A program made the position numbers and the translations under genes. The notes beneath the pieces were generated by a model. That model was not told the DNA's origin, searched no databases, and saw only the letters and a list, made by a program, of their open reading frames with translations. This document shows positions 1 through 64,000 of a stretch of DNA of 64,000 nucleotides, piece by piece. The first letter of the stretch is position 1. Every line of letters begins with the position of its first letter. Origin of the DNA: Bacilli bacterium (GTDB lineage Bacteria > Bacillota_I > Bacilli_A > RF39 > UBA660); the NCBI GenBank assembly GCA_017397685.1, contig JAFQID010000029.1, positions 1,931 through 65,930 of the forward strand, read 5' to 3'.

Positions 1-159
1 ACAACTAGTTCAGAAACAACTACTCCACCAACTGAAATAGAAAACCCTGATACAAGTGATCCTATTGCAAGTAGTATATTTATGGGAATAATGTCAATGT
101 TCGGTTTAGCTGGAACAACAATATACTTAAAAAGAAAAAATAATTTAGAACTAAAATAA
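1..159 (+). CDS. 3' end of a surface-protein gene, truncated by the window edge, with a sortase-anchor-like C-terminus
   Basis: Frame 1 is open from base 1 to TAA at 157-159. The tail reads ...TTPPTEIENPDTSDPIASSIFMGIMSMFGLAGTTIYLKRKNNLELK: a Thr/Pro linker, a hydrophobic helix and a basic tail. Confidence 0.4.
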   Translation, partial: TTSSETTTPPTEIENPDTSDPIASSIFMGIMSMFGLAGTTIYLKRKNNLELK

Positions 160-246
160 TTTCTATAAATTAGATTAGCAAGAGTGCTAGTCTTTTTCTT
201 TTAGAACAAAATAAAAAACTTACCATTTTATAGTTTTAATGATAAG

Positions 247-1446
247 TTATTTTTCTTTTTGTTTATAGTATTCATTTACTAAAGATTTATAATTACATTG
301 TTTTAAAAAATCGTATGGAACCTTTTCATAATTTTTTTTATTGTGTTTACCAGTTTTAATATATCTTTGCCAATTTTGCATATATTCATCTACTATCTTT
401 AGACTTTTAGAAGTATTTATTGTAGGAAAAAACCAATATTGCCAAGTTAGGTCATTTTCATTTTTTCCAAAAAACTTTCTATTAAATTTTCTATTCATTG
501 CTTTTAATGTTACTTCATAGGTAGCATCTTTTTTAATCATCCATCTTCTTAAACCTTTAGCAGTTCTTCTTATCTTTCCTTTAATCTTTTTAATAGTATT
601 ATCACTTAAATCAATAACACCATTTTGATAAGAAAAACCTAAAAACTCAAATTTTTCTTTTGGACTATATAAATATTCTTTATCGGTATTTATTTCTAAA
701 TTAACACTTTTTAAATAATCGATAATGTACTGTTTATGTTTTTCTATTAATTCTTTAGTATCAGCAAATACAATAATATCATCAGCATATCTTAAATAGA
801 TAATATTATTATCAAAAAAGTATTTGTCTAAATCTTTTAAATAATAATTAGATAAAAATGCTGATATAGGAACACCTGCCATAACACCCTTTTGTTCCTT
901 AATTAGTTTATCGTTATATAGGACATATTCATTTGTTAATAGTCGCTTTAATAAATCATAAAGAGGTTTATCGTTTAGATCATCTTTTAGATTTTTTAGT
1001 AATATAGATATATCAATACTATTAAAATAGTTCTTTATATCTACTTTATAGCCATATAAATTATTTAATTTATTTTTAGTAGTTAAATCGAATATTGCTT
1101 TTTTAACACCACTATTTTGTCTAAATGAATATAAATTAGAAGAAAATAAATAGTCGTATTTATATAAAAGAAATGTTATCATTTTTAAAATGTAATTTTC
1201 TTCTGTTTTATACATATATACAACTCTTTTTTTACTTTTACCCATTTTGCCTATTAATACTTTTTTAGGCGTAGAAAATGTATAATCATTGTTAATTATT
1301 TTGTTTGCTATTTCCTTATATTGCTTTTCGTTAATAAATGTTTCATAATTAGCAAGAACTTTTTTTGGTAGATGAGAAGTTTCTTTTTTTCTTATTAGAA
1401 ATTCTTGCCATTTAGAATCATTATTTAAAAGATATATTAAACTCAT
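247..1446 (-). CDS. Stand-alone reverse transcriptase with a group-II-intron-like thumb; no endonuclease domain and no intron RNA
   Basis: RT motifs are present: KKRVVYMY, SFRQNSG, DIKNYFNSI, GVPISAFLSNYYLKDLD, YLRYADDIIVF, LEINTDK, FEFLGFSY. A maturase-like thumb follows (KIVDEYMQNWQRYIKTGKH). RBS GGTGAT lies 5 nt upstream of the ATG. Confidence 0.9.
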   Translation of the reverse strand: MSLIYLLNNDSKWQEFLIRKKETSHLPKKVLANYETFINEKQYKEIANKIINNDYTFSTPKKVLIGKMGKSKKRVVYMYKTEENYILKMITFLLYKYDYLFSSNLYSFRQNSGVKKAIFDLTTKNKLNNLYGYKVDIKNYFNSIDISILLKNLKDDLNDKPLYDLLKRLLTNEYVLYNDKLIKEQKGVMAGVPISAFLSNYYLKDLDKYFFDNNIIYLRYADDIIVFADTKELIEKHKQYIIDYLKSVNLEINTDKEYLYSPKEKFEFLGFSYQNGVIDLSDNTIKKIKGKIRRTAKGLRRWMIKKDATYEVTLKAMNRKFNRKFFGKNENDLTWQYWFFPTINTSKSLKIVDEYMQNWQRYIKTGKHNKKNYEKVPYDFLKQCNYKSLVNEYYKQKEK

Positions 1447-1464
1447 ACTTGATCACCACATTAA

Positions 1465-1600
1465 GTAAAGGAGAATCGATTTGAGAATCGACGTAGTCGA
1501 ATTCGACAAGATTAAATATATTATAGCCACTTGCACAACTTTTTAAAATAATATACTTCATCCCACTGCAAGTGTTTTTAAATAAAACATCCCCTTTACA
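1465..1600 (-). ncRNA. Structured 5' leader, a candidate RT-associated non-coding RNA
   Basis: On the minus-strand RNA, the 5' end GUAAAGGGGA (1599-1590) pairs with UCUCCUUUAC (1474-1465): 10 bp including one G-U. Inside are an 8-bp stem CACUUGCA/UGCAAGUG (1574-1567 with 1535-1528), the palindrome GUCGAAUUCGAC (1496-1507) and a tandem UCGAUUCUC x2 (1471-1491). Confidence 0.4.
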
Positions 1601-1606
1601 CCTAAT

Positions 1607-1615
1607 ATTATAACA
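1607..1615 (-). promoter_or_regulatory. Extended -10 promoter (TGTTATAAT) for the RT leader
   Basis: Minus strand reads TGT-TATAAT. The predicted start, about 7 nt downstream, falls on the 5' arm of the clamping helix. Confidence 0.4.
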
Positions 1616-1670
1616 TATTTTGGCTATTTTTTATATATAGCAAACAAATTGGATTTCTAATTAAGAGTGA

Positions 1671-1903
1671 TTAATAACACAACTTATTGAGAAGGTTATT
1701 GTAAAGTTTATTATTAAACAAAAAAATAGAATTGAATGTATCAGCAGAAACGGAGACTATCACGGTTTCTTTACTATTAAGAATGTTGATATTGTATTGT
1801 CTGCTAAAAATCCAAGAGATTTAGAAGTTCTTACGAAATTTAGACATAAAATAGAAGAACATATTGTTGATTATTTGAATTCTAAAAGTTATAAAAAAGA
1901 TTA
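1671..1903 (+). pseudogene. Start-less ORF fragment, a remnant of an unknown gene
   Basis: The frame is open from the stop at 1668-1670 to TAG at 1901-1903 (…GDYHGFFTIKNVDIVLSAKNPRDLEVLTKFRHKIEEHIVDYLNSKSYKKD). It has no plausible start codon or RBS. Confidence 0.3.
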
Positions 1904-1910
1904 GCACATA

Positions 1911-1936
1911 AAAACTACCGTGACGGTAGCTTTTTT
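1911..1936. terminator. Bidirectional intrinsic terminator
   Basis: AAAA-CTACCG-TGA-CGGTAG-C-TTTTTT. The hairpin is flanked by an A-run and a T-run and sits just 3' of the minus-strand gene that ends at 1949. Confidence 0.7.
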
Positions 1937-1948
1937 AATTATAATAGC

Positions 1949-2713
1949 CTATTCTATATTACTTCTAACTTCTAAGTTGTTAATATCGAAATCATTAAAT
2001 TGAAGAAAAAAGTAATCATATAATTCTTTTGCAAATTTATATTTGTCATTATATTCCTTGGCGTTAAAACAATTTAATACTTTTTCAATAAATTCTTGTT
2101 CCGGCAACTTCTGAACATTATATTTTTTTCTATAATTTTCATTAGTAAATATTTTTTGAATTTTATTAAGCGGAATACAAGGTATTTGTTTATTGTAAAA
2201 ATATCCTTCAATAACTCTTTGTAAAAATATGTTATAAGTAAAATCTATATCTTCTTTTTTCTTATATTTAGATTCTAACTCATCAAAACCATCCCATACA
2301 CTATAGCAATTCATTTTATATTTATATTCATTTACATCTTCTAAATTAAAATTTTTATTAGCTATATTTATTAGTTCTTGAACACTACCATCTTTATCAT
2401 ATAGTATCTTACCATTAATAAATATCATAGTTGTTGACAAGTGATAATCTTTTAATTCACTCTCAAAATATGATAATATTTTTTTCTTTGGATTTATAAA
2501 ATATTCAATAAGGAATCCATCTATATTTTTATTGCCTCTTTCTCTCCATGTAAGATTATCCTTTGTAACAATATAAATATCTATATCACTATTTTCATCA
2601 TAATTTCCAGTAGCATAACTTCCTGTTAATATAGCTCCTAAAAAGTAATCTTCATCTTTATATTGGCTTATAAATTTTTCTATGGACAACTCCCAATTTT
2701 GCACTATTATCAC
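1949..2713 (-). CDS. Nucleotidyltransferase-domain protein (Pol-beta fold, antibiotic-NTase-like)
   Basis: Carries a GS...DxD motif: GAILTGSYATGNYDENSDIDIYIV. It starts 9 nt after the serS stop, so it is probably co-transcribed. Confidence 0.55.
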   Translation of the reverse strand: MIIVQNWELSIEKFISQYKDEDYFLGAILTGSYATGNYDENSDIDIYIVTKDNLTWRERGNKNIDGFLIEYFINPKKKILSYFESELKDYHLSTTMIFINGKILYDKDGSVQELINIANKNFNLEDVNEYKYKMNCYSVWDGFDELESKYKKKEDIDFTYNIFLQRVIEGYFYNKQIPCIPLNKIQKIFTNENYRKKYNVQKLPEQEFIEKVLNCFNAKEYNDKYKFAKELYDYFFLQFNDFDINNLEVRSNIE

Positions 2714-2722
2714 CTCTTATTC

Positions 2723-4003
2723 TTAATTAATTTTTTCTAATCCACCTAAATATGGTCTTAATACTTCTGGAATAGTTATACTTCCATCAGCATTTTGATA
2801 TTGTTCTACTATCGCAGGAACTAATCTACTTGTTGCAAGTCCACTACCATTTAAAGTACAAGCATAATGTAAGTTACCATTTTCATCACGATATTTAGTG
2901 TTGTTTCTTCTTGCTTGATAATCTCTACTGTTAGAAACACTACTTACTTCCTTATAAATTTTCATACTTGGGATCCAAACTTCTATATCATAAGTTCTAC
3001 ACATACCTTGAGCACAATCGCCTGCAGCAAGTTTACTAACTTGATAATGAAGTCCTAAGCTTTTCATTAACCCTTCTGCAATATTTAGCAATTCATCAAA
3101 AGCATCTTCTGTTTTATCTTCAGTTACATATTGAACCATTTCAACTTTATTGAATTGATGTCCTCTAATTGTTCCTCTTTCTTCTTCTCTTGAGCTTCCT
3201 GCCTCAACTCTAAAACATTGTGTATAAGCAAAATATTTTTTTGGTAGTTCATTAATATCCATAATTTCATTAGCATGAACATTAACAAGTCCTGTTTCGG
3301 CAGTAGGTAATAAGAATTTAGAATTTTTTTCATCTTTTGCTTCATCTTGAATCATATATACTTCATCATTAAACTTTGGAAACTGGCCTGCACCAAAACC
3401 ACATTCGTATTTTAACATATATGGAAGCATCATAAATTGAAAACCATTTTTTATATGAGTATCAATAAAGTAATTTATTAAAGCCCACTCCAATCTTGCA
3501 CCAATCCCTGTATATATCCAAGATTTTTCTCCTGCAATTTTAACTCCTCTATCATAATCTACCATATTTAAATCTTTTAATATTTCATAATGTGGTTTTA
3601 TATCAAAATTAAATTTGGGCTTTTCTAAATTAGTTCTTAAAACTTCGTTATTTTCTTTTCCCCCAGCTTTAACATCTTCATCTGGTGTATTAGGTAACCC
3701 TGCTAAGTAGTCAAATATTTTAGTATCTAACTCATTATACTTAACCATTCCCTCATCTATCTTATTGCCTAATTCCTTCATTTGATTAACTATTTTTGCT
3801 GTATCTTTACCTTCTTTTTTCAGTGTAGGAATAGTATCACTTACTTTTCTTCTTTCTGCACGATACTCATCCATTAATGTACCTATTTTTCTTTTTTCTT
3901 TATCCCATTCTAAAACTTCATCTAAATTAACATTATCCATTCTTTTTAATAATGCTTTTTCAACTTCTTCTTTATTGTTTCTTATTCTATTTATATCTAT
4001 CAT
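2723..4003 (-). CDS. serS: Seryl-tRNA synthetase
   Basis: 426 aa with an N-terminal coiled-coil arm and class II motifs (FRVEAGSSREEERGTIRGHQFNKVE, GSGLATSRL). A Ser T-box lies upstream. Confidence 0.95.
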   Translation of the reverse strand: MIDINRIRNNKEEVEKALLKRMDNVNLDEVLEWDKEKRKIGTLMDEYRAERRKVSDTIPTLKKEGKDTAKIVNQMKELGNKIDEGMVKYNELDTKIFDYLAGLPNTPDEDVKAGGKENNEVLRTNLEKPKFNFDIKPHYEILKDLNMVDYDRGVKIAGEKSWIYTGIGARLEWALINYFIDTHIKNGFQFMMLPYMLKYECGFGAGQFPKFNDEVYMIQDEAKDEKNSKFLLPTAETGLVNVHANEIMDINELPKKYFAYTQCFRVEAGSSREEERGTIRGHQFNKVEMVQYVTEDKTEDAFDELLNIAEGLMKSLGLHYQVSKLAAGDCAQGMCRTYDIEVWIPSMKIYKEVSSVSNSRDYQARRNNTKYRDENGNLHYACTLNGSGLATSRLVPAIVEQYQNADGSITIPEVLRPYLGGLEKIN

Positions 4004-4019
4004 TTTAATCTATCCTTTC

Positions 4020-4312
4020 TATTTTGTTTAAATCTTTAAAAACACAAAATTTCTAGGATCGTGTAATCATCCACCTATAATTTTTTTTCATTTTCTCATC
4101 CCCTTAAAAATAAAAAGAGAATGGTATATAGGAGTACATAATGCACGGTACCATCCTCTTGTTTTACTTAATTCAAATAACGGCTATTAACCGGAAATAG
4201 TTTGCTATTTCACTCAAAGGTAGAAACTTCTAATTAATCATGTTATCTTACACCAACCGATAACTCTCTATAATGATTTACATAAAAGTCATGTCCTCAT
4301 CAAAGATTTATA
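4020..4312 (-). promoter_or_regulatory. T-box leader with a Ser (UCU) specifier
   Basis: The minus strand carries the Stem I sequence AGAGAGUUAUCGGUUGGUG and a UCU-ACCU specifier context. The T-box core GGAUGGUACCGUG is at 4144-4156, followed by a terminator 3' arm UACCAUUCUCU plus a U-run. Confidence 0.8.
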
Positions 4313-4318
4313 TATTAA

Positions 4319-4347
4319 ATAATAGCACAAAACCTTAAAATAGTCAA
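4319..4347 (-). promoter_or_regulatory. Promoter of the serS leader
   Basis: Minus strand TTGACT (4347-4342), 17 nt spacer, TATTAT (4324-4319). Confidence 0.6.
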
Positions 4348-4451
4348 ATTTGCTCATTCATACTATGATACCTCGTTCAATCTATTATTAGTATATTGAA
4401 TTTAGACAAAAATGGTTCTAATCGCTATTTTGGGCTATTTTTTGACAAAAA

Positions 4452-4537
4452 GAAAAACTCGCGTTTTCCCTTATATTATCTGGGTTTGCGAGTTATTTCC
4501 CACAACATTGTTTATATTTTTTACCACTGCCACATGG
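4452..4537 (-). repeat. secA-tail copy A1 (45-mer at 4493-4537) with its terminator
   Basis: Minus strand CCATGTGGCAGTGGTAAAAAATATAAACAATGTTGTGGGAAATAA encodes PCGSGKKYKQCCGK*. A CTCGC...GCGAG hairpin plus T-run follows. There is no start codon upstream in frame. Confidence 0.9.
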
Positions 4538-4691
4538 TTCTTTATATTGGAGCTTTTGGTGGCACTTTCCGGCTTTTGACGGCACTTTATGGCTTCCGAG
4601 AGCACTCTACAGCACTCGGGAGCACTAGCTGAGGGTATCTAAAAAGGTATTTAATTTTCAAAAATTAGCCTTTTTCGAATATTTTTTGTAT
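4538..4691 (-). repeat. T1 element body, copy a
   Basis: Homologous to 8206-8368, 17127-17290 and 20667-20832. It contains the hairpin region GGCTTCCGAG...CTCGGGAG, tandem GGTATCTAAAAA/GGTATTTAATTT (4634-4657) and the tail AAAAATTAGCCTTTTTCGAATATTTTTTGTAT. Confidence 0.85.
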
Positions 4692-4701
4692 TCTTATTTT
4701 T

Positions 4702-6237
4702 TTACCTTTTTCTTATTTCATCTTTAATAAATTTGACGAATTCGTCAATTGATATTGAATAAGTTTCTTCACTGCCATATTTACGATAACTAATTAAATT
4801 ATTATCTCTTTCGTTATTACCTAAAATTAATGTGATAGGATTTTTCATTATATTACTTTGTCTTATCTTTTTCCCCATATTTTCTTTTGAGTTATCATAT
4901 TCTACTCTTATATCTTCACTTAATAATAAATCATAAATTTTCTTACAATACTCATCATGGTATTTAACATTAACTGGAATAATATTTACTTGTACTGGAG
5001 ATAACCATATTGGTAATACTCCTTTAAATTGTTCAAGTAATAGCATTATAAACCTTTCATAAGAACCAAGTACTGCTCTATGAACCATAACTGGAACTTG
5101 CTTTTCTCCGTTTTCATCTATGTAAGATAGTCCAAATCTTTTAGGCATCGCGAAGTCTAACTGCACTGTTGGTATTTGTATTTTTCTTCCTAATTCATCT
5201 TTAAACATAAAGTCAATCTTAGGTCCATAAAGTGCAGCTTCACCTTCGCATCTTTTTGCATTTAGTCCCAATTCTTCACAAATTTCTGCAAGCATATTTT
5301 CACAGATATCCCAATCTTCTTGACTACCAATATATTTTTCAGGATGTTCATAATCTCTTACTGATAATGATACCCAGAACACATCATATAATCCCATATT
5401 AGAATAGAAATCTTTTATTAAATTACATATATTCATTACTTCTTGTTTTACTTGTTCACGAGTACAGAATGAATGACCATCTTCAACAGTAATTGCATAT
5501 ACTCTTGACAATCCTCCTACTGCTCCCTGTAATTCTGCTCTATATTGTTTATCTGATTCCATGTATCTAATTGGCAAATCTCTATAACTACGAAGTTTAG
5601 ATGCATATATTTGAGTATGATGTGGGCATTGTACTGGTTTTAAAACATATTTATGTCCTTTAGGTGATTCTACTCTAAATAGTTCATCATTAAATTTCAT
5701 AGCATGACCTGAAGTTTCAAATAATGAAATGTCTGCTAAAGATGGACAACTTACTTTTTGAAAACCATATCTTCTACACACTCTTTCTATTTCTTTTTGT
5801 AATTCATCTTTTACAATAGTTCCTCTTGGAGTATATAAAGGCAATCCTGCACCTACATAATCAGAAAAACAAAATAAATCTAAATCTTTTCCAATCTTTC
5901 TGTGATCTCTTTCCTTTAATTCTTCTAGGAACTCTAAAAATTTATCAAGTTCTTCTTTGCTTTCAAATGCTCTTCCTGAAATTCTATCTATCATTTCATT
6001 ATTAGCATCACCATTATAATAAACTCCACTTATTCTAAGTATTTTAACAAAACAATTATTATCTAATTTATTAATTTCTTTTTCTAACGATTCAAAATCA
6101 TTTTCACTTATTTTTTCATCGATTTTAAATTCATAATAAAATTCTTCTTCATTAAATACTTTATTATCTAATTTAACATTTTTATATTTATCTTTTATTA
6201 TTTGTTCTAATAATACAACTGCTTTTTCATTTATCAT
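4702..6237 (-). CDS. thrS: Threonyl-tRNA synthetase, N-terminally short form (no TGS domain and most of the editing domain missing)
   Basis: Class II catalytic and anticodon-binding domains are present (RDHRKIGKDLDLF, HRAVLGSYERF). ATG at 6237 has RBS GAAGG; an in-frame GTG at 6291 is the alternative start. A Thr T-box lies upstream. Confidence 0.9.
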   Translation of the reverse strand: MINEKAVVLLEQIIKDKYKNVKLDNKVFNEEEFYYEFKIDEKISENDFESLEKEINKLDNNCFVKILRISGVYYNGDANNEMIDRISGRAFESKEELDKFLEFLEELKERDHRKIGKDLDLFCFSDYVGAGLPLYTPRGTIVKDELQKEIERVCRRYGFQKVSCPSLADISLFETSGHAMKFNDELFRVESPKGHKYVLKPVQCPHHTQIYASKLRSYRDLPIRYMESDKQYRAELQGAVGGLSRVYAITVEDGHSFCTREQVKQEVMNICNLIKDFYSNMGLYDVFWVSLSVRDYEHPEKYIGSQEDWDICENMLAEICEELGLNAKRCEGEAALYGPKIDFMFKDELGRKIQIPTVQLDFAMPKRFGLSYIDENGEKQVPVMVHRAVLGSYERFIMLLLEQFKGVLPIWLSPVQVNIIPVNVKYHDEYCKKIYDLLLSEDIRVEYDNSKENMGKKIRQSNIMKNPITLILGNNERDNNLISYRKYGSEETYSISIDEFVKFIKDEIRKR

Positions 6238-6291
6238 TTTCTTACCTTCTTTCTTATTATTTACTTTTTGATTGGGAGTATTTCGTATCAC

Positions 6292-6530
6292 TTTCCGTTT
6301 CCGTCATTAAAATCTCCTCCTTTAAAACAAAAAGAATAATACCGTTATAGGAGTCTATAAGACGGTACCATCCTTATTTTTACTTAATTTATATAACCGA
6401 TACCCTCGGGCAATCTCTTTCGAGTGCAACATAATAGGTAGTAATTATCAAGTTTATTATTATCTTCCACCAAACGATAACTCTCTATAAAATAAATTAT
6501 TAATAATCGTATCCTATATCTTAGTTTTTC
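6292..6530 (-). promoter_or_regulatory. T-box leader with a Thr (ACU) specifier
   Basis: Stem I AGAGAGUUAUCGUUUGGUG and an ACU-ACCU specifier context are present. The T-box core GGAUGGUACCGUC is at 6361-6373, with a terminator plus U-run. An extended -10 TGATATAAT lies at about 6538-6546. Confidence 0.8.
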
Positions 6531-6572
6531 TAATATTATTATATCATATTTTTTACTTTTAATTAATTAAAT

Positions 6573-6602
6573 TAAAAAGCCTATTACATTGATTGTAATA
6601 GA
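6573..6602 (-). terminator. Intrinsic terminator after the small peptide gene
   Basis: CTATTACA (6581-6588) pairs with TGTAATAG (6594-6601). A T-run follows on the minus strand. Confidence 0.6.
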
Positions 6603-6637
6603 CTCTTAATCCAAATATTATTCGTATAATATATTTA

Positions 6638-6721
6638 TTAAAGAATGCTAAAACAACCAATATTAACTATTGATTTAGTTGTTGTCGTAGTAGTTGTAGT
6701 TGCTAATTGATTGTTTAACAT
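6638..6721 (-). CDS. 27-aa peptide MLNNQLATTTTTTTTKSIVNIGCFSIL (AgrD-like C-terminus)
   Basis: RBS GGGAGAG lies 6 nt upstream of the ATG. TTGACA (6780-6775) is upstream and a terminator is downstream. The peptide ends in GCFSIL; the agrD at 27255 has GCFHLA. Confidence 0.45.
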   Translation of the reverse strand: MLNNQLATTTTTTTTKSIVNIGCFSIL

Positions 6722-6818
6722 ATTAATCTCTCCCTTTCAAAAAGTGATTATAGAATAACACAAAATAGCATTTTTGTCAAAATTAACATTCTAAATTTAT
6801 AAAAAACTATAAAAAACG

Positions 6819-6840
6819 GGTATCTAAAAGGTATCTAAAG
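6819..6840 (-). repeat. Iteron pair, GGTATC family
   Basis: GGTATCTAAAA GGTATCTAAAG, an 11-bp period, just 3' (minus sense) of secA-tail copy A2. Confidence 0.85.
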
Positions 6841-6881
6841 TGCATTTTTAGGGGTTAAAATACAAAAAAATTGTAGCAAAG

Positions 6882-6967
6882 AAAAATCTCGAAAACCCTT
6901 ATATTTCCTGGGCTTGCGAGGTTTATTTGCCGCAACATTGTTTATATTTTTTTCCACTGACACATGG
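6882..6967 (-). repeat. secA-tail copy A2 (45-mer at 6923-6967) with its terminator
   Basis: Encodes PCVSGKKYKQCCGK* with one Gly to Val change. A CTCG..CCC/GGG..CGAG hairpin and T-run follow. Confidence 0.85.
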
Positions 6968-7070
6968 TGTAAAATCTGCAATTTTTTTACAGTTTTTACA
7001 ATTTTTTTATTTAAATTACAAATAATTTATAAATTCTACAACTTATTTTTACTCTAAAATCTTCGCAGAA

Positions 7071-7106
7071 CGTATGTAAAAACGTATGTAAAAACTTATG
7101 TAAAAA
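7071..7106 (-). repeat. Iteron triplet, GTATGT family
   Basis: CGTATGTAAAAA CGTATGTAAAAA CTTATGTAAAAA, a 12-bp period. Confidence 0.9.
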
Positions 7107-7131
7107 TGAAATTATTAAAGGTTCAAATGAG

Positions 7132-7698
7132 CTATTTTTTTATATTAAAATCTCTTTTTGCACTTTTGAAGTTTTCAGCATGAAGTTTTGTAATATTCTT
7201 TATACATTCTTTTAGTTTTATTCCTTCTGGTGTAAGTTCAACACTATCATTATCTAAATCTAAAATTTTAGTTATTTTTAATCCTTGAGCACTCATGTGA
7301 AAAAGATCACCAAAATTCGAAAAATAACTTCCTAAACTACCATTTTGTAAAAATCTTTGTAATCCATCAAGTGTTGATTTATAATCATTGATTTTTTTAT
7401 CTAAGATCATTTTGCATCTAAGATCTTGAATATTATTCTCATCTAAATCAAATAAATTGTTTTCTCTGATAAACTCTAATTCAACTAAACTTAAATCAAA
7501 CAAACTTGTACTAAAACTTAAATCATACATTTCATAAAAATTAAATTCTTTATTTGGGATTGGCTCCATATCCATTTCTCTGCTAAGCGCACATACTTCA
7601 TCCCATTCTTTTTTTAATGATTCATATGTAAGAAACATCCTATTATTTACAACATCTTGAATCTTGTTTTTATCAATCACTGTATTTCTTATAAACAT
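7132..7698 (-). CDS. Hypothetical protein, 188 aa
   Basis: Long ORF with RBS GTGAGGA. I recognise no domain. Confidence 0.6.
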   Translation of the reverse strand: MFIRNTVIDKNKIQDVVNNRMFLTYESLKKEWDEVCALSREMDMEPIPNKEFNFYEMYDLSFSTSLFDLSLVELEFIRENNLFDLDENNIQDLRCKMILDKKINDYKSTLDGLQRFLQNGSLGSYFSNFGDLFHMSAQGLKITKILDLDNDSVELTPEGIKLKECIKNITKLHAENFKSAKRDFNIKK

Positions 7699-7721
7699 AA
7701 TTAATCCTCACTTAGTATTTT

Positions 7722-7985
7722 TTATCTATGCATACTATTAGATTCTTCTATTTCTTCACCTGCTAAAGTTTTTACTAAATTTAAATAATAAGCATAGTCT
7801 TCTGGTGTTAAAGTAGCAACATCTACTACCTTGTATCCATTTGCTTGTGCATAAGCTTGAACATTTTTATACTCATTTTGATATTTTTTTACTCTTTCAT
7901 CATTTGCTGCAAGAGTCTTTTGTTCAACAAATATTATTTTCTGATCATCATCTTGACCCCAATAAGAATAACAACTCATTTCCAT
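7722..7985 (-). CDS. Hypothetical protein, about 87 aa
   Basis: The track ORF starts at 8030, but a TATGATATAAT promoter lies inside that extension. RBS TTGGAG precedes the ATG at 7985 (MEMSCYSYWGQ...). Confidence 0.55.
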   Translation of the reverse strand: MEMSCYSYWGQDDDQKIIFVEQKTLAANDERVKKYQNEYKNVQAYAQANGYKVVDVATLTPEDYAYYLNLVKTLAGEEIEESNSMHR

Positions 7986-8066
7986 TATAATCACTCCAAT
8001 CATTTTTATTATATCATAAATATTCCTCATTTTTTCACTATTTACCTAAAATTACCCAAGAAAAAA

Positions 8067-8088
8067 CGTATGTAAAACGTATGTAGAA
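8067..8088 (-). repeat. Iteron pair, GTATGT family
   Basis: CGTATGTAAAA CGTATGTAGAA. The surrounding roughly 95 bp (8067-8160) is homologous to 19401-19500. Confidence 0.9.
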
Positions 8089-8116
8089 GCACTTTTTAAG
8101 TAAAAAATACAACTTT

Positions 8117-8205
8117 AAAAAAAAAACTCACGAGCCCTTATTTTATGGGGCTTTGCGAGGTTATTTACCACAGCATTGTTTATACTTGCGACCACTGCCA
8201 CATGG
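8117..8205 (-). repeat. secA-tail copy A3 (45-mer at 8161-8205) with its terminator
   Basis: Encodes PCGSGRKYKQCCGK*. The hairpin CTCACGAGCCC/GGGGCTTTGCGAG is followed by a 10-nt T-run on the minus strand. Confidence 0.9.
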
Positions 8206-8368
8206 TAAAAAGATTCCTAGTTTTTGATTGCACTTTCGGGCTTTTGAAGGCGTTTGGCAGCCCTTTTTTGCCCTTTTTGGCTTCCAAGAGCACTTGGGAA
8301 TCCTACCGGAAGGTATCTAAAAGGTATCTAAAATTCAAAAATTAGACTTTTTCAAATATTTTTTGTAT
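8206..8368 (-). repeat. T1 element body, copy b
   Basis: Hairpin GGCTTCCAAG-AGCA-CTTGGGAATCC lies at 8279-8303 and tandem GGTATCTAAAA x2 at 8312-8333. Homology with 9770-9836 continues up to the stop of the gene at 8457. Confidence 0.85.
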
Positions 8369-8456
8369 AAGTATTTTTGCATTCTATTTAATCACCGCAA
8401 TGTCTTAATACTCTGATTTAAACAATAAATTGTAATTTATAATAAGATATAACTAT

Positions 8457-9209
8457 TTAATCTATAGTTATTTTAATATCCCCTGTATCGGTGATAATTT
8501 CACATTTTTCATCTGTTATTACTTTTGGAACATCAATATTACCTGTATCGCTTTCAGCAAAAATTACTTTATCAGTAAGTAAGTTCCCTGTAACATTTCC
8601 TGTATCAGTTTTAACGAAAATATCACTAGCATCACTATCTTTAAATTTAACATCTCCTGTATCTGTTTCAATTTTAAATTTTTCTGACGCTATTACATTT
8701 TCCAATAAAATATTTCCAGTATCTGATTCAGAAAATAAATTTTTACATTTAGTATTAACAATTTTTAAATTTCCTGTTAAAGTAGATAAATCAAGCTTAT
8801 TAGCATTTATACTTTTAATACGAATATTCCCTGTATCAGATTCCATAATAAATTCGTCATATTCATTTTTAGATAAATATATGGTTATTTTTGATGTACT
8901 AATACCTATATGTTCATACCATTTTCTATTATCATTAACTTCAACTAATAAAGTGTTCTCTTTTACATTAACTGAGTGTTTTATATTTTTATGTTCTTCA
9001 CAAATAATCAAAGTATTTAAATTTTCAGAAAGTACAAAATCAATATCAGCAGTATCAGTTATAATTTTTATATTTTCAAAAGTTTCTTTAATTTCATATT
9101 CATTGGTTTCTAATTTAACTGTTATTGATAAACTATATAAAACGACACTTGCAACTAATAACAAACAAAATGTTATAGCAATCCAGATAATTGTTTTCTT
9201 CATAATCAA
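8457..9209 (-). CDS. DUF4097/LiaG-like putative adhesin-fold protein with an N-terminal TM helix
   Basis: Repeated (S/T)DTG(N/D)(I/V) beta-strand motifs (SDTGNI, TDTGDV, TDTGNV). RBS GGAGG. The plus-strand ORF 8491-9246 is its shadow. Confidence 0.7.
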   Translation of the reverse strand: MIMKKTIIWIAITFCLLLVASVVLYSLSITVKLETNEYEIKETFENIKIITDTADIDFVLSENLNTLIICEEHKNIKHSVNVKENTLLVEVNDNRKWYEHIGISTSKITIYLSKNEYDEFIMESDTGNIRIKSINANKLDLSTLTGNLKIVNTKCKNLFSESDTGNILLENVIASEKFKIETDTGDVKFKDSDASDIFVKTDTGNVTGNLLTDKVIFAESDTGNIDVPKVITDEKCEIITDTGDIKITID

Positions 9210-9229
9210 TCCTCCATTTCAACAAATTA

Positions 9230-9385
9230 CTATTTATTTAAATTAATAATTGAATAAACCATTAATGCTACTCCAAGACCAAATACTACACATCCATATA
9301 CTTCTGACAAATGGTTTGCAAAAAAACCTATGGTTCCACTTCCTAAAGCACATAATATTGCATATAATAATTTTTTCTTTTTCAT
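9230..9385 (-). CDS. Small membrane protein, 51 aa
   Basis: MKKKKLLYAILCALGSGTIGFFANHLSEVYGCVVFGLGVALMVYSIINLNK. RBS AAGGAG is 9 nt upstream, and an extended -10 TGGTATAAT lies further upstream. It is not in the ORF track because it is under 60 aa. Confidence 0.55.
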   Translation of the reverse strand: MKKKKLLYAILCALGSGTIGFFANHLSEVYGCVVFGLGVALMVYSIINLNK

Positions 9386-9523
9386 ATATCTCAACTCCTT
9401 AACAACTTACTATTTGTCTCTCAGTTCTATTATACCATATTTCAAGGTATATTTTTTATTGTCTTATTAAACACAATATTACTAAATTTCGAACACAGAA
9501 CTAAAACGATTTTTAAACTCGAT

Positions 9524-9697
9524 TGCCAATGTCATTTTGGCAGTCGACAAAATTTAGCCTTTTTTTTATTAACCAAATCTTTGCAATCCTTTATAAATAA
9601 AGGAATTATGGCAATTTTTAGCAATACAAAATTTTTGTATTTTTGCTTCAAAAAAGGGTATCTAGATACCTTTTAAATACTCACCGGAAGGTATTTT
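9524..9697 (-). repeat. T2 element, copy a
   Basis: Contains TGCCAA..TTGGCA, CCTTTATAAATAAAGG, ATACAAAATTTTTGTAT and the perfect palindrome GGTATCTAGATACC (9657-9670). Homologous to 10624-10836, 21489-21660 and 22752-22935. Confidence 0.85.
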
Positions 9698-9788
9698 GGC
9701 TTCCGAGAGCACTCGGGAAACCTAGCAGAAGGTATCTAAAAAAGTATCTAAAATTTAAAAATTAGCATTTTTTGAATATTTTTTGTAT
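9698..9788 (-). repeat. T1 element, partial copy c without a secA tail
   Basis: Carries GGCTTCCGAGAGCACTCGGGAAACC, then GGTATCTAAAAAAGTATCTAAAA, then the tail AAAAATTAGCATTTTTTGAATATTTTTTGTAT. Confidence 0.85.
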
Positions 9789-9836
9789 ACAAATTTTTTA
9801 TACCTATTTAGTAATCATAATATCTTAATATAACGA

Positions 9837-10430
9837 TCATTTATCTTCTACTGGTTTAGCTTCACTTCTTTCACAAGTTCCACCACTATTTTTTACATAG
9901 GCATCAATAACATCTAATACTTGATATGCATCTCCATACTTTTCTAAACCAGTTATATTTGCTAAATATCCATCTCCACCTGCTTCTTTAATTTCTCCTG
10001 TTGTTTCATAGTAGTTAAATTCATACCCATATGTTTTATCATGTAAAGTACAATTAATTGAAACATTCATTAATCTTCCAGAATTATTTTCATGAATATT
10101 TTTAAAAATAATTCGTAGCGCAATTAGAAGAATTGGTGCAACTATTATAAAGATAACCATAAATTTAATTAGTTTTAAAATTAAACCAGCTAGTTTTTCT
10201 GTATTAGATGTTTTTTCAACTAGAATATTTTTAATATCATTATCAGTTAATTCATCTAAACTTACATTAAATATTTTAGATAATTCTTTTGATTGTTTTA
10301 AATCTGGTGATGTTTCTCCTAATTCCCACTTTGAAATAGTTTGTCTTGCTACACCTACTTTTTCAGCAAGTTCTTCTTGAGAAAGACCATTTTTCTTTCT
10401 TAAGTCCATAATCTTTTTTCCAATTTCCAT
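9837..10430 (-). CDS. XRE-family HTH regulator with a TM helix and a C-terminal domain
   Basis: The HTH reads LRKKNGLSQEELAEKVGVARQTISKWELGETSPD. ATG at 10430 follows RBS GAAGGGA; the track start is 10454. Confidence 0.8.
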   Translation of the reverse strand: MEIGKKIMDLRKKNGLSQEELAEKVGVARQTISKWELGETSPDLKQSKELSKIFNVSLDELTDNDIKNILVEKTSNTEKLAGLILKLIKFMVIFIIVAPILLIALRIIFKNIHENNSGRLMNVSINCTLHDKTYGYEFNYYETTGEIKEAGGDGYLANITGLEKYGDAYQVLDVIDAYVKNSGGTCERSEAKPVEDK

Positions 10431-10623
10431 AATCATCCCTTCTTTCAAATACAATCATATGATATTTAAAATCTATTCTCTACCAATTTTAACTGGAATA
10501 CTCGCCCGTTTTTATAACATTTAAGCTACATATCTATTTTACCATAGAAATTGCAGATTTTTCACATTTGCTATTTAATCGTAAGATTACTATATTACGA
10601 TTAAAGTATTAATACTTATTTTT

Positions 10624-10836
10624 TTAACTCAATCACCAATACCGTTTTGGCACTGAACACAATTTTATCTCTTTTTTTAAAACAAATCTCTGCAAAGCCT
10701 TATAAATAAAGGAAACACCGTATTTCTTCACCATACAAAATTTTTGTATTTTTACCCCATTTTTGGGTATTTAGATACCTTTTAGATACTCAGTGGAAGG
10801 TATCCAGAAAGGTATCAAAAGTATTTTGCAAAGTTT
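10624..10836 (-). repeat. T2 element, copy b
   Basis: Same module order as the other T2 copies, with the near-palindrome GGTATTTAGATACC at 10766-10779. It lies directly 3' (minus sense) of secA-tail copy A4, just as T2-d follows the real secA. Confidence 0.85.
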
Positions 10837-10845
10837 TTGAAAATT

Positions 10846-10919
10846 AAAAAACCCCTAATTTTATGGGGTTTTAGCTATTTACCACAACATTGTTTATATT
10901 TTTTACCACTGCCACATGT
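10846..10919 (-). repeat. secA-tail copy A4 (45-mer at 10875-10919) with its terminator
   Basis: Encodes TCGSGKKYKQCCGK with a TAG stop. The hairpin is CCCC-TAATTTTA-TGGGG plus a T-run. Confidence 0.85.
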
Positions 10920-10933
10920 TAATAACAATCTAG

Positions 10934-11028
10934 TATATATAGTATTATGCGATATATATAGTATTATACGTTTTCCTAGGTATTACAAGATCTGGGATGA
11001 TTTGGTATATATAGTACATATAGTATTA
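10934..11028 (-). repeat. Direct repeats TATATATAGTATTAT, three copies
   Basis: Copies lie at 10934-10948, 10953-10967 and (with a 9-nt insertion) 11005-11028. Confidence 0.8.
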
Positions 11029-11053
11029 TAAGTACTATGTGTTCACGAGCGTT

Positions 11054-11075
11054 TGCACACAAATTGCACACATTA
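11054..11075 (-). repeat. Iteron pair, TGCACACA family
   Basis: TGCACACAAAT TGCACACATTA. It matches the cluster at 14860-14905. Confidence 0.8.
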
Positions 11076-11142
11076 TATCATCAGCATTCGTCTCTAAATA
11101 CATTATATCATGTTTTTATATATATTCATATTATTATCATCA

Positions 11143-11757
11143 TTATGATAAAGATAATCTTTTTATACTTTGTTTTAAATAAGTATTTTTGTACCATTCA
11201 GCAAATAATTCAGTTGCAGATGTATGTCCATCATTTCTATTCTTTCTTTCTTCATCAGACATTTCAGCTAAAGTTTTATCACAATTATCTGGTACAAATA
11301 CATACCATAAGTTAGATTTTGCTCTTTTTATTGAATCTCCTCTTTTACTGTATGCTAATGTTCCACTACTTACTCCATAAAAAGTATAAAAATCATTACC
11401 ATCATAAAAAGTTAAACAATCAATAAATTTGCAGGTTCTATTAGTCTCATCCTTCATTGTTTCAAGTAATCCTTCTATATCTGAACTTATTCCACTTCTC
11501 TTAACAAATGCTCCAGGATATCCAGGATTATTTGGATAATTATCTATATAAAATCCTGTATCAGCTACAAAACAAGGTGTTTGTAAAATGTTATATGCAT
11601 CCAATGCTTTTTTTCTTGATATTTTTTCAATATCATTTATTTCAATTTCTTCAAAGTCATATTCATAAAAGTCTATACCTATATTTTTTTCTTCAAAATA
11701 TTCTTTAACTGAAACATATTTACCATAATTTCCAGTTACATAAATTATATTTTTCAT
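11143..11757 (-). CDS. Ham1/RdgB-like non-canonical NTP pyrophosphatase, divergent
   Basis: VTGNYGKYVSVKEYF, ADTGFYIDNYPNNPGYPGAFVKR and a KNRNDGHTSA tail resemble the ITPase motifs (TGNxxK, DDSGL..PG.YSAR, KN.ISHR). Confidence 0.55.
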   Translation of the reverse strand: MKNIIYVTGNYGKYVSVKEYFEEKNIGIDFYEYDFEEIEINDIEKISRKKALDAYNILQTPCFVADTGFYIDNYPNNPGYPGAFVKRSGISSDIEGLLETMKDETNRTCKFIDCLTFYDGNDFYTFYGVSSGTLAYSKRGDSIKRAKSNLWYVFVPDNCDKTLAEMSDEERKNRNDGHTSATELFAEWYKNTYLKQSIKRLSLS

Positions 11758-11758
11758 T

Positions 11759-12679
11759 TTACATCTCTCCTCTAAAATTATATAGTTTTTTTACTAGTTT
11801 TGGATTGTATTCTGGTTGAGTTAAATCAATACCTTTATCATCAGCAATTTTCTTAGATAAAAAGTACATTTGTAACATAAGATAATACTCTTTCCAAAAA
11901 TAGTCTTCTTTTATATTTTCTGTATCAAAAATAGATAGATTGGAATATTCTTTATTTATTAATTCAATTAATATATTATCTAGTTCTCTTCTTTGATGAC
12001 ATAAATAGATAACATGACTATCAGGATACTGAAATAACAAATTGCTTCTTCCATGACAATATGAACCTTTATCGTGCATAACTGGTGCTGCTAATCCAGT
12101 TTCAACTAAATTAGATTCTAAAACACCACTAGATGTTTTTGTTTCATAACCACTCATTATTTGAATTAAAGACACATCTTTGAAATTAACTGTTATTTTA
12201 TCTATTTTCTCTCTACTTCTATTTAGTAATTCTTTTATCTTATCATTTATTTTTTTTATTTCATCAGATGCTATTTCCGTATTTAATGAAGTAGTTGCAT
12301 CTAACATTAATGTTATTGGTCCAAAACTAGACGCTAATGAAATAAAACTCTTTTCTATTTGATATTTTTCATTACCCCAAGAAACAACTTGATAACCTAC
12401 TTCTTGATTATTTTGAGTAATTAAAAATTTAGTACCATTAAAATCATCCAACACATCTTTAATACCATTTGTATTTCCACTTGTAGAAATTGCTATTAAA
12501 TTTGAAAATTTATTTCTATTAGTCTTATAAAAATAATCTCTTGGTTCTATCACTTCACAAATAATTCCATCGATTCCTAATCTTTCTATAATTAATTGTA
12601 AATAATATGCAACGACTTTTGATCCTCCTGTTGCAATTATTAATGTTGGATTTTTATCAATTGTTAATTGATATAACAT
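11759..12679 (-). CDS. SIS-domain-like protein; the 5' end probably extends to about 12787 with a non-ATG start
   Basis: IATGGSKVVAYYL and IAISTSGNTNG resemble the SIS motifs. The frame stays open upstream to RBS AAGGAGG (12798-12804), with ATA/ATT codons 7-13 nt after it. Confidence 0.45.
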   Translation of the reverse strand: MLYQLTIDKNPTLIIATGGSKVVAYYLQLIIERLGIDGIICEVIEPRDYFYKTNRNKFSNLIAISTSGNTNGIKDVLDDFNGTKFLITQNNQEVGYQVVSWGNEKYQIEKSFISLASSFGPITLMLDATTSLNTEIASDEIKKINDKIKELLNRSREKIDKITVNFKDVSLIQIMSGYETKTSSGVLESNLVETGLAAPVMHDKGSYCHGRSNLLFQYPDSHVIYLCHQRRELDNILIELINKEYSNLSIFDTENIKEDYFWKEYYLMLQMYFLSKKIADDKGIDLTQPEYNPKLVKKLYNFRGEM

Positions 12680-12843
12680 TTTTCTAATATCATTAGCTTT
12701 ATTTAATAATGGATCATTTATACTTAATATTCTTTTTTCTAATTTTGAAAAATTTATTTCTGATGGTTCTGTATGTGTATGTTTAATTATTATAAAACCT
12801 CCTTCTTAATTAAATCTTAACAAAGAAAGAGGTAATATATATG

Positions 12844-13326
12844 TCAGTTATAAAAATTTTCTAATATTTCTATTGATTTTATTCTATTTATATAAAAATG
12901 TCTTATTTCATCTTTTAGTTCACAATAAGCTGCTACTCCCCATTCATTACCCAAAAGAATTAAATCATAAGGATGAATAGTTCTACTTGTAAGTTTTTCT
13001 TCATTTTTAGAATAATACTCTATTAAACATTTTCTTTTTTCTTTAATCGCCCTATTTATTAGATTAAATAAATTTTTATCTTTTACATTTATTTCATTTG
13101 GTGTAATAAACCTTTTTGGAACACTTACATTTTGATTTAAAACATATCCACCATAAGGTCCTTTGATAGTATCTATATAAATACCTGCCTTTTCTATTTC
13201 ATCTTTATATACTCTAATCATCCTAGGAGTAACTTCTAATTTTTCAGACAATTCAGCAATACTATATTTTCTTCCTGTACTTAAATACTCAATCATAGTA
13301 AGTACATTACTAATTTTAGACATCAT
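12844..13326 (-). CDS. Short HTH-WYL transcriptional regulator
   Basis: The N-terminal winged HTH reads YSIAELSEKLEVTPRMIRVYKDEIEKAG. The C-terminal WYL-like domain reads RTIHPYDLILLGNEWGVAAYCELKDEIRHFYINRI. Confidence 0.7.
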   Translation of the reverse strand: MMSKISNVLTMIEYLSTGRKYSIAELSEKLEVTPRMIRVYKDEIEKAGIYIDTIKGPYGGYVLNQNVSVPKRFITPNEINVKDKNLFNLINRAIKEKRKCLIEYYSKNEEKLTSRTIHPYDLILLGNEWGVAAYCELKDEIRHFYINRIKSIEILENFYN

Positions 13327-13409
13327 ATCACCACCAATGTATCAATCTTATATCATATATATTTATACTAATTATATTACTAAAATCTATTATTTATAAT
13401 ATCATTCAA

Positions 13410-14705
13410 TTATCTATTTTTCGTTCCCATCATTGCATATAAAATTTTTTCAATATCAGATGATGAAGTCTCTCCTTTTATTAAACCAGTATCAGCGCTT
13501 GAGAACAATAATGCCAGTATTTTATTATTTACTTCTTCATCAGTTAAATTGCCATTATTTATTAAAGATAGATAGAAATAAGTTAATGCATACTTTTGTT
13601 TATATTCAGTTTCTAAATGTTTAGATGACATTAAAAGCTTTACAAAAATTCTCAAGAAATATAATGCAATTGAAATTATAGAAATAATTATAAATCCAGC
13701 TGGAATATTAATATTATTATTAAATATAGTAATTTCTAAAATTGTTTTATCTCCAAATTCAATTTTAGGACTTATGATTAGATACAATAAAATAATTATA
13801 AATATAACTATACCGCCTACTATAAAGCTATATTTTTTTACTTCTGCCTTATATTTATTAGCCTCGTTTTGCATATGTTCTGCCGGTTTAATAACTTTTA
13901 ATTTTTCCTCATATGTTTTTTCTATGTTTTGTAATCTTCTTTCAGCATCTTCTTCAAAACTATCAAATCTAACTTTAGCATCATTGCTAAAGTTACTATA
14001 ATCAGTTCTTACTTTTTCAAACCAATCCCTTTCTGCTTTTTTTACTTCTGACATATATTCTATGTATTCTTGTTTTTCATTTTCAATAGCAGTTATTGCT
14101 GTTGAATAAGCATTATTTATTTTGTCTATCTCTGTTTTAGATACTGATTTTCTAGTTAATGATTTATAATCATTTTCTCCAATCCTAAATCCCAAATAAG
14201 AAAATGCAACTTCACGTTCAATTTCATCACTACTGTTTATAGTTGATGTCAAATTAGAATTACTAGTTAATAAATTTATATAAATTTCTATACCTCTAAT
14301 ATCATATTTATCATATATATATTTTAATACTGTAAAAGATTTATATGACTTATTTTCATTTAAGCTATCTATAAAAATAAAATTTAATTTTTTACTATTA
14401 TTATAATCTAATCCTAGTTTATTTCGAATATTACTTTCAATATTTCTTTTTAAAGTATCTTCATCTTCTAATTCCATTAGTGAAGTAATCCAAGATTCTA
14501 TTTTTGTTATTTCAGCATTTATATAATTAGCATATGGTTCTATTTTATCTTTATATAATAATAAATTACTTTTAAAAAATGTTTTTAATTCAGTTAGATT
14601 ATTAAACTTTTTTGTTTTATTCAATTTATCTTTCAATATAATATTATTTTTTAAAATATGATTACTTATATTATTTTCAATATCAATCTTCTTCATTTCA
14701 ATCAA
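13410..14705 (-). CDS. Coiled-coil protein with two C-terminal TM helices, unknown function
   Basis: 431 aa. The N-terminal 290 aa are Lys/Glu-rich and helical. TM segments are FIVGGIVIFIIILLYLII and AGFIIISIISIALYFL. The start is TTG at 14705 or ATG at 14696. Confidence 0.6.
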   Translation of the reverse strand: MIEMKKIDIENNISNHILKNNIILKDKLNKTKKFNNLTELKTFFKSNLLLYKDKIEPYANYINAEITKIESWITSLMELEDEDTLKRNIESNIRNKLGLDYNNSKKLNFIFIDSLNENKSYKSFTVLKYIYDKYDIRGIEIYINLLTSNSNLTSTINSSDEIEREVAFSYLGFRIGENDYKSLTRKSVSKTEIDKINNAYSTAITAIENEKQEYIEYMSEVKKAERDWFEKVRTDYSNFSNDAKVRFDSFEEDAERRLQNIEKTYEEKLKVIKPAEHMQNEANKYKAEVKKYSFIVGGIVIFIIILLYLIISPKIEFGDKTILEITIFNNNINIPAGFIIISIISIALYFLRIFVKLLMSSKHLETEYKQKYALTYFYLSLINNGNLTDEEVNNKILALLFSSADTGLIKGETSSSDIEKILYAMMGTKNR

Positions 14706-14859
14706 AACTCCCTGCTTATTTTAAATTCGCTCAATTAATACTGATTATTATATCATAAAATAAAAACATTTCATATATAATACAAAAAAATATGTACTAA
14801 TGCTGACTTTTCTTTGTTTACATAACTAAAATCCTTTGTTTATAAGGGTAAATATAAAA

Positions 14860-14905
14860 TGTGTGCATAAATTTTTATATCATGCACACATTTTGCACAC
14901 AAATT
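14860..14905 (-). repeat. TGCACACA-family inverted and direct repeats
   Basis: TGTGTGCAT (14860-14868) and ATGCACACA (14882-14890) form an inverted repeat. The tandem TGCACACATTTT GCACACAAATT lies at 14883-14905. Confidence 0.8.
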
Positions 14906-14954
14906 AGCGTTTTTGGACAAAAATTGACCATTTTTATGAATTTTTTAATTTTTC

Positions 14955-15034
14955 AAAATCTCGCAAGCCCTTATTTTATGGACTTTCAGCTATTTACCAC
15001 AACATTGTTTGTATTTCTTGCCGGACCCACATGG
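14955..15034 (-). repeat. secA-tail copy A5 (45-mer at 14990-15034) with a degenerate terminator
   Basis: CCATGTGGGTCCGGCAAGAAATACAAACAATGTTGTGGTAAATAG encodes PCGSGKKYKQCCGK*. Ser is recoded AGT to TCC. An in-frame stop lies 13 codons upstream and there is no start. Confidence 0.9.
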
Positions 15035-15140
15035 CGGCGCAGTTTGGCAACCTCGAGATGCCTTGAGTCGTTAAATTCCTTTAAAACTCGTTAAAATTGT
15101 TTAATTTTAATCTCGAGACACCTCGGCAATGCCAGCAGAA

Positions 15141-15162
15141 CTTATCTAAAAACTTATCTAAT
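15141..15162 (-). repeat. Iteron pair, TTATCT family
   Basis: CTTATCTAAAAA CTTATCTAAT. It overlaps the pepF stop codon. Confidence 0.85.
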
Positions 15163-16842
15163 TTTATATTTCAATAATTTTTTTTCTAACATTTTAGATA
15201 AACATTTTATACTTTCTTCATCAAATGGATTATACATATTATATTTTTCAATAATACTTTTAAATGGATAATATGAAGCTATTGAGCCAATATTTTCAAA
15301 CATATTCATATCTTTTTCACACCCATCAAAAATAGCAAATGCTCCGAAATAAGATAACGCATAATCAATGTAATAAAATGGATCTAACATTATATGACTT
15401 TGTCTATAAAAATATCCCCCTGTTTCTAAATTTATGTGACCTTGATTATTTTTATCAAATTTATACTTTTTCGATAATTCTAACCATGTTATTCTTAAAT
15501 CCTCTTTTTTTAAATTTTTATTTGAGTATATTTGTTCTTGGAATTCATCAACCAAGCAAACATAAGGAATCACACTTACTAAATTATATATTTTCATAAA
15601 ACAATATTTTTTATAATCTTCTGCAGAAAACAAACTATCAGAATAATTCATACAAATAAGTTCCATTGCATATGAAAACATTTCTGCAATATCAAAAGTT
15701 GGATATTTTAATAACGAAGAAACTACATAATTTTTATCTTTAATTCCAGCATGATATTTTTGATATGCGTGTCCAAATTCATGAGAAACTGTTTGTATAT
15801 CTAAATAAGAATTTTTAAAATTACCAGTTATAACAGGCATAGCAGATTCAGTCAAATAATTAGTAATAGCAAAATTAACTTTATTATCTCTTGTTTCTAA
15901 ATCAATGTATCCATTTTCTAACATTTCTATATAAAATTTATATAGATCACTATCTATTTTTTTTAAAGTTTCTCCAAATTTAACCAATAATGCTTTTCCG
16001 TTAAATAATATTACAGGCATTTCTTTAAAATAAATAGTATCAAAATATTCAATATTTTCTATATCTAATTCTTGGTTTTTCCATTCATTTAGTTTCTTAC
16101 ATAAAGGAACTAGGTATCTTATGACACCATTTCTAAAATTAGATATATCTAAATAATTGTATCCAAATCTTCTTAATTTATACAAACTATATATTGAATA
16201 ATTTTCAAACCCTAGTTTACTAGCTATTTCATTTCTAACATTAACTAAATTAAATAAAATTTCATCTAATTCTGCTTGATTATTATAATAAAAATCGTTA
16301 ACAGCATCATGTGCTCGTTTTCTTACAGTTCTATCCTTATCAGAAAAAAATCCACTAACATAAGCCAAATTTCTTTCTTCACCATCAAATAATATTTTTT
16401 CTCTTATTATTTTTCTATATTCTGTTTTTAAATCACTTTCTACTTTTTGTAACTCTATTATTTTATCAGAAGTTATTCTTACTTGAAGTTCAATTGTGTT
16501 GAAAAAATTTTCTGGCACAATTTCCTTTAATTGTTCTTTAAATCTTGAATCTATACACAATTTATAAAAAGGTTTAAATAACAAATCAAATTTGGGCTTG
16601 TATTCATTCCAAAAAATTATTTCATGTTCAAAATACTCATCATTAGAATCTCTCATATTTCTTATATCAGCATAGTCATACATTTCTTCTATATGATTTT
16701 GAATTTTTATAATTTCCTTAAAAGTTGAAAGATATTTTTCATATGTTTGAGCAGTTTCTAATCTTGTTATTAATAAATTTAATTTTTCTTCTATAACTTC
16801 ATAATTTGGTCTAATATATTTTATTTGATCAAATTTAATCAT
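15154..16842 (-). CDS. pepF: Oligoendopeptidase F (M3B family)
   Basis: Zinc motif HEFGHAYQ in a roughly 560-aa protein. ATG at 16842 follows RBS GAAGGTGG; the track start at 16851 is GTG. Confidence 0.85.
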   Translation of the reverse strand: MIKFDQIKYIRPNYEVIEEKLNLLITRLETAQTYEKYLSTFKEIIKIQNHIEEMYDYADIRNMRDSNDEYFEHEIIFWNEYKPKFDLLFKPFYKLCIDSRFKEQLKEIVPENFFNTIELQVRITSDKIIELQKVESDLKTEYRKIIREKILFDGEERNLAYVSGFFSDKDRTVRKRAHDAVNDFYYNNQAELDEILFNLVNVRNEIASKLGFENYSIYSLYKLRRFGYNYLDISNFRNGVIRYLVPLCKKLNEWKNQELDIENIEYFDTIYFKEMPVILFNGKALLVKFGETLKKIDSDLYKFYIEMLENGYIDLETRDNKVNFAITNYLTESAMPVITGNFKNSYLDIQTVSHEFGHAYQKYHAGIKDKNYVVSSLLKYPTFDIAEMFSYAMELICMNYSDSLFSAEDYKKYCFMKIYNLVSVIPYVCLVDEFQEQIYSNKNLKKEDLRITWLELSKKYKFDKNNQGHINLETGGYFYRQSHIMLDPFYYIDYALSYFGAFAIFDGCEKDMNMFENIGSIASYYPFKSIIEKYNMYNPFDEESIKCLSKMLEKKLLKYKIR

Positions 16843-16954
16843 TAATACCACCTTCTTTATTATTATATCATATACCTGACCAGAACTATGCTGGGAATGG
16901 TCAATTTTCTATTTTTCTTTTATTTATAGGTATTTCAGAGTACTTATTAAATTT

Positions 16955-17003
16955 CTAGATAAGTTTTAGATAAGCAAAAAAACTATCTAAAGCTTATTTA
17001 AAC
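16955..17003 (-). repeat. TTATCT-family iterons (two inverted, two direct)
   Basis: TAGATAAGTTT TAGATAAGC is followed by ACTATCTAAAG CTTATTTAAAC. Confidence 0.75.
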
Positions 17004-17037
17004 GTACTTTTTACCATTTTTATGTAACATCAAAAAT

Positions 17038-17126
17038 CAAAAAAATCCTCGTAAAGCCTTTATTTACGGGGATTTTCTATATTATTTACCACAACATTGT
17101 TTATACTTTTTACCACTGCCACATGG
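17038..17126 (-). repeat. secA-tail copy A6 (45-mer at 17082-17126) with its terminator
   Basis: Encodes PCGSGKKYKQCCGK*. The hairpin is CCTCGTAAA/TTTACGGGG plus a T-run. Confidence 0.9.
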
Positions 17127-17290
17127 TAAAAAGATTCCTAGCTTTTGGTAGCACTTTATAGCTTTTGAGAGCGTTTGGCAGCCCTTTTTCGCCCTTTTTG
17201 GCTTCCGAGAGCATTCGGGAATCCTAGCTAAGGGTATCTAAAAAGGTATCTAATTTTCAAAAATTACCATTTTTCAAATATTTTTTGTAT
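17127..17290 (-). repeat. T1 element body, copy d
   Basis: Close to copy b. The hairpin lies at 17200-17224 and the tandem GGTATCTAAAAA GGTATCTAATTT at 17233-17256. Confidence 0.85.
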
Positions 17291-17296
17291 TACTGT

Positions 17297-17821
17297 TTAA
17301 CTCTTTAATTTTTCTTTAATAAATTTTATTTTTTTATCATTTTCTTCTCTGGTATTTTGATCATTAGATTCTCTAAAATAATCTAAAAATTCAAATTCTA
17401 TATATAGCCATTCACTTATTCCTTTAAAATATTCAATAATGCCATTAATCTCTTCTTCGTTGTCTTCTTTCGTTGCATAGCCTGTCAATATAAGGTAAAA
17501 TTTCTTACCTTTTAGTAATTCGTGATTATACAAAGGATTAAATCTATCTATTAAATTTTTTAATATTCCATTAATATTACTCATATACATTGGACTGGCC
17601 AATAGAATGTCATTTGCTTTTATTATTTCTTCATATACATTATTTGTAATAAAGTCATTTAAAACACAATGTCTTTCAAGATTGTCTTGACACCTTTCAC
17701 AACCTAAACAAAAATCCATTTTTTTGTTTGCTAATGATATTAACTTATCGCTGTCACTTTTAATATCATTTAATATTTTGTAACAATTCACTTCTCTATT
17801 AGAACAATTTATCAATAACAT
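17297..17821 (-). CDS. Flavodoxin-fold FMN reductase / iron-sulfur flavoprotein-like protein
   Basis: The N-terminus LLINCSNREVNCYKIL and the Cys cluster FCLGCERCQ...HC resemble the Isf/NADPH-FMN reductase family. Confidence 0.5.
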   Translation of the reverse strand: MLLINCSNREVNCYKILNDIKSDSDKLISLANKKMDFCLGCERCQDNLERHCVLNDFITNNVYEEIIKANDILLASPMYMSNINGILKNLIDRFNPLYNHELLKGKKFYLILTGYATKEDNEEEINGIIEYFKGISEWLYIEFEFLDYFRESNDQNTREENDKKIKFIKEKLKS

Positions 17822-17851
17822 ATATTTTTCCTCCTTTTAAAGATATAATAC

Positions 17852-18442
17852 TTATTCATTGTTTAATTCAAATAATTCTTCCTTAATATTTTCCCATGGA
17901 TATACAGAAACAAGATGATAATTTATTCCTAATTTTTTACACTCTTCTTCGGAAATTTGTTTTGTTTCATTTGTAATCAATCCCCAAGTTGTATAACAAA
18001 CATTATCTACATTGTTTCTATATGAATAATCTCTTGTTAATGATACATAGATTATTTTTACATTTTCACCAAATTTTTCTCTTAAAAGCTTTACTGCTAT
18101 ATTTGATGTGGTTCCTGTAACGTGATTTCCTTCAACAAGTAAAATGCATTCATCTTCTGCTACTTGTGTATTTTTTTTATAGTCCAAACCGACCTTTAAA
18201 TCTATATCATGAGTTTCGCTATTATGTTTCAATTGTATTGGTAACATATCTATGATATTAAACATATGGGATAATTTGACAGCAGGAACGCCTCCACCTC
18301 TTAATATTGGGGCTATATATTTAATTTTTAAATTATTTTCAGTTATATAGTTTTTTACATCTGAATAAATTTTATCTATAAATTCATCTATTCTTTTCCA
18401 AGATATCAAATCTAAATCCTTTTCAGTATATTTGTATTTCAT
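17852..18442 (-). CDS. Phosphoribosyltransferase-domain protein
   Basis: PRPP-binding loop CILLVEGNHVTGTTSN. Confidence 0.6.
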   Translation of the reverse strand: MKYKYTEKDLDLISWKRIDEFIDKIYSDVKNYITENNLKIKYIAPILRGGGVPAVKLSHMFNIIDMLPIQLKHNSETHDIDLKVGLDYKKNTQVAEDECILLVEGNHVTGTTSNIAVKLLREKFGENVKIIYVSLTRDYSYRNNVDNVCYTTWGLITNETKQISEEECKKLGINYHLVSVYPWENIKEELFELNNE

Positions 18443-18605
18443 AAAGTCATCTCCTAATAAATATTATATCATAATTTTTTTGCTTATATTTAATGAAAAA
18501 TAAATCATTTAATATCTGTGTTCTATGTCTATACAATTTTTTTGCCGAAATTACAAAGAATTTATATTTTATACAACTAAAATTTGAACAATAAATTTCA
18601 CAAAA

Positions 18606-18629
18606 CGTATGTTAAAACGTATATAAAAA
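18606..18629 (-). repeat. Iteron pair, GTATGT family
   Basis: CGTATGTTAAAA CGTATATAAAAA. Confidence 0.75.
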
Positions 18630-18663
18630 GCATTAATTATAGTTAGATAAATTGTAATTTGTA

Positions 18664-18882
18664 TTACTTATTCAAATAATATTTGTTGTCTTTTGTCTTT
18701 ACTAAAATCTTTTGTTTTTGTAATTTATCATTTATTCTTACAAATCTATCAGGTTTTCCAACACCAACTTCTTCTAATGTTTTTGCAGTTTCTTCACTAA
18801 TAGCACCACATAAATATAATTTTTTGATTATTAAATTTCTTCTTAATAAATATATATTTAACATAATTTTCAATTTTTCCAT
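18664..18882 (-). CDS. Hypothetical protein, 72 aa
   Basis: ORF directly downstream of the XRE gene. The motif ATAAATTGTAATTT follows its stop. Confidence 0.45.
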   Translation of the reverse strand: MEKLKIMLNIYLLRRNLIIKKLYLCGAISEETAKTLEEVGVGKPDRFVRINDKLQKQKILVKTKDNKYYLNK

Positions 18883-18890
18883 TTATCCAA

Positions 18891-19247
18891 TTAAAACACA
18901 AGTTGAATAATAATGAAAATCAACATTCCAATAATTCCACTCAATACTGCAAATTTAAGTCTTAATCTCTTACCATATTTTTCTATTAAATACAAACGAA
19001 GATGTTGTTCTGAAAAAAATTTAAAATCCTGTTCAAGCATTTTTTCTCCATAATAAAATTCGTTAATTGAAATTCCTAAAGTATTACACAAAGAATCCAA
19101 AATAGTATAATCAGGCAAAGATTTTCCATTTTCCCATCTACTAATAGATTTTGATGACACCTCTAAAATTTCGCTTAGTTGTTCTTGTGTGATATTTTTT
19201 TGTTTTCTGCATTCTAAAATAAATTTACCTATTTTTTCTTGGTTCAT
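18891..19247 (-). CDS. XRE-family HTH protein with a C-terminal TM helix
   Basis: MNQEKIGKFILECRKQKNITQEQLSEILEVSSKSISRWENGKSLPD. The N-terminus is paralogous to the gene at 43819-44685. Confidence 0.8.
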   Translation of the reverse strand: MNQEKIGKFILECRKQKNITQEQLSEILEVSSKSISRWENGKSLPDYTILDSLCNTLGISINEFYYGEKMLEQDFKFFSEQHLRLYLIEKYGKRLRLKFAVLSGIIGMLIFIIIQLVF

Positions 19248-19400
19248 TATTATCCCTCTTTTCTAAAACAATTGTATATTATATGCTTTAAATTTAACAG
19301 GACATAAACTGAGAGTTTATCAAATTACTATTTTTCTATTTAATTATATCATTTTTTTATAATTAATTTGTCAGAATTATGCTCAAAATCACTAAAAAAA

Positions 19401-19422
19401 CGTATGTAAAACGTATGTAGAA
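19401..19422 (-). repeat. Iteron pair, GTATGT family
   Basis: CGTATGTAAAA CGTATGTAGAA, identical to 8067-8088. Confidence 0.9.
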
Positions 19423-19457
19423 GCACTTTTTGAGGGAAAAGTACAACTTTTCAAAAA

Positions 19458-19545
19458 AATAAAAACCCCGGAAACCATTATATTTCTTGGGTTTGTGAGG
19501 CTATTTACCACAGCACTGTTTATACTTGCGACCGCTGCCACATGG
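19458..19545 (-). repeat. secA-tail copy A7 (45-mer at 19501-19545) with its terminator
   Basis: CCATGTGGCAGCGGTCGCAAGTATAAACAGTGCTGTGGTAAATAG encodes PCGSGRKYKQCCGK*. Confidence 0.9.
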
Positions 19546-19602
19546 CAACCTATTAAAACAACCAGGTAATTTTTTGTTTGAAAATTGGGCTTTCTTACTC
19601 AT
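19501..19602 (-). CDS. 33-aa SEC-C-motif micro-ORF, the only secA-tail copy with an in-frame ATG
   Basis: MSKKAQFSNKKLPGCFNRLPCGSGRKYKQCCGK. There is no obvious Shine-Dalgarno sequence, so expression is uncertain. Confidence 0.3.
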   Translation of the reverse strand: MSKKAQFSNKKLPGCFNRLPCGSGRKYKQCCGK

Positions 19603-19672
19603 AAGTTTTAATAACTTACACTTAAAAAATTGCAATAAAGTGATGTCTAATTTTCTAACAATGCGGTTTAAA

Positions 19673-19696
19673 CTTATCTAATAACTTATCTTAAAA
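19673..19696 (-). repeat. Iteron pair, TTATCT family
   Basis: CTTATCTAATAA CTTATCTTAAAA. Confidence 0.85.
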
Positions 19697-19735
19697 AATT
19701 GATTTGTTAATAATATAATATAGAAACTATAATTG

Positions 19736-20416
19736 CTAGAATTTTTTGACTAATTTTCTTTCAAATGATGTAACAGGGTATCCGTCTACTTTTGCACCTA
19801 AAAGTATTGTTATTTCTTTACCATTTTTATGTTTAACAAAGTTTTCAATATCTTCATCTACTAAATATATTAATTCAAATGGTAAACCATTTTGTCTAGA
19901 AATAATCTCTCTTGTTTTATCACTCAAACTATAACCATCTACATTTTCTCTTTTTTTACCAAGTACTATTAATGTATCAATTTCAGCATCATCAAAATAT
20001 GTTCCACTTTGAAATTTTTCTATTTCCTCTTCTTTATTAATGAAAGCCCATTGTAAAGTTAATAGTCCTTCATCGTCATCTTTAGTAGTATAAAAAACTG
20101 TTGGTTCGCCATATTCTTCACTTAATATTGAATAGAAATCACTTAAGGCAGCCATTTTTTCACCAAGTGAACTACCACAATGATTAGACCCCACACCTAT
20201 TCTTAAAAACTCATTTTCAGAAAATTTAAAATAAAATGGCAAACAGCATCCATTAAACATATATTCCCCATTATTTCTTCTGTATGAGGATAAATATTTA
20301 CCACTTGGAATTTCTATATACGTAGAACCATAAAAATCAATTTTATCTCCTAATTTCTTCTTTAGCTTACTTGCTAACAAATTGCAATCTTCCGCTTTTG
20401 AATATAACTCACTCAT
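19736..20416 (-). CDS. Hypothetical protein, 226 aa
   Basis: Long ORF with RBS AGGAGG and an upstream TGATATAAT promoter. I recognise no domain. Confidence 0.6.
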   Translation of the reverse strand: MSELYSKAEDCNLLASKLKKKLGDKIDFYGSTYIEIPSGKYLSSYRRNNGEYMFNGCCLPFYFKFSENEFLRIGVGSNHCGSSLGEKMAALSDFYSILSEEYGEPTVFYTTKDDDEGLLTLQWAFINKEEEIEKFQSGTYFDDAEIDTLIVLGKKRENVDGYSLSDKTREIISRQNGLPFELIYLVDEDIENFVKHKNGKEITILLGAKVDGYPVTSFERKLVKKF

Positions 20417-20520
20417 TTATAAAACCTCCTGATCTGAATATATTATATCATATTTTTTAATTGTTCAGGTATTCAATTTGTTTTACCATCATTATTATAG
20501 AGTCAAAATCAATAAAAAAA

Positions 20521-20542
20521 CTTATCTAAAACTTATCTAAAC
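20521..20542 (-). repeat. Iteron pair, TTATCT family
   Basis: CTTATCTAAAA CTTATCTAAAC. Confidence 0.9.
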
Positions 20543-20581
20543 GACTTTTTTGAGGTATAATTACCTAAAAATTGTAATCAT

Positions 20582-20666
20582 CAAAAAGCCCGCAATCCCT
20601 TTATTTATGCGGGCTTACAGGCTTATTTTCCACAACATTGCTTATATTTCTTTCCACTGCCACATG
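20582..20666 (-). repeat. secA-tail copy A8 (45-mer at 20622-20666) with its terminator
   Basis: CCATGTGGCAGTGGAAAGAAATATAAGCAATGTTGTGGAAAATAA encodes PCGSGKKYKQCCGK*. The hairpin is GCCCGCA/TGCGGGC. An in-frame TAA lies 2 codons upstream of the 45-mer. Confidence 0.9.
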
Positions 20667-20832
20667 GATTTTAGTTTTCGGGTTTTTAACAGCATTTTCG
20701 GGCTTTTGGGGGGCTTCTAGGATCCCTTTTTTGCCCTTTTTGGCTTCCGGCAACACTCGGGAAGCCTAGCAGAGAGTATCTAAAAAGGTATCTAAAATTT
20801 AAAAATTAGCCTTTTTCGAATATTTTTTGTAT
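20667..20832 (-). repeat. T1 element body, copy e
   Basis: The hairpin GGCTTCCGGCAACACTCGGGAAGCC lies at 20742-20766 and AGTATCTAAAAA GGTATCTAAAAT at 20775-20798, followed by the standard tail. Confidence 0.85.
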
Positions 20833-20862
20833 TTCAATTTTTTACATAATAAATTATTTATT

Positions 20863-21381
20863 TTATCTTCTTAATGATTTAACATATTCTTGATGTCTAA
20901 CTTCTTCTGGCTTTTCCAACCACCAATTGTTGTAGTCATTATTAATACCTTTTTCAAACAATTCTCTATTAGAATTTAGAAATGCCATCCAATCCTTATT
21001 AAATTCAATACACCACCAAAAATCAGTTCTTAATTTTTTAAAACCTGTATCCTTTGTTGATGAGGTTGGTATTTTTTCTAACTCTGAATATTCTTTTAAA
21101 TGATATGGGGTATTTATAAATGAAGCTAATCCCTCTAATATTTCATTTGATAATTCTTGATTTGAAAATAATATTAACTCATTATTTTCCTTTGTATATA
21201 TTCCCGTAGAAGTATATACATAACTATCAAAGTCATGCATAATTCTTCTGAAAGATCTTGGAATAGCACCAAATTCAAATTCAGCTGAACCCATATAATC
21301 TAAATCTACTACTCCATCTCTTCCAGTTAAACCGTTTCCATCTTTATTAAACTTTCCTCTTTGTATTAAATAGAACTTCAT
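20863..21381 (-). CDS. Hypothetical protein, 172 aa
   Basis: Long ORF with no recognised domain. Confidence 0.6.
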   Translation of the reverse strand: MKFYLIQRGKFNKDGNGLTGRDGVVDLDYMGSAEFEFGAIPRSFRRIMHDFDSYVYTSTGIYTKENNELILFSNQELSNEILEGLASFINTPYHLKEYSELEKIPTSSTKDTGFKKLRTDFWWCIEFNKDWMAFLNSNRELFEKGINNDYNNWWLEKPEEVRHQEYVKSLRR

Positions 21382-21488
21382 TAATTATCATCCCTTTGTG
21401 ATTATTTATTATAGCATAATTACTCATAAAAACAATAATTTAACCTAATAATTATCGTACTTCTTTATATTTATTATTTTATCATTCT

Positions 21489-21660
21489 AAACTCGTTTAC
21501 CATTGTCATTTTGGCAATGGACACAATTTCTTCTTTTTTCTTAATTAAATTTTTGCAAATCCTTATAAATAAAGGAAATATCGTGATTTATATCAATACA
21601 AAAATTTTGTATTTTAAGCCCATTTTGGGGTATCTAGATACCTTTTAGATACTCAGCGGA
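21489..21660 (-). repeat. T2 element, copy c
   Basis: The palindrome GGTATCTAGATACC lies at 21629-21642 and TAGATACT at 21646-21653. Confidence 0.85.
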
Positions 21661-21719
21661 AGGTATGTAAAAAGGTATCTAATTTTCAAAAATAAGCCTT
21701 TTTCGAACATTTTTTGTAT
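21661..21719 (-). repeat. T1 tail fragment, copy f
   Basis: GGTATGTAAAAA GGTATCTAATTT is followed by AAAAATAAGCCTTTTTCGAACATTTTTTGTAT. Confidence 0.8.
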
Positions 21720-21752
21720 TGCTTTTTTAACACATTTTTTATTAATTAAAAA

Positions 21753-22667
21753 TTATATTTTTAACTTCTTACAATTATTTTTAGAAGAATACTTTATCCT
21801 TTGATATAAATCACTTTTTAATTCTTCTGGTAACATAGGCATATTTGCCAATTCTGTCATAAAATTAGTCTTTGAGTAATTATCTAAAGGTTGATTTTCA
21901 AATTCCATACTCCAATCAAAAGCAAAATAATTATCTTCTTTTTCAAATTCATTTCCAGGATAATCTAATATAATTGCACTATATTGTCCACCAAAACTGC
22001 TTTCTCCGATTATTGTCGAACATGAAAATCTATTAAGATCTTCTTCTTTTGTTTCATAATCAATTGGAAGTAATTTATAACCACTTTCCCAATTAACACC
22101 AGTTAATATGTATCTATCTAGATTATAATATTTTTCTAATGCCTCTAATACAGCAGCATTATTCAAATTATTATTTTTTACATAAGTTAGTATCTTCCAC
22201 ACAGTAAATGTTGGAATCTTTTTTAACCACTGATTTTTTTGTCTTCTTTCTTCTAATCTTTCTATGGATTCTTGAAAGACTTCAAGAAATATTGGATTAC
22301 TTTTTAATGATTCAATATGTTTATATAAAACAGTATTTTCCATATTTTCATCTGTAAATAAAAATTCTTCATACGCATCAACTATATCATTACATACCTT
22401 TGCAAAAAGATAAGGTTTTTCTTGATGCATATTTTTTTTGCAATCACTTGATAATTGCGTTAATAATGACAACATTTCATCATCATTTGTAATTTTTAAT
22501 TTTTGCTTTTTTATTTTTTTAATTAACTCTTTATTTGATTTCAATTGTTTTTTATAATATTCTTTTTCAATCCCATCACCAATACACAAAGCTAATATTA
22601 AATCTCTATTTTCATAAATATATAAATATCTTTTTATTAATTCATCTTGAACTAAGTTAATTTCCAT
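21753..22667 (-). CDS. Hypothetical protein, 304 aa
   Basis: Long ORF with no recognised domain. It is the first gene after secA. Confidence 0.6.
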   Translation of the reverse strand: MEINLVQDELIKRYLYIYENRDLILALCIGDGIEKEYYKKQLKSNKELIKKIKKQKLKITNDDEMLSLLTQLSSDCKKNMHQEKPYLFAKVCNDIVDAYEEFLFTDENMENTVLYKHIESLKSNPIFLEVFQESIERLEERRQKNQWLKKIPTFTVWKILTYVKNNNLNNAAVLEALEKYYNLDRYILTGVNWESGYKLLPIDYETKEEDLNRFSCSTIIGESSFGGQYSAIILDYPGNEFEKEDNYFAFDWSMEFENQPLDNYSKTNFMTELANMPMLPEELKSDLYQRIKYSSKNNCKKLKI

Positions 22668-22751
22668 AAAACACTCCTATCAATTATTATATCACAAAAT
22701 TAGCAATTTTTATAAATAAAATACTAGAGTTTAAATATTAATGTTTTATGT

Positions 22752-22935
22752 CTATTTGGCAGTGGACACAATTTAATCTTTTTTTATTAGATAAATCTTC
22801 GCAATTCCTTATAATTAAAGGAAATATCGTTATTTTAAGCAATACAATTTTTTTGTATTTTTGCTTCAAAAAAAGGTATCTAGATACCTTTTAAATACTC
22901 ATCGGAAGGTATCTAAAAAAGTATTTAAATTATTT
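22752..22935 (-). repeat. T2 element, copy d, directly downstream of the real secA
   Basis: The palindrome GGTATCTAGATACC lies at 22875-22888, followed by GGTATCTAAAAAAGTATTTAAA. Confidence 0.85.
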
Positions 22936-22950
22936 TTATAATTTTAGGCA

Positions 22951-22979
22951 TCAAAAAAGCCCTTGTTTTACGGGCTTTA
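22951..22979 (-). terminator. secA intrinsic terminator
   Basis: AAAGCCC (22956-22962) pairs with GGGCTTT (22972-22978). A T-run follows on the minus strand. Confidence 0.75.
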
Positions 22980-22981
22980 TT

Positions 22982-25474
22982 TTACTTACCACAACATTGT
23001 TTGTACTTTTTGCCACTGCCACATGGACACGGATCATTTCTTCCAATCTTATTACCTACTGTCTTAGGTTTCTTTTGAACTTTTTCCTTCCCATCATTAG
23101 TTCTAATATTCTTAACTTCATGACGCTCTATATTTTGTCTAACCTCAGCTTTCAATAAAAATTGTGATATTTCCGCATTTGTAGAAGCAATCATTCTATC
23201 AAACAAATCAAATCCTTCTAAAGCATATACCTGAAGAGGATTAGATTGAGCATAACCACGAAGCCCCACACCTTCTTTTAAATTTTCCATCGCATCTAGC
23301 TGATTCATCCAATTTTTATCCAAAATTCTAAGAGTAATAGACTTTTCAAAATCATCTTGTAGTTCATCAGGAAAATCCTTCATTTTCTCATCATAATCTT
23401 TAATAACAACATCATATATCTTACTTATAAGTTCTTCATTATTTAAATCTTCTAAATCATTTTTTACTAATTTTTCTTTCTTAAGTAAATTAGCATTAAA
23501 AACCTCAACTATATTATCTAAATCATTACTAGTAATAACTCCCTCTGGGGCAATATGACTGTTTACTTCATAAGAAACAAAATCTTTAAAAGTATTAAGT
23601 ATTCTATCTCTTATACTCTCATTATCAAGTATTTCATTTCTTCTATCATAAATAATCTCTCTTTGTTTACTAATTACATTATCAAAATCTAATAAACCTT
23701 TTCTTCTGTCAAAATTGAATCCTTCAACTTTCTTCTGAGCAGTCTCAAGATTTTTAGAAATCATTTTATTTGAAATAGCTTGGTCTTCTGCCACTCCCAA
23801 AGAAATCATAACACTTTTCATTCTTTCAGAACCAAACTTAATCATCAAATCATCTTCCATAGATACAAAGAATCTAGAGGTACCAGGATCTCCTTGTCTT
23901 CCAGCACGTCCTCTTAACTGATTATCAATTCTTCTAGAATCATGTCTTTCAGTACCAAGAACATAAAGCCCACCTAGTTCTCTAACACCTTCACCAAGTT
24001 TAATATCCGTACCACGTCCTGCCATATTAGTCGCAATAGTAACAGCATTTAACTTTCCAGCATTTTCTATTATACTTGCTTCACGTTCATGGTTCTTAGC
24101 ATTTAATAGTTCATGCTTAACTCCAGCTTTAGTTAATAATTGATCTACAACCTCACTCATTTCAACAGAAGCAACACCAATTAAAACTGGTCTACCACTT
24201 TTATGTATCTCTTTAACAGTTCTAACAAGAGCTGTAAGCTTACCGTTCATTGATGAATAAATTAAATCAACAAGATCTTCTCTTATAACAGGTTTATTTG
24301 TAGGGATACATACTACATTAGTATTATAAATATCAACAAACTCTTCTTCCTCAGTTTTAGCCGTACCAGTCATACCAGAAAGTTTATTATACATTCTAAA
24401 TAAATTTTGAAAAGTTATTGTCGCTAAAGTCTTAGTCTCTTCATTAATTTCAACACCTTCTTTAGCTTCTAAAGCTTGATGTAATCCTTCACTAAACTGT
24501 CTTCCATGCATTAATCTACCAGTAAATGTATCAACAATAACAACTTTTCCATTATCAACAACATAATCAACATCTCTCTTAAATGCATAATTAGCAATCA
24601 AAGCTTTATCAATATTATGTACTAAAGAACTATTTTCAATATCATACAAATTAGTTAAATTCAAAACTTTTTCTAGTTTTTGAACACCTTCTTCAGTAAG
24701 AGTTACTTTCTTTGTTTTTTCATCTATTACATAATCATCTATTTTAAGATTTTTAACAGTTCTATCAGCATCTTTATAAATATTAGATGACTTTTGAGCA
24801 CCACCAGATATAATCAAAGGAGTTCTAGCTTCATCTATTAAAATAGAATCAACTTCATCAATTATCGCAAAATTTAGTCCCCTTTGAACTCTCCTTTCAC
24901 TTCTAACAACCATATTATCACGTAAATAATCAAAACCAAGCTCATTATTAGTTGTATAAGTAATGTCCGCATTATAAGCCTCTTTCTTTTCAAGAGGGGA
25001 TTTATCTCTAATATTTATGCCTACACTTATACCAAGAAATTCATAAATAGGTCCCATCCATTCAGCATTTCTCGTAGATAAATATTCATTAGTAGTTATA
25101 ACATGAACCCCAAGTCCACTCAGAGCATTTAGATATGCCGGTAAAACAGTAGTTAAAGTCTTACCTTCACCAGTTTTCATTTCAGCAATATTACCACGAT
25201 GAATCGCAACACCACCAATAAGTTGAACTCTGAAAGGTTTTTCTTTTAAAACTCTAAAACAAGCTTCTCTCGCAACCGCAAAAGCTTCTACTAAAATATC
25301 ATCAAGACTCTCCCCTTTTTCAAGTCTACTTTTAAACTCATCAGTTTTAGCTTTTAATTCAACATCTGTTAAAGACTGCATCTTATCATCTAATAACTCT
25401 ATTTCATCAACAATTTTGTTAATCCTTTTTAATTCTTTTGTTTCATAATCAAATATGCTTTTAAATAATTTCAT
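22982..25474 (-). CDS. secA: Preprotein translocase ATPase SecA
   Basis: DEAD-like motor motifs (MKTGEGKT, DEVDSILIDEARTPLIISG, TNMAGRGTDI) and the C-terminal zinc motif CPCGSGKKYKQCCGK. ATG at 25474 follows RBS GAGGTGG; the track start is 25486. Confidence 0.97.
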   Translation of the reverse strand: MKLFKSIFDYETKELKRINKIVDEIELLDDKMQSLTDVELKAKTDEFKSRLEKGESLDDILVEAFAVAREACFRVLKEKPFRVQLIGGVAIHRGNIAEMKTGEGKTLTTVLPAYLNALSGLGVHVITTNEYLSTRNAEWMGPIYEFLGISVGINIRDKSPLEKKEAYNADITYTTNNELGFDYLRDNMVVRSERRVQRGLNFAIIDEVDSILIDEARTPLIISGGAQKSSNIYKDADRTVKNLKIDDYVIDEKTKKVTLTEEGVQKLEKVLNLTNLYDIENSSLVHNIDKALIANYAFKRDVDYVVDNGKVVIVDTFTGRLMHGRQFSEGLHQALEAKEGVEINEETKTLATITFQNLFRMYNKLSGMTGTAKTEEEEFVDIYNTNVVCIPTNKPVIREDLVDLIYSSMNGKLTALVRTVKEIHKSGRPVLIGVASVEMSEVVDQLLTKAGVKHELLNAKNHEREASIIENAGKLNAVTIATNMAGRGTDIKLGEGVRELGGLYVLGTERHDSRRIDNQLRGRAGRQGDPGTSRFFVSMEDDLMIKFGSERMKSVMISLGVAEDQAISNKMISKNLETAQKKVEGFNFDRRKGLLDFDNVISKQREIIYDRRNEILDNESIRDRILNTFKDFVSYEVNSHIAPEGVITSNDLDNIVEVFNANLLKKEKLVKNDLEDLNNEELISKIYDVVIKDYDEKMKDFPDELQDDFEKSITLRILDKNWMNQLDAMENLKEGVGLRGYAQSNPLQVYALEGFDLFDRMIASTNAEISQFLLKAEVRQNIERHEVKNIRTNDGKEKVQKKPKTVGNKIGRNDPCPCGSGKKYKQCCGK

Positions 25475-25547
25475 AAGCCACCTCATAATAAATTATATCA
25501 AAAAAGAGTTAATATACCAATAACTCTTTTTAATTTCACAAAATTTA

Positions 25548-26075
25548 CTAATTTACTTCTATAAGTCCATAATCTCCATCTTTTCTTTTATAAATAACGC
25601 ATGTCTTATTACTATCTACATCTTTAAACACAAAGAAAGAGTGCCCTAAAAGTTCCATTTGAGTAATAGCTTCCTCTTCATCAATAGGCTTTAAAAATAA
25701 TTCTTTTCTTCTAACAACTTTTAAATCATTTTGAGTATCTAAATCTTCTTCAAAAAACATTTCAGCTTCTGGTATATCTTTTACCCTTTTACTAATTACT
25801 TTAGTTTTAAATTTTCTAATTTGTCTTTCAATTTTATCTACAATCAAATCAATCGCAGCATATAAATCATCATTTTTTTCTTCTACTCTGATATTATATT
25901 TTCCACTCCAAATTGTAACTTCTATCTTTTGATCCTTTCCTTTAGTAGAAATTACAGCTTTAACCTCAGCTCCTTCATCATCAAAATATTTTTCAATTTT
26001 AGAAAGCTTTTCTTCAAGATAATCTTTAATAGAATCAGTAACCTCTATCTTATTACCTCTAATATTATATTTCAT
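25548..26075 (-). CDS. hpf: Ribosome hibernation promoting factor, long form
   Basis: 175 aa: MKYNIRGNKIEVTDSIKDYLEEKL... plus a C-terminal dimerisation domain. It sits in the usual position next to secA. Confidence 0.85.
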   Translation of the reverse strand: MKYNIRGNKIEVTDSIKDYLEEKLSKIEKYFDDEGAEVKAVISTKGKDQKIEVTIWSGKYNIRVEEKNDDLYAAIDLIVDKIERQIRKFKTKVISKRVKDIPEAEMFFEEDLDTQNDLKVVRRKELFLKPIDEEEAITQMELLGHSFFVFKDVDSNKTCVIYKRKDGDYGLIEVN

Positions 26076-26182
26076 ATAATTTCCTCCTATAATAAGAATA
26101 CCATAAATAAACTGAATATAGAAGAAAATATATTATAATTCACAAAACTTTTACAAAAGAAAAAACACTAAAAAGTGTTTTA

Positions 26183-26404
26183 TTATACAATAGTTAAGCT
26201 TACTTCACGAACATCAATTGCTTGATTACCTTTAGTTGTTTCCACTAAAGTAAACTCTACAATATCGCCTTCTTTTAAAGTTTTGTAACCATCACATAAA
26301 ATAGCTGAATAGTGAACAAAAATATCTTCACCAGTTTCATCAGCAAACTCAATAAATCCATAGCCCTTTTCATTATTGAACCATTTTACTCTTCCTTTGC
26401 TCAT
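26183..26404 (-). CDS. Cold-shock protein (CspA family)
   Basis: [20 protein letters not shown] (RNP1) and DIFVHYS (RNP2). ATG at 26404 follows RBS GGAAGG. Confidence 0.9.
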
Positions 26405-26646
26405 TTCACACCTTCCCTTCTTATACTTCAATAATAAACTACCATGCATAGCTAGCACAAGAAAAATAATACTCTAAAAATCGACATATTAAATACAAAT
26501 GTCGTAAAACACAAATATCATGTCATCAAACAAAAAAAATATATTAATAATTTAAATAAAATGTTATTCAAACAAATAAAATAAAAAATATATATTAAGT
26601 ACAAAAAAATCTATATAAATTATTATATTATTTATTTGGAGGTAAA

Positions 26647-27258
26647 ATGAAACAAGCAATAATAAATAATACTATGAATAGTATTAAAAAATACAAAGAC
26701 TTCAATGATATCAAATTAGCAGAAATAAAATATGGATTAGAATCACTATACTTAACAATAACAAAAATAATTGTAGTAATCCTTATATCTATACCACTTA
26801 ATACAACAAAAGAACTATTATATATATTTTTATTTTATGGATTATTAAGAATATCCGGGTTTGGAGCACACGCCAAAAAAAGCATTCATTGTTGGATATT
26901 TACAATATCAGTATTCATTTTAATACCTTACTTAGCAAAAACATTATTTATATCTAAAATAACATCAATAATAATTATGTCTGTATTGTTAATTCCTATA
27001 ATAATTTATGCACCCGCAGATACCGAAAAAAGACCACTTATACATGCTAAAAAAAGAAAAATTTATAAAGTAATTTGTTCATTAAACACACTCACTTACT
27101 TATTAATAACAATTTTCGCTTATAATCAATATTTCTCAAATATATTTTTATTCTCGATTTTAATTCAAGTAATTATGGTATTACCAATTACCTATAAATT
27201 ACTAGGAATTAAATATAATAATTATAAAACTTATAAAAGAAAGGAGGATATAAAATGA
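26647..27258 (+). CDS. agrB: AgrB-like accessory gene regulator B (peptide-processing membrane protease)
   Basis: A multi-TM protein of about 200 aa, immediately followed by and overlapping (ATGA) an AgrD-like peptide gene. Confidence 0.75.
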   Translation: MKQAIINNTMNSIKKYKDFNDIKLAEIKYGLESLYLTITKIIVVILISIPLNTTKELLYIFLFYGLLRISGFGAHAKKSIHCWIFTISVFILIPYLAKTLFISKITSIIIMSVLLIPIIIYAPADTEKRPLIHAKKRKIYKVICSLNTLTYLLITIFAYNQYFSNIFLFSILIQVIMVLPITYKLLGIKYNNYKTYKRKEDIK

Positions 27259-27371
27259 AATTATTTGCTTCAATAGCAGCTTTCGTTGGAGCTCTAGTTG
27301 CTGCTACTGCTACTACTGGATGTTTCCATCTAGCTATAGATGAACCTCAAATGCCTGAAAGTTTATTATAA
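27255..27371 (+). CDS. agrD: AgrD-like autoinducing peptide precursor, 38 aa
   Basis: MKLFASIAAFVGALVAATATTGCFHLAIDEPQMPESLL: an amphipathic leader, Cys plus 4 residues, then an acidic DEP..P tail. RBS AGGAGG. Confidence 0.7.
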   Translation: MKLFASIAAFVGALVAATATTGCFHLAIDEPQMPESLL

Positions 27372-27391
27372 AAATAATTAGCAACCGCTAA

Positions 27392-28702
27392 TTATTTTTC
27401 TTTTATATTTATATTTAAAATTGAAACAAAGTTACCATTTTCTAAAAATTGATTAAAAGTAATATTTGAAGACTTAGATATTAAACTTTTTAATATAAAT
27501 AAACCGTATCCACTACTAGAAGTTTTACTACTATATCCTTTATTATAAATTTTACTAAAATCAATTTTATTACTATCACAACTATTTTCTATTCTGATTA
27601 TTAAATTATCATTTTCCCTATAAAACTCAATAATAACATACTTATTTTTACTTTTAATAGACGCATCATTTGCATTATCTAAAAGTATACCTAATGCTTT
27701 TGTAATCAAAACGAAATCTTTATTAACAATTTTTTCTATTGATTCCATAACAACATTAGATAAAATTATTTGAACATCTATACCACTAGATTTCATATCG
27801 TATATTTTATAATACAACATTCCTTTTAAACCTGAAGGTAATTTATAAATATTTTTATAAGAAGTTCCACTTTTCTTATATTTATTTATAAAATCATTCA
27901 AAACAATATCATAATTCTTTGAATTTTTATTTTTATAACTTTTTAAAACAATTAAATCATTATGAACTTCATGCAATTTAACCCTATGTTCATCTATTAA
28001 TTTCTCATAATTAGACATAAAATCAAGCAACACCTCATGTTTATGTTTTACTAAATCTGATTTATGTTTAATATAGAATATAACAAATAATAATAAAATT
28101 AAACAAACTAATAAAAATATATTATCAAAATAATTATATGAATATGTAAAATTACTCTTGTATTTAAAGACTAATATTAAAAGATATATCAATGATATTA
28201 TCAAAGAAACAAATATTAATAAACCATCTTTAATCTTATGTATTAACATATTCGAAAACCTTCTGACAAAATTTAAAGAAACAAATAAATAAGTCAAAAC
28301 ATACACACAAGTTGAAAGAAAAACTTTATAGATGCTTGAATTATCAAACTCAATAATCGAACTATATGATGGCAATAAAAAAATAACAAAAGAAAAAATT
28401 ATTTCAGCTATAGCCATTACTATAAAAAACACTAAACTTCTAAACAAACATTCTTTAAAGGAATCTCTAAAAATAACATAATTAGAAAATAGAGTTAAAA
28501 GAAAACTTATTAACAACATACTAAACGATAAATTACAATATGTATTAATTGTCATTAAACATATAGTTAAAATTGTACATAAAACTTTTCCAATAGTATT
28601 TAACTGAAATTTGTTATCTGAAAGTTTTTCATAACATTTATACTGAAAATAAATAGCCATTTCCAAACCTAAAGCAATAACAACATAATCAATCACGTCC
28701 AT
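27392..28702 (-). CDS. AgrC-like membrane histidine kinase
   Basis: Six or seven TM helices are followed by a GHKL ATPase domain (GYSSKTSSSGYGLFILKSL). ATG at 28702 follows RBS AAGGAG and overlaps the stop of the regulator gene. Confidence 0.8.
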   Translation of the reverse strand: MDVIDYVVIALGLEMAIYFQYKCYEKLSDNKFQLNTIGKVLCTILTICLMTINTYCNLSFSMLLISFLLTLFSNYVIFRDSFKECLFRSLVFFIVMAIAEIIFSFVIFLLPSYSSIIEFDNSSIYKVFLSTCVYVLTYLFVSLNFVRRFSNMLIHKIKDGLLIFVSLIISLIYLLILVFKYKSNFTYSYNYFDNIFLLVCLILLLFVIFYIKHKSDLVKHKHEVLLDFMSNYEKLIDEHRVKLHEVHNDLIVLKSYKNKNSKNYDIVLNDFINKYKKSGTSYKNIYKLPSGLKGMLYYKIYDMKSSGIDVQIILSNVVMESIEKIVNKDFVLITKALGILLDNANDASIKSKNKYVIIEFYRENDNLIIRIENSCDSNKIDFSKIYNKGYSSKTSSSGYGLFILKSLISKSSNITFNQFLENGNFVSILNINIKEK

Positions 28703-29399
28703 AATTCTCAAGCTCCTTCTTATGTGCCACCGATAACAAATTCTTACATAAATCATTATCGAAAGTTACATTAAATGTTTTCCAATTTAAACATTTTACT
28801 CTATCCATATTTATAATTGCACCTTTAGTACTTTTTAAAAAACTTTTACCTAATTTAACTTTAATTTCATTAACTGATTTATTTTGATAATAAATCTTTT
28901 TATCCGTAACAATAGCAGTTCTTCTACCTTCTCTAACAACATAAAGAATACTTTTTAAAGGAATAACATGATCCATGCTTTTGTAAGTAAACTTAAAAGA
29001 TTTATTTAATCCAAATATTTCAATACACAAATCAAAAAGTTCATGCAGGTCTTTTACATAATTGCTATCTTTCAACAAATAATCTAATAAAACAAGTCTT
29101 TTTTTAAAAGAACTAAGAGCAAAAGAATTATATGCAGTCAAAACAATAATTTGACTTAACCAATCATTTAATCTTATATCTCTTGCTACATCAATAGCAG
29201 TACCACTAGGCAAATCAAAATCTAATATATAAATATTATTTTCTTTATTGTTCCTAATATGTTTAATTAATTTTTTATCATAATCATCAAACTCATGAAC
29301 TTTAAAATCCAAACTATTACTCATCATGAATTTAACTATAATTTCTACTACTATTTTTCTATACTGCTCATTATCCTCTACTACAACAAAATTAATCAT
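28689..29399 (-). CDS. LytTR-family response regulator (AgrA-like)
   Basis: The receiver domain starts MINFVVVEDN. The C-terminal LytTR region reads IPLKSILYVVREGRRTAIVTDKKIYY. The start is ATG at 29399. Confidence 0.8.
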   Translation of the reverse strand: MINFVVVEDNEQYRKIVVEIIVKFMMSNSLDFKVHEFDDYDKKLIKHIRNNKENNIYILDFDLPSGTAIDVARDIRLNDWLSQIIVLTAYNSFALSSFKKRLVLLDYLLKDSNYVKDLHELFDLCIEIFGLNKSFKFTYKSMDHVIPLKSILYVVREGRRTAIVTDKKIYYQNKSVNEIKVKLGKSFLKSTKGAIINMDRVKCLNWKTFNVTFDNDLCKNLLSVAHKKELENYGRD

Positions 29400-29547
29400 T
29401 GCCTCACCCATTAATAAGAGTATATTAGCACATTCACAAGTCATTTTCAATATTATAAATAAAATAAAATTAATTATTAATTAATTATATATTAAACAAT
29501 TAAAAACCTTGCTTTTTAAAGCAAGATCATTAATAAATATAATATTT

Positions 29548-30186
29548 CTATCTAAAATCCTCAATAGATAAAGTATATAAATTTTCCGGATCTATTACCT
29601 CTCCTTTATAATAAACTTCAAAATGAAGTGTATTAGAAAAATCAGAATTTATACTTGAACTACCACTAACACCAATTATCTCTCCTTGTGAAACTTTATA
29701 ACCAACATTCATATTTACATCGTTAATATTGCTATAAACGGTTGTTAAATTATCATTGTGTTTAATAGTCACAATATTTCCAAAAATATCACTTTCTTCT
29801 ATTGAAAATACCTCACCATCCAAAACAGCAACAACATCAAAAACTTCATTATCAATATAATCTACACCTGAGTTTTGCATATAAGTATTTTCATAATACA
29901 CAAGTGAGCCCTCTTGTTCAGCACTATCAGCTTCAAAATCATAAAAATACTTTCCAATTGTTACAGTGGAAGAAACATAAGGTCTTATAATTTCGCTATT
30001 ATCTCCATCTCCAACAACAGGCATTAAATCTCCTTCAAAAACTCCATCCAAAGTATAATTATAATCAACACTATCATTTAAAAAATTATTAATTCCATTA
30101 AGAATCATAACAGTACTAATAACCATAATAGCTATAACCGCAACATATACTGTTGGTATAATAAGTTTACTATAATCTCTTTTCAT
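29548..30186 (-). CDS. M23/LytM-domain membrane protein (SpoIIQ-like context)
   Basis: An N-terminal TM helix and a C-terminal LytM fold (TLHFEVYYKGEVIDP), adjacent to spoIID. Confidence 0.65.
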   Translation of the reverse strand: MKRDYSKLIIPTVYVAVIAIMVISTVMILNGINNFLNDSVDYNYTLDGVFEGDLMPVVGDGDNSEIIRPYVSSTVTIGKYFYDFEADSAEQEGSLVYYENTYMQNSGVDYIDNEVFDVVAVLDGEVFSIEESDIFGNIVTIKHNDNLTTVYSNINDVNMNVGYKVSQGEIIGVSGSSSINSDFSNTLHFEVYYKGEVIDPENLYTLSIEDFR

Positions 30187-30223
30187 ATTTCACTCTCCTA
30201 AATATAGAGTGAACATTTTTTTA

Positions 30224-31153
30224 TTAATTATACATAAGTTCTACACCAGTATAGTAATGTTTTAAAATTTCTTCATAACTTTTTCCATTTTTAGCCATAC
30301 CTTCCGCGCCATATTGACTCATACCAACACCATGGCCATAACCCTTAGTTTTAATAGTAACAAGTTTTCCATAACTAATTTCAAAATCAGTAGATTTAAG
30401 ATCAAGTTTATTTCTAAACTCTGTTCCTTTAAACTCTTTATTGTTAACAGTAATAGTATTTACTCTTCCACTATTAGTTTTATCTATAGTTATGGTTTCA
30501 ATTTTTCTATCACTCATTCCTAATTTATCAAAAAATAAATCAGTACTTAAAACAACACTATCTTCTTTAAAAGAGTAATTCTCATCCCAAGAAGAATCAA
30601 CACTAACTAAATAATCTAATTTTTCACCAAAAACAAGTGATACATCCTCAGTCTTTCCATTAGAAATAGAAAAATAAAAAGATTTTATAATTTCATCATC
30701 ATAAGTTAAATATTCTCCTTCAGTAGAATTAACAGCATCCTTGATTTTATTATAATACTTTTCAAAACTATCATCCCATTTATCTCTCATTTCATCTTCA
30801 TCAATATAACATTGATCGCTAATAGTTGATGTTAAATCATATTCCTTATTTCCGTTCATTTTATAAAGCGCAAAAGTTCTTGCCGCAACAGCCATCGCTT
30901 TTAAAGCCTCTACTTCAAAACTAGCAGGCATTTCACAAGCAACAACTCCAATAACATAATCTTCAAGATCAATATTTATAATATCATCTTTATATAATAA
31001 ATTAACTGTTTTACTATTTTCTTTCTCATCTAACGATTCATATAAAATATCTTCATTTATAGAAAGCATATCTTCATTTTTTTCCATATTATAAAAATAA
31101 CTATGTATAAAAATCACAGCTAAAAACGTAATTATAATTATTTTATTTTTCAT
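30224..31153 (-). CDS. spoIID: SpoIID/LytB-domain lytic transglycosylase
   Basis: Signature motif GYGHGVGMSQYGA plus ALKAMAVAARTFA. Confidence 0.85.
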   Translation of the reverse strand: MKNKIIIITFLAVIFIHSYFYNMEKNEDMLSINEDILYESLDEKENSKTVNLLYKDDIINIDLEDYVIGVVACEMPASFEVEALKAMAVAARTFALYKMNGNKEYDLTSTISDQCYIDEDEMRDKWDDSFEKYYNKIKDAVNSTEGEYLTYDDEIIKSFYFSISNGKTEDVSLVFGEKLDYLVSVDSSWDENYSFKEDSVVLSTDLFFDKLGMSDRKIETITIDKTNSGRVNTITVNNKEFKGTEFRNKLDLKSTDFEISYGKLVTIKTKGYGHGVGMSQYGAEGMAKNGKSYEEILKHYYTGVELMYN

Positions 31154-31202
31154 ATTATATTTTATTCACAAAATACAAAAATATTCAAAAAAAAGAAGAA
31201 GA

Positions 31203-31640
31203 TCAATTACTTTCTTCTATTCTAGCTATTTTTTCTCTTCTTCTAATATGTCTATCTTCATTAGATAATGATGAATTTATAAAAGACTCTACTATACTAA
31301 CAGGATCATCTATACTCTCACCAATAGCAATTACATTCGCACCATTATGTTCTCTAGCAAGTTTGGCTTCTCTTACATCGCTTACCTTTGCACATATAAT
31401 ACCATCTATTTTATTCGCAACAATACTCATTCCTATTCCAGTACCGCAAATAAGAATACCAAGATCAACATTTCCTAAATTAATTTCTTCACATAACTTT
31501 AAAGCATAATCAACATAATCAACATTATCCTTATAATCAGCACCATAATTAATATAACTAATTTTCTTTTCATCAAAATAATTAATTATTTTACCCTTTA
31601 CATCAATTCCATGATGATCATTCGCAATACCTATAATCAT
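31203..31640 (-). CDS. rpiB: Ribose-5-phosphate isomerase B
   Basis: 145 aa: MIIGIANDHHG..., ILICGTGIGMSIVANK. Confidence 0.85.
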   Translation of the reverse strand: MIIGIANDHHGIDVKGKIINYFDEKKISYINYGADYKDNVDYVDYALKLCEEINLGNVDLGILICGTGIGMSIVANKIDGIICAKVSDVREAKLAREHNGANVIAIGESIDDPVSIVESFINSSLSNEDRHIRRREKIARIEESN

Positions 31641-32389
31641 TTTTTCTCCTTAATCTTTGCTTCTTTAGTATTATCACCAATCTTAACAACATTAGTATTA
31701 GCAAGCATATCATGAAGTCCTCTTCCATCTAATCTAAACATCATCATACCAAAACTAACAAACAAAAGTGTTAAATCTAGTAATTGTACATAACTAGCAA
31801 GATTCATGTATAAATCTTTATTAAAAATATAAAACAATGAAATAGATAACATCAACGTAGCAATACTATTAATTATAACAGATCTTATTAAAACTTGACT
31901 AAACTTAAGTTTACCATCCAAAGAAACAACATTAATTTTAAGAAGTGCCTTTCCAATAGTTTTTCCACCATTAAAATACTGAAAAACAACAAAATATAAA
32001 ATAGTAACAACTAACTGAATAATTGAAGTTGGCATTCCATACTTAGTCATATTATAATTTAACAAAGATAACTCCTCATTTATTTCTTCATCAGTTTTTT
32101 CTTCACTTATAATATCATCTTCTAACACTATATCATCATCTTTAGTATCTTCAACATTATTGCTATCTTCTTTAATATCTTCTTTATTTTCTACTTCATT
32201 TCTATCTTCCTTATCAACATCACCAAGCAACTGAGAAGTATATAAATCCATATACTTTTCATAAGTTTCATTATATTCATCTAAATAAGGATTTAATATA
32301 GATAAACTAGCAAACATACTAGCAATAAACATCACAATAAGTGAATCAATCAAAAAAGCCCCAAATCTCTTTCCAGTAATTTTTTCCAT
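31637..32389 (-). CDS. RDD-family membrane protein with an acidic insert
   Basis: GKRFGAFLIDSLIV at the N-terminus and GRGLHDMLANT at the C-terminus are RDD-like. Confidence 0.6.
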   Translation of the reverse strand: MEKITGKRFGAFLIDSLIVMFIASMFASLSILNPYLDEYNETYEKYMDLYTSQLLGDVDKEDRNEVENKEDIKEDSNNVEDTKDDDIVLEDDIISEEKTDEEINEELSLLNYNMTKYGMPTSIIQLVVTILYFVVFQYFNGGKTIGKALLKINVVSLDGKLKFSQVLIRSVIINSIATLMLSISLFYIFNKDLYMNLASYVQLLDLTLLFVSFGMMMFRLDGRGLHDMLANTNVVKIGDNTKEAKIKEKK

Positions 32390-32403
32390 AATTTCCTCCG
32401 TTT

Positions 32404-33843
32404 CTATTTTGACTTCTTATAAAATATTGACAAAAAATTAGGTTTCTTTCTTATAAGACCTTTATTAGCCTTATAATTAGGATTAATATTAGCATATATA
32501 GTATGAGCTAAATCAAATAATCCACCTTCCAAAATCGCATCATTTCTCTTACTTTTAGATTTATCTAATACAATCAGTGGCACTCTAGTAGAAAAATTAA
32601 TCTTACAAAGTTCATGCCTATCATTATATAACTCAGTCTCTATTCCATAAAAAGATGAAATAAATAATGCACCATTATTAGAAACTAAATAATCACCCAA
32701 AACACCAATAATTTCATCAATACTTTTAAGCCTTTCTTTCATCTCCTCAACACTTTTACAAGATTCAATCTCATAATTTAATATTATAAACTCATGATTA
32801 TATTTTGTAAATAGGGTCATAACCTTATCTTTATCATAAATAAAATTATCATCAGTAGGAATATAATTTACATTAACATCCGCATTATTTCTAAGGCCAG
32901 TTAAATAATAGTTAATATATCCGCATCTTTCCTTAGTATCAAGAACTAGTGCTTTAGCGCCTATCTCTTTGATAAAATTAGCAAAATATGTAGAAGATAA
33001 AGCAAAATTATACATAAAAGGAATCTGAACATCACATTTAACAGGAAATAAAGAATAAATCTTTAAATTATCAACATTAAATGTTTTATATTTTTGAGCA
33101 CCCAAATCTTTCCTAAAATGACCAATATCAATATTATTATAGTTATAGAAAAATATAATATCCCTCTCTTCAAGCGCAAAACCCTCATTAAGCATAAAAG
33201 TTCTCGCATCACAAGGAGCAGTTCTATTTTGAGTAAGAACACTTATCTTTTTACTTGTATCTTTCCACTTCTCACCATAATCAGTTATTAAACTTTTAAT
33301 AATATCTCTAGAAGTAAGAGTCTTATTAAAATTATTCTCACCAGATACAATACTTATTCTTAAATTATTAGAATATTCATAATTTAATTTAGTCATAACC
33401 GCTGACATATTTTTATAATCATATAAAGACTTTTGACAAAGTATTAAATGCACAACAATCTGTACATCAGGATTAATCATCATCTCTTTAATAAACATAA
33501 ATAAATGTTCAATAGTCTTATCATTTTCCCAAAAACAAAAAATATGGATTTTTCCTCCCGAAGCATTTCTAGTATCTAACATATGTTTAAAAATATTATT
33601 ATTTTTATAATCAAGTTTACTAATACTATTTTCAACAATACTATAGGTTAAAGGTTTATTAATACCAATACTAAAATTTCTATACCCACTTTTGTAATCT
33701 AATTCCGTGCACTCCATAGATGTAAACAATCCTTCTTTAGTATACCTGTCTAGATTAGGCATTAATGAAGAAGTATAAATATTATAAGAACCAGCTTGTT
33801 CAATACCAAAACCATTTATTAAAAGTAAAACATTTCTTTTCAT
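32404..33843 (-). CDS. Cofactor-independent phosphoglycerate mutase-like (alkaline-phosphatase superfamily) protein, divergent
   Basis: Its size and its N-terminus MKRNVLLLINGFGIEQAGSYNIYTSSLMPNLD resemble iPGM, but I could not verify the catalytic motifs. ATG at 33843 is preferred over 33921. Confidence 0.35.
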   Translation of the reverse strand: MKRNVLLLINGFGIEQAGSYNIYTSSLMPNLDRYTKEGLFTSMECTELDYKSGYRNFSIGINKPLTYSIVENSISKLDYKNNNIFKHMLDTRNASGGKIHIFCFWENDKTIEHLFMFIKEMMINPDVQIVVHLILCQKSLYDYKNMSAVMTKLNYEYSNNLRISIVSGENNFNKTLTSRDIIKSLITDYGEKWKDTSKKISVLTQNRTAPCDARTFMLNEGFALEERDIIFFYNYNNIDIGHFRKDLGAQKYKTFNVDNLKIYSLFPVKCDVQIPFMYNFALSSTYFANFIKEIGAKALVLDTKERCGYINYYLTGLRNNADVNVNYIPTDDNFIYDKDKVMTLFTKYNHEFIILNYEIESCKSVEEMKERLKSIDEIIGVLGDYLVSNNGALFISSFYGIETELYNDRHELCKINFSTRVPLIVLDKSKSKRNDAILEGGLFDLAHTIYANINPNYKANKGLIRKKPNFLSIFYKKSK

Positions 33844-33954
33844 ATTTCTTACCCTTTCTACACTATTAATTATAACATTATACATATAAAATATAAAGAA
33901 CATTATTATATATCTATACATTTATAAACACAAATAATCAACATCGTGTGTTGA

Positions 33955-36576
33955 TTATTTTTCTTTTTTAGAAAACTTATATATTTCCATTACCAAAATT
34001 ACAGGCACTGCAATAAAGAAAAGAATAATTAAATGTAAAAATGGAATCTCACTAGTTTGTAAAAATTGTGCAAGTACAGGTACTTCCATAAACACAATTT
34101 GTAATAAAGTTGCACCAACTATAGTAAATAATACAAAAGGATTTTTCCTAAATCCATTTACAAACACACTTTTCTTTTCACTTCTACAATTAAGAACATG
34201 CATATTTTGTAAAAACACCATAAGCATAAGAACATAACCACGAGCAATTTCAACATCAAAATTAAATAACTTAATTAAAAATACCCATACTACAAAAACC
34301 ACACACCCCATATAAAGTCCCGAAAGAAGAATTTGTTTAATCAATTCTCTATCAAATAAACTTTCCTTAGGACTTCTTGGTTTTTCATGCATCAAAGTAT
34401 CAGTTTCTCTTTCAAAAGAAAGCGCCATATCTTGAAGGCCATCAGTAACGATATTAAGCCATAAAAGTTGTATTGCAACAAGAGGAATAGGTAAATCAAA
34501 GATTATTGAACCAACAAAGAATAATACTTCAGCTAGTCCACACGAAAGAAGCATAATACTAATTTTTCTAATATTAGCATAAGCATTTCTTCCCTCTTCA
34601 ATACCCGAAACTATTGAAGTAAAATTATCATCAATAATTATCATCTTAGCAGTCTCTTTTGCAACATCAGTTCCACTTCCCATCGCAACACCAATATTAG
34701 CAACCTTTAATGCAGGAGCATCATTAACGCCGTCACCTGTAACCGCAACAAATTCTCCTTGCCTTTGTAAAGATTCTACAATTCTAAGTTTATCAAGAGG
34801 AGTAACTCTAGCAAAAACTTTTTTATCACTTATAAACTTATCAAAATCCTTATCCTTAGTATATTTACTTATATCTTCTCCAGTTACAACTTCTCCTTTA
34901 TTACTAGCAATACCAAGTTCTTTAGCAATAGCATAAGCCGTTAAAGCATGATCACCAGTTATCATAATAACTTTAATACCAGCTTTTTTACATTCATTTA
35001 CAGAAGTTAACGCTTCTTTTCTAACAGGATCAATAAATCCAACTAACCCAACAAAACATAATTTTTTTATATATTCCTCACTATATTCAGCAGCATTTTC
35101 AATTTCTCCATCACATATAGCTATTACCCTATATCCAAGTGAAGCTAGTTTTTCATTCTGCTCAAGTATAACTTTTTTATCAAGTTTAACTTCTTTACCT
35201 TCATCATACATAGAATTACAAAAACTTAAAACTGTCTCAACGGAACCCTTAACAGTACATCTAACTTGTTTTTTATTATTATAAAATACTGCAGAATATT
35301 TCTTTTCAGATTCATAGGGAATTTCATGTATTTTTTTAACCTTTAAATCATTAACTCCTAACTTATGTGCAAGAACCAAAAAAGCAACATCAATAGAATC
35401 ACCTTGATGAACCCATTTTCTTCCTTTTTTTTCAAATGCAGCTTCATTATTAATCATACCAAGCTTAGAAACATACTCAGCACTTCTTAAATCAGTCCCA
35501 TCACAAGCTTTAACCTTTCCATCTGGTTTATATCCATAACCATCTATCTCAATTTTTCCACCATTCGGAAGGAAAACAATTTTAGCGGTTTGCTCATTAA
35601 CAGTAAGCGTTCCAGTTTTATCACTAGCAATAACAGTACAACTCCCAAGACTCTCAACACTATTAAGTTTCTTTACAATTACATTCCTTTTACCCATTCT
35701 ATTAGACCCAATAGTAAGAGCCATGGTAAGCGCAAGTGGCAATCCTTCAGGCATCGCAGAAACAGATAAAGCAACAACAGATAAAAATATATCCAAAGGT
35801 TCATAATTCTTAAAAAATAAAACGCCTCCTATTACTAAAGCAACAGCAATAATAAGCATTGATATCTGTTTTGAAAACTTTTCCATTCTAACAGTAAGAG
35901 GACTTTTACTCTCAGCAGTAGTAGAAACTTTCTGAGCAATTTTACCAAGTTCAGTATTAATCCCAGTTGAAGCACAAACAGCTTTAGCCCGTCCAGTAAG
36001 AACACTTGTCCCGGCATAAACCATATATAATGATGCATCAATATAATTATTAGCATCCTTACTAACACTAATACTTTCCCCAGTTAATATTGATTCATCT
36101 ACAGTTAAATTATTTGATTCAATCAATCTTAAATCTGCACAAATTTTATCACCAGATTCAAGTACAACAATATCCCCTGGAACAATCATAGAAGATTCAA
36201 CTTGCATTTTCTTCTCATTTCTAATAACTGTGCACATAACCTTAATTAAATTTTTTAAAGCCTCAGAGTTTTTACCAGCTCTATACTCTTGAATAGTAGA
36301 AACAATACCATCAATTAATATTATTAATAAAATAGCTAATGCATCAAGTGATTCTCCACCAATAAATGATAAAACAGCTGCAACTATCAATACATAAATA
36401 ATCGGATCACAAAAAGATTTAAAAAATATTTTAAAAATCCCATCATGTTTCTCTTTCGGTAGTTCGTTTAAACCATACTTTTCCAATCTATCACTTACAT
36501 CGCCAAAATCAAGACCAGCAATAGTAGTCTTGAAACTTGAAAGAATATTTTTAATTTCATTTTCCTTTTTATTCAT
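33955..36576 (-). CDS. P-type cation-transporting ATPase (type II, Ca2+-like)
   Basis: DKTGTLT, TGES, MITGDH, TGDGVNDAPAL and ten TM segments. Confidence 0.9.
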   Translation of the reverse strand: MNKKENEIKNILSSFKTTIAGLDFGDVSDRLEKYGLNELPKEKHDGIFKIFFKSFCDPIIYVLIVAAVLSFIGGESLDALAILLIILIDGIVSTIQEYRAGKNSEALKNLIKVMCTVIRNEKKMQVESSMIVPGDIVVLESGDKICADLRLIESNNLTVDESILTGESISVSKDANNYIDASLYMVYAGTSVLTGRAKAVCASTGINTELGKIAQKVSTTAESKSPLTVRMEKFSKQISMLIIAVALVIGGVLFFKNYEPLDIFLSVVALSVSAMPEGLPLALTMALTIGSNRMGKRNVIVKKLNSVESLGSCTVIASDKTGTLTVNEQTAKIVFLPNGGKIEIDGYGYKPDGKVKACDGTDLRSAEYVSKLGMINNEAAFEKKGRKWVHQGDSIDVAFLVLAHKLGVNDLKVKKIHEIPYESEKKYSAVFYNNKKQVRCTVKGSVETVLSFCNSMYDEGKEVKLDKKVILEQNEKLASLGYRVIAICDGEIENAAEYSEEYIKKLCFVGLVGFIDPVRKEALTSVNECKKAGIKVIMITGDHALTAYAIAKELGIASNKGEVVTGEDISKYTKDKDFDKFISDKKVFARVTPLDKLRIVESLQRQGEFVAVTGDGVNDAPALKVANIGVAMGSGTDVAKETAKMIIIDDNFTSIVSGIEEGRNAYANIRKISIMLLSCGLAEVLFFVGSIIFDLPIPLVAIQLLWLNIVTDGLQDMALSFERETDTLMHEKPRSPKESLFDRELIKQILLSGLYMGCVVFVVWVFLIKLFNFDVEIARGYVLMLMVFLQNMHVLNCRSEKKSVFVNGFRKNPFVLFTIVGATLLQIVFMEVPVLAQFLQTSEIPFLHLIILFFIAVPVILVMEIYKFSKKEK

Positions 36577-36585
36577 ATTACATAC

Positions 36586-37674
36586 CTATTCACTTTGGCC
36601 AAGTTTTACATCAAAATCTTTGCTTTTACTTCCTCTCATAACCTTGACTTTAACAGTCTCGCCAGGTTCATGTTTATATAAATAATACTTTAATTCCGCT
36701 ATACTATAAATATCATATTCACCAACCTTAACAATTACATCTCCTTTTTTAAGACCAGCTTTTTCACTAGGACTATCTTCAGCAACAGACATAATTACAA
36801 CTCCAGCGGTAACAGAAGGGTCAATCTCAATACCTTCTCTTATGAAATAATAAGATGAATAAGTTAAATCTGCATACTCTATTCCTAAATAAGCTCTTTT
36901 TATTTCTCCCCCACTAACTATTTTATTCGCATAATCAAGAGCATCCTCAATAGGTATAGAAAAACCTATTCCTTCAATAGTAGTTTGAACAATTTTAATA
37001 GAATTAACTCCTACAACTTCTCCACTTACATTACAAAGAGGTCCTCCACTATTACCAGGATTTATAGCCGCATCAGTTTGCATAACATTCATAATCCAAT
37101 CATTTTGGTTACTATTAGTAACTGAAACTTCAACCATTCTGTCCTTTCCACTTAAAATACCTCTAGTTACCGTACCAGCATACTCACTATCAACTGGTGT
37201 ACCAATCGCAAAAATAGTATCACCAAGTTCTAGTTCTTGACTACTACCTATTTTAGCAACTTTTAATATTTTTTCAGGATCAACTTTAAGCACTGCAATA
37301 TCAGCATACTGATCACTTCCAACCAAAGAAGCATCTATAGTTTGACCATTAGAAAGCATTAACTTAATATTTTTAACACCATTTATTACATGATGATTAG
37401 TCATAACATAGCCTTTTTCATCGTAAACAAAACCAGAACCTAAAGTAGTAATTCCTCCCTTATCACTGCTTTGAACCGTTACAACCGCATCATAAATATT
37501 ATTAATCCCTTCAGATATACCTTCATCAGTAACAGTAACATCTTTAATAGTTTTGGTAACAGTATCAACTATAACACTAGGAAAAAAATGTATAAGTCCA
37601 TACATCCCAGCCGCACCTAAAAACACACATAAAATGCCTGTAATTACATATAAAATTGTATTGTTTTTTTTCAT
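36586..37674 (-). CDS. htrA: HtrA/DegP-family serine protease with a PDZ domain
   Basis: TNHHV, DIAVLK and GNSGGPL form the catalytic triad context, followed by a C-terminal PDZ domain. Confidence 0.9.
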   Translation of the reverse strand: MKKNNTILYVITGILCVFLGAAGMYGLIHFFPSVIVDTVTKTIKDVTVTDEGISEGINNIYDAVVTVQSSDKGGITTLGSGFVYDEKGYVMTNHHVINGVKNIKLMLSNGQTIDASLVGSDQYADIAVLKVDPEKILKVAKIGSSQELELGDTIFAIGTPVDSEYAGTVTRGILSGKDRMVEVSVTNSNQNDWIMNVMQTDAAINPGNSGGPLCNVSGEVVGVNSIKIVQTTIEGIGFSIPIEDALDYANKIVSGGEIKRAYLGIEYADLTYSSYYFIREGIEIDPSVTAGVVIMSVAEDSPSEKAGLKKGDVIVKVGEYDIYSIAELKYYLYKHEPGETVKVKVMRGSKSKDFDVKLGQSE

Positions 37675-37686
37675 TTATATCATCTC

Positions 37687-38625
37687 CTAATCTAAATAAC
37701 TTATTTCCCTAAAATTCTCAGGGAATCCCATTCTAACTAAAATTCTTTTAATGTCAATACTTTTAATTTTAGAACTAAGCCAATCCATCTCATAACAAAT
37801 TTCATTCATCATCATCTTAAAATCATCCTTGCTAAGCATTCTTTTAAGAATAATTATTAATGCAAAAATATCATTTTTTCCATAAATATATTCATCATCT
37901 TCAATAGGTATACCCAGCTCACAATGATAAGTCGTATTACCGATAGACTTTTGTGTAATATGATTATATAAAATATCTTCATGTGCACATAAATTTCTAT
38001 AATTAGAAAGAACAGATAAATAATCTTCAAAATCACAAGAAGATATATTATAATAACTAGAAATTTCATCTTTGTCTTCACTTTTTAAAATACTAAACAT
38101 TTCACTTATTATACCAAAACTCAAAACTTTGATACTAACCCATAAAGGAAGATAACCATAATTATTAATATAATGACTTGTTGCTTGATGTTGACCACCA
38201 TTAATCCTAATTTGTCTTTTTAACTTTCTAATCAAATCATTTATCTGTCTAGTTTTATCTTTACTTCTATCAAAATTATTAACATCTAAATAATTCTTTT
38301 CTTTATAACCATATTTACCACTCATTACATAACTAAATATAGATTTATAATTATTTTCAACAATTAAAATATTTTTAAAAATAATATTTCTAAAAAACCT
38401 GTCAAAAGTAAATAATGCATACAGCTCTTCAAAAGTCGCACCAGAAACAAACTTTTTAGAACCATTAATTAAAAAAGGAGAACGATAACCATTAATAAAG
38501 AAATAATTCTCTCTAAGTAAAATTTCTTTAGTCTTATCATAATCATTAATAATTAAATTTTTACTCTTAAGAATTTCTATTTGCTCATCTAAAGTTTTAA
38601 ATGTTTTAGCAGCCATAGACTTCAC
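37687..38625 (-). CDS. Abi-like protein (Abi_2 / AbiD-AbiF family)
   Basis: The N-terminus FKTLDEQIEILKSKNLIINDYDKTKEILLRENYFFINGY and the motif LSNYRNLCAHEDILYN are typical of the family. Confidence 0.7.
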   Translation of the reverse strand: MKSMAAKTFKTLDEQIEILKSKNLIINDYDKTKEILLRENYFFINGYRSPFLINGSKKFVSGATFEELYALFTFDRFFRNIIFKNILIVENNYKSIFSYVMSGKYGYKEKNYLDVNNFDRSKDKTRQINDLIRKLKRQIRINGGQHQATSHYINNYGYLPLWVSIKVLSFGIISEMFSILKSEDKDEISSYYNISSCDFEDYLSVLSNYRNLCAHEDILYNHITQKSIGNTTYHCELGIPIEDDEYIYGKNDIFALIIILKRMLSKDDFKMMMNEICYEMDWLSSKIKSIDIKRILVRMGFPENFREISYLD

Positions 38626-38732
38626 TCTCCTATTAACTATAATAAATTATATCATTTTTATAAAAACATTAAAAGGATTTTCACCAAACTTTCTCAGAAA
38701 AAATTGTAAAAAAAAGAAGTTTATTAACCTCT

Positions 38733-39062
38733 CTATCCTAGTTTATCACCATTTTTAACCTTAATATCTGGAACAACTAAAACTACTCCTTGATCACTAT
38801 AAGTTCCAAGTACTAAAACCTCTGATATGAAATCAGCAATTTGTTTTGGCGGGAAATTAACAACTGCGAACACTTGCTTACCAACTAAATCACTAACTTC
38901 ATATACCTTAGTTATTTGAGCAGAAGACTTTTTAATACCAATTTCTTCACCAAAATCAATTTCAAGTTTATAAGCTGGCCTAATAGCTTTTTCATTTATA
39001 CATGCATTAATTATAGTACCAACTCTAATATCAACTTTCATAAAATCATCAAACGTTATCAT
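38733..39062 (-). CDS. tRNA-binding-domain protein (CsaA-like)
   Basis: 109 aa: FMKVDIRVGTIINA...KLEIDFGEEIGIKKSSAQI. Confidence 0.7.
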   Translation of the reverse strand: MITFDDFMKVDIRVGTIINACINEKAIRPAYKLEIDFGEEIGIKKSSAQITKVYEVSDLVGKQVFAVVNFPPKQIADFISEVLVLGTYSDQGVVLVVPDIKVKNGDKLG

Positions 39063-39083
39063 TATTAACCTCCTATAATTTTA

Positions 39084-39674
39084 TTATAACTTATTAACAT
39101 TAAGTTTTCCACAGTTTCTAAATTTGTTTTTACCATACGAAAACTTTTTAACATTAATATCACTCGGCAAAATACTAACATCTAAAAACCAATCTTTAAT
39201 ATTAACAAGTAATTTTTCATCCCCATTACATACCAAATAATAAGGAGATAAATCACTCAAAACATCAGCAGTTTCAATAGGATATATAGCCTCAGGAGAA
39301 AATCCTCCAATAAAAAAATCAATTAAAAACTCTAATTTATTCATCTTTTTTTCTCTAGTTAACACATAAATATCAAAGTTACCATAATATTCACGTAAAA
39401 CTTCGTTATAAGAACTATGTTTATTTTTATACTTTTTCTTATCAAGCTCAACTCTCATATGCAAGCAAGGTAAATGTTCTTGATTATTAAGCAAACTATC
39501 AACACTCATACCAAACACTTTAGATAGTTCCTTTAAATTACTTACATCAGGTAGTCCCATATCACTTTCCCATTTAGTAATTGCTTGTCTAGAAACTTTC
39601 ATAATATTAGCTAGTTGTTCTTGAGAAAAACCAAAACTCTTTCTTATATTTTTTAATTTTTGTCCAAAAGTCAT
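39084..39674 (-). CDS. XRE-family HTH protein
   Basis: LKNIRKSFGFSQEQLANIMKVSRQAITKWESDMGLPD. Confidence 0.8.
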   Translation of the reverse strand: MTFGQKLKNIRKSFGFSQEQLANIMKVSRQAITKWESDMGLPDVSNLKELSKVFGMSVDSLLNNQEHLPCLHMRVELDKKKYKNKHSSYNEVLREYYGNFDIYVLTREKKMNKLEFLIDFFIGGFSPEAIYPIETADVLSDLSPYYLVCNGDEKLLVNIKDWFLDVSILPSDINVKKFSYGKNKFRNCGKLNVNKL

Positions 39675-39770
39675 ACCATCCCTTCTTTCAAATATAATAA
39701 TACTAAAAATACTTATAAATATCTAGAACTTTTTAGCTACTTTTAGTAGCAATTAAAAAAGCCCTAAGGC

Positions 39771-40847
39771 TTAATTAGCAGTACAATTAACAGTTTTTGT
39801 TTTTTTACAAATATCTCCAGACTTAGTATATCCACTAGGACAAACCTTAGTAGTTTTTTTACTCACGGTTTTAACACACCAACTCTTACCCTTAGAATCT
39901 TTGTAATCAACCTCAGCATCATCCCATGTATCACATTGCCTTATGTTCGCATCAACCTTAGTAGATAATTTAATACACACAGTTTTAGAAGAATTATACC
40001 AAGGTGTATACAATGTAGAACCACTAGGACAAGTAGTTTTTTTAACTAAACTAGTAGTCACAACTTTAGTACAAGTCTTGCCATCTTCACTAGGAGTACA
40101 ATCTTTTGGGCAAGTATAAGGTTCCTTCCATAAAGCTTTAATTGTCATATTTTCACTTAAAATAGTATCCGAATTAACACTATTACCATTACTATCAACC
40201 CATCCAGCAAAAACATAACCTTCTTTAGTAGGATTAATAGGTAACAAAATCTTACCTTTTTCAATAACTATACTATCAATTAAGTTGCCACCATCAGTAT
40301 CAAAAGATACACTAACAGTTTCAGCATCAACACTTATCCATAAAGCCTTAAAAACCATATTTTTATCAACAATCATATTTTCATTTATTAACTTACCCTC
40401 TTCATTAATCCAACCAATAAATATATAACCTTCACGAACCGGATCAACGGGCAATAAAATGGTACCATCTTTTAAAACAACAATATTTTCTATTTCAAAA
40501 AGTCCATCAGTATCAAAAACAACCTCATTCTTTTCAGCAGAATCACTTATCCATTCTGCTTTTAAAGTTAAATCTTCACTAATTTTACTACCGGAAGTAA
40601 TAATCTTACCTTCTTTATTAGACCAACCAACAAAAGTATGACCTTCTTTTTTAGGAGCATCTGGTAATTTCACTATCTCCCCATTCTTTACTTCAATACT
40701 GGGTACCTCACTCCCACCATTACTATCTAGTGTAATAGTATAAGTTTTCTCCCTAAAGAAAAACAAATACCCAACTAATAAAAGCAAAATAACAACAACT
40801 ATAATTAAAATAACAATTAATTTATTTTTATTCTTCATACTCTTCAC
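39771..40847 (-). CDS. Membrane-anchored protein with Listeria-Bacteroides (Flg_new) repeats and a Cys-rich tail
   Basis: Three repeats of the type DSNGGSEV..LP..P.KEGH.FVGW, with an N-terminal TM helix. Confidence 0.7.
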   Translation of the reverse strand: MKSMKNKNKLIVILIIVVVILLLLVGYLFFFREKTYTITLDSNGGSEVPSIEVKNGEIVKLPDAPKKEGHTFVGWSNKEGKIITSGSKISEDLTLKAEWISDSAEKNEVVFDTDGLFEIENIVVLKDGTILLPVDPVREGYIFIGWINEEGKLINENMIVDKNMVFKALWISVDAETVSVSFDTDGGNLIDSIVIEKGKILLPINPTKEGYVFAGWVDSNGNSVNSDTILSENMTIKALWKEPYTCPKDCTPSEDGKTCTKVVTTSLVKKTTCPSGSTLYTPWYNSSKTVCIKLSTKVDANIRQCDTWDDAEVDYKDSKGKSWCVKTVSKKTTKVCPSGYTKSGDICKKTKTVNCTAN

Positions 40848-40898
40848 CCATTAATATATTATCACAAAACGATCACAATAACCATACAAAAAAACAAA

Positions 40899-41366
40899 TT
40901 ACACAATATTAAAACAATATTCTTTTATTCCGTCCTTATACAAACTATCAACAATCTTTGTTAACTTCCAGTTATACTTAACAATTATTTTTTCAAACAT
41001 AAATAATTTATCTTCATTAAATGTTATTATTGGTTTTTTTGTTCCCAAAATATTAAAAGATTCCTCTAAAAGCATAGTTCCAACACCTTTTTTCCTATAT
41101 TCTTCACAAACATACAAAGTACAAATCTTCTTTTCATTATCTTCCATTTTCAAAAAACTCACTCCAATAATTTTAGAGTTTTCATTCTTTATAAATAAAA
41201 TATCTCTAAATCTAGAAAAACAACCATTAACTTGTTTATTATAAAACCATTCTTTATACCTAGGATAATCTTCATTTAAATGTTCAACTATACTATAAAT
41301 TTCATTTATTATCTTTACATCTTCAGCATCATCAAATAAATAATTTTTAATACTATCTAAAATCAT
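40899..41366 (-). CDS. GNAT-family N-acetyltransferase
   Basis: LYVCEEYRKKGVGTMLLEE (acetyl-CoA-binding motif A). Confidence 0.75.
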   Translation of the reverse strand: MILDSIKNYLFDDAEDVKIINEIYSIVEHLNEDYPRYKEWFYNKQVNGCFSRFRDILFIKNENSKIIGVSFLKMEDNEKKICTLYVCEEYRKKGVGTMLLEESFNILGTKKPIITFNEDKLFMFEKIIVKYNWKLTKIVDSLYKDGIKEYCFNIV

Positions 41367-41368
41367 AA

Positions 41369-41773
41369 TTACTCTCTAAACCTCAATAATCCACATAAAG
41401 GCTCCTTCTCACTAATATATCGATAAAACTGAGGAATAACAAATTTATTATCAACACTTCTAATCTCATCTAACTCAATAGGATTTTTAAACCTATAATA
41501 ATTATTAATATGTAAAGCAAAACATTCTTTAGAACCAATAAAATAATCAACTATATCTTTATTATCAAAATAATTAGTTTCATTTAAAATATAATCTAAA
41601 TCACCTTTTAAAATCCTATCAACAACCATATACCCAACTATAGCTTTTTCATTCTCAGAAGAATAAATATATATTTTTTTATTACAATTTTTATCACCAA
41701 TACTTTTTCTACGAAACTCATATTTCTTTTTCCCAGAAAAAATCTCATTAGCATATTTAGTTTTTATAGACAT
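41369..41773 (-). CDS. ASCH-domain protein
   Basis: MSIKTKYANEIFSGKKKYEFRR resembles the ASCH N-terminal signature. Confidence 0.55.
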   Translation of the reverse strand: MSIKTKYANEIFSGKKKYEFRRKSIGDKNCNKKIYIYSSENEKAIVGYMVVDRILKGDLDYILNETNYFDNKDIVDYFIGSKECFALHINNYYRFKNPIELDEIRSVDNKFVIPQFYRYISEKEPLCGLLRFRE

Positions 41774-41812
41774 TAACAACATTTCTTTCTCCTTATTATT
41801 AGATATAATTGA

Positions 41813-42013
41813 TTATTTTAAACTCTTAATATAATTAATACCAAACTTATCCAAATTTGATACTTTAATACGTTCTTTTTTTAAAGCTTCACTAACAGTT
41901 TCTACAAAGCCATTTTCATACTTTACAACAATATAATCATTTTTCAAACAATCCCAAAAATAAATATATTCTTCATCTTCATAAAAACTTTCAAGGGGCT
42001 TCAGCACAAACAA
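41813..42013 (-). CDS. Hypothetical protein, 66 aa
   Basis: ORF only. It overlaps the upstream gene by 23 nt. Confidence 0.35.
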   Translation of the reverse strand: MFVLKPLESFYEDEEYIYFWDCLKNDYIVVKYENGFVETVSEALKKERIKVSNLDKFGINYIKSLK

Positions 42014-42266
42014 AATCTTTCATATCAGTGCTTTTATCAACAATTATAAAATTATCATAAAAAGTACACGAATAACTAAAACCCTTAATAACAGCATCAT
42101 GAATACCATTACCACAATGATAAGTATCAACTAATATACCTTCTCTTTTGCTGCCTCTTGTTTCAATACCAATAAAAGTATTTCTATCAAAAATTAATGC
42201 TTGAATTGAATCTAGTAATATAATACCTAATAAAACCAAAAAAATAATTACTACTTTATTTTTCAT
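41991..42266 (-). CDS. Hypothetical secreted or membrane protein, 91 aa
   Basis: N-terminal hydrophobic signal KVVIIFLVLLGIILL. Confidence 0.45.
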   Translation of the reverse strand: MKNKVVIIFLVLLGIILLDSIQALIFDRNTFIGIETRGSKREGILVDTYHCGNGIHDAVIKGFSYSCTFYDNFIIVDKSTDMKDFVCAEAP

Positions 42267-42277
42267 ATAAACCTCAC

Positions 42278-42751
42278 TTATATTTTTTTAATCTTTTTAT
42301 ATGCTCCATCTGTTTTACAATCATAAGTTTTAATCGTTCTATCCTCTAGAAAAGCCCCTTCATAATTAACAAACATAGCAGGTAAATTATTAATATCAGC
42401 CCATAACAATTCTTCACATTTATCATATTCAACAATTTTAGGAATACCTACATATGTTCTAACCTCAAAATAAAAATCAATATATGGTTGGATTCTTTTG
42501 CCTTCAATATCAAAATAATTTCTTCTTAAAACTACATAATCATTAATTATATCATCAATATTAATTTCAATTCCTAGCTCCTCTTTAGCTTCTCTAAATA
42601 AAGCATCGTATTGATTTTCCCCTACATCAATATGCCCAGCAGGTAACGCATAATACCCAGGCCATAAATTAGTACCTTTTCTTTTTTGCAATAATATTTT
42701 ATTATCCCTCATTAAAATTAAATGCACAGCACTTTTAAAATTTTCTTTCAT
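42278..42751 (-). CDS. NUDIX hydrolase
   Basis: Nudix box GHIDVGENQYDALFREAKEELGIE. Confidence 0.85.
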   Translation of the reverse strand: MKENFKSAVHLILMRDNKILLQKRKGTNLWPGYYALPAGHIDVGENQYDALFREAKEELGIEINIDDIINDYVVLRRNYFDIEGKRIQPYIDFYFEVRTYVGIPKIVEYDKCEELLWADINNLPAMFVNYEGAFLEDRTIKTYDCKTDGAYKKIKKI

Positions 42752-42897
42752 ATATTCTCCAAAATATAATTATTACTTATTTCACAATTTTTTATTTTAT
42801 CTTAACAGTAAAACTATTATGAATTTCAAAATACTTTATCAAAACTGTATATGCTAATTATACACCAAAAACTCCAAGATATCTTATTTTTTTATAA

Positions 42898-43665
42898 TTA
42901 CCTATTTCTTGCTTTAATCAATATGTGTCTAAACTCATCTGGTAATTTTTTATTTGCTGCATCAATTAAATTATCACTAATTCCATATGCAGCTTCTGAC
43001 ATAGAACCTACAATACATGCATTAGTATCAGTATCACCACCCATATATACCGCTTTTCTTATAGCATCTTCAAAACCAGTTGAATAATAAAATACATATA
43101 AACAATTATCAATAGTTTCACTACAAGTAACATTAAACTTTTTAAAAGGAATATATTTTAGTTCAATTTTTAACTTATTATATATTTCCTCTTTTGATAG
43201 TCCTTTTCTTAAATAAAATATAACTAATGCAATCTTTGTAGCAGCATCTATTGATTCTTCCGAATTATGAGAAGGAATAGTTGCTAATTTAGCATTTTCA
43301 ATTACCTTCTCTTCAGAATCAAACATAAAACCAATTGGCGAAATTCTCATCATTGCACCATTTCCAGCGCTGTGACCAATAGAATCACTAATAGACCATT
43401 TCATCAATTTAGGAGAAAATGTAGTTTTAAAATATGGTTCAAAATCAGGTTTATATGAAGAATATTTCTTTATATAATATCTTAAATATTTTTCATAATC
43501 TTTATCATTTAAAATAGCATCCGCTATCGCTATTGTTAAAATAGTATCATCACTATAAAAAGCGTTGTTTTCAATAAGATTATCTATACTTATTTTTTCT
43601 ATAGATTTTGTTTGCTCAAACTCATATATGCTTCCAGCTAAATCACCTATTATTGCTCCATACAT
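42898..43665 (-). CDS. ADP-ribosylglycohydrolase-family protein
   Basis: MYGAIIGDLAGSIYEF at the N-terminus and GGDTDTNACIVGS near the C-terminus. Confidence 0.8.
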   Translation of the reverse strand: MYGAIIGDLAGSIYEFEQTKSIEKISIDNLIENNAFYSDDTILTIAIADAILNDKDYEKYLRYYIKKYSSYKPDFEPYFKTTFSPKLMKWSISDSIGHSAGNGAMMRISPIGFMFDSEEKVIENAKLATIPSHNSEESIDAATKIALVIFYLRKGLSKEEIYNKLKIELKYIPFKKFNVTCSETIDNCLYVFYYSTGFEDAIRKAVYMGGDTDTNACIVGSMSEAAYGISDNLIDAANKKLPDEFRHILIKARNR

Positions 43666-43818
43666 TAAAATTCACCTAGTAACATTGTACCAAATTTCAA
43701 ACGAAAAGTATTTAGTTCTAATAAAAAATGTTGAATTATTATAAATTCCGTTCAAAAAAGAAATAAACCAACTCACTTATTATTATACACAAAATTATAA
43801 CTAATAAATTGTAATTTG

Positions 43819-44685
43819 TTATTTAGTAAAATAAAATTCAGCTTTTTGTTGATTCTCTAATGATAATCTTTTTAGTGTTCCATCTTGATGGACATCCTCA
43901 ATTTGCTTTCTTACATTTCTTGGAAATATATTTTTTATGTCTTTTGGATAATAACTTCCATCTCTTGGTATTCTAGAATCGATAACTTCAAATTCATCAT
44001 TTATTTTTTCTACTACAAACTTATATGGTATTGATGAACTACTTTCATTAATAATTTTTTCATCTTCATAATAAAAGCATTCTTCTAATACCCAAGCATA
44101 AACATAATACAAATTATTTTCTTCCTTTTCATCTATTAGAAAAATTCTCATTGATGCAAATGTTTTTGAATTCTCATGTCTTTTATATTCATCTCCATTT
44201 GCAACTATATAATTTTCTATTGAATTAATAATCTTTTCATTATCTAGATTAACCGGAGGAAAATAATCAAATCCCCATGTACTAAAAAATACCGGTTCAT
44301 TATTTCTCATTCTATTAATATCAATACTAAATAATGTTACATATACTAACAAAAACAAAATTATTATTCCTATTATTATTGCATATTTGTTTCTTGTCTT
44401 TTTTATTTGTTTCTGTGAATAGTTAATAGTATTTAAAACATTTTCCTCAAACTTATTTTGATATTCTTTTTTATCTATTTTTTCTCCACTAATAAGTTCA
44501 TTGATTGATATTCCTAATTCTTGGCATAATGGTTTCATTAATGATAAATCTGGCATACCTCTACCATTTTCCCATTTTGATATTGCTCTATCTGTAACAC
44601 CAATCTTATCAGCTAATTCTTGTTGTGTCATATTTTTTTCTTTACGAAGTTCTAAAATAAACTTACCTATTTTTTCTTGATTCAT
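43819..44685 (-). CDS. XRE-family HTH, TM helix and extracytoplasmic domain protein
   Basis: MNQEKIGKFILELRKEKNMTQQELADKIGVTDRAISKWENGRGMPD. ATAAATTGTAATTT follows the stop. Confidence 0.8.
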   Translation of the reverse strand: MNQEKIGKFILELRKEKNMTQQELADKIGVTDRAISKWENGRGMPDLSLMKPLCQELGISINELISGEKIDKKEYQNKFEENVLNTINYSQKQIKKTRNKYAIIIGIIILFLLVYVTLFSIDINRMRNNEPVFFSTWGFDYFPPVNLDNEKIINSIENYIVANGDEYKRHENSKTFASMRIFLIDEKEENNLYYVYAWVLEECFYYEDEKIINESSSSIPYKFVVEKINDEFEVIDSRIPRDGSYYPKDIKNIFPRNVRKQIEDVHQDGTLKRLSLENQQKAEFYFTK

Positions 44686-44774
44686 ATTTTTTCTCCTTTC
44701 GTAAATTAATTATAATATAGCTGTATTAAGAATACACCAAACGAACCGTAGAGTTAAACAAACTACTATTTGTT

Positions 44775-45260
44775 CTATAAAATAAATTGTATAACCAATC
44801 CAACTATCGCACATATAACTAATGCTAAAACTTCTCCAATTAAACATCCCTTAATATGAAACCAATAATTATGATATTCATCTACCATATCTTCAGTACC
44901 TTTAAATACAAAATATGGATCGTGGCAAAACCAAATAATATCCATTACAACAGCATCGTATATGTTTACTATTGTCCATAGTAAAAATCCATAACTAAAG
45001 CCTTCTATAAAAGTTGTATATCCATTAACATACCTTAATATTAAACTTATAATAGCTATAATTAAAATTGATGCTAAACTTTTAGCTAATATTTTATTTT
45101 TTTGTGTTGGTATTTTATTTTTATATTCATCCAAAGATTTTACTCTTTCCTGAATCTTTGGTGGATAATTATATAAAGTTTTAATTGGTTCTCTAGACAT
45201 TACATATACCATTATTGTAAATAACACACATAGTGCAATACTTTCTATTACTAATATCAT
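44775..45260 (-). CDS. Membrane protein, 161 aa, four TM helices
   Basis: ORF with hydrophobic segments. Its promoter region is homologous to the promoter region of the gene at 45650-46282. Confidence 0.55.
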   Translation of the reverse strand: MILVIESIALCVLFTIMVYVMSREPIKTLYNYPPKIQERVKSLDEYKNKIPTQKNKILAKSLASILIIAIISLILRYVNGYTTFIEGFSYGFLLWTIVNIYDAVVMDIIWFCHDPYFVFKGTEDMVDEYHNYWFHIKGCLIGEVLALVICAIVGLVIQFIL

Positions 45261-45447
45261 ATACTTCTCTCACTTTCAAATTACTATTTGTTGTTCAGTT
45301 TTATTATATCACAAATATGCAAAAAATTAGATTGCGAGAACGACTAACTTCTAGATTTTATAATGTTTTCGTTATATCGTGTACGCTGCATGTATGCTGT
45401 GTGTTATCTTTAGTTCAAAATTAGCCTATTTTTCATATTTTATTACA

Positions 45448-45535
45448 GCAAAAAAACCGTAAATACGGACTTTTTGAAACATTGAAATACGTAATTTTGT
45501 ACCAATATTGGTAATTTTTTAACGTTTACTAAATT
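45448..45535 (-). repeat. Displaced copy of the rpsI 3' end with its terminator (left direct repeat)
   Basis: Near-identical to 46478-46563. It includes TTAACGTTTACTAAATT (the last 17 nt of rpsI) and the hairpin CCGTAAATACGG. Confidence 0.9.
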
Positions 45536-45570
45536 AGCTTCCCTTTATTTATGCGGGTTTACAGCGTTTT

Positions 45571-45603
45571 TGTATGATACGCGTATGATACCTGTAGTAT
45601 CTT
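45571..45603 (-). repeat. Iterons, GTATGATAC family
   Basis: TGTATGATACG CGTATGATACC TGTAGTATCTT, an 11-bp period. Confidence 0.85.
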
Positions 45604-45649
45604 CAACTGACTCTGAGATATCTTAGTAATTTTGTTCTTATATAAGACA

Positions 45650-46282
45650 TTATTTTAAACCTAAATGTCTACTTAAAACTTTTTGTCCTTTTTCAGGATT
45701 AGTTGCAAATTCAAGCATTTGTTCTTTATTTATTCTTTCAAAAATATATCTTCCATATTTCAATATATCTCTAGCAGCGGAATAATTGCCAACATGAACA
45801 TAATATTCCATAGCATTATTTATTTGATTTATAATTATTTCCTGAAAAGTCATAGAGGTAAAATATGTATCTCTTGCAAATTTAATATTATCTCTCTCAT
45901 CATAAAATAAGGGAAATATCGGGCTATAAGTTATAGTTCCATTATTGATGTTAAAAACACCCGGTATTAGTCCATAAGGATCGCTAAGCTTCATACCAGC
46001 ATACCTTATCCCTTTACTTAATTCCTCTTCTCTTAAATTACATCCACCCATAGGTTTTAATGGATCATCGATTGAAATACAAGCACGTCTGAATTGATTT
46101 AAAGATTCATTATTACTAAAATCATATTTAGATAATTCTTCAGGAGAAATATAACTAAGAAAAAATCTATCATTATCTATTTCGTGCTTTTTATCCTCTA
46201 ATATTCTAGAAAAAATATCTTCTGTCGAACTTATTTCAATTTGTTCTAATCTTATAATTCTATCTATATATATCTGTGACAT
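45650..46282 (-). CDS. Hypothetical protein, 210 aa (cargo of the rpsI-locus cassette)
   Basis: Long ORF with no recognised domain. Confidence 0.6.
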   Translation of the reverse strand: MSQIYIDRIIRLEQIEISSTEDIFSRILEDKKHEIDNDRFFLSYISPEELSKYDFSNNESLNQFRRACISIDDPLKPMGGCNLREEELSKGIRYAGMKLSDPYGLIPGVFNINNGTITYSPIFPLFYDERDNIKFARDTYFTSMTFQEIIINQINNAMEYYVHVGNYSAARDILKYGRYIFERINKEQMLEFATNPEKGQKVLSRHLGLK

Positions 46283-46408
46283 AATATATTCCCCTTAAAA
46301 AAGAATTTGATAAACTTTATTATATCACAAATTCTCATTTTATCCTAATCACAGAACTATTGCCAGCACGACTAGCCTCTAGGTTCTATAAGGGTTTCTT
46401 ATACATTG

Positions 46409-46452
46409 TGTATGATACCTGTATGATACCTGTATGATACTTGTATGATACA
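46409..46452 (-). repeat. Iterons, GTATGATAC family, four copies
   Basis: TGTATGATACC TGTATGATACC TGTATGATACT TGTATGATACA, an exact 11-bp period. Confidence 0.95.
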
Positions 46453-46477
46453 AGCTAAAAGCTTAATTTCAGACAAG

Positions 46478-46563
46478 CAAAAAAGCCCGTAAATACGGAC
46501 TTTTTAAAATTGAAATACGTAATTTTGTACCAATATTGGTAATTTTTTAACGTTTACTAAATT
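46478..46563 (-). repeat. Native rpsI 3' end with its terminator (right direct repeat)
   Basis: The partner of 45448-45535. It overlaps the rpsI stop at 46547-46549. Confidence 0.9.
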
Positions 46564-46942
46564 GAGGTGCCCTTCTAGCCTTCTTAAGACCATATTTCTT
46601 TCTTTCTTTAATTCTTGCATCTCTAGTAATCATACCATTACTTTTAAGCGTAGATCTATTCTCACCATTAGCAAGCATTAAAGCTCTAGCAATACCTAAT
46701 CTAATAGCACCAGTTTGACCATTAAATCCTCCACCTTTAACAGAAACACTAATATCATATTTATTTAATGAATCAGTAAGTTCTAAAGGTTGAACTAAAT
46801 CCATTACTAAAGTCTCATAAGGCATATAATCTTTAACATCTTTTCCATTAACTACTATTTTACCTGTTCCAGAAGTCATAGTAACTCTAGCAACACTTCT
46901 TTTTCTTCTTCCAGTAGCAACCCATCTATTTTTCTCTGCCAT
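46547..46942 (-). CDS. rpsI: 30S ribosomal protein S9
   Basis: The protein ends ...[12 protein letters not shown]. It sits in the usual rplM-rpsI pair. Confidence 0.97.
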
Positions 46943-46943
46943 A

Positions 46944-47372
46944 TTATACCTCTAAACTTTCTGGTTTTTGAGCAACTTGCTTATGCTCAGAACCCTCATA
47001 AACAAATAATTTTTTATACATTTGTCTTCCAAGTCTTCCTTTAGGAAGCATACCCTTAACAGCTTTTTCAAGCATTTCAACAGGATATTTTTCTTTCATA
47101 ACTCTAGCAGTTCTAACTCTTAAACCACCAGGATAACCACTATGGTTGTAATACATTTTTTTATCTAGTTTATCACCAGTTAAATTAATTTTTCCAGCAT
47201 TGATAATTACAACATTATCACCTGAATCAACATGTGGCGTATAAGTAGGTTTGTGCTTTCCTCTAAGTACATGAGCAGCTTTAGAAGCAACACGTCCAAG
47301 GTTTTTTCCCTCAGCATCAATAATATACCACTTATGAACAGCCTCTTCTTTTTTTAACATAAATGTTTTCAT
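46944..47372 (-). CDS. rplM: 50S ribosomal protein L13
   Basis: [30 protein letters not shown].... ATG at 47372 follows RBS AAGGAG; the track start is 47435. Confidence 0.95.
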
Positions 47373-47498
47373 TATAAATTTCTCCTTCTTAAGATCATAG
47401 CCATCTATAAAAGATGATAACATATAAATTTGCAACTTTATACATTAAATAATTTCCTTCCCACAGAAACTATGCCCCAATCAAAATGTACCGGTCAT

Positions 47499-47527
47499 AT
47501 TATACAAAAACTATATACATTTGTCAA
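47499..47527 (-). promoter_or_regulatory. Consensus promoter of the rplM-rpsI operon, followed by a roughly 120-nt leader
   Basis: Minus strand TTGACA (47527-47522), 17 nt spacer, TATAAT (47504-47499). The leader may be an L13-type autoregulatory leader, which I have not verified. Confidence 0.6.
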
Positions 47528-47614
47528 TCTTTTTTAGCATAAGAATTTCAAAGACAATATTGACAAAATAAAAATATAATTATAGAATAATTATAGTTAT
47601 ACTAGGAGGAAAAA

Positions 47615-48676
47615 ATGAAAAATAAAGGGATGTTAATTTTTATAACTTTTTTATTAATTGTATGTACAGCGGCAGCTGCATTAGGTTTTATTGAAAGCAA
47701 AAAAGTAAAAGAACCAATAAAAGTGCCCGAAGAAAAAGCAGAAATAACTTATGTATATTACTTAGAAGATGTAGAAGTAGAGCAAATGCCTACCAATATA
47801 AAAGAAACAGATGATGAAGGAAATGAAATAGAAAATATACTTTATGAGTATTCTTCACATACATGTACAAACAAAATTGAAGGAACATTTAATACAGAAA
47901 CATGGACATTCGAACCTAACAAAGTATTAGATGGAACTTGTAAAATCTATTTTGTAAAATCAAAATATGAAGTGTCCTTTGTCGCAACAAATGCAGCAAT
48001 TAGTGAAGATAATGAAAAATATATTGACAGAGGAGAAAGTGGCTCATTTATAGTAACCCCAACAGAAGGTTATGAGTTTGAAAGTATATCATGTACTGAT
48101 GAAAAAGAAGCTACCTTTGATCCAGAAACAAATAAAGTAACAATAAGCAATATAATGAAAGATGTAGCATGCAAAATAGACTTTAAAATCAAAAAATTAG
48201 AAATGAAAGTAACAGTTAAAAATGGAACAGGAAACACAACAGAAACAGCTGAATATGGTCAATCAATATCAGCCATAATTAAAGCAGACACTGGCTTTGA
48301 AAATCCAAAAATAGAATGTACAAATAACCAAACAGCAACTTTTGAAGATAATGAATTAAAAATATATAAATTAACAGATAATACATCATGCAAAGTAACA
48401 TTTGAAAAAGTACCCGTTGAACAATTCACATTGACTATAGATGAAAGCAAACCTGATACTATAAAAGTAGTGCAAGGTTCAATGATTCAAGCTATAAACA
48501 AAAATGAAACAGGTAGTTTTACATTAAAAGCTGATGAAGGATATGAAATAGATAATGTATCGTGTGGAGACACTATACCGACAATAACAGAAGAATCTAA
48601 TGGTACAAAATATACATTTAATGAAGTATCTAAAAATATTACTTGTGAAGTAAGTGCAAAAATAGTAAGCGAATAA
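47615..48676 (+). CDS. Membrane-anchored extracellular protein with internal repeats
   Basis: An N-terminal TM helix or signal is followed by repeated modules of about 75 aa (..EGYEFESISCTD.., ..EGYEIDNVSCGD..). Confidence 0.6.
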   Translation: MKNKGMLIFITFLLIVCTAAAALGFIESKKVKEPIKVPEEKAEITYVYYLEDVEVEQMPTNIKETDDEGNEIENILYEYSSHTCTNKIEGTFNTETWTFEPNKVLDGTCKIYFVKSKYEVSFVATNAAISEDNEKYIDRGESGSFIVTPTEGYEFESISCTDEKEATFDPETNKVTISNIMKDVACKIDFKIKKLEMKVTVKNGTGNTTETAEYGQSISAIIKADTGFENPKIECTNNQTATFEDNELKIYKLTDNTSCKVTFEKVPVEQFTLTIDESKPDTIKVVQGSMIQAINKNETGSFTLKADEGYEIDNVSCGDTIPTITEESNGTKYTFNEVSKNITCEVSAKIVSE

Positions 48677-48745
48677 TCATAGGAAACTATGATTTTTTCT
48701 TGATTAAAAATCAATATTAATTTATAATTGTCTCGAGGAAAAATT

Positions 48746-49726
48746 ATGTGGAAAATAGGTAATGTTGAAATCAAAAACAAAATAGTATTTGCTCCCATGG
48801 CAGGTGTTTCCAATATAAGTTTTAGGAAAATCATAAAAGAAATGGGCGCAGGTTTAATATACTCAGAAATGGTAAGCAATATGGGTATAATATATAATAG
48901 TAAAAAAACAATTGAATTACTCAAGATAAATAATGAAGAAAGACCAATAAGTATTCAAATATTTGGTAGTGACACAGAAAGTTTTATAAATGCAGCAAAA
49001 TACGTAGAAGAAAATTTCAAACCAGACATAATAGATATAAACATGGGTTGTCCTGTTCCAAAAGTAGCTGTGAAATCTCAAGCAGGATCAGCACTACTTA
49101 AAAATCCCGAAAAAATATATGAAATAGTTAAAAATGTAGTAGACAATATTAAAACACCAGTAACAGTAAAAATAAGATTGGGTTGGGATAAAAATAATAT
49201 AAACTGTATAGAAATAGCCAAACTAATAGAAAAAGCAGGAGCAAGCGCTATAGCACTTCATGCAAGAACAAGAGCTGATGGCTACTCTGGAAAAGCAGAT
49301 TGGAAATACATAAAACAAGTAAAAGAAAATGTTACAGTGCCAGTAATTGGAAATGGAGATGTTACTTCACCAGAAGAAGCAATAAAAATGCTAAAAGAAA
49401 CAAATTGCGATGCAGTAATGATTGGAAGAGCAACCCTCGGAAACCCATGGATAATTAAAAAATGCGTTGAAAAACTAGAAAATGATATAGATATACCGGA
49501 TCCATCTTATACAGAAAGAATAGACATGATCCTAAAACACTATAATCTTCTAAAAGAAAATACAAACGAAAAAACGGCATTACTTGAAATAAAAACACAC
49601 GCTCTATGGTACTTAAAATATATACCAAACTCAAAAGAAATAAAAAGACAAATCTCAGTAGTAAAAACTGAAAAAGAATTCCTAAAAATATTAAAAAACT
49701 TTAAACAAGAACTTATAAATTATTAA
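48746..49726 (+). CDS. dusB: tRNA-dihydrouridine synthase
   Basis: FAPMAGVSN, DINMGCP and the TIM-barrel Dus motifs. ATG at 48746 follows RBS GAGGA. Confidence 0.9.
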   Translation: MWKIGNVEIKNKIVFAPMAGVSNISFRKIIKEMGAGLIYSEMVSNMGIIYNSKKTIELLKINNEERPISIQIFGSDTESFINAAKYVEENFKPDIIDINMGCPVPKVAVKSQAGSALLKNPEKIYEIVKNVVDNIKTPVTVKIRLGWDKNNINCIEIAKLIEKAGASAIALHARTRADGYSGKADWKYIKQVKENVTVPVIGNGDVTSPEEAIKMLKETNCDAVMIGRATLGNPWIIKKCVEKLENDIDIPDPSYTERIDMILKHYNLLKENTNEKTALLEIKTHALWYLKYIPNSKEIKRQISVVKTEKEFLKILKNFKQELINY

Positions 49727-49836
49727 GTTCTTTTACTTTGTGAAAAATAAATTAAAAATCGAAATAAATTAAAAATTTTAAGAACGCTTGTATTGAAAAT
49801 ATTTTTGTAATATAATGAATTCGAGGAGGGATAGAG

Positions 49837-51348
49837 GTGACAATACTAAAATTTATATTATTTATTATATTTGAAGCTCTTTTAGTTTTATCTTATAAAA
49901 AAATAAAAACTGAAAAAACAGCATTATTTAAAAATATAATATTTATATTATTTCAAATTGTTATCATAACATGGTTTGTACCAGCAAGCTACTTTAGCGG
50001 CGGAGAATTAGCTGAACTTGAAATGAACAGAATCGGTATATTCGATTTCTTCCAATTACTATTCGGATCATTCCAATTTCAATATTTTATCCAAATATTA
50101 TTCCTATTAGTATCTGTTGGAGCACTTTATGGTGTTTTAGGAACTACAGGAAAGTATAGAGCTTGGATAGAAAAAGTCGCAAACAAATTTAAAAGAAAGG
50201 AAAAAATATTCTTAATACTAGTTGCATCATTACTTGCAATACTAACATCAGCATTTGATTACGGTCTAATGTTATTAATATTTATCCCAGCAATAATAAG
50301 TATTATATTAACAATGGGATACGATAAAATAACAGCTGTATTATCAACATTTGGTGCTATGTTAATTGGTACTATAGGTGCTACATTTAATGAAAACATT
50401 ATAGGAACAATTAACTCACAAATACCAAGTGCAACAAACACAACTGGAATAATATTTAAAATTGCCCTATTAGTATTATCTTTAGCTACTTTAATAGTAT
50501 ACTTAGTAAGAGTTAAATTAACTAAAACTAAAAAAGATGAAGCAATTGAAGACATGTTTATTGGAGAAAAAAGTTCAAATAAATATCCAGTTTGGCCAGT
50601 ATATGTAATGTTTATAATAATATTTGTAATATTAGTATTAGCATGTACTCCATGGACATCATTTAATATTAATTTATTTACAAATGTACACAACGCTGTT
50701 ACCGAGTTCACACTAGCTGATATTTCATTCCTTGCTAAATGGTTTGAAGGAGCTAAACTAACAACTGAACCTTTCTTTGGAAGTATTCTTGGAACAATAA
50801 CTGAATTTGGATCATGGTACTACGCTGAAATGTCAGTAGTTTGCTTAATCGCTGCAATAGTAATGGGCAAAGTATATAGAAAAAAATTATCTGAAGTATT
50901 TGCTAATATGGCTGAAGGTGCATTAAAAATGATTAAACCAGCTTTATTAATAATGTTAGCATATACAGTTGTATACTTCACAGGAAATACATACTTCTTC
51001 CCAACAATAGCTGATAAAATATTATCGCTAACAAAAGGATTTAATGTATTTACTACAACAGTTGCAACAGCCCTTGGTTCTTTATTACATGTGGATATGG
51101 TATATGTATCAAATTACATATTACCACAAACTATTGGAATGTTTGCTGGAAGCGAAACTATAGTTGCTTTAATAACACAAAGCATATATGGAGTAACAAT
51201 GTTTGTAGCCCCTACTAGTGCTCTTATAATACTAGGACTAAGTTATTTAAATATTTCTTATAAAGAATGGATAAAAAAAACTTGGTTACTAACACTATTA
51301 TTATTAGCAGTTTCATTAGTAGTAGTAATAATAGCTGCATTAATATAA
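49837..51348 (+). CDS. Polytopic membrane transporter (YfcC/DcuC-like)
   Basis: 503 aa with at least 10 hydrophobic segments and a GTG start. The family assignment is tentative. Confidence 0.45.
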   Translation: MTILKFILFIIFEALLVLSYKKIKTEKTALFKNIIFILFQIVIITWFVPASYFSGGELAELEMNRIGIFDFFQLLFGSFQFQYFIQILFLLVSVGALYGVLGTTGKYRAWIEKVANKFKRKEKIFLILVASLLAILTSAFDYGLMLLIFIPAIISIILTMGYDKITAVLSTFGAMLIGTIGATFNENIIGTINSQIPSATNTTGIIFKIALLVLSLATLIVYLVRVKLTKTKKDEAIEDMFIGEKSSNKYPVWPVYVMFIIIFVILVLACTPWTSFNINLFTNVHNAVTEFTLADISFLAKWFEGAKLTTEPFFGSILGTITEFGSWYYAEMSVVCLIAAIVMGKVYRKKLSEVFANMAEGALKMIKPALLIMLAYTVVYFTGNTYFFPTIADKILSLTKGFNVFTTTVATALGSLLHVDMVYVSNYILPQTIGMFAGSETIVALITQSIYGVTMFVAPTSALIILGLSYLNISYKEWIKKTWLLTLLLLAVSLVVVIIAALI

Positions 51349-51410
51349 AGAAAACTAAAAAGTTTTCTTTTTTTATGTTTATTTTTCTTATATAAAGACA
51401 TAATATTAAT

Positions 51411-52790
51411 ATGACAAACTATACAGAAGAAGTTAAAAAAATATTAAAAACAAGTGAAGTAGAAATGTTAAACTTACATCATCCATTTTTAGGAACAGAG
51501 CATCTTTTATTAGGAATATTAAAAACAAACAATGATATCAAAGAACTCTTAAACAAAAAAAACATATATTACGAAAATTTTAAAACAAAGCTAATAAAAT
51601 ATGTAAAAAAAGGAAATAAACGTAGTAATAATATAACATACACTCCTCTACTAAAACGAATAATACTAAATGCTAGTAAAGACGGAAAAACAGATTTAAA
51701 AAACTTAATGATTTCGTTTTTAGAAGAAGGTGAAGGAATAGGCATAACACTTCTAAATAACATGAAACTAGATTTAAATAACTTTTATCAAACTATAAAA
51801 AATATAGCAAAAACTCAAGAATATGGAATTAATTTAAATGAACTAGCCAAAAATAATAAATTAACTCCTGTTATTAATAGAGAAAATGAAATAAATGAAC
51901 TAATAGAAGTTCTTAGTCGAAAAAACAAATGTAATCCATTATTAATTGGAAAAGCAGGAACAGGAAAAACCGCAATAGTAGAAGGTTTAGCCATAAAAAT
52001 AGTAAACAAAGAAGTCCCGAAATTTATGCAAAATAAAGAAATAATATCAATAAACTTATCATCAGTTATAAGTGGTACTAGATATAGAGGAGAATTCGAA
52101 GAAAAACTTCATAAAATAATCAAAGATTTTGAAAATAATCCAAACCTTATCATGTTTATTGATGAAGTACACACATTAGTAGGAGCAGGTGGTGCAGAAG
52201 GAGCAATAGATGCATCAAACATATTAAAACCATATCTAGCAAGAAACAATATAAAATGTATAGGAGCAACAACTTTAGCAGAATATAAAAAATCAATACT
52301 AAAAGATAAAGCTTTAAATAGAAGATTTCAAAAAATTGAAATAGAAGAACCAAATATAGAAAAAACAAAATACATATTAAAAAGTATTAAAAATATATAT
52401 GAAAATTATCATAATGTTATTATTACAAATAGCCAAATAGATTCATTAGTCGATTTAACATCAAAATACATATTAGACAAATCAGAACCCGATAGAAGTA
52501 TAGATATACTAGATGAAGTATGTACTAAAACATCTATATATGATTATGAAAATGAAACAAAAAAACTCAAAATGGAATTAGAAAAGATAAAAGAAAAAAA
52601 AGAAGAAGCAATATATAATAAAGATATATCTTTAGCAACGCACTATAAAGAAAAAGAAAAAAATATTGAAAAGAAAGTTAATAGATACAAACCAAAAGTA
52701 AAAACTGAAACAATAAAAAACGTAATATTAAACAAAACTAAACACAATATAAAACCAATAGGATACACTGCAGAAATAAGTTATACATAA
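51411..52790 (+). CDS. ClpC-like AAA+ protein with a Clp-N domain and a single D1 ATPase module
   Basis: The Clp-N repeat reads FLGTEHLLLGIL. Walker A is GKAGTGKTAIVEGLA and Walker B is IMFIDEVH. There is no second AAA module. Confidence 0.7.
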   Translation: MTNYTEEVKKILKTSEVEMLNLHHPFLGTEHLLLGILKTNNDIKELLNKKNIYYENFKTKLIKYVKKGNKRSNNITYTPLLKRIILNASKDGKTDLKNLMISFLEEGEGIGITLLNNMKLDLNNFYQTIKNIAKTQEYGINLNELAKNNKLTPVINRENEINELIEVLSRKNKCNPLLIGKAGTGKTAIVEGLAIKIVNKEVPKFMQNKEIISINLSSVISGTRYRGEFEEKLHKIIKDFENNPNLIMFIDEVHTLVGAGGAEGAIDASNILKPYLARNNIKCIGATTLAEYKKSILKDKALNRRFQKIEIEEPNIEKTKYILKSIKNIYENYHNVIITNSQIDSLVDLTSKYILDKSEPDRSIDILDEVCTKTSIYDYENETKKLKMELEKIKEKKEEAIYNKDISLATHYKEKEKNIEKKVNRYKPKVKTETIKNVILNKTKHNIKPIGYTAEISYT

Positions 52791-52842
52791 TTTCTTCAAA
52801 TTATCACATTCTAATGATATAATAAAAATAGGAGTGATAAAA

Positions 52843-53517
52843 ATGAGTCAAAATTTAGATTTAATACTTATGCTATTAATTATATTATTACCAGTAATAG
52901 CAAACATAAAAGTAAATAGCAATTATAATAAATATTCAAAACAAAAAAACAATGCAAATATTACTGGATCAATGATAGCTAGACTAATATTAGATAGAAA
53001 TGGGCTAAATCATATCAAAATACAAAAAGGCAGCGGACATTTAACCGATTATTTTGATGGAAAAAATGGATTAGTTGTTCTATCTCCAGAAATACATGAT
53101 GGAACATCAATATCTTCTATAGCAGTTGCTGCTCATGAAACAGGACATGCACTTCAGTACAAAGAAGGATATAGCTTTTTAAAATTAAGAACATCATTAG
53201 TTCCAGTTGTAAACTTTACATCTAGATTTTCAACAATTTTCTTATTTTTAGGTATAATATCAGGTATCATGAACTTCTTCGACTTAGGAATAATATTGTT
53301 ATCAATCGGATTATTATTTCACTTAGTTACACTTCCAGTAGAATATAATGCATCAAAAAGAGCAAAAGAAGAACTTTTAAATATGAATATGATTGCATCA
53401 AATGAAACAATAGGTATTAAAAAAGTATTAAATGCAGCTGCATTAACTTATGTAGCAGGATTTCTAGCAATGGCATTACAAATAATAAGATTAATAGCCT
53501 TAAGAAATAGAGATTAA
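52843..53517 (+). CDS. Membrane zinc metallopeptidase (YugP-like)
   Basis: HETGHALQ motif. ATG at 52843 follows RBS TAGGAG. Confidence 0.7.
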   Translation: MSQNLDLILMLLIILLPVIANIKVNSNYNKYSKQKNNANITGSMIARLILDRNGLNHIKIQKGSGHLTDYFDGKNGLVVLSPEIHDGTSISSIAVAAHETGHALQYKEGYSFLKLRTSLVPVVNFTSRFSTIFLFLGIISGIMNFFDLGIILLSIGLLFHLVTLPVEYNASKRAKEELLNMNMIASNETIGIKKVLNAAALTYVAGFLAMALQIIRLIALRNRD

Positions 53518-53563
53518 AAAAAGATTTTGAAACAAACTCAAAATCTTTTTAAATACAAATTAA

Positions 53564-53776
53564 TTATTTTACATAAGGTAAAATAGCCATAAATCTAGCT
53601 CTTTTAATTTGATTAGCAATATGTCTTTGATGTTTAGCACAAGCACCAGTCATTCTTCTAGGTAATATTTTACCTTTTTCATTAATATATTTTGATACAA
53701 TAGCCGCATCTTTATAATCAACTGTTTTACCAGCACACATTTGACATATTTTCTTTCTTCTATAAAACTCTGCCAT
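53564..53776 (-). CDS. rpsR: 30S ribosomal protein S18
   Basis: The standard rpsF-ssb-rpsR arrangement; the protein contains ...[14 protein letters not shown].... Confidence 0.95.
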
Positions 53777-53787
53777 ATTTTCCTCCT

Positions 53788-54273
53788 TTAAAATGGTAAA
53801 TCATTATCACTTAACGTGATTTCACTATCAAAGTCTTCATAAGGATCTGAACTAGGCACTTCAATTTCTGGAGTAGAAGTATTGTTAGAAGAAACATCAG
53901 GATAAAAACCACTACTAGCATTATTATCACTAACATAACTACTATTAGAACTATCATTCTTAGAACCTACAAACTCTACATTATCAACAAGAACTTCAGT
54001 AACATATCTCTTAGTTCCATCATTAGCATCATAACTACGACTTTGTATTCTTCCTTCAAGTCCTATCATATTTCCTTTTTTAAAATACTTACTAATAAAA
54101 TCAGCTTGATTTCTAAAAGCAACGCAATTTATAAAATCAGCATCAAAATTGCCATCTTTATTTTTAAAATTTCTTTGAACAGCAACAGAAAAATTAGCTG
54201 TATTAAATCCAGAAGTTGTACTTCTTAATTCAGGATCTCTTGTAAGTCTTCCAACAAGTATAACTTTATTCAT
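53788..54273 (-). CDS. ssb: Single-stranded DNA-binding protein
   Basis: [17 protein letters not shown]... and an acidic C-terminal tip DNDLPF. Confidence 0.95.
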
Positions 54274-54274
54274 A

Positions 54275-54562
54275 CTATTCCTCTTCTCTTATTATTAAAT
54301 GTCTTAAAATGTTTTCATCGATCTTAGCTTTTCTATCGAACTCATTAACAGCTTCTTTAGTAGCCTCAACATTTAATACAAAATAATATCCTCGAACTTG
54401 TTTCTTTATTGGATAAGCAAGTTTTCTTTGACCCATATCCTTAGTATTAACTATCTTAGATTTCATATCAGTTAAAACTTTTTCCATAGCTTTTTCAGTT
54501 TCTTTTACTGATTTTTCATCAAGTTCAGCTTTAATAATAAACATTATTTCATATTTATTCAT
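54275..54562 (-). CDS. rpsF: 30S ribosomal protein S6
   Basis: MNKYEIMFIIKAELDE.... Confidence 0.95.
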   Translation of the reverse strand: MNKYEIMFIIKAELDEKSVKETEKAMEKVLTDMKSKIVNTKDMGQRKLAYPIKKQVRGYYFVLNVEATKEAVNEFDRKAKIDENILRHLIIREEE

Positions 54563-54693
54563 ATTTCTACCCTCCTTTTGGTCTCACGGCTTTATTAAAA
54601 TAAAGCAAGGAACTTTTCGTTCACACGTATTATAACATACCACAAAAATAAGTTCAAGAACATTTTTTCGTAAATAATAAAAACATACAAACT

Positions 54694-56418
54694 TTACATC
54701 TTATCAGGCACATCAATAGCTAAAATATCAAGTAAACTCTCGCAAACACCATATACTAATTTTAAAAGACCTATATAACTAGACTTTTTATTAATATCTT
54801 GTTCACCTATTACATTATGTTCACTATAAAACTTACTAAATAAACTGCAAAGTTCAAACAAATATTCACAAATATAACTAGTCACTTTATCATTATATGA
54901 TTTTTTAAGTACTTTTGATAGTTCAACCACTTTTAAATATATATTTTTCTCCTCATCACTATATATATCTTTTATACTATATTCATTATAATCAAGCTTA
55001 TTCAAAATAGATTTAATTCTAACTAAACTATATAAAATATATGGTCCGGTTTTTCCTTCAAAAGAACTAAACTTTTCAACATCAAAAATATAATCAGTTG
55101 TCCTATAAGGTAATAAATCAGCATACTTAATCGTAGCAATAGTAAGAATATCTATGATTTTTCTAGATTCCTCATTATCTTCATATTTAACCATCTTCTT
55201 ACGAATTTCATCTTTTACCATGTCAATTAAAGAATTAAGTTCTAAAACGCCACCATCTCTAGTCTTATAAGGTTTACCATCCTTGCCATTTAAAGTACCA
55301 TTTGAATAATGAGCAAGCTTAACATTTTCTCTAACTAAACCACTTTTATAAGATGCTCTAAAAATTTGTTCAAAATAAAGCGACTGTCTAACATCTACAA
55401 CATACCATATTTCATCAGGATTATAATTCTTAACCCTAGCATAAATAGTAGCCAAATCTCTAGTGGCATAAATAGAAGCTCCATCATTTTTAACAACAAT
55501 CAAAGGAGGAATTTCAATTTTATCGTCATCTTTTTTAACATCAATAACCTTTGCTCCATTAGATTCATACATATAAGGTTCTAAAACTTTAAGAGTATCA
55601 TCTATATAAGCAAGTGAACTAAGTTCTCCTTCCCATAAATCAAAGTTACAATTTAATAAATCATAAGTTTTCTTAATTTCATTTTTAGAAACTTCAACAA
55701 TATCCTTCCACATAGAAAAGTATGGTTCTTTTCCTTCATCAACGAAAGCAGTTATCTTCCTAACCTCTTCCATTCTTTCAGGATTTTCTTTTGCATCTTT
55801 ACTAGCTTCCGGATAATAAATAGCAAGCTCTTCTGGAGTAATTTCAAGTTTTGGGTATGCTCCACTATAATTAGAATCAAAATATACTAACTCAGGTTTT
55901 CTTTTTTTAATTTCAGAAATTACCATACCTGATTGTCTTCCTAAATCCCCTAAATGAACATCACCTATAGTTTTATGACCAAGAGCCTTAGCAAGTCTTT
56001 TCAAAGCCTCTCCAATATTAGCAGTCCTCATATGGCCAACATGAAGTGCTTTCGCCGCATTCGCACCACCATAATCAACAACTATACTCTTTGGTTCTTC
56101 TTTGTCTATTAAACAATTAAAATCAATTAGTGCATTATTAATATAATCTAATAAAAACTTATCAGATAAACTAACATTAATAAAACCAGGTCCCGCAATA
56201 TTAACATTAGTAAATCTGTTATCAAACTCTTGTATTATTCTATCAGCTAATTCTCTAGGATTTAATCCATATTTTTTAGCCAAAGACATACATATATTAA
56301 TTTGAAAATCTCCCAAATCTTTTCTCGATGATACTTCAAACATCGCATTATCAATATCATAACCTAATTTTTTTACTATATCCAAAATATACTCTTCACA
56401 TAGTTTTATCAAACTCAT
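54694..56418 (-). CDS. argS: Arginyl-tRNA synthetase
   Basis: Class I HIGH-type motif ANAAKALHVGH and a C-terminal DALR anticodon-binding domain. The start is ATG at 56418 (or 56442). Confidence 0.9.
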   Translation of the reverse strand: MSLIKLCEEYILDIVKKLGYDIDNAMFEVSSRKDLGDFQINICMSLAKKYGLNPRELADRIIQEFDNRFTNVNIAGPGFINVSLSDKFLLDYINNALIDFNCLIDKEEPKSIVVDYGGANAAKALHVGHMRTANIGEALKRLAKALGHKTIGDVHLGDLGRQSGMVISEIKKRKPELVYFDSNYSGAYPKLEITPEELAIYYPEASKDAKENPERMEEVRKITAFVDEGKEPYFSMWKDIVEVSKNEIKKTYDLLNCNFDLWEGELSSLAYIDDTLKVLEPYMYESNGAKVIDVKKDDDKIEIPPLIVVKNDGASIYATRDLATIYARVKNYNPDEIWYVVDVRQSLYFEQIFRASYKSGLVRENVKLAHYSNGTLNGKDGKPYKTRDGGVLELNSLIDMVKDEIRKKMVKYEDNEESRKIIDILTIATIKYADLLPYRTTDYIFDVEKFSSFEGKTGPYILYSLVRIKSILNKLDYNEYSIKDIYSDEEKNIYLKVVELSKVLKKSYNDKVTSYICEYLFELCSLFSKFYSEHNVIGEQDINKKSSYIGLLKLVYGVCESLLDILAIDVPDKM

Positions 56419-56527
56419 ACTTATCAATCCCTCTCTCGACACAAATTATATCAAATTTTACAAAGAATTCAAATTATTATTTAAATATTAAAAAAATTAA
56501 ATTATAATAATAACAGGAGAAAAGGAT

Positions 56528-57034
56528 ATGAATATACTATTAGCACAATTAATTGGTATGGCCGGAGTAATTCTAATGGTTGGAAGCATGCAATTTAAAA
56601 CAAAAAAACATATAATGCTAGCTCAACTAATCGCAAACATTTTATATGCTATTCAGTACACACTACTAGGTGCATTTTCAGCAAGCTCAATGAACATTAT
56701 TGGTACAATTAGATGTTTAACTATATATACACACGAAAAAAAATTAAAAAAGCCAAATATTTTAATACCTATATTATTAAGTATAATTACAATTATAATT
56801 GGAATAATTAATTATAAAACCTATTTATCTTTAATCCCACTTTTAATATCACTTTCTCACACAATAACAGCATTTTTAAAAAATACTAAAATATATAAAA
56901 TTACATTTTTAACAACATGTATAATATGGATTTACTATAATTACTCAGTAAAAGCATTCACTTGCTTAATAGGTAATATATTAGAAGCATTCTCCACTTC
57001 AATCTCATTACATAAAACAAAAAAAAGTCAATAA
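56528..57034 (+). CDS. YgjV-like inner membrane protein
   Basis: 168 aa with five TM segments. The N-terminus LLAQLIGMAGVILMVGSMQFK is typical of the family. Confidence 0.5.
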   Translation: MNILLAQLIGMAGVILMVGSMQFKTKKHIMLAQLIANILYAIQYTLLGAFSASSMNIIGTIRCLTIYTHEKKLKKPNILIPILLSIITIIIGIINYKTYLSLIPLLISLSHTITAFLKNTKIYKITFLTTCIIWIYYNYSVKAFTCLIGNILEAFSTSISLHKTKKSQ

Positions 57035-57069
57035 TATAATTATAATTTCATATAATATATTACACTATT

Positions 57070-57098
57070 TTGACAAAACTCATTAAATTTGCTATAAT
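57070..57098 (+). promoter_or_regulatory. Perfect consensus sigma-A promoter
   Basis: TTGACA (57070-57075), 17 nt spacer, TATAAT (57093-57098). Confidence 0.75.
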
Positions 57099-57104
57099 TA
57101 AATA

Positions 57105-57469
57105 CGTGTGGAGCATTATTCTAGTCAAATAGACTACTAGAAGATGGGGCTAAAAATCCATTAATTGTGCAAAAAGATACTTTATGTGTTTTGCTTCTTT
57201 CGCCCAGACTGGGGTGAACATATAATTTTAGATTTAAGGATATTATATAATGGCATATATAAGAACTCCTTTTATCACATCGGAGATTATGAACGCACAT
57301 GTCGTGAGTGGTTTATTGGGAAAGAAATTGAAAAATAAATTGCAAAAGCGAATAAAAGTAGAACCTATTTGTTTGGGAAAACCTCTAGACTGTCATGACT
57401 ATAAGGATTGAAGTGCGGACTAAGTGGTAATCGAGTAATCACTTAAGGCAACTAGTGATTTGGTTTTTT
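57105..57469 (+). ncRNA. Unclassified structured RNA or riboswitch-like leader of about 365 nt, ending in an intrinsic terminator
   Basis: G+C-enriched pockets stand out in an AT-rich background. There is a hairpin at 57129-57152. The terminator is AATCACT (57437-57443) paired with AGTGATT (57454-57460) plus TGGTTTTTT. The competing helix is TAAGTG (57421-57426) paired with CACTTA (57440-57445). Confidence 0.45.
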
Positions 57470-57587
57470 AAAGAGAAATCGCCTAAGGGTAACCGAGGGA
57501 AAAATCCAAGAGAAATTCAACTCGACCTAAAGCCGTAAAATTAACTTATAGTATTCCATACATTTTTTTATTAGGAGAAAAAATAAA

Positions 57588-58109
57588 ATGAAAAAAGATA
57601 ACTGGATTTTAAAAGCATTTTTGATGACTTTTTTTATAGCTCTTTTTTTTAGCGGAACATCTAATTTAATTGTAAATAAATTTGATTTCTTAACATTAAT
57701 AATTTTAACAATAATAATTATTTTAATAGGAATAATATTTGATATGATTGGTACCGCTGTTTTAACAGCAAGTGAGCCATCATTCCACGCCAAAAGTGCA
57801 AAGAAAATAAAAGGTGCAAAAGAAACAATATATTTAATAAAAAATCAAAATAAAATAGCCAGTATATGTAATGACGTAATCGGAGATATATGTGGAATTA
57901 TAAGTGGTAGCCTAGGAGCAATGATATCACTAAATTTAAATAGTATATTAAATATAAACATAACAATTATAACATTACTAGTTAGCAGCATAATATCATC
58001 TCTAACCGTAGGAGGAAAAGCCGCAGGAAAGAAAACAGCCATAAAAAAAAGTGATAACATAATATTTATAGTAGGAAAAATAATATATAAATTTAAAAGA
58101 AAAAAATAA
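57588..58109 (+). CDS. Membrane protein, 173 aa, unknown family
   Basis: RBS AGGAG and four hydrophobic segments. It lies downstream of the structured RNA. Confidence 0.6.
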   Translation: MKKDNWILKAFLMTFFIALFFSGTSNLIVNKFDFLTLIILTIIIILIGIIFDMIGTAVLTASEPSFHAKSAKKIKGAKETIYLIKNQNKIASICNDVIGDICGIISGSLGAMISLNLNSILNINITIITLLVSSIISSLTVGGKAAGKKTAIKKSDNIIFIVGKIIYKFKRKK

Positions 58110-58116
58110 AGACATT

Positions 58117-58482
58117 TCAATCTCTAAAATGTCTTTTTTTATTTTTCTTTAAACTATAACCATACTTATTTGGTAGTTCATTTTGAACCATTACAAAACC
58201 ACAAATCTCGCATTTTCCTTCATAAGATAAAGCCATATCCCAAAACGGACTTTCCTTTTCTCTCCATTCAAATTTATGTCCTTGTAATTCACAAATTATA
58301 CCATTAATATAACTAAGCTCCTCTTTTCTCTTTTCAGATAATTTAATTGCATTTTCAAATAGTCTCTTTGCTTTTTCTCTTTCCTCATATAATTCTTTTA
58401 ATAAATTATCATAAGCTAGCTCAGACTTCTTTTTAATTTCTAAAACATCATTAACTTTACTAGAAAAACTATTCTTCTTCAT
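58117..58482 (-). CDS. Hypothetical protein, 121 aa
   Basis: A coiled-coil N-terminus and a C..C pair (CELQGH...CEICGF). Confidence 0.5.
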   Translation of the reverse strand: MKKNSFSSKVNDVLEIKKKSELAYDNLLKELYEEREKAKRLFENAIKLSEKRKEELSYINGIICELQGHKFEWREKESPFWDMALSYEGKCEICGFVMVQNELPNKYGYSLKKNKKRHFRD

Positions 58483-58493
58483 ATATCTCCTTA

Positions 58494-60299
58494 TTATTTT
58501 ATATTACTTCTATATCTCATTTTACTATCTAAAATCTTTTTTCTAATTCTAATACTCTCAGGAGTTACTTCTACTAATTCATCGCTTTCAATAAACTCTA
58601 AAGCACCCTCTAAACTAAAAATCTTAGGCTTAGTAAGAACTATCGCATCATCACTACCAGCTGATCTTGTATTACTAAACTCTTTATTCTTACATGGATT
58701 TACATCCAAATCATTTTCTCTACTATGAATACCAACAATCATTCCATTATATATATTTTCTCCTGGTCCAATAATCATAGTACCTCTATCTTGTAAATTA
58801 TATAAAGCATATCCAAACGACTGCCCATTTTCCATAGAAACTAAAACACCATTTTTTCTAGATTGTATTTCTCCACTATAAGGTTTATACGAATCAAAAC
58901 TTCTAACCATAATACCTTCACCCTTAGTATTAGTAATAAAATTACTTCTATAACCAAGTAAACCTCTAGTAGGTGCAGAAAACTCAAGTCTATCATAACC
59001 ACCATCTAAAGTTTCCATTAACTCTAAAGTACCTTTTCTTTCACTTATGTCACTTATAATACCACCAGAATACTCACTAGGAGTATTTATAATAACTTTT
59101 TCAAACGGCTCACACTTAACACCATCTATTTCTTTAAATATAACTTCAGGCTTAGATACAGCAAGCTCGTACCCCTCACGTCTCATATTTTCAATTAATA
59201 TAGATAGATGTAATTCACCTCTACCAGATACTTTAAAACCTTCTTGATTAGCTAGAGATTCAACTTCTAAACCAACATTTCTTTCAAGTTCAGCCTCTAA
59301 CCTATCCTTTAAATGACGACTAGTTACAAACTTACCTTCCTTACCAGCAAAAGGAGAATTATTAACTAAAAAATTCATAGTCAAAGTTGGTTTTTCTATT
59401 TCGATTTTAGGAAGCGGATTTACATTATTAACATCACAAATAGTATCGCCAATAGATATATTACCGCACCCAGCAACCGTAACAATATCACCATAGTATG
59501 CTTCCTTAACTTCTACTTTCTTTATTCCCTCATTTACAAATATTTTAGATATTTTTTCTTTTACTTCACTTCCATCATTTTTAGCAATAACAACAGTTTC
59601 TCCAACTCTTATTTTTCCTTTACTAACCCTACCAATTCCAAGTCTACCAATATAATCATCATAATCAAGTTGAGAAATTTGAAGTTGAAGAGGGTCATTT
59701 TCATTACCATCATAAGGATTAGTAGTTTCAAGTATTGTATCTAATAAAGGATATATATCATCATTTAAATCATCCTCATTATATCTAGCAATTCCATCTC
59801 TAGCTATACCATATATAATCTTAAAATCAAGTTGCTCATTACTAGCCCCAAGATCACAAAACAAATCAAAAGTCATATTAACAACTTCTTCACTTCTAGC
59901 ATCCTTTTTATCAATTTTATTAATAAACAGAATTGGCCTAAGACCATATTTTAAAGCTTCATTTAAAACGAACCTTGTTTGAGGCATAGGTCCCTCACTA
60001 GAATCAACAAGCAAAATAGCTGTATCAACAGTTTTAATAATTCTTTCTATTTCACTACTAAAATCAGCATGCCCAGGAGTATCAACAATATTCATTTTTA
60101 CCCCTTTGTATCTTATAGAACAGTTTTTAGCTGTAATAGTAATACCTCTTTCTCTTTCAATATCTCCACTATCCATAACACATTCTTTAACTTCTTCATT
60201 ATCACGAAAAACGTTACAAGATTTAAGTAAAGCATCTACTAAAGTACTTTTACCAGCATCAACATGAGCCATAACCGCAACATTAATTATTTTTTCCAT
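58494..60299 (-). CDS. typA: Translational GTPase TypA/BipA
   Basis: G1 motif AHVDAGKST and G3 motif DTPGHADF in an EF-G-like architecture. The start is ATG at 60299. Confidence 0.93.
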   Translation of the reverse strand: MEKIINVAVMAHVDAGKSTLVDALLKSCNVFRDNEEVKECVMDSGDIERERGITITAKNCSIRYKGVKMNIVDTPGHADFSSEIERIIKTVDTAILLVDSSEGPMPQTRFVLNEALKYGLRPILFINKIDKKDARSEEVVNMTFDLFCDLGASNEQLDFKIIYGIARDGIARYNEDDLNDDIYPLLDTILETTNPYDGNENDPLQLQISQLDYDDYIGRLGIGRVSKGKIRVGETVVIAKNDGSEVKEKISKIFVNEGIKKVEVKEAYYGDIVTVAGCGNISIGDTICDVNNVNPLPKIEIEKPTLTMNFLVNNSPFAGKEGKFVTSRHLKDRLEAELERNVGLEVESLANQEGFKVSGRGELHLSILIENMRREGYELAVSKPEVIFKEIDGVKCEPFEKVIINTPSEYSGGIISDISERKGTLELMETLDGGYDRLEFSAPTRGLLGYRSNFITNTKGEGIMVRSFDSYKPYSGEIQSRKNGVLVSMENGQSFGYALYNLQDRGTMIIGPGENIYNGMIVGIHSRENDLDVNPCKNKEFSNTRSAGSDDAIVLTKPKIFSLEGALEFIESDELVEVTPESIRIRKKILDSKMRYRSNIK

Positions 60300-60495
60300 A
60301 AAACTCATCCCCATTTCAATTTGCAAGAGTAATAATACTATAAAATCAAATAATTTTCAAGCATTAATTAATAAAACATAATATGACATAAATTTTAAAA
60401 TTCAAATGATATTATTATTAATAGTGATAAATTATCATTAATGGTAAGTGGTTAAAAATCATAAATAATGTAAAAATATTATTAGGAGAAATAAA

Positions 60496-60750
60496 ATGAA
60501 AGAAAATACCACAATAATTAAGGAAAATGAATTATATAAAAAAATTGGTAAAAATATAAAATATTATAGACGTCTTTATAGTATAAATATAGAAGAAATG
60601 ACACAAGAAAAATTAGCAAAAAAAATAAACGCATCAACATCTCTAATAGGAAACCTAGAAAGCTCAAAAATAGTACAAGGAATTAGCCTATATAATTTAT
60701 ATAAAATAAGCATTGTTCTAAAAGTAAAAATAGATAAATTTTTTGAATAA
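60496..60750 (+). CDS. Small XRE-like HTH protein, paralog 1
   Basis: ELYKKIGKNIKYYRR...TQEKLAKKINASTSLIGNLES...SLYNLYKISIVLKVKIDKFF. Confidence 0.7.
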   Translation: MKENTTIIKENELYKKIGKNIKYYRRLYSINIEEMTQEKLAKKINASTSLIGNLESSKIVQGISLYNLYKISIVLKVKIDKFFE

Positions 60751-60824
60751 TCCAACAGATTTATTATAATTTTTAAAAAAAGAGCAATAATAATACTAAT
60801 AATAAATCATATAGGAGAATCAAA

Positions 60825-61064
60825 ATGAATGAAAAGGAGTTATATAAAACTATTGGAAAAAATATAAAGAAATATAGAAACGAATATAATAAAAAAAATC
60901 CTAAAATCACTCAGGAAAAATTAGCTGAAATAATAAACGTTTCAGTATCATTTATAAGTGGATTAGAAAGTTCAAAAACTTCTAAAGGCATAAGCATTTA
61001 TACTTTATATAATATAAGTAAAGTATTAAAAGTAAGTATAGATGATTTAATAAAAAAAGATTAA
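60825..61064 (+). CDS. Small XRE-like HTH protein, paralog 2
   Basis: ELYKTIGKNIKKYRNEY...TQEKLAEIINVSVSFISGLES...SIYTLYNISKVLKVSIDDLI. Confidence 0.7.
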   Translation: MNEKELYKTIGKNIKKYRNEYNKKNPKITQEKLAEIINVSVSFISGLESSKTSKGISIYTLYNISKVLKVSIDDLIKKD

Positions 61065-61312
61065 TCTTCATACTCAAAAAATTTATCAATTCTAACCCCC
61101 AAAACAATTGATATTTTATAAAGAGAATACAATGATAATCCCTCACTACCTCTAGTGCTTTCAAATTTCCTAATAAACTCTGGGTAAACACCAATATCAA
61201 GTGCAAGCTGCTCCTGAGTAATACCCACTAATTTTCTATATTTTCGTACATTATAAGATATAGTCTCAATTATTTTATCATCAAAATCAAAATCTCTTTT
61301 AAACCTTGCCAT
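61061..61312 (-). CDS. Small XRE-like HTH protein, paralog 3 (opposite strand)
   Basis: ISYNVRKYRKLVGITQEQLALDIGVYPEFIRKFES...SLYSLYKISIVLGVRIDKFF. Its stop overlaps the stop of paralog 2. Confidence 0.7.
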   Translation of the reverse strand: MARFKRDFDFDDKIIETISYNVRKYRKLVGITQEQLALDIGVYPEFIRKFESTRGSEGLSLYSLYKISIVLGVRIDKFFEYED

Positions 61313-61391
61313 AAAACTTCACCTAAAAATATTTTACCTTCTTTACAAGAAAAACGATGTAGTGTTATACTATACATGTGTAGGAGAAATA

Positions 61392-61637
61392 ATGAAAGAA
61401 GAAGATTTTTATAATATAATAGGTCAAAATATTAAAAAATATAGAAATGAATATAATAAAAAGTATGGTAAAATGACACAAGAACTATTAGCTGAAAAAT
61501 TAAACACATCCGTTTCATTCATAAGTAAATTAGAAAGTAAAAGAACTTATCAAAGCATAAGCATACCAACACTATACAAAATATCAATAATATTAAAAAT
61601 ACCAATAGACAAACTGATTAAAGGAGATACACAATGA
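61392..61637 (+). CDS. Small XRE-like HTH protein, paralog 4
   Basis: DFYNIIGQNIKKYRNEY...TQELLAEKLNTSVSFISKLES...SIPTLYKISIILKIPIDKLI. RBS TAGGAG. Confidence 0.7.
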   Translation: MKEEDFYNIIGQNIKKYRNEYNKKYGKMTQELLAEKLNTSVSFISKLESKRTYQSISIPTLYKISIILKIPIDKLIKGDTQ

Positions 61638-62167
61638 ATATAGATAACTATTTATTAAAAGATTACATTATTAATGCATCAGACATTAAATATCTTTTAA
61701 AAACTAAAACTTTAAAAAAACTATTAAAAGAAATATCAAACGATAAAATAACAATAACAAACAAACAAATACACCACCAAGACATAAACCATATAGAAAA
61801 TTTTATACTTATTTTAGATCAATACATATATTTTATAAAAAAACAAATATTTTTAGATCCATTAGAAATAAGATATTTAATAGAACTATCTATTGACAAC
61901 AAATATAGCAATTTATTCACAAATAAAAATTATTACTTAGATAATGAAGATTATTATCTAAAAGAATTTAAAAAATTATTTTCACACAATTTTAAAATTA
62001 ATCAAAGAATAATCAAAAAAAATGTTAACAACTATCAAGTTATCAACAATTATAAATCTTTATGTAATTTAATTAACAATAACAAAGATAAATATTATAT
62101 TCTTTTTGAAACTTATAATAATATAGAAAACTTATTAAGCAATTGGAAAAAAATAAAGTTTAATTAA
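61634..62167 (+). CDS. Hypothetical protein, 177 aa
   Basis: Its start overlaps the stop of paralog 4 (ATGA). It is Asn/Lys/Ile-rich with no recognised domain. Confidence 0.5.
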   Translation: MNIDNYLLKDYIINASDIKYLLKTKTLKKLLKEISNDKITITNKQIHHQDINHIENFILILDQYIYFIKKQIFLDPLEIRYLIELSIDNKYSNLFTNKNYYLDNEDYYLKEFKKLFSHNFKINQRIIKKNVNNYQVINNYKSLCNLINNNKDKYYILFETYNNIENLLSNWKKIKFN

Positions 62168-63236
62168 CAAAAGCATCATACATATTTTTATATTTAAAAG
62201 TCACTCTATTATCATGTGATTTTTTTTCTTTTATTAAATATCCAGCTTCAACTAACTTATTTAAAACTTTATTAACTGAATTAATATGTAATCCTGTATC
62301 AACAACAATATCATTAGTAGTAAAAACGACTCTTTTAATAATAATAGGATAAACCTTATAAATAGTACTTCCACCTATTACTTCTTTAAAAGCTTCATAA
62401 TCATTTTTATAAACTTTATTTAATTGTTTTATTTTCTTAATATTAAAAGAACATTGTTTTATAACACATTGTAAGAAAAACTTAATAAAATGTATAGGAA
62501 GAACCTCTTCATTAGCACTTAAAAGAGTAAAATAAGTATTTTTAAAATGTTCCATACTTTCAGAAAGAAACAAAATTGGAGGTTCATTCTTATAATAAGA
62601 AAGAATAACCGGAATTAATAAACGCCCAATCAAACCATTACCATTCAAATATGGATGTATCCTTTCAAATTGAAAATGAAATAAAGATAACGCTATGAAA
62701 CTTTCATCATTATTATCATTTAAATATTCACACAAATTTTTCATAAGAGAACTAATTTCGCCATATACAGGAGGAACAAAAGATACACTAGAACCCGCTA
62801 GGCCAGGCTTCAAAATATACGTTTGTGTCTTTCTAAAATGTCCACTTCCTTTAGTACCACTCTCTTTTTTACAACCTAGAAACACATTTTTATTAATACC
62901 ATTAAAAAGAGAAACATTAAAACCCTTTTGGTTACTATTAGCGATTGAAAACATAAAAGTTTTTTTCAAATTATTAAAAATAATACTATTATTATCTTTA
63001 ACTCTATACGGCATATTAAACATATCTTCTTTACTAATTTTTAAATTATCTATTTTACAAGAATAATAAATATCATTAATTAGTAAAGATTCAAGTAAAA
63101 ACTTATAATCAAAACTCATGTTTTTTAAAAACCCTTTATATTCCCCATACGCTTCTTTTGCTTCACATAGCAAATTAATAAGTTCAGTATTAAAATCATA
63201 ATCATGAGGTAATTTTTGTGCTTTAAAAGGTTCCAT
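62160..63236 (-). CDS. Fic/DOC-family protein with a C-terminal winged HTH
   Basis: Fic motif HPYLNGNGLIGRLL. ATG at 63236 follows RBS TAGGAG. Confidence 0.85.
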   Translation of the reverse strand: MEPFKAQKLPHDYDFNTELINLLCEAKEAYGEYKGFLKNMSFDYKFLLESLLINDIYYSCKIDNLKISKEDMFNMPYRVKDNNSIIFNNLKKTFMFSIANSNQKGFNVSLFNGINKNVFLGCKKESGTKGSGHFRKTQTYILKPGLAGSSVSFVPPVYGEISSLMKNLCEYLNDNNDESFIALSLFHFQFERIHPYLNGNGLIGRLLIPVILSYYKNEPPILFLSESMEHFKNTYFTLLSANEEVLPIHFIKFFLQCVIKQCSFNIKKIKQLNKVYKNDYEAFKEVIGGSTIYKVYPIIIKRVVFTTNDIVVDTGLHINSVNKVLNKLVEAGYLIKEKKSHDNRVTFKYKNMYDAFVN

Positions 63237-63352
63237 AGCTATCACTCCTATCAAATACATAATAACATACTTTTTAGAAAAAATATACATAATTTTATAA
63301 AATTATGTATACTAATTAAAAACAATCGTGATATAATTTAATTGGTGATTAC

Positions 63353-64000
63353 ATGAAAACATTAAAAAACTGTCTAATATATGTAATTAATTTCATAATA
63401 AGTACACTCATATATTTTTTAGAAGTCACACTATTAATAATATTTTCTATTAACTCAGTATTAAGTTATAGAACAATAAATACATTAGTGCAAAATATAG
63501 AAGTAAAAGAAATTATAAAAAATATAGATGATAATGATAACATATTAGATAATATATATAATGAATCAAAAAAAATAGGCATTTCAGAAAAAAGCATAGA
63601 CAATTTATTAGAATCAAAAGAAATAAAAAACATTTTAGCAAAATATATATCATCTAGCGCTAAATATATATTAAAAGAAAAAGGTAGTAAAGATATTTTT
63701 ATAGATGATATAATAAATGAATTAAAAATAAACTTTAAACAAATATTAAAAGAAAACAATGAAAATATCCTACCAAAAAATGAAGAAAAATTAAATAAAG
63801 TAATTGATAATATATCTAAAACATTAAAAGAAAATCTCCCTGAGATTAAAGATTCAGCAAACAATATAAATCCATTAACTTTAAAATACATTAGATTAAT
63901 ATTTAATATAAAAACCACTTTAATAATATTATTAACAATTATTGTGCTAACCACAATAATAGCATTACTAAAAAAATCATATTATGCTTGGACGCTAAAT
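63353..64000 (+). CDS. Membrane protein, 3'-truncated by the window edge
   Basis: ATG at 63353 follows GGTGAT and the frame is open to base 64000. The N-terminal TM helix is CLIYVINFIISTLIYFL. The minus-strand ORF 63466-63954 is its shadow. Confidence 0.55.
   Translation, partial: MKTLKNCLIYVINFIISTLIYFLEVTLLIIFSINSVLSYRTINTLVQNIEVKEIIKNIDDNDNILDNIYNESKKIGISEKSIDNLLESKEIKNILAKYISSSAKYILKEKGSKDIFIDDIINELKINFKQILKENNENILPKNEEKLNKVIDNISKTLKENLPEIKDSANNINPLTLKYIRLIFNIKTTLIILLTIIVLTTIIALLKKSYYAWTLN

Follow-up and report, generated by a model that had tools for sequence, protein, structure and literature searches.

A mobile WYL–SIS–Ham1 cassette beside an AbiZ homologue in a secA-tail array of gut Bacilli: a possible nucleotide clean-up unit

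Introduction

What brings a membrane protein, a WYL regulator, a SIS-fold protein and a Ham1-like pyrophosphatase together between two displaced copies of the secA 3′ end? The question is raised by an islet in the 64,000-nucleotide stretch of DNA analysed here (hereafter called the “window”), for which a preliminary description, made from the sequence alone, had proposed a single four-component system. In our reading, the islet instead holds two independent cargoes of a secA-tail accretion array, namely an AbiZ gene and a three-gene cassette (about 11052–13395).

Results

Layout of the islet

Four genes had been claimed, and minus-strand ORFs were found at 13410–14705, 12844–13326, 11759–12679 and 11143–11757. 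With their surroundings, they form the following series.

14940–15034, minus strand: displaced secA 3′-end copy (tail A5; repeat family D7, read in the sequence)
14856–14901, no strand: TGTGTGCA/TGCACACA iteron cluster, upstream of the AbiZ gene
13410–14705, minus strand: AbiZ/DUF6161-family gene, 431 aa from TTG (PADLOC, Pfam)
13327–13395, minus strand: cassette promoter region and leader (conserved box, start of nucleotide similarity)
12844–13326, minus strand: short HTH-WYL regulator, 159–160 aa (Pfam HTH_11 and WYL)
12791–12839, minus strand: conserved hairpin (folding against shuffles, relatives)
11759–12790, minus strand: double-SIS enzyme, 343 aa (homologous start, structure prediction, Foldseek)
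11143–11757, minus strand: divergent Ham1/ITPase-fold NTP pyrophosphatase, 204 aa (Pfam, Foldseek)
11054–11131, no strand: 3′ end of the shared block, with promoter-like box and iterons (right boundary of the relatives’ similarity)
10825–10919, minus strand: displaced secA 3′-end copy (tail A4)

The A5 copy closes with a SEC-C motif, ending in ...CGSGKKYKQCCGK before the stop, and is followed by a terminator-like hairpin; the A4 copy has a terminator at 10853–10868. Iterons do bracket the block, as had been noticed: the window contains five TGCACACA copies (0.74 expected; none of 100 shuffles reached five), two at 11054–11072 and three at 14860–14901. The latter cluster includes a perfect 13-nt inverted repeat (14856–14868/14882–14894) around a TATAAA box, while 11054–11131 carries two TGTGTGCA iterons in tandem and a promoter-like box, TGATATAAT, that faces outward. 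At L011, the locus of the closest relative, an element homologous to the 14856–14901 cluster lies downstream of Ham1. This cluster probably belongs to the secA-tail array, as an operator or a junction element, and not specifically to the cassette.

The AbiZ homologue and its separateness

The 431-aa protein matches the PADLOC AbiZ profile (PDLC02354) with an E-value of 7e-34, its residues 29–423 covering profile positions 17–394 of 398, and Pfam DUF6161 (PF19658) with an E-value of 2.5e-38 (132 bits; cut-off 27). As a start codon, the ATG at 14696 is likelier than the TTG. Kyte–Doolittle hydropathy gives two segments at 287–319 and 330–361, with the transmembrane helices themselves at about 293–313 and 335–357; the two helices of the preliminary description are thus present, but they do not reach the very C-terminus, as about 75 residues follow them. 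The full-length profile match, DUF6161 and the two helices are shared with AbiZ of Lactococcus lactis pTR2030. Unlike the latter, the gene of the window resides in a secA-tail array on the chromosome of an uncultured gut Bacilli bacterium. The AbiZ phenotype (premature lysis and abortive infection upon phage attack) has been described for the lactococcal protein alone, which is reported to work as a single gene (PMC13064643, citing Durmaz and Klaenhammer 2007). Judged by these profiles, the gene is a predicted stand-alone AbiZ/DUF6161 abortive-infection homologue.

Does it nevertheless form one system with its three neighbours? The four genes are adjacent and on the same strand, a search for a strong terminator between them found none, the same iterons stand at both block ends, and L011 has another Abi gene, AbiD, at the same upstream position. 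However, the 56 related loci all lack AbiZ within 8 kb of WYL, SIS or Ham1, the cassette has a conserved promoter of its own, the nucleotide similarity to relatives ends 40–70 nt upstream of WYL, and the single-gene action described for the lactococcal protein also speaks against a joint system. These observations already contradict the four-component proposal, including the membrane protein as its member, and we regard it as extremely improbable.

A co-conserved three-gene cassette

Which genes, then, belong together? In tblastn searches covering 56 genome loci, SIS and Ham1 are neighbours at 50 of the 54 informative loci and 53 of 55 loci have WYL, with the three always in the same order and at the same spacing. 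When the flanking ORFs were clustered, the WYL, SIS and Ham1 clusters recurred in 52, 52 and 48 loci, respectively, whereas every other cluster was confined to six loci or fewer; the flanks of the cassette differ between loci. Moreover, the two enzymes occur as single polypeptides. P0152 (493 aa) is a Ham1–SIS fusion whose Ham1 half shares 59% identity with the Ham1 of the window, and P0183 is a second, divergent fusion. The apparent WYL–SIS–Ham1 operon of the preliminary description thus gains strong support from both neighbourhood conservation and gene fusion. Partial versions (WYL–Ham1, WYL–SIS and SIS alone) also occur and, since the first two exist, either enzyme can function alone.

The nucleotide similarity to L011, L026 and L038 starts at 13365–13395, which marks the left boundary of the shared block; that to L011 starts at 13365, about 40 nt upstream of WYL. 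Over 2317 nt, the cassette shares 91.5% of its nucleotides with L011, whereas the SecA protein of L011 is only 62% identical, and this indicates a recent horizontal transfer of the cassette. Its sites include secA-tail arrays (the window, L011–L014, L026 and L049) and a position directly after a tRNA (L039/L040). By these comparisons, WYL, SIS and Ham1 make up a self-contained mobile cassette. Relatives were not found among INPHARED phages, PLSDB plasmids or IMG/VR. The family numbers 201 representatives in a collection of 1.84 billion proteins and seems limited to one group of gut Bacilli, and its hosts are gut bacteria with reduced genomes.

At the islet, PADLOC 2.0 matched only a generic WYL protein and the separate AbiZ gene; Ham1 gave no match and SIS no significant one (best NDT_II-A, E 0.0016). 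The literature searched contained no description of a WYL–SIS–Ham1 cassette, in agreement with the earlier impression of a combination lacking a described counterpart.

The regulator and its hairpin

The regulator, recognized in the preliminary description as a short HTH-WYL protein, contains HTH_11 at residues 9–61 and WYL at residues 86–154 (WYL E 1.4e-17, Pfam). In PADLOC it scores best against a CRISPR-associated WYL model (E 3e-30), its identity among loci is 61–92%, and a genome search found it to be the sole WYL gene in the genome. With BrxR, CapW, PafBC and DriD it shares an HTH at the N-terminus and, after it, a WYL domain for ligand binding; like them, it is encoded directly upstream of its presumed target genes. 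In contrast to BrxR and CapW (about 290 aa, with WCX), the 160-aa protein ends six residues past the WYL domain and has no WCX dimerisation domain.

An extended −10 box, TGATATAAG, lies upstream of WYL at about 13356–13348, and TGnTATAAT boxes occur at the same distance in most of 50 relatives, which points to a promoter belonging to the cassette itself. A further level of control, which sets the cassette apart from BrxR, CapW, PafBC and DriD, is suggested by the hairpin at 12791–12839. It begins about 12 nt past the WYL stop codon and is followed by a U-run, and its 3′ arm is the SIS Shine–Dalgarno sequence (AAGAAGGAGG). The minimum free energy is −18.9 kcal/mol (z −4.75), none of 200 shuffles was as stable, and the same fold recurs in 40 of 42 distinct relatives, whose loops and inner stems differ. 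The element looks like a terminator-like gate that is predicted to sequester the ribosome-binding site.

The double-SIS enzyme

The SIS protein has no match in Pfam and reaches only 19 bits against a cut-off of 214 in NCBIfam. Despite this, the SIS fold assigned in the preliminary description was recovered by structure prediction: the AlphaFold model (pLDDT 93.5) is a double-SIS fold, and its best Foldseek matches in the PDB are 2aml, FrlB (3eua, 8glr), GlmD, NagB-II and the GlmS isomerase domain (TM 0.6–0.72), with E-values of 1e-10 to 3e-13 against 2aml, 3eua, 8glr, 2cb0, 8fdb and 1moq. Across 58 sequences, residues G55, G56, S57, E230, H246 and G247 never vary, and in a profile alignment E230 and H246 fall on the corresponding Glu and His of Bacillus subtilis FrlB (3eua) and of 2aml. 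These two residues, which correspond to the general base (Glu) and general acid (His) of this group of enzymes, are 16 positions apart, exactly as in FrlB (E224/H240) and GlmS (E488/H504; PMC10285752) and in FraB (E214/H230; PMC12359202). Both phosphate loops of this group, GGS and SxSGxT (here STSGNT), can be read in the sequence. The protein therefore resembles the FrlB/FraB deglycases and the GlmS isomerase domain in its fold, catalytic pair and loops, and looks active, with the FrlB/GlmS Glu/His pair kept. On the other hand, its identity to them is only about 15%, it bears a 37-residue N-terminal helical extension, it is partnered with a nucleotide pyrophosphatase, and it lacks the conserved kinase and transporter neighbours that mark the pathway context of FrlB and FraB. 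From its sequence and predicted structure, we assign it to a small, unnamed double-SIS family.

The SIS gene has 343 codons in nearly all relatives. The homologous start, ATG in relatives, reads ATA in the window (12790–12788), and for this reason ORF callers give 306 aa. Because the ATG is lost, a route that depends on both enzymes may be impaired in this genome.

The Ham1 enzyme

The Ham1 ATG at 11757 lies 1 nt past the SIS stop codon (11759–11761), just as had been read, and is served by its own GGAG box. The divergent Ham1/ITPase-like assignment also held, with a match to Pfam PF01725 at E 1.1e-22 (81.3 bits; gathering score 22.5). The model (pLDDT 90.8) superposes on Mj0226, PH1917 and PfHam1 (1b78, 1v7r, 8ji1) with TM scores of 0.79–0.87. 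Across 38 cassette copies, N10, K13, E37, K50, D66 and R107 do not vary, and the first five align with the canonical catalytic and phosphate/metal-ligand residues. The fold and the phosphate/Mg-binding and catalytic residues are thus those of the RdgB/Ham1/ITPA house-cleaning pyrophosphatases (PF01725; Mj0226 1b78, PH1917 1v7r/2dvo), and the enzyme looks active, with the catalytic Asp kept.

The base pocket is different. KSNLWxVF and D-x-H-T-S-A stand in place of its GFGYDP and SHR motifs, respectively, the region has a four-residue insertion, and the protein falls below all NCBIfam equivalog cut-offs (best 97.6 bits against 203). In view of the changed pocket, the enzyme may not hydrolyse ITP/XTP at all. 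Unlike RdgB and ITPA, it is also gated by WYL and the hairpin, horizontally mobile, and partnered with or fused to a double-SIS enzyme. We predict a re-specialised NTP pyrophosphatase.

A non-housekeeping Ham1-fold protein in a three-gene unit is also found in Kongming, which consists of the adenosine deaminase KomA, the HAM1-like dITP sensor KomB, and the SIR2 NADase KomC (bioRxiv 10.1101/2024.12.20.629578). Both units have a mobile, defence-island-like placement, and KomB structures match the model with TM scores of 0.76–0.84. However, His replaces the catalytic Asp in KomB (bioRxiv 10.1101/2024.12.20.629578), while D66 is invariant here, and the protein of the window is nearer to archaeal/eukaryotic ITPases (E 2e-14) than to KomB (E 6e-10). 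The cassette joins it with SIS and WYL and contains neither SIR2 nor a deaminase, and SIR2 is absent from the 25 commonest families of the 98 immediate neighbours.

Discussion

What does the cassette do? We consider it an even proposition that it is a regulated nucleotide clean-up or repair unit, with both enzymes acting on the same abnormal nucleotide. To our knowledge, no pathway joins a Ham1 enzyme with an enzyme of the FrlB/GlmS type. The cassette Ham1 is the sole PF01725 match in the window’s genome (G000), and the only strong Ham1-family gene in 14 of the 16 cassette-bearing genomes (G000 and 13 of the other 15). Canonical RdgB is encoded in only two of those 15. Among genomes of the same genus that lack the cassette, 11 of 24 have it, and so do 14 of the 16 other genera examined in the class; these counts are drawn from incomplete MAGs that are related to one another, and are uncorrected for phylogeny. 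The immediate neighbours of the cassette often include NUDIX (6), UDG (2) and ASCH (2) genes, and a gene that looks HD-type by eye, from its N-terminus, adjoins WYL in L002, L004 and L081. The preliminary description had conceded that its system idea would fail in an ordinary housekeeping nucleotide-sanitation context. This reservation applies in part, given the usual lack of another strong Ham1, which leads us to favour clean-up over phage defence, or at least to hold it equally likely. The possible loss of ITP/XTP hydrolysis weakens the argument for a replacement of RdgB.

An anti-phage function, in which infection or DNA damage opens the WYL gate, Ham1 either drains a nucleotide pool or degrades a modified (d)NTP specific to the phage, and the SIS enzyme processes or senses the phosphosugar part, appears rather unlikely, although much about the cassette fits a defence module too. 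It is patchily distributed, recently transferred, and inserted at integration hot spots (secA-tail arrays and a tRNA). Its neighbours, counted without a background control, include AbiZ here, AbiD in L011, and elsewhere RhuM, ThsB-TIR, a type I R-M specificity subunit, DUF1848 and Mob_Pre; others are NUDIX, UDG or housekeeping genes. WYL regulators gate BREX and CBASS (PMC9122601, PMC9122588, PMC11662680), but the present one lacks the WCX domain of BrxR and CapW. Double gating is typical of harmful effectors, yet the cassette contains no obvious cell-killing effector, and its partial versions persist. Kongming demonstrates that Ham1 proteins can act in immunity, and the remodelled base pocket would suit such a role; the lack of significant PADLOC matches for SIS and Ham1, the absence of relatives from the phage, plasmid and viral collections, the narrow host range and the usually solitary Ham1 argue against it. 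As for the nucleotide-depleting or nucleotide-signal-degrading module suggested earlier, neither form gained direct support.

The similarity of SIS to FrlB/FraB, NagB-II and GlmD also raises the idea of a short pathway that breaks down or salvages some compound from the gut, for instance a conjugate of the Amadori/fructosamine or aminosugar-nucleoside type, with SIS as the deglycase or isomerase and Ham1 trimming the nucleotide-linked form. The gut hosts with reduced genomes agree with this, as do the PfkB sugar kinase–SIS fusions among distant family members, which parallel the FrlD/FrlB pair; FrlD and FraD are the PfkB kinases of the frl/fra operons. Nevertheless, the flanking-ORF clusters included no conserved transporter, PTS or kinase, catabolic operons are usually regulated by GntR, RpiR or LacI and not by WYL, a Ham1 NTP pyrophosphatase has no evident part in nutrient use, and the Ham1–SIS fusions point to a nucleotide substrate. 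We consider this route quite improbable.

For the nucleotide clean-up unit, we propose the following scheme. The WYL regulator would be transcribed from the cassette’s own promoter, while the hairpin would bury the SIS ribosome-binding site, such that the enzymes are expressed only if the regulator is translated or the hairpin is otherwise opened; we infer both a ligand for the WYL domain and the manner of this opening. Ham1 would then cut pyrophosphate off the abnormal nucleotide and thereby bar it from nucleic acids, and the SIS enzyme would isomerise or cleave the phosphosugar(-amine) part of the nucleotide, or of a by-product. In the gut Bacilli that carry it, the cassette thus probably disposes of an unusual nucleotide.

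The block between the secA-tail copies

The window comes from an uncultured gut "Bacilli bacterium" with a genome of 1.27 Mb and ~25% G+C, whose relatives' names include Clostridium sp. CAG:628 and Candidatus Ventrenecus. The block analyzed here is part of an accretion array downstream of secA. As the preliminary description had placed it, it is flanked on each side by a displaced copy of the secA 3′ end, and the four open reading frames claimed there are present, filling 11143-14705.

10825-10919: secA 3′-end copy A4
11143-11757, minus strand: Ham1 enzyme
11759-12790, minus strand: double-SIS enzyme
12844-13326, minus strand: WYL regulator
13410-14705, minus strand: 431-aa AbiZ/DUF6161 homologue
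14940-15034: secA 3′-end copy A5
22982-25486: secA

The iterons described as bracketing the block were also recovered: the window contains five copies of TGCACACA (0.74 expected), all of them at the block's two ends. Upstream of the block's first gene, they include a perfect inverted repeat of 13 nt. Across a promoter and terminator scan, the sites were no more numerous than in shuffled sequences, and no terminator was found within the four-gene block. In the neighboring islet, just upstream of A5, a 565-aa gene (15154-16851) has an HExxH motif (HEFGH), as read in its translation.

Judged from its sequence, the 431-aa protein is an AbiZ. The PADLOC AbiZ profile is matched over its whole length (E 7e-34), Pfam DUF6161 is hit with E 2.5e-38, and two hydrophobic helices are present at about residues 293-313 and 335-357. 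In the account of Durmaz and Klaenhammer (2007) given in PMC13064643, the abortive-infection protein AbiZ of Lactococcus works as a single gene and accelerates lysis.

A mobile three-gene unit

Searching the GTDB species genomes with the SIS protein yielded 56 loci. By tblastn of the window proteins, the SIS and Ham1 genes are adjacent in 50 of the 54 informative loci, and 53 of 55 have the WYL gene immediately upstream of them; neither the order nor the spacing changes. Clustering of all 736 open reading frames of the loci placed WYL in 52, SIS in 52, and Ham1 in 48 loci; the next commonest cluster occurs in just six, and the flanks are therefore unrelated between loci. An extended −10 box stands at a fixed distance upstream of WYL in most loci. 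Thus, of the four genes proposed as one candidate system, the WYL, SIS, and Ham1 genes are co-conserved, while the membrane protein, AbiZ, is found in 0 of the 56 loci. We therefore reject a four-gene system, which is highly improbable, and the window separates a recognizable AbiZ defense gene from the three-gene cassette.

The cassette has moved recently. Positions 13365-11052 of the window match locus L011 with 91.5% nucleotide identity over 2317 nt, whereas the SecA proteins of the two are only 62% identical, indicating a transfer with boundaries that exclude AbiZ. In the window, the cassette is cargo of the secA-tail accretion array, and it adjoins secA or secA-tail copies again in L011-L014, L026, and L049. 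In L039 and L040 (Candidatus Ventrenecus; about 7850-7900), it starts directly after a tRNA 3′ end (GGTTCGAATCC...CCA), an integration hot spot of another type than the secA tail. The SIS protein had no match in INPHARED phages or PLSDB plasmids by tblastn, and a peptide-pattern scan of IMG/VR found no cassette relative, both methods having limited sensitivity for distant relatives.

At 11054-11131, just 3′ of Ham1, a promoter-like TGATATAAT box is followed by tandem TGTGTGCA iterons. The same element is present in L011-L013, and in L011 (9646-9810) it runs on into sequence with homology to the leader that precedes AbiZ in the window (window 14803-14945). The iteron element and the 3′ end of the cassette therefore move together, and the element may drive whatever sits downstream.

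The SIS enzyme

A Pfam search with the SIS protein gave no match. Its AlphaFold model, built from a 58-sequence alignment, has a pLDDT of 93.5, and the best PDB matches of the model are the double-SIS enzymes Lmo0035, FrlB, GlmD, NagB-II, and the GlmS isomerase domain. Gly55, Gly56, Ser57, Glu230, His246, and Gly247 are invariant among the 58 sequences, and in a profile-to-PDB alignment, Glu230 and His246 fall on the Glu and His residues of Bacillus subtilis FrlB. From this predicted fold and the conserved Glu/His pair, the protein appears to be catalytically active, with a phosphosugar or phosphosugar-amine as its substrate. It is a new, unnamed branch of the FrlB/GlmS-type enzymes; the ESM Atlas returned just unnamed and generic SIS clusters, including a small one in which half of the two taxonomically assigned members are viral, too thin a basis for use.

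The Ham1 enzyme

The general view of Ham1/ITPase enzymes is that they do simple housekeeping, and to our knowledge, the only other role described for the Ham1 fold is that of KomB, the inactive dITP sensor of the Kongming anti-phage system. The cassette Ham1 passes the Pfam threshold and falls below all NCBIfam equivalog cut-offs. The model of the enzyme, with a pLDDT of 90.8, gives TM scores of 0.79-0.87 against ITPases from archaea and eukaryotes and of 0.76-0.84 against KomB. As compared to the canonical RdgB of related genomes, the cassette clade keeps Asn10, Lys13, Glu37, Lys50, Asp66, and Arg107, while GFGYDP is replaced by KSNLWxVF, with four additional residues, and SHR by D-x-H-T-S-A. 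The branch is re-specialized, with a rebuilt base pocket, and is apparently active. In the defensive HAM1 clade of Kongming, the catalytic Asp is always His, and a SIR2 gene invariably accompanies the HAM1 gene (bioRxiv 10.1101/2024.12.20.629578). In contrast, the cassette Ham1 keeps the catalytic Asp and has no SIR2 partner; it is therefore not a KomB-type sensor, and we reject Kongming membership.

Locus L083 (G002:C2, 1-4555) encodes a Ham1 protein of a second, intermediate kind, which is 186 aa long, scores about 110 bits, and has a GWCWDFIF motif and no SHR. It is part of an apparent operon, the other genes of which, read by eye from N-termini, look like two dNMP kinases, QueC, and a phosphoribosyltransferase; a 7-deazapurine nucleotide route is one possibility for it. 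The intermediate type stands in place of canonical RdgB in several genomes of the genus.

A hairpin between the WYL and SIS genes

The WYL regulator has no WCX domain, and its membership of the BrxR/CapW group is rejected on that ground. The 53 nt from the WYL stop to the SIS start of the window fold into a stem (MFE −18.9 kcal/mol, z −4.75), the 3′ arm of which is the Shine-Dalgarno sequence. The same fold occurs in 40 of 42 distinct relatives, with different loops and inner stems, such as CCAC...GUGG in L039. The stem begins a constant 10-13 nt past the WYL stop, and is preceded by an invariant ACAUAUAUAUU and followed by a U-run. RNAalifold on a MAFFT alignment gave a weak consensus owing to indels in the 3′ arm, and the separate folds of the sequences were informative.

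We infer a translation-coupled gate. A ribosome terminating on the WYL gene would melt the 5′ arm of the hairpin, and the SIS enzyme and Ham1 would thereby be made only while WYL is translated. Otherwise, the hairpin would block initiation, and may also terminate transcription. Such a hairpin, placed right after the WYL stop, would combine gating of transcription and of translation in a compact form.

Partial forms and fusions

In the window, the SIS gene has ATA (12790-12788) where its 343-aa relatives have ATG, and no in-frame ATG, GTG, or TTG lies upstream of this codon. Translation must begin either at Met38, which would cost the enzyme one and a half helices, or at a weak AUA/AUU codon. 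In two sister genomes of the same genus (L081 and L082), the SIS gene is cleanly deleted, leaving WYL-hairpin-Ham1. Together with the ATA codon, these deletions suggest that SIS loss is under way in the genus, where the gene appears dispensable or decaying. L084, also of this genus, retains a frameshifted Ham1 alone, and in other species within the genus, a longer WYL protein (200 aa) and a 33%-identical SIS protein occur without Ham1.

At E ≤ 0.001, the SIS family accounts for only 201 of 1.84 billion representative proteins. These include several PfkB sugar kinase-SIS fusions and two Ham1-SIS fusions; in one of the latter, P0152, the Ham1 half is 59% identical to that of the window and has the same unusual motifs. 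The fusions argue that Ham1 and SIS act together, while the partial forms argue against a strict dependence of either on the other.

In the window's genus, L009 (1492-3447) and L010 (1492-3450) encode fusions of 651-652 aa between a PfkB sugar kinase and a distant SIS-family member. By eye from N-termini, one has a small phosphoribosyltransferase-like neighbor and the other a Y-family polymerase-like one.

Possible roles of the cassette

What does the cassette do? Regulated nucleotide clean-up or repair has about an even chance of being the answer. The cassette Ham1 is the sole PF01725 match in the window's 94%-complete genome. Canonical RdgB is also present in just 2 of 15 other cassette-bearing genomes, as compared to 11 of the 24 genomes of the genus that lack the cassette and 14 of 16 other genera of the class, and NUDIX, UDG, and ASCH genes are often among the neighbors. 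Moreover, an HD-type gene (by eye from its N-terminus) adjoins WYL in L002, L004, and L081, and partial cassette forms persist. A role in defense is possible but doubtful: it would fit the mobility of the cassette and its location in hot spots, the WYL regulator with its proposed tight gating, and neighbors that include AbiZ, AbiD, RhuM, ThsB-TIR, R-M specificity, and DUF1848 genes. The counts on both sides are raw figures from related, incomplete MAGs. A catabolic route seems improbable.

Tentatively, the cassette may be a new, gated two-enzyme system that recognizes and dismantles a purine nucleotide with a phosphosugar on the base, such as a glycated or phosphoribosylated (d)NTP arising from damage or made by a phage. 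The minimal WYL protein would open the hairpin that hides the ribosome-binding site, Ham1 with its rebuilt base pocket would take off pyrophosphate, and the FrlB-like enzyme would take off the sugar phosphate.

The preliminary description recognized no described system in a nucleotide pyrophosphatase paired with a phosphosugar-binding fold and a membrane protein. The combination of SIS and Ham1 with a minimal WYL regulator and a hairpin gate was found in neither PADLOC nor searchable papers, and literature searches on Ham1 with SIS and WYL, and on ITPase with anti-phage function, found just Kongming and Cad1. The parts belong to known superfamilies, with an unnamed branch for SIS and a re-specialized one for Ham1. 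The window's particular context is the site in the secA-tail array, the adjacent AbiZ, the lost SIS start codon, and the sole Ham1 of the genome. An apparently active Ham1 is thus paired, and sometimes fused, with an FrlB/GlmS-type enzyme under a WYL regulator and a hairpin, in a cassette that is mobile among uncultured gut Bacilli, the genomes of which are very small. Its substrate would reveal either a new repair of damaged nucleotides, possibly the removal of sugar adducts from them, or a new nucleotide-targeting defense.

Follow-up and report, generated by a model that had tools for sequence, protein, structure and literature searches.

The rpsI junction and its duplicated gene end

The window, i.e., the whole stretch of 64,000 nucleotides that was analysed, carries rpsI, the gene of ribosomal protein S9 (131 aa), at 46547–46942. 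The gene was assigned from the ORF list and the Pfam Ribosomal_S9 match of identical products, and, like all array features given below, it lies on the minus strand. Its last 17 nt, AATTTAGTAAACGTTAA on the gene strand (46547–46563), form tail copy 1, the putative proximal recombination core according to the comparison of the copies and the junctions in other species. Behind it lies the post-tail segment of cassette 1 (46476–46546), a variant designated Xa, in which a palindrome, TACCAATATTGGTA, and an intrinsic terminator, AAAAAGTCCGTATTTACGGGCTTTTTT, were recognized by folding. The exact 17-mer TTAACGTTTACTAAATT was found only at the rpsI end and at 45519–45535. The latter is tail copy 2, the displaced core at the boundary of cassettes 1 and 2, a position supported both by the comparison of the copies and by the comparison with locus L007, to which the window was identical up to 45516 and then unrelated. 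The two copies could be aligned over 63 nt without gaps at 95% identity, or over 79 nt at 96% with one 2-nt gap, and a weaker homology of 76.6% over 222 nt (46574–46359 against 45545–45331) continued beyond them. The result was in agreement with a reading of this DNA made from the sequence alone (the sequence-only reading), which had described the rpsI tail and its terminator as present twice and the weaker homology as including the promoter; the extended −10 promoter TTTGTGATATAAT was common to both leaders (46319–46329 and 45303–45313).

The rpsI-proximal terminator copy had a good A-tract/hairpin/U-tract fold (z = −2.5), and a G-to-T change weakened the stem of the distal copy. Four post-tail variants were recognized, and they co-varied with the cassette. 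The copy beside rpsI had been called native, which holds for its position. As for its origin, the junctions in other species suggest that the last ~7 nt of tail 1, and everything after them, were probably brought in by an incoming cassette. A further displaced tail had been suspected near 43684; this candidate was rejected, as the match is the promoter TGGTACAAT and the 5′ UTR of the ADP-ribosylglycohydrolase gene, conserved in all strains, and the strain-variable region has already ended at 43823.

Cassette anatomy and cargo

Cassette 1 (46546–45536) has both junctions and a single gene, and it contains no integrase or transfer genes. The order of parts in the cassettes was tail, terminator, 2–4 iterons, conserved block, extended −10 promoter, cargo, a second set of 2–3 iterons that match the first in type, a 25-nt motif, and the following tail. 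By its sequence features, this layout appears to be that of a lambda-type attP. In cassette 1, four perfect copies of TGTATGATAC were located at 46409, 46420, 46431 and 46442, with a spacing of exactly 11 bp. These type I iterons (GTATCATACA on the gene strand, 46409–46451) are proposed to be arm-type integrase sites of the 5′ (P′) arm, and the other cassette end has the same type. There, the copy at 45571 was perfect, the copy at 45582 had one mismatch, and the copy at ~45593 was badly degenerate. Thus, of the iterons said to bracket the gene, the four copies at 46409 stood, while the three at 45571 came down to these copies of uneven quality. In the leader, CTAGAGGCTAGTCGT (46368–46382) is part of a ~30-nt block common to leaders with different cargo, and TGTGATATAAT (46319–46329) is the predicted extended −10 promoter of cassette 1, judged by its consensus match. 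Both were recognized in the leader alignment, in which the leaders of at least six different cargos could be aligned from the tail through the −10 box.

The 3′ (P) arm of cassette 1 (45536–45649) is conserved in L002, L009, L091, L092 and L228. It consists of AAAATTACTAAGATA (45619–45633), CAGAGTCAGTTG (45604–45615), the iterons at 45582–45591 and 45571–45580, and the motif CTGTAAACCCGCATAAATAAAGGGA (45540–45564), and it had no strong fold (z = −1.1). The leader of cassette 2 (45261–45518), delimited by the leader alignment and the module comparison, starts with the post-tail segment Xa, the weakened terminator, AAATATGAAAAATAGGCTAATTTT (45417–45440) and the type II iterons CAGCATACA / CAGCGTACA (45380–45399). 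Its second half comprises a CTAG block (45340–45354), TGTGATATAAT (45303–45313) and a 5′ inverted repeat (45277–45291). The corresponding 3′ inverted repeat, CAAATTACAATTTAT (43804–43823), marks the distal end of the strain-variable region, strain homology resuming at 43823; at this distal junction of the array, neither a P arm nor a tail was found. Considered as an RNA clamp, the inverted repeat of the 5′ and 3′ UTRs gave modest duplex energies (z from −1.1 to −4.3), and it was absent from the 210-aa cassette.

Repeated iterons occurred on both sides of the core, with 2–3 copies at 40–65 nt before it and 3–4 copies at 95–140 nt after it, all with an 11-bp period. Within a cassette, the two arms agreed in iteron type, which was seen for three types at rpsI and three at secA. 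Type I (GTATCATACA) stood at both ends of the 210-aa, GNAT and 214-aa cassettes, type II (CAGCATACA) at both ends of the ABC cassette, and type III (AGGCTACA) at both ends of the nucleotidyltransferase cassette (L228/L229), and the end-matched types of the secA array were AGATACC, ACATACG and AGATAAG. Three iteron types on one common core would require several integrases or a relaxed arm recognition. Apart from the 17-nt tail, no sequence was shared by all the junctions, proximal and distal. Judged from the junctions in L009, L228 and L239, the exchange would fall within the central part of the tail, around GTAAAC, namely to the left of tail position 11 (L228) and to the right of positions 8 (L239) and 6 (L009). 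These limits leave 2–4 nt of common identity, which is less than the normal overlap region of 6–8 bp. The junctions that do not fit one exchange point may, in some cases, have had a different origin or have mutated later.

The cargo of cassette 1 (45650–46282) is an ORF for a 210-aa protein with 51 homologues. The protein had no match in Pfam, NCBIfam or PADLOC. Its AF2 model had a pLDDT of 90, and Foldseek searches against PDB and BFVD returned nothing below E = 0.3; a few non-significant matches were to PD-(D/E)XK nucleases. A homologue of 51% identity (P0282) was located in an island between lepB and ylqF that lacks tail repeats and has a large serine recombinase that is split; this unrelated island was set aside as lying outside the present system. 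The cargo region of cassette 2 (43819–45260) contains ORFs for a 161-aa membrane protein (44775–45260) and a 288-aa XRE-family HTH protein (43819–44685). The HTH gene and its upstream region were 70% identical to 19039–19339 in the secA array, and XRE-family HTH genes were the only cargo common to the rpsI and secA arrays. Over both arrays, the cargo ranged over defence genes (AbiZ, WYL regulator), transporters, acetyltransferases, spare aminoacyl-tRNA synthetases and many unknown proteins. The cassette unit had no DNA match among GenBank phages and PLSDB plasmids, and its cargo had no protein match among the phages either.

Strain differences, recurrence in other species and the sister array at secA

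The interval from rpsI to the ADP-ribosylglycohydrolase gene was compared among contigs with identical RpsI and flanks of at least 98.7% identity. Five different gene sets were found at the junction in addition to a minimal form: the 210-aa, 161-aa and HTH genes; the 210-aa and 654-aa genes; an ABC transporter pair with a TetR block; an AMP-binding enzyme; and a GNAT. In the minimal form (L005), rpsI, the tail and the leader run straight into the ADP-ribosylglycohydrolase gene with no cargo. Displaced tails were located behind unrelated cargo in L002/L003, L007 and L009; a homologous arm of ~100 nt always preceded them, and the sequence that followed changed with the next cassette. Homology among all strain types resumed at 43823. 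Within one species, the 210-aa cassette stood first in three different downstream contexts, and no strain with the 161-aa cassette directly at rpsI was found. In 30 related species, the rpsI–terminator junction was plain and the displaced tail was absent. The insertion model proposed earlier was borne out by these differences in content, by L005 and by the empty junctions.

The same site was also used across species. In L239, the 210-aa cargo followed directly at the rpsI stop and was 96.7% identical at the DNA level, compared with 63.4% for rpsI and 70.9% for rplM. In L228, it was the fourth gene of a longer rpsI array and was 90.5% identical, compared with 73.6% for rpsI. These values show horizontal transfer to the same site. 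Moreover, yet another species (L092) carried a cassette of the same family with a 44-nt direct repeat on both flanks. The displaced tail of L228 was a synonymous variant, AATTTAGTAAGAGATAA, as expected if a cassette swaps the gene end for its own copy. Taken together, the differing content of the strains, L005, the 30 empty species and the same-site cargo across species indicate by sequence comparison that the cassettes behind rpsI are horizontally mobile and targeted to the rpsI stop-codon region.

A sister array lies behind secA (4400–23030). It is built on the same cassette plan and contains nine secA tails, of which one is the native tail, and its arms match prophage attL/attR. In the same genome family, prophages were located at the native secA tail or within secA arrays; they have an S24 repressor as well as a cro-like gene and a tyrosine integrase. 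In these prophages, the P′ arm (tail, hairpin containing the same motif, 2–3 iterons, int) and the P arm (AAATTCGAAAAAGGCTA, two iterons, block, tail) matched the arms of the secA cassettes in the window, and one such prophage had the same iteron type in both arms. Accordingly, the secA arms are identical to prophage att arms beside tyrosine integrase genes. The secA-type integrases belong to PF00589, many members have the arm-binding domain PF14657, and the genes adjoin the iterons. In L114, a prophage had accreted beside a cassette at secA; no such case was seen at rpsI. The literature search found nothing relevant on secA as a phage attB.

The motif at 45540–45564 matched 20596–20620 in the secA array at 24 of 25 positions, or at 28 of 32 in a longer alignment. 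The copy at 20596 is part of an intact terminator stem of 10 bp, and the copy at 45540 lacks the 5′ arm of that stem, so that the sequence beside the displaced rpsI tail had correctly been described as half of a terminator. On the gene strand of the window, the motif was confined to the rpsI cassette arm and to positions next to the secA tails, with 13 matches where 4.8 were expected, and it was conserved in the rpsI-type arms of five other strains or species. Both arrays also shared the module AAATAT..GGCTAATTTT with iterons (23/28), as well as the inverted repeat around the cargo. Since at least three short modules are shared and the motif is restricted in its location rather than being a generic terminator, the two arm sets form one family, as the sequence-only reading had proposed. 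The motif was located upstream of the rpsI tail and downstream of the secA tail, which indicates that the arms are arranged differently around the two genes; because the shared modules flank the core on one side at rpsI and on the other at secA, the secA mechanism need not simply carry over to rpsI.

The cognate recombinase, which had been suggested as a target for searching, was sought in several places and did not turn up. The Pfam scan detected no recombinase among the ~45 proteins and ORFs of the window. The only reverse transcriptase there (247–1446) was a defence RT of the UG26 class with RT-5 RNA, unrelated to the cassettes. No recombinase of any kind was located next to an rpsI-type site in ~40 contigs from five species with rpsI arrays or at 80 rpsI loci from other species, and tblastn of the integrases against 90 rpsI loci gave just one unrelated match. 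The 80 relatives of the secA-type integrase in IMG/VR targeted secA or tRNA-like sites, and none lay beside an rpsI end. Four pattern scans of IMG/VR, made with the arm and the tail together, the tail by itself, a degenerate tail and the leader block, yielded either no match or just streptococcal-type rpsI elements and chance matches; a scan with the GTATCATAC iteron matched unrelated phages with nothing in common but the repeat. Prophages at secA, in contrast, were readily found. No circular contig of the 210-aa cassette was on record, and no precise excision product was seen.

Proposed mechanism, rival explanations and related systems

The explanation that we favour, with a probability of roughly 65%, is that the rpsI 3′ region is a hot spot of site-specific integration, where tiny recombinase-less mobile cassettes stack in tandem and are moved by a tyrosine integrase acting in trans. 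The cassettes would be units of 1–2 kb with one to few genes and no recombinase gene. When circular, each would carry an attP-like site of ~380 nt composed of P arm, core and P′ arm. The P arm would hold a conserved start, 2–3 iterons and the 25-nt motif CTGTAA..CATAAATAAAGGGA, the core would be a copy of the rpsI end, and the P′ arm would bring the terminator, 3–4 iterons of the same type, the conserved block and a strong outward promoter predicted to drive the cargo. Recombination of the core with the rpsI stop-codon region would insert the cassette, and the cassette's own copy would restore the frame (K-R-stop). The earlier junction would be displaced one position downstream, which would leave the duplicated tail, and repetition would build an array, later subject to decay through deletion between iterons and IS insertion. 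Most probably, the iterons serve as arm-type binding sites of a tyrosine integrase of the heterobivalent (lambda) type, and this enzyme might come from a phage or an integrative element within the same family. We infer that a tyrosine integrase acts on rpsI-type sites and binds the iterons, that the exchange point is the one bounded above, and that the cassettes are active at present.

A more far-reaching version is that the cassettes are distinct miniature integrase-less integrative elements, each a "moron on an att site" with a 380-nt backbone. They would depend as parasites on temperate-phage integrases and pile up behind secA, rpsI and possibly further essential genes; a neighbouring prophage that excises at an outer att site would take them along and spread them. 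We regard this version as tentative, with the odds somewhat against it. If true, the system would be a phage-driven functional analogue of integrons in small-genome gut Bacilli, which shuffles accessory and defence genes, with several arm specificities competing for the same chromosomal cores.

The units might also be dead remnants that no longer move by themselves, left by a full-size prophage or integrative mobilizable element at rpsI from which the integrase and most genes were deleted; the array would then be a record of earlier integrations. Truncated integrase genes do lie behind single secA cassettes in another species (P0079), and signs of decay were seen in the core removed by deletions between iterons (L233), the degenerate tails of L228, the IS3-family elements within terminator loops and the window's distal junction without a tail; furthermore, the published origin of CIMEs is just such decay (PMC5704250). 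However, random deletions would be expected to produce ragged ends and pieces of genes, whereas at least six cargos were found in one tidy backbone, conserved from the tail to the promoter/5′ UTR and from the stop codon to the next tail, and integrase fragments were absent from every rpsI array that was examined. In addition, the same 1-kb unit with its own leader was located at the rpsI stop across species whose core genes are 63–79% identical. This recurrence, together with the three downstream contexts of the 210-aa cassette in one species, suggests that the small unit itself travels, and we consider the remnant explanation unlikely.

A dedicated host platform comparable to an integron, with a chromosomal recombinase that is neither phage-borne nor lambda-type and with iterons serving as operators or replication iterons, would explain why no phage-borne integrase was found for the rpsI site. 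The cassettes are of integron size, have a single orientation and are newest beside the fixed site, and an 11-bp period would also fit the binding of a response regulator or Rep protein. Still, neither an IntI-like gene nor another recombinase was found in the 64 kb around both arrays, the cassettes have their own promoters and 380-nt two-armed sites instead of folded attC, and the arms are homologous to those of prophages whose tyrosine integrases bear arm-binding domains, so that we hold such a platform to be quite improbable. Slightly less credible still is an origin by transformation or homologous recombination in the flanks, with a tail from local duplication or unequal crossing-over: although it would fit the single distal boundary of all strain types (43823), the leaders of 65–80% identity that offer homology for recombination, and the SNPs in the last 60 nt of rpsI that track strain lineages, it leaves unexplained the rpsI tail copy right after the conserved arm in every unit, the matched iteron types at the unit ends, the synonymous tail of L228 and the arms of the sister system identical to prophage att sites, and the L239 cassette sits exactly at the rpsI stop between flanks (63–71%) too diverged for homologous recombination.

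If the cassettes are indeed moved in trans by phage integrases, as in the favoured explanation, they would represent a simple and predictable form of gene capture, with a docking site defined by 17 nt and a promoter module that is portable. This could aid the reading of strain variation in metagenomes, whose assemblies break at these repeats, and might be a natural model from which tools for site-specific insertion could be built for bacteria still beyond genetic engineering. The flexible gene pool of such reduced genomes is poorly understood, and here two essential genes within 25 kb each anchor a cassette array, with cassette content separating strains that are otherwise at least 98.7% identical at the rpsI locus.

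The rpsI cassettes are a compact variant of site-specific integrative elements with CIME-like accretion. In a previous study, IMESag-rpsI was integrated at the 3′ end of rpsI by a tyrosine integrase (PMC5704250), which confirmed the statement in the sequence-only reading that this gene end is an integration target in streptococci. The target gene end and the restored frame are the same as in IMESag-rpsI and its streptococcal relatives, where a tyrosine integrase was shown, and here one is inferred. However, elements of that type are ~9 kb long with their own integrase, relaxase and replication genes, whereas the present cassettes have no mobility genes. Streptococcal-type contigs in IMG/VR duplicated ~50 nt of rpsI, but beyond the tail they shared no sequence with the cassettes, arms included. 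Integrase-less elements flanked by att sites are known to accrete in tandem (PMC5704250). Such CIMEs lie at gene 3′ ends, e.g., beside ICESt1/ICESt3 at fda of Streptococcus thermophilus, and an integrase-bearing element can occupy the same tandem, for which L114 at secA is a comparable case. The CIMEs described are few, kilobases long and regarded as decay products, whereas the present units are 1–2 kb with a standard backbone that has its own terminator and promoter. Decay products occur at secA, whereas the rpsI cassettes have a tidy backbone and no gene fragments. Unlike the CIMEs described, the units form a family with many cargos that is found at two essential genes and has crossed species, and their arrays hold up to eight or more. 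The CIME/accretion concept, so far based on a few streptococcal cases, is thereby widened to include a cassette family that is standardised and occurs in several species.

Compared with lambda-type attP, the likeness lies in two direct repeats in one arm and three or four in the other, within ~250 nt surrounding a short core that also occurs in the chromosome, and in the arm-binding domain of the secA-type integrases. The difference is that the site is attached to a single cargo gene, the P′ arm has a terminator and an outward promoter, and several arm specificities occur per core. Like integron cassettes, the units are small, mostly carry one gene, have a cargo rich in GNATs, small unknown proteins and defence genes, and show one orientation, a fixed site and variable content. 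However, no intI or attI/Pc is present, and the arrays start at rpsI–rplM and secA–hpf. Integron cassettes are promoterless with attC hairpins of 60–130 nt, in contrast to the TGTGATATAAT promoters and the ~380-nt two-armed double-strand sites found here. The literature search on integron-like arrays in Firmicutes found nothing relevant. Tycheposons and the cargo-only satellites of Prochlorococcus islands similarly have cargo modules between partial target-gene ends, many without a recombinase, and differ among strains; their hosts, targets (mostly tRNA genes) and recombinase families are different, and no promoter-bearing leader or end-matched iterons have been reported for them. The SCC and pseudo-SCC islands at the rlmH/orfX 3′ end of staphylococci also include tandem elements, some recombinase-less, bounded by a repeat with the last bases of the gene, but their recombinases are large serine enzymes (Ccr), they lack arm iterons, and their size is much greater. 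The hosts of the present cassettes are uncultured gut Bacilli with genomes of ~1.5 Mb, and their nearest named relatives are labelled as Clostridium sp. CAG:1000 and as Bacilli or Erysipelotrichaceae MAGs.

Duplicated rpsI tail and cassette anatomy

The rpsI gene was located at 46942-46547 on the minus strand. Its last 17 nt, the tail (TTAACGTTTACTAAATT on the plus strand), was present in exactly two places of the 64-kb window (46547-46563 and 45519-45535), and the duplication of tail and terminator described in the sequence-only reading was borne out. The repeat reached through the terminator, over 63 nt with 95% identity without gaps or over 79 nt with 96% identity and one 2-nt gap. The weaker homology claimed beyond it was also present, extending to about 46359 and 45331 (76.6% over 222 nt). 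On folding, the rpsI-adjacent copy formed a strong A-tract/hairpin/U-tract terminator, and the distal copy carried a G-to-T change that weakened the stem. A single 210-aa ORF (46282-45650) lay between two sets of iterons. The four perfect TGTATGATAC repeats claimed at 46409 were found (46409-46451, with a period of exactly 11 bp), whereas the three claimed at 45571 were reduced to one perfect copy and one with a single mismatch (45571-45591). Moreover, an additional displaced tail suspected at about 43684 proved to be the TGGTACAAT promoter and ribosome-binding region of an ADP-ribosylglycohydrolase gene.

In the direction of rpsI, a cassette starts with the tail AATTTAGTAAACGTTAA, behind which come a post-tail segment, containing an intrinsic terminator, and three or four iterons of 11-bp period. 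These are followed by the conserved block CTTATAGAACCTAGAGGCTAGTCGTGCTGGC, the extended -10 promoter TGTGATATAAT, a short 5' UTR, and the cargo. Behind the cargo lies an arm of about 110 nt starting AAAATTACTAAGATA..CAGAGTCAGTTG, with two or three iterons, and then the motif AAAAACGCTGTAAACCCGCATAAATAAAGGGAAGCT and the next tail. The leader alignment from the tail to the -10 box held across at least six unrelated cargos. The iteron sequence varied between cassettes and agreed at both ends of one cassette: GTATCATACA in the 210-aa, GNAT, and 214-aa cassettes, CAGCATACA in the ABC cassette, and AGGCTACA in a nucleotidyltransferase cassette. Circularised, a cassette would have its ends joined into a site of about 380 nt, whose short core is flanked by two repeats on one side and by three or four on the other. 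The layout is the same as that of a lambda-type attP, in which repeats flank a short core.

Two smaller features were observed in these cassettes. A perfect 14-nt palindrome (TACCAATATTGGTA) was located at 46519-46532 and 45491-45504, within the commonest post-tail variant; it was missing from the other three variants, and the junctions do not need it. In addition, many cassettes of both the rpsI and secA arrays have a 15-nt inverted repeat around the cargo ORF or operon, with the 5' copy (ATAAATAGTAATTTG) 5-12 nt past the -10 box, where the mRNA begins, and the 3' copy (CAAATTACAATTTAT) directly behind the stop codon. Pairs were found at 45277-45291/43804-43818, 9223-9237/8425-8439, and 19321-19335/18647-18661, as well as in the comparison loci L002, L004, and L006; the 210-aa cassette had none. 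The predicted duplexes had energies of -10 to -21 kcal/mol (z -1.1 to -4.3). Possible roles of the repeat are to clamp the mRNA ends or to provide the cargo with a second site of recombination or exchange.

Probable insertion at rpsI and transfer between species

Contigs encoding exactly the RpsI of the window were looked up, which gave ten loci from independent metagenomes. The flanks were 98.7-100% identical to the window, and the loci varied in what lay between rpsI and the ADP-ribosylglycohydrolase gene. The 210-aa gene was followed by the genes of the 161-aa and 288-aa HTH proteins in the window and L001, and by the gene of a 654-aa protein in L007. An ABC transporter pair and then a TetR block were present in L002 and L003, an AMP-binding enzyme in L004, L006, and L008, and a GNAT gene and then an IS in L009. 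L005 had no cargo, with rpsI, the tail, and the standard leader running directly into the ADP-ribosylglycohydrolase gene. Displaced tails lay behind the ABC cassette of L002 (12427), the 210-aa gene of L007 (11408), and the GNAT gene of L009 (9973), in every case preceded by a homologous arm of about 100 nt. The post-tail sequence occurred in four variants, switching with the following cassette. Furthermore, the 210-aa cassette always came first in this species, before three different neighbours, which suggests insertion at the rpsI-adjacent site.

Among 30 related reference-genome species (RpsI 60-83% identical), no displaced tail was found within 6 kb of rpsI. Two of them (L016 and L018) had a plain terminator resembling one post-tail variant, and L016 retained the synteny of ADP-ribosylglycohydrolase, Abi_2, and HtrA. 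Therefore, the two refutation tests named in the sequence-only reading both favoured insertion. The rpsI 3' end was also correctly given there as an integration target, being documented for the tyrosine-integrase IMEs of streptococci (PMC5704250). The closest reference RpsI (83% identity) was encoded on the 1.53-Mb chromosome of a MAG labelled Clostridium sp. Among named protein clusters, the nearest was that of Clostridium sp. CAG:1000, and others were labelled Bacilli, Erysipelotrichaceae, or Tenericutes. The organism probably belongs to the uncultured small-genome gut Bacilli (RF39-like).

Related cassettes were present in other species. In L239 (RpsI of 141 aa; context rpoA-rplQ...truA...rplM-rpsI), the cargo was 96.7% identical to that of the window at the DNA level, against 63.4% for rpsI and 70.9% for rplM. 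This cassette also begins at the rpsI stop codon: the species' own codons run up to AATTCTCAA and the cassette sequence starts from AACGTTAG, followed by type-I iterons, the block, and TGTGATATAAT. In L228, from a third species, the cargo (90.5% identical; rpsI 73.6%) was fourth in a longer array. Its first cassette was followed by the displaced tail AATTTAGTAAGAGATAA, a synonymous variant encoding K-R-stop with other codons, which is expected if an incoming cassette replaces the gene end with its own copy. A fourth species (L233) had at least seven cassettes, and in a fifth (L092) a 44-nt direct repeat flanked a single cassette of this family. These cases show transfer between species. The exchange point would lie left of tail position 11 (L228), right of 8 (L239), and right of 6 (L009), around the central GTAAAC of the tail; the shared identity left by these limits is shorter than a normal overlap region. 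It is very likely that the cassettes are site-specifically inserted and horizontally mobile.

All strain types became homologous again from 43823, where the HTH gene's stop codon is directly followed by the 3' inverted repeat CAAATTACAATTTAT, and no arm or tail was found beyond this boundary. At two junctions of L233 (1078-1250 and 2645-2843), the iterons of the 3' arm run straight into those of the next leader; the motif, tail, and terminator are missing there, apparently through deletion between direct iterons. Such deletion would lock neighbouring cassettes together, and L233 exemplifies how arm and tail loss at the distal end can happen. IS3-family elements (HTH + rve) were inserted in the hairpin loop of displaced-tail terminators (L009 at about 10046, L095 at about 6820, and L147 at about 1290) and in a secA-type leader (L112 at about 12365), which suggests a preference for terminator hairpins. 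From these deletions and IS insertions, the arrays fossilise from the distal end. On a short metagenome contig (L091, 1-720), rpsI seems to break off about 60 nt short of its end, without the conserved C-terminus, and is fused to a remnant of a cassette 3' arm, with an intact displaced tail after it. The contig represents a lethal-looking deletion variant or else a chimeric assembly.

The secA array and the recombinase

The secA array of the window (4400-23030, minus strand) had nine tails and the same plan as the rpsI cassettes. Its iteron types (AGATACC, ACATACG, and AGATAAG) each agreed at both ends of a cassette, and an IMG/VR scan with them gave contigs whose arms were 72-77% identical to the secA units of the window. 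Contig L114 carried secA, one cassette, a displaced secA tail, a hairpin with the CCAAGTAAATAAAGGG motif, and three AGATAAG iterons. These directly abut the 3' end of the gene for a 387-aa tyrosine integrase; an S24 repressor and a cro-like gene come next. This integrase had 1415 homologues at E < 1e-20, many with the arm-binding domain PF14657, and in other species homologues lay directly against the native secA end with the same arm. A prophage of about 37 kb was present with both its ends on one IMG/VR contig; each arm had AGATACC iterons, and the right arm was built like the 3' arm of the window secA cassettes. These prophage arms and adjoining integrases indicate that the secA array was built from att sites of a family of secA-targeting temperate phages, and its iterons are almost certainly arm-type sites. 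A truncated integrase gene behind a single secA-type cassette shows that decay also occurs.

The half-terminator match that had been taken to join the two loci was real, covering 25 nt (45540-45564 and 20596-20620); the rpsI-locus copy has no 5' stem half, and the stem is complete at 20596. A generic terminator was ruled out, since within the window the gene-strand occurrences of the motif are limited to the two arrays. The common family was upheld by three shared modules: AAAAACGCTGTAAACCCGCATAAATAAAGGGA and AATAAGCCTGTAAGCCCGCATAAATAAAGGGA (28/32; recurring in L002, L009, L091, L092, and the prophage arms), AAAATATGAAAAATAGGCTAATTTTGAA and AAAATATTCGAAAAAGGCTAATTTTTAA with their iterons (23/28), and the 15-nt inverted repeat flanking the cargo. 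The first module lies behind the secA tail but ahead of the rpsI tail, and the second shows the reverse. The two systems are related by rearrangement rather than one being a copy of the other, and their integrases are probably different, though related.

No recombinase was encoded in the 64-kb window. The search for a cognate rpsI-type recombinase, advised in the earlier reading, gave no integrase-bearing element in four IMG/VR pattern scans, among 80 integrase relatives and 90 rpsI loci, or in GenBank phages and PLSDB plasmids, and this is the main gap in the explanation. The engine would be a heterobivalent tyrosine integrase that acts on the iterons in trans, a mechanism that we regard as fairly probable. 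For the whole explanation, in which rpsI is a site-specific hot spot for tandem recombinase-less cassettes served by an integrase in trans, the probability is put at about 0.65.

CIMEs are integrase-less, att-flanked elements with documented tandem accretion (PMC5704250). The present cassettes resemble CIMEs in an accretion array and would work in the way of a lambda-type att system. They differ in being miniature (1-2 kb) and numerous, in being standardised on one backbone with its own terminator and promoter, and in occupying two essential genes of one genome while being shared across species. Membership of the IMESag-rpsI family was rejected because the cassettes have no integrase, relaxase, or arm similarity. 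An integron identity was also rejected, as the cassettes, unlike integrons, have no intI or attC and bear their own promoters.

Cargo genes and other loci of the window

The 210-aa cargo family had 51 members, none of them annotated. The protein had no family match, and its confident AF2 model (pLDDT 90) had no fold match in PDB or BFVD. The 161-aa product is predicted to be a membrane protein, and an XRE-type HTH domain was identified in the 288-aa protein. A distant homologue of the 210-aa cargo (51%) was found in an unrelated lepB-ylqF island (L235, 6349-15200), in which a large serine recombinase is split and tail repeats are absent. The cargo family is therefore carried by islands of more than one kind.

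The secA-array cargo included an AbiZ-like abortive-infection protein (DUF6161; PADLOC E = 7e-34) beside a WYL-domain regulator (12844-14705, minus strand), and the region downstream of the rpsI array has an Abi_2 gene (37687-38625). The arrays therefore serve in part as defence islands. The last secA tail and serS (2723-4003, minus strand) come directly after another cargo of the secA array, a 529-aa class II aminoacyl-tRNA synthetase paralogue (4702-6291, minus strand; tRNA-synt_2b and HGTP anticodon domains, ProRS/ThrRS-like), which may be an antibiotic-resistant spare synthetase. Just past serS, at the array's far end, lies a UG26-class defence-type reverse transcriptase (247-1446, minus strand; PADLOC E = 4e-152), with an RT-5 RNA motif (1472-1577, minus strand; 49.3 bits) and a nucleotidyltransferase gene (1949-2713, minus strand) ahead of it.

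Between the two arrays lies an Agr-like quorum-sensing module (26647-29450), consisting of AgrB (26647-27258, plus strand), a GHKL histidine kinase (27392-28756, minus strand), and a LytTR response regulator (28689-29450, minus strand). Four paralogous small XRE-family HTH genes of 79-91 aa, three on the plus strand and one on the minus strand, were found at 60496-61637 and account for the 238-nt repeat family at 60516-61628. In addition, a full-length OLE (ornate large extremophilic) RNA was detected at 57092-57575 (plus strand; 223.6 bits, E = 1e-61), followed by a 173-aa ORF (57588-58109).
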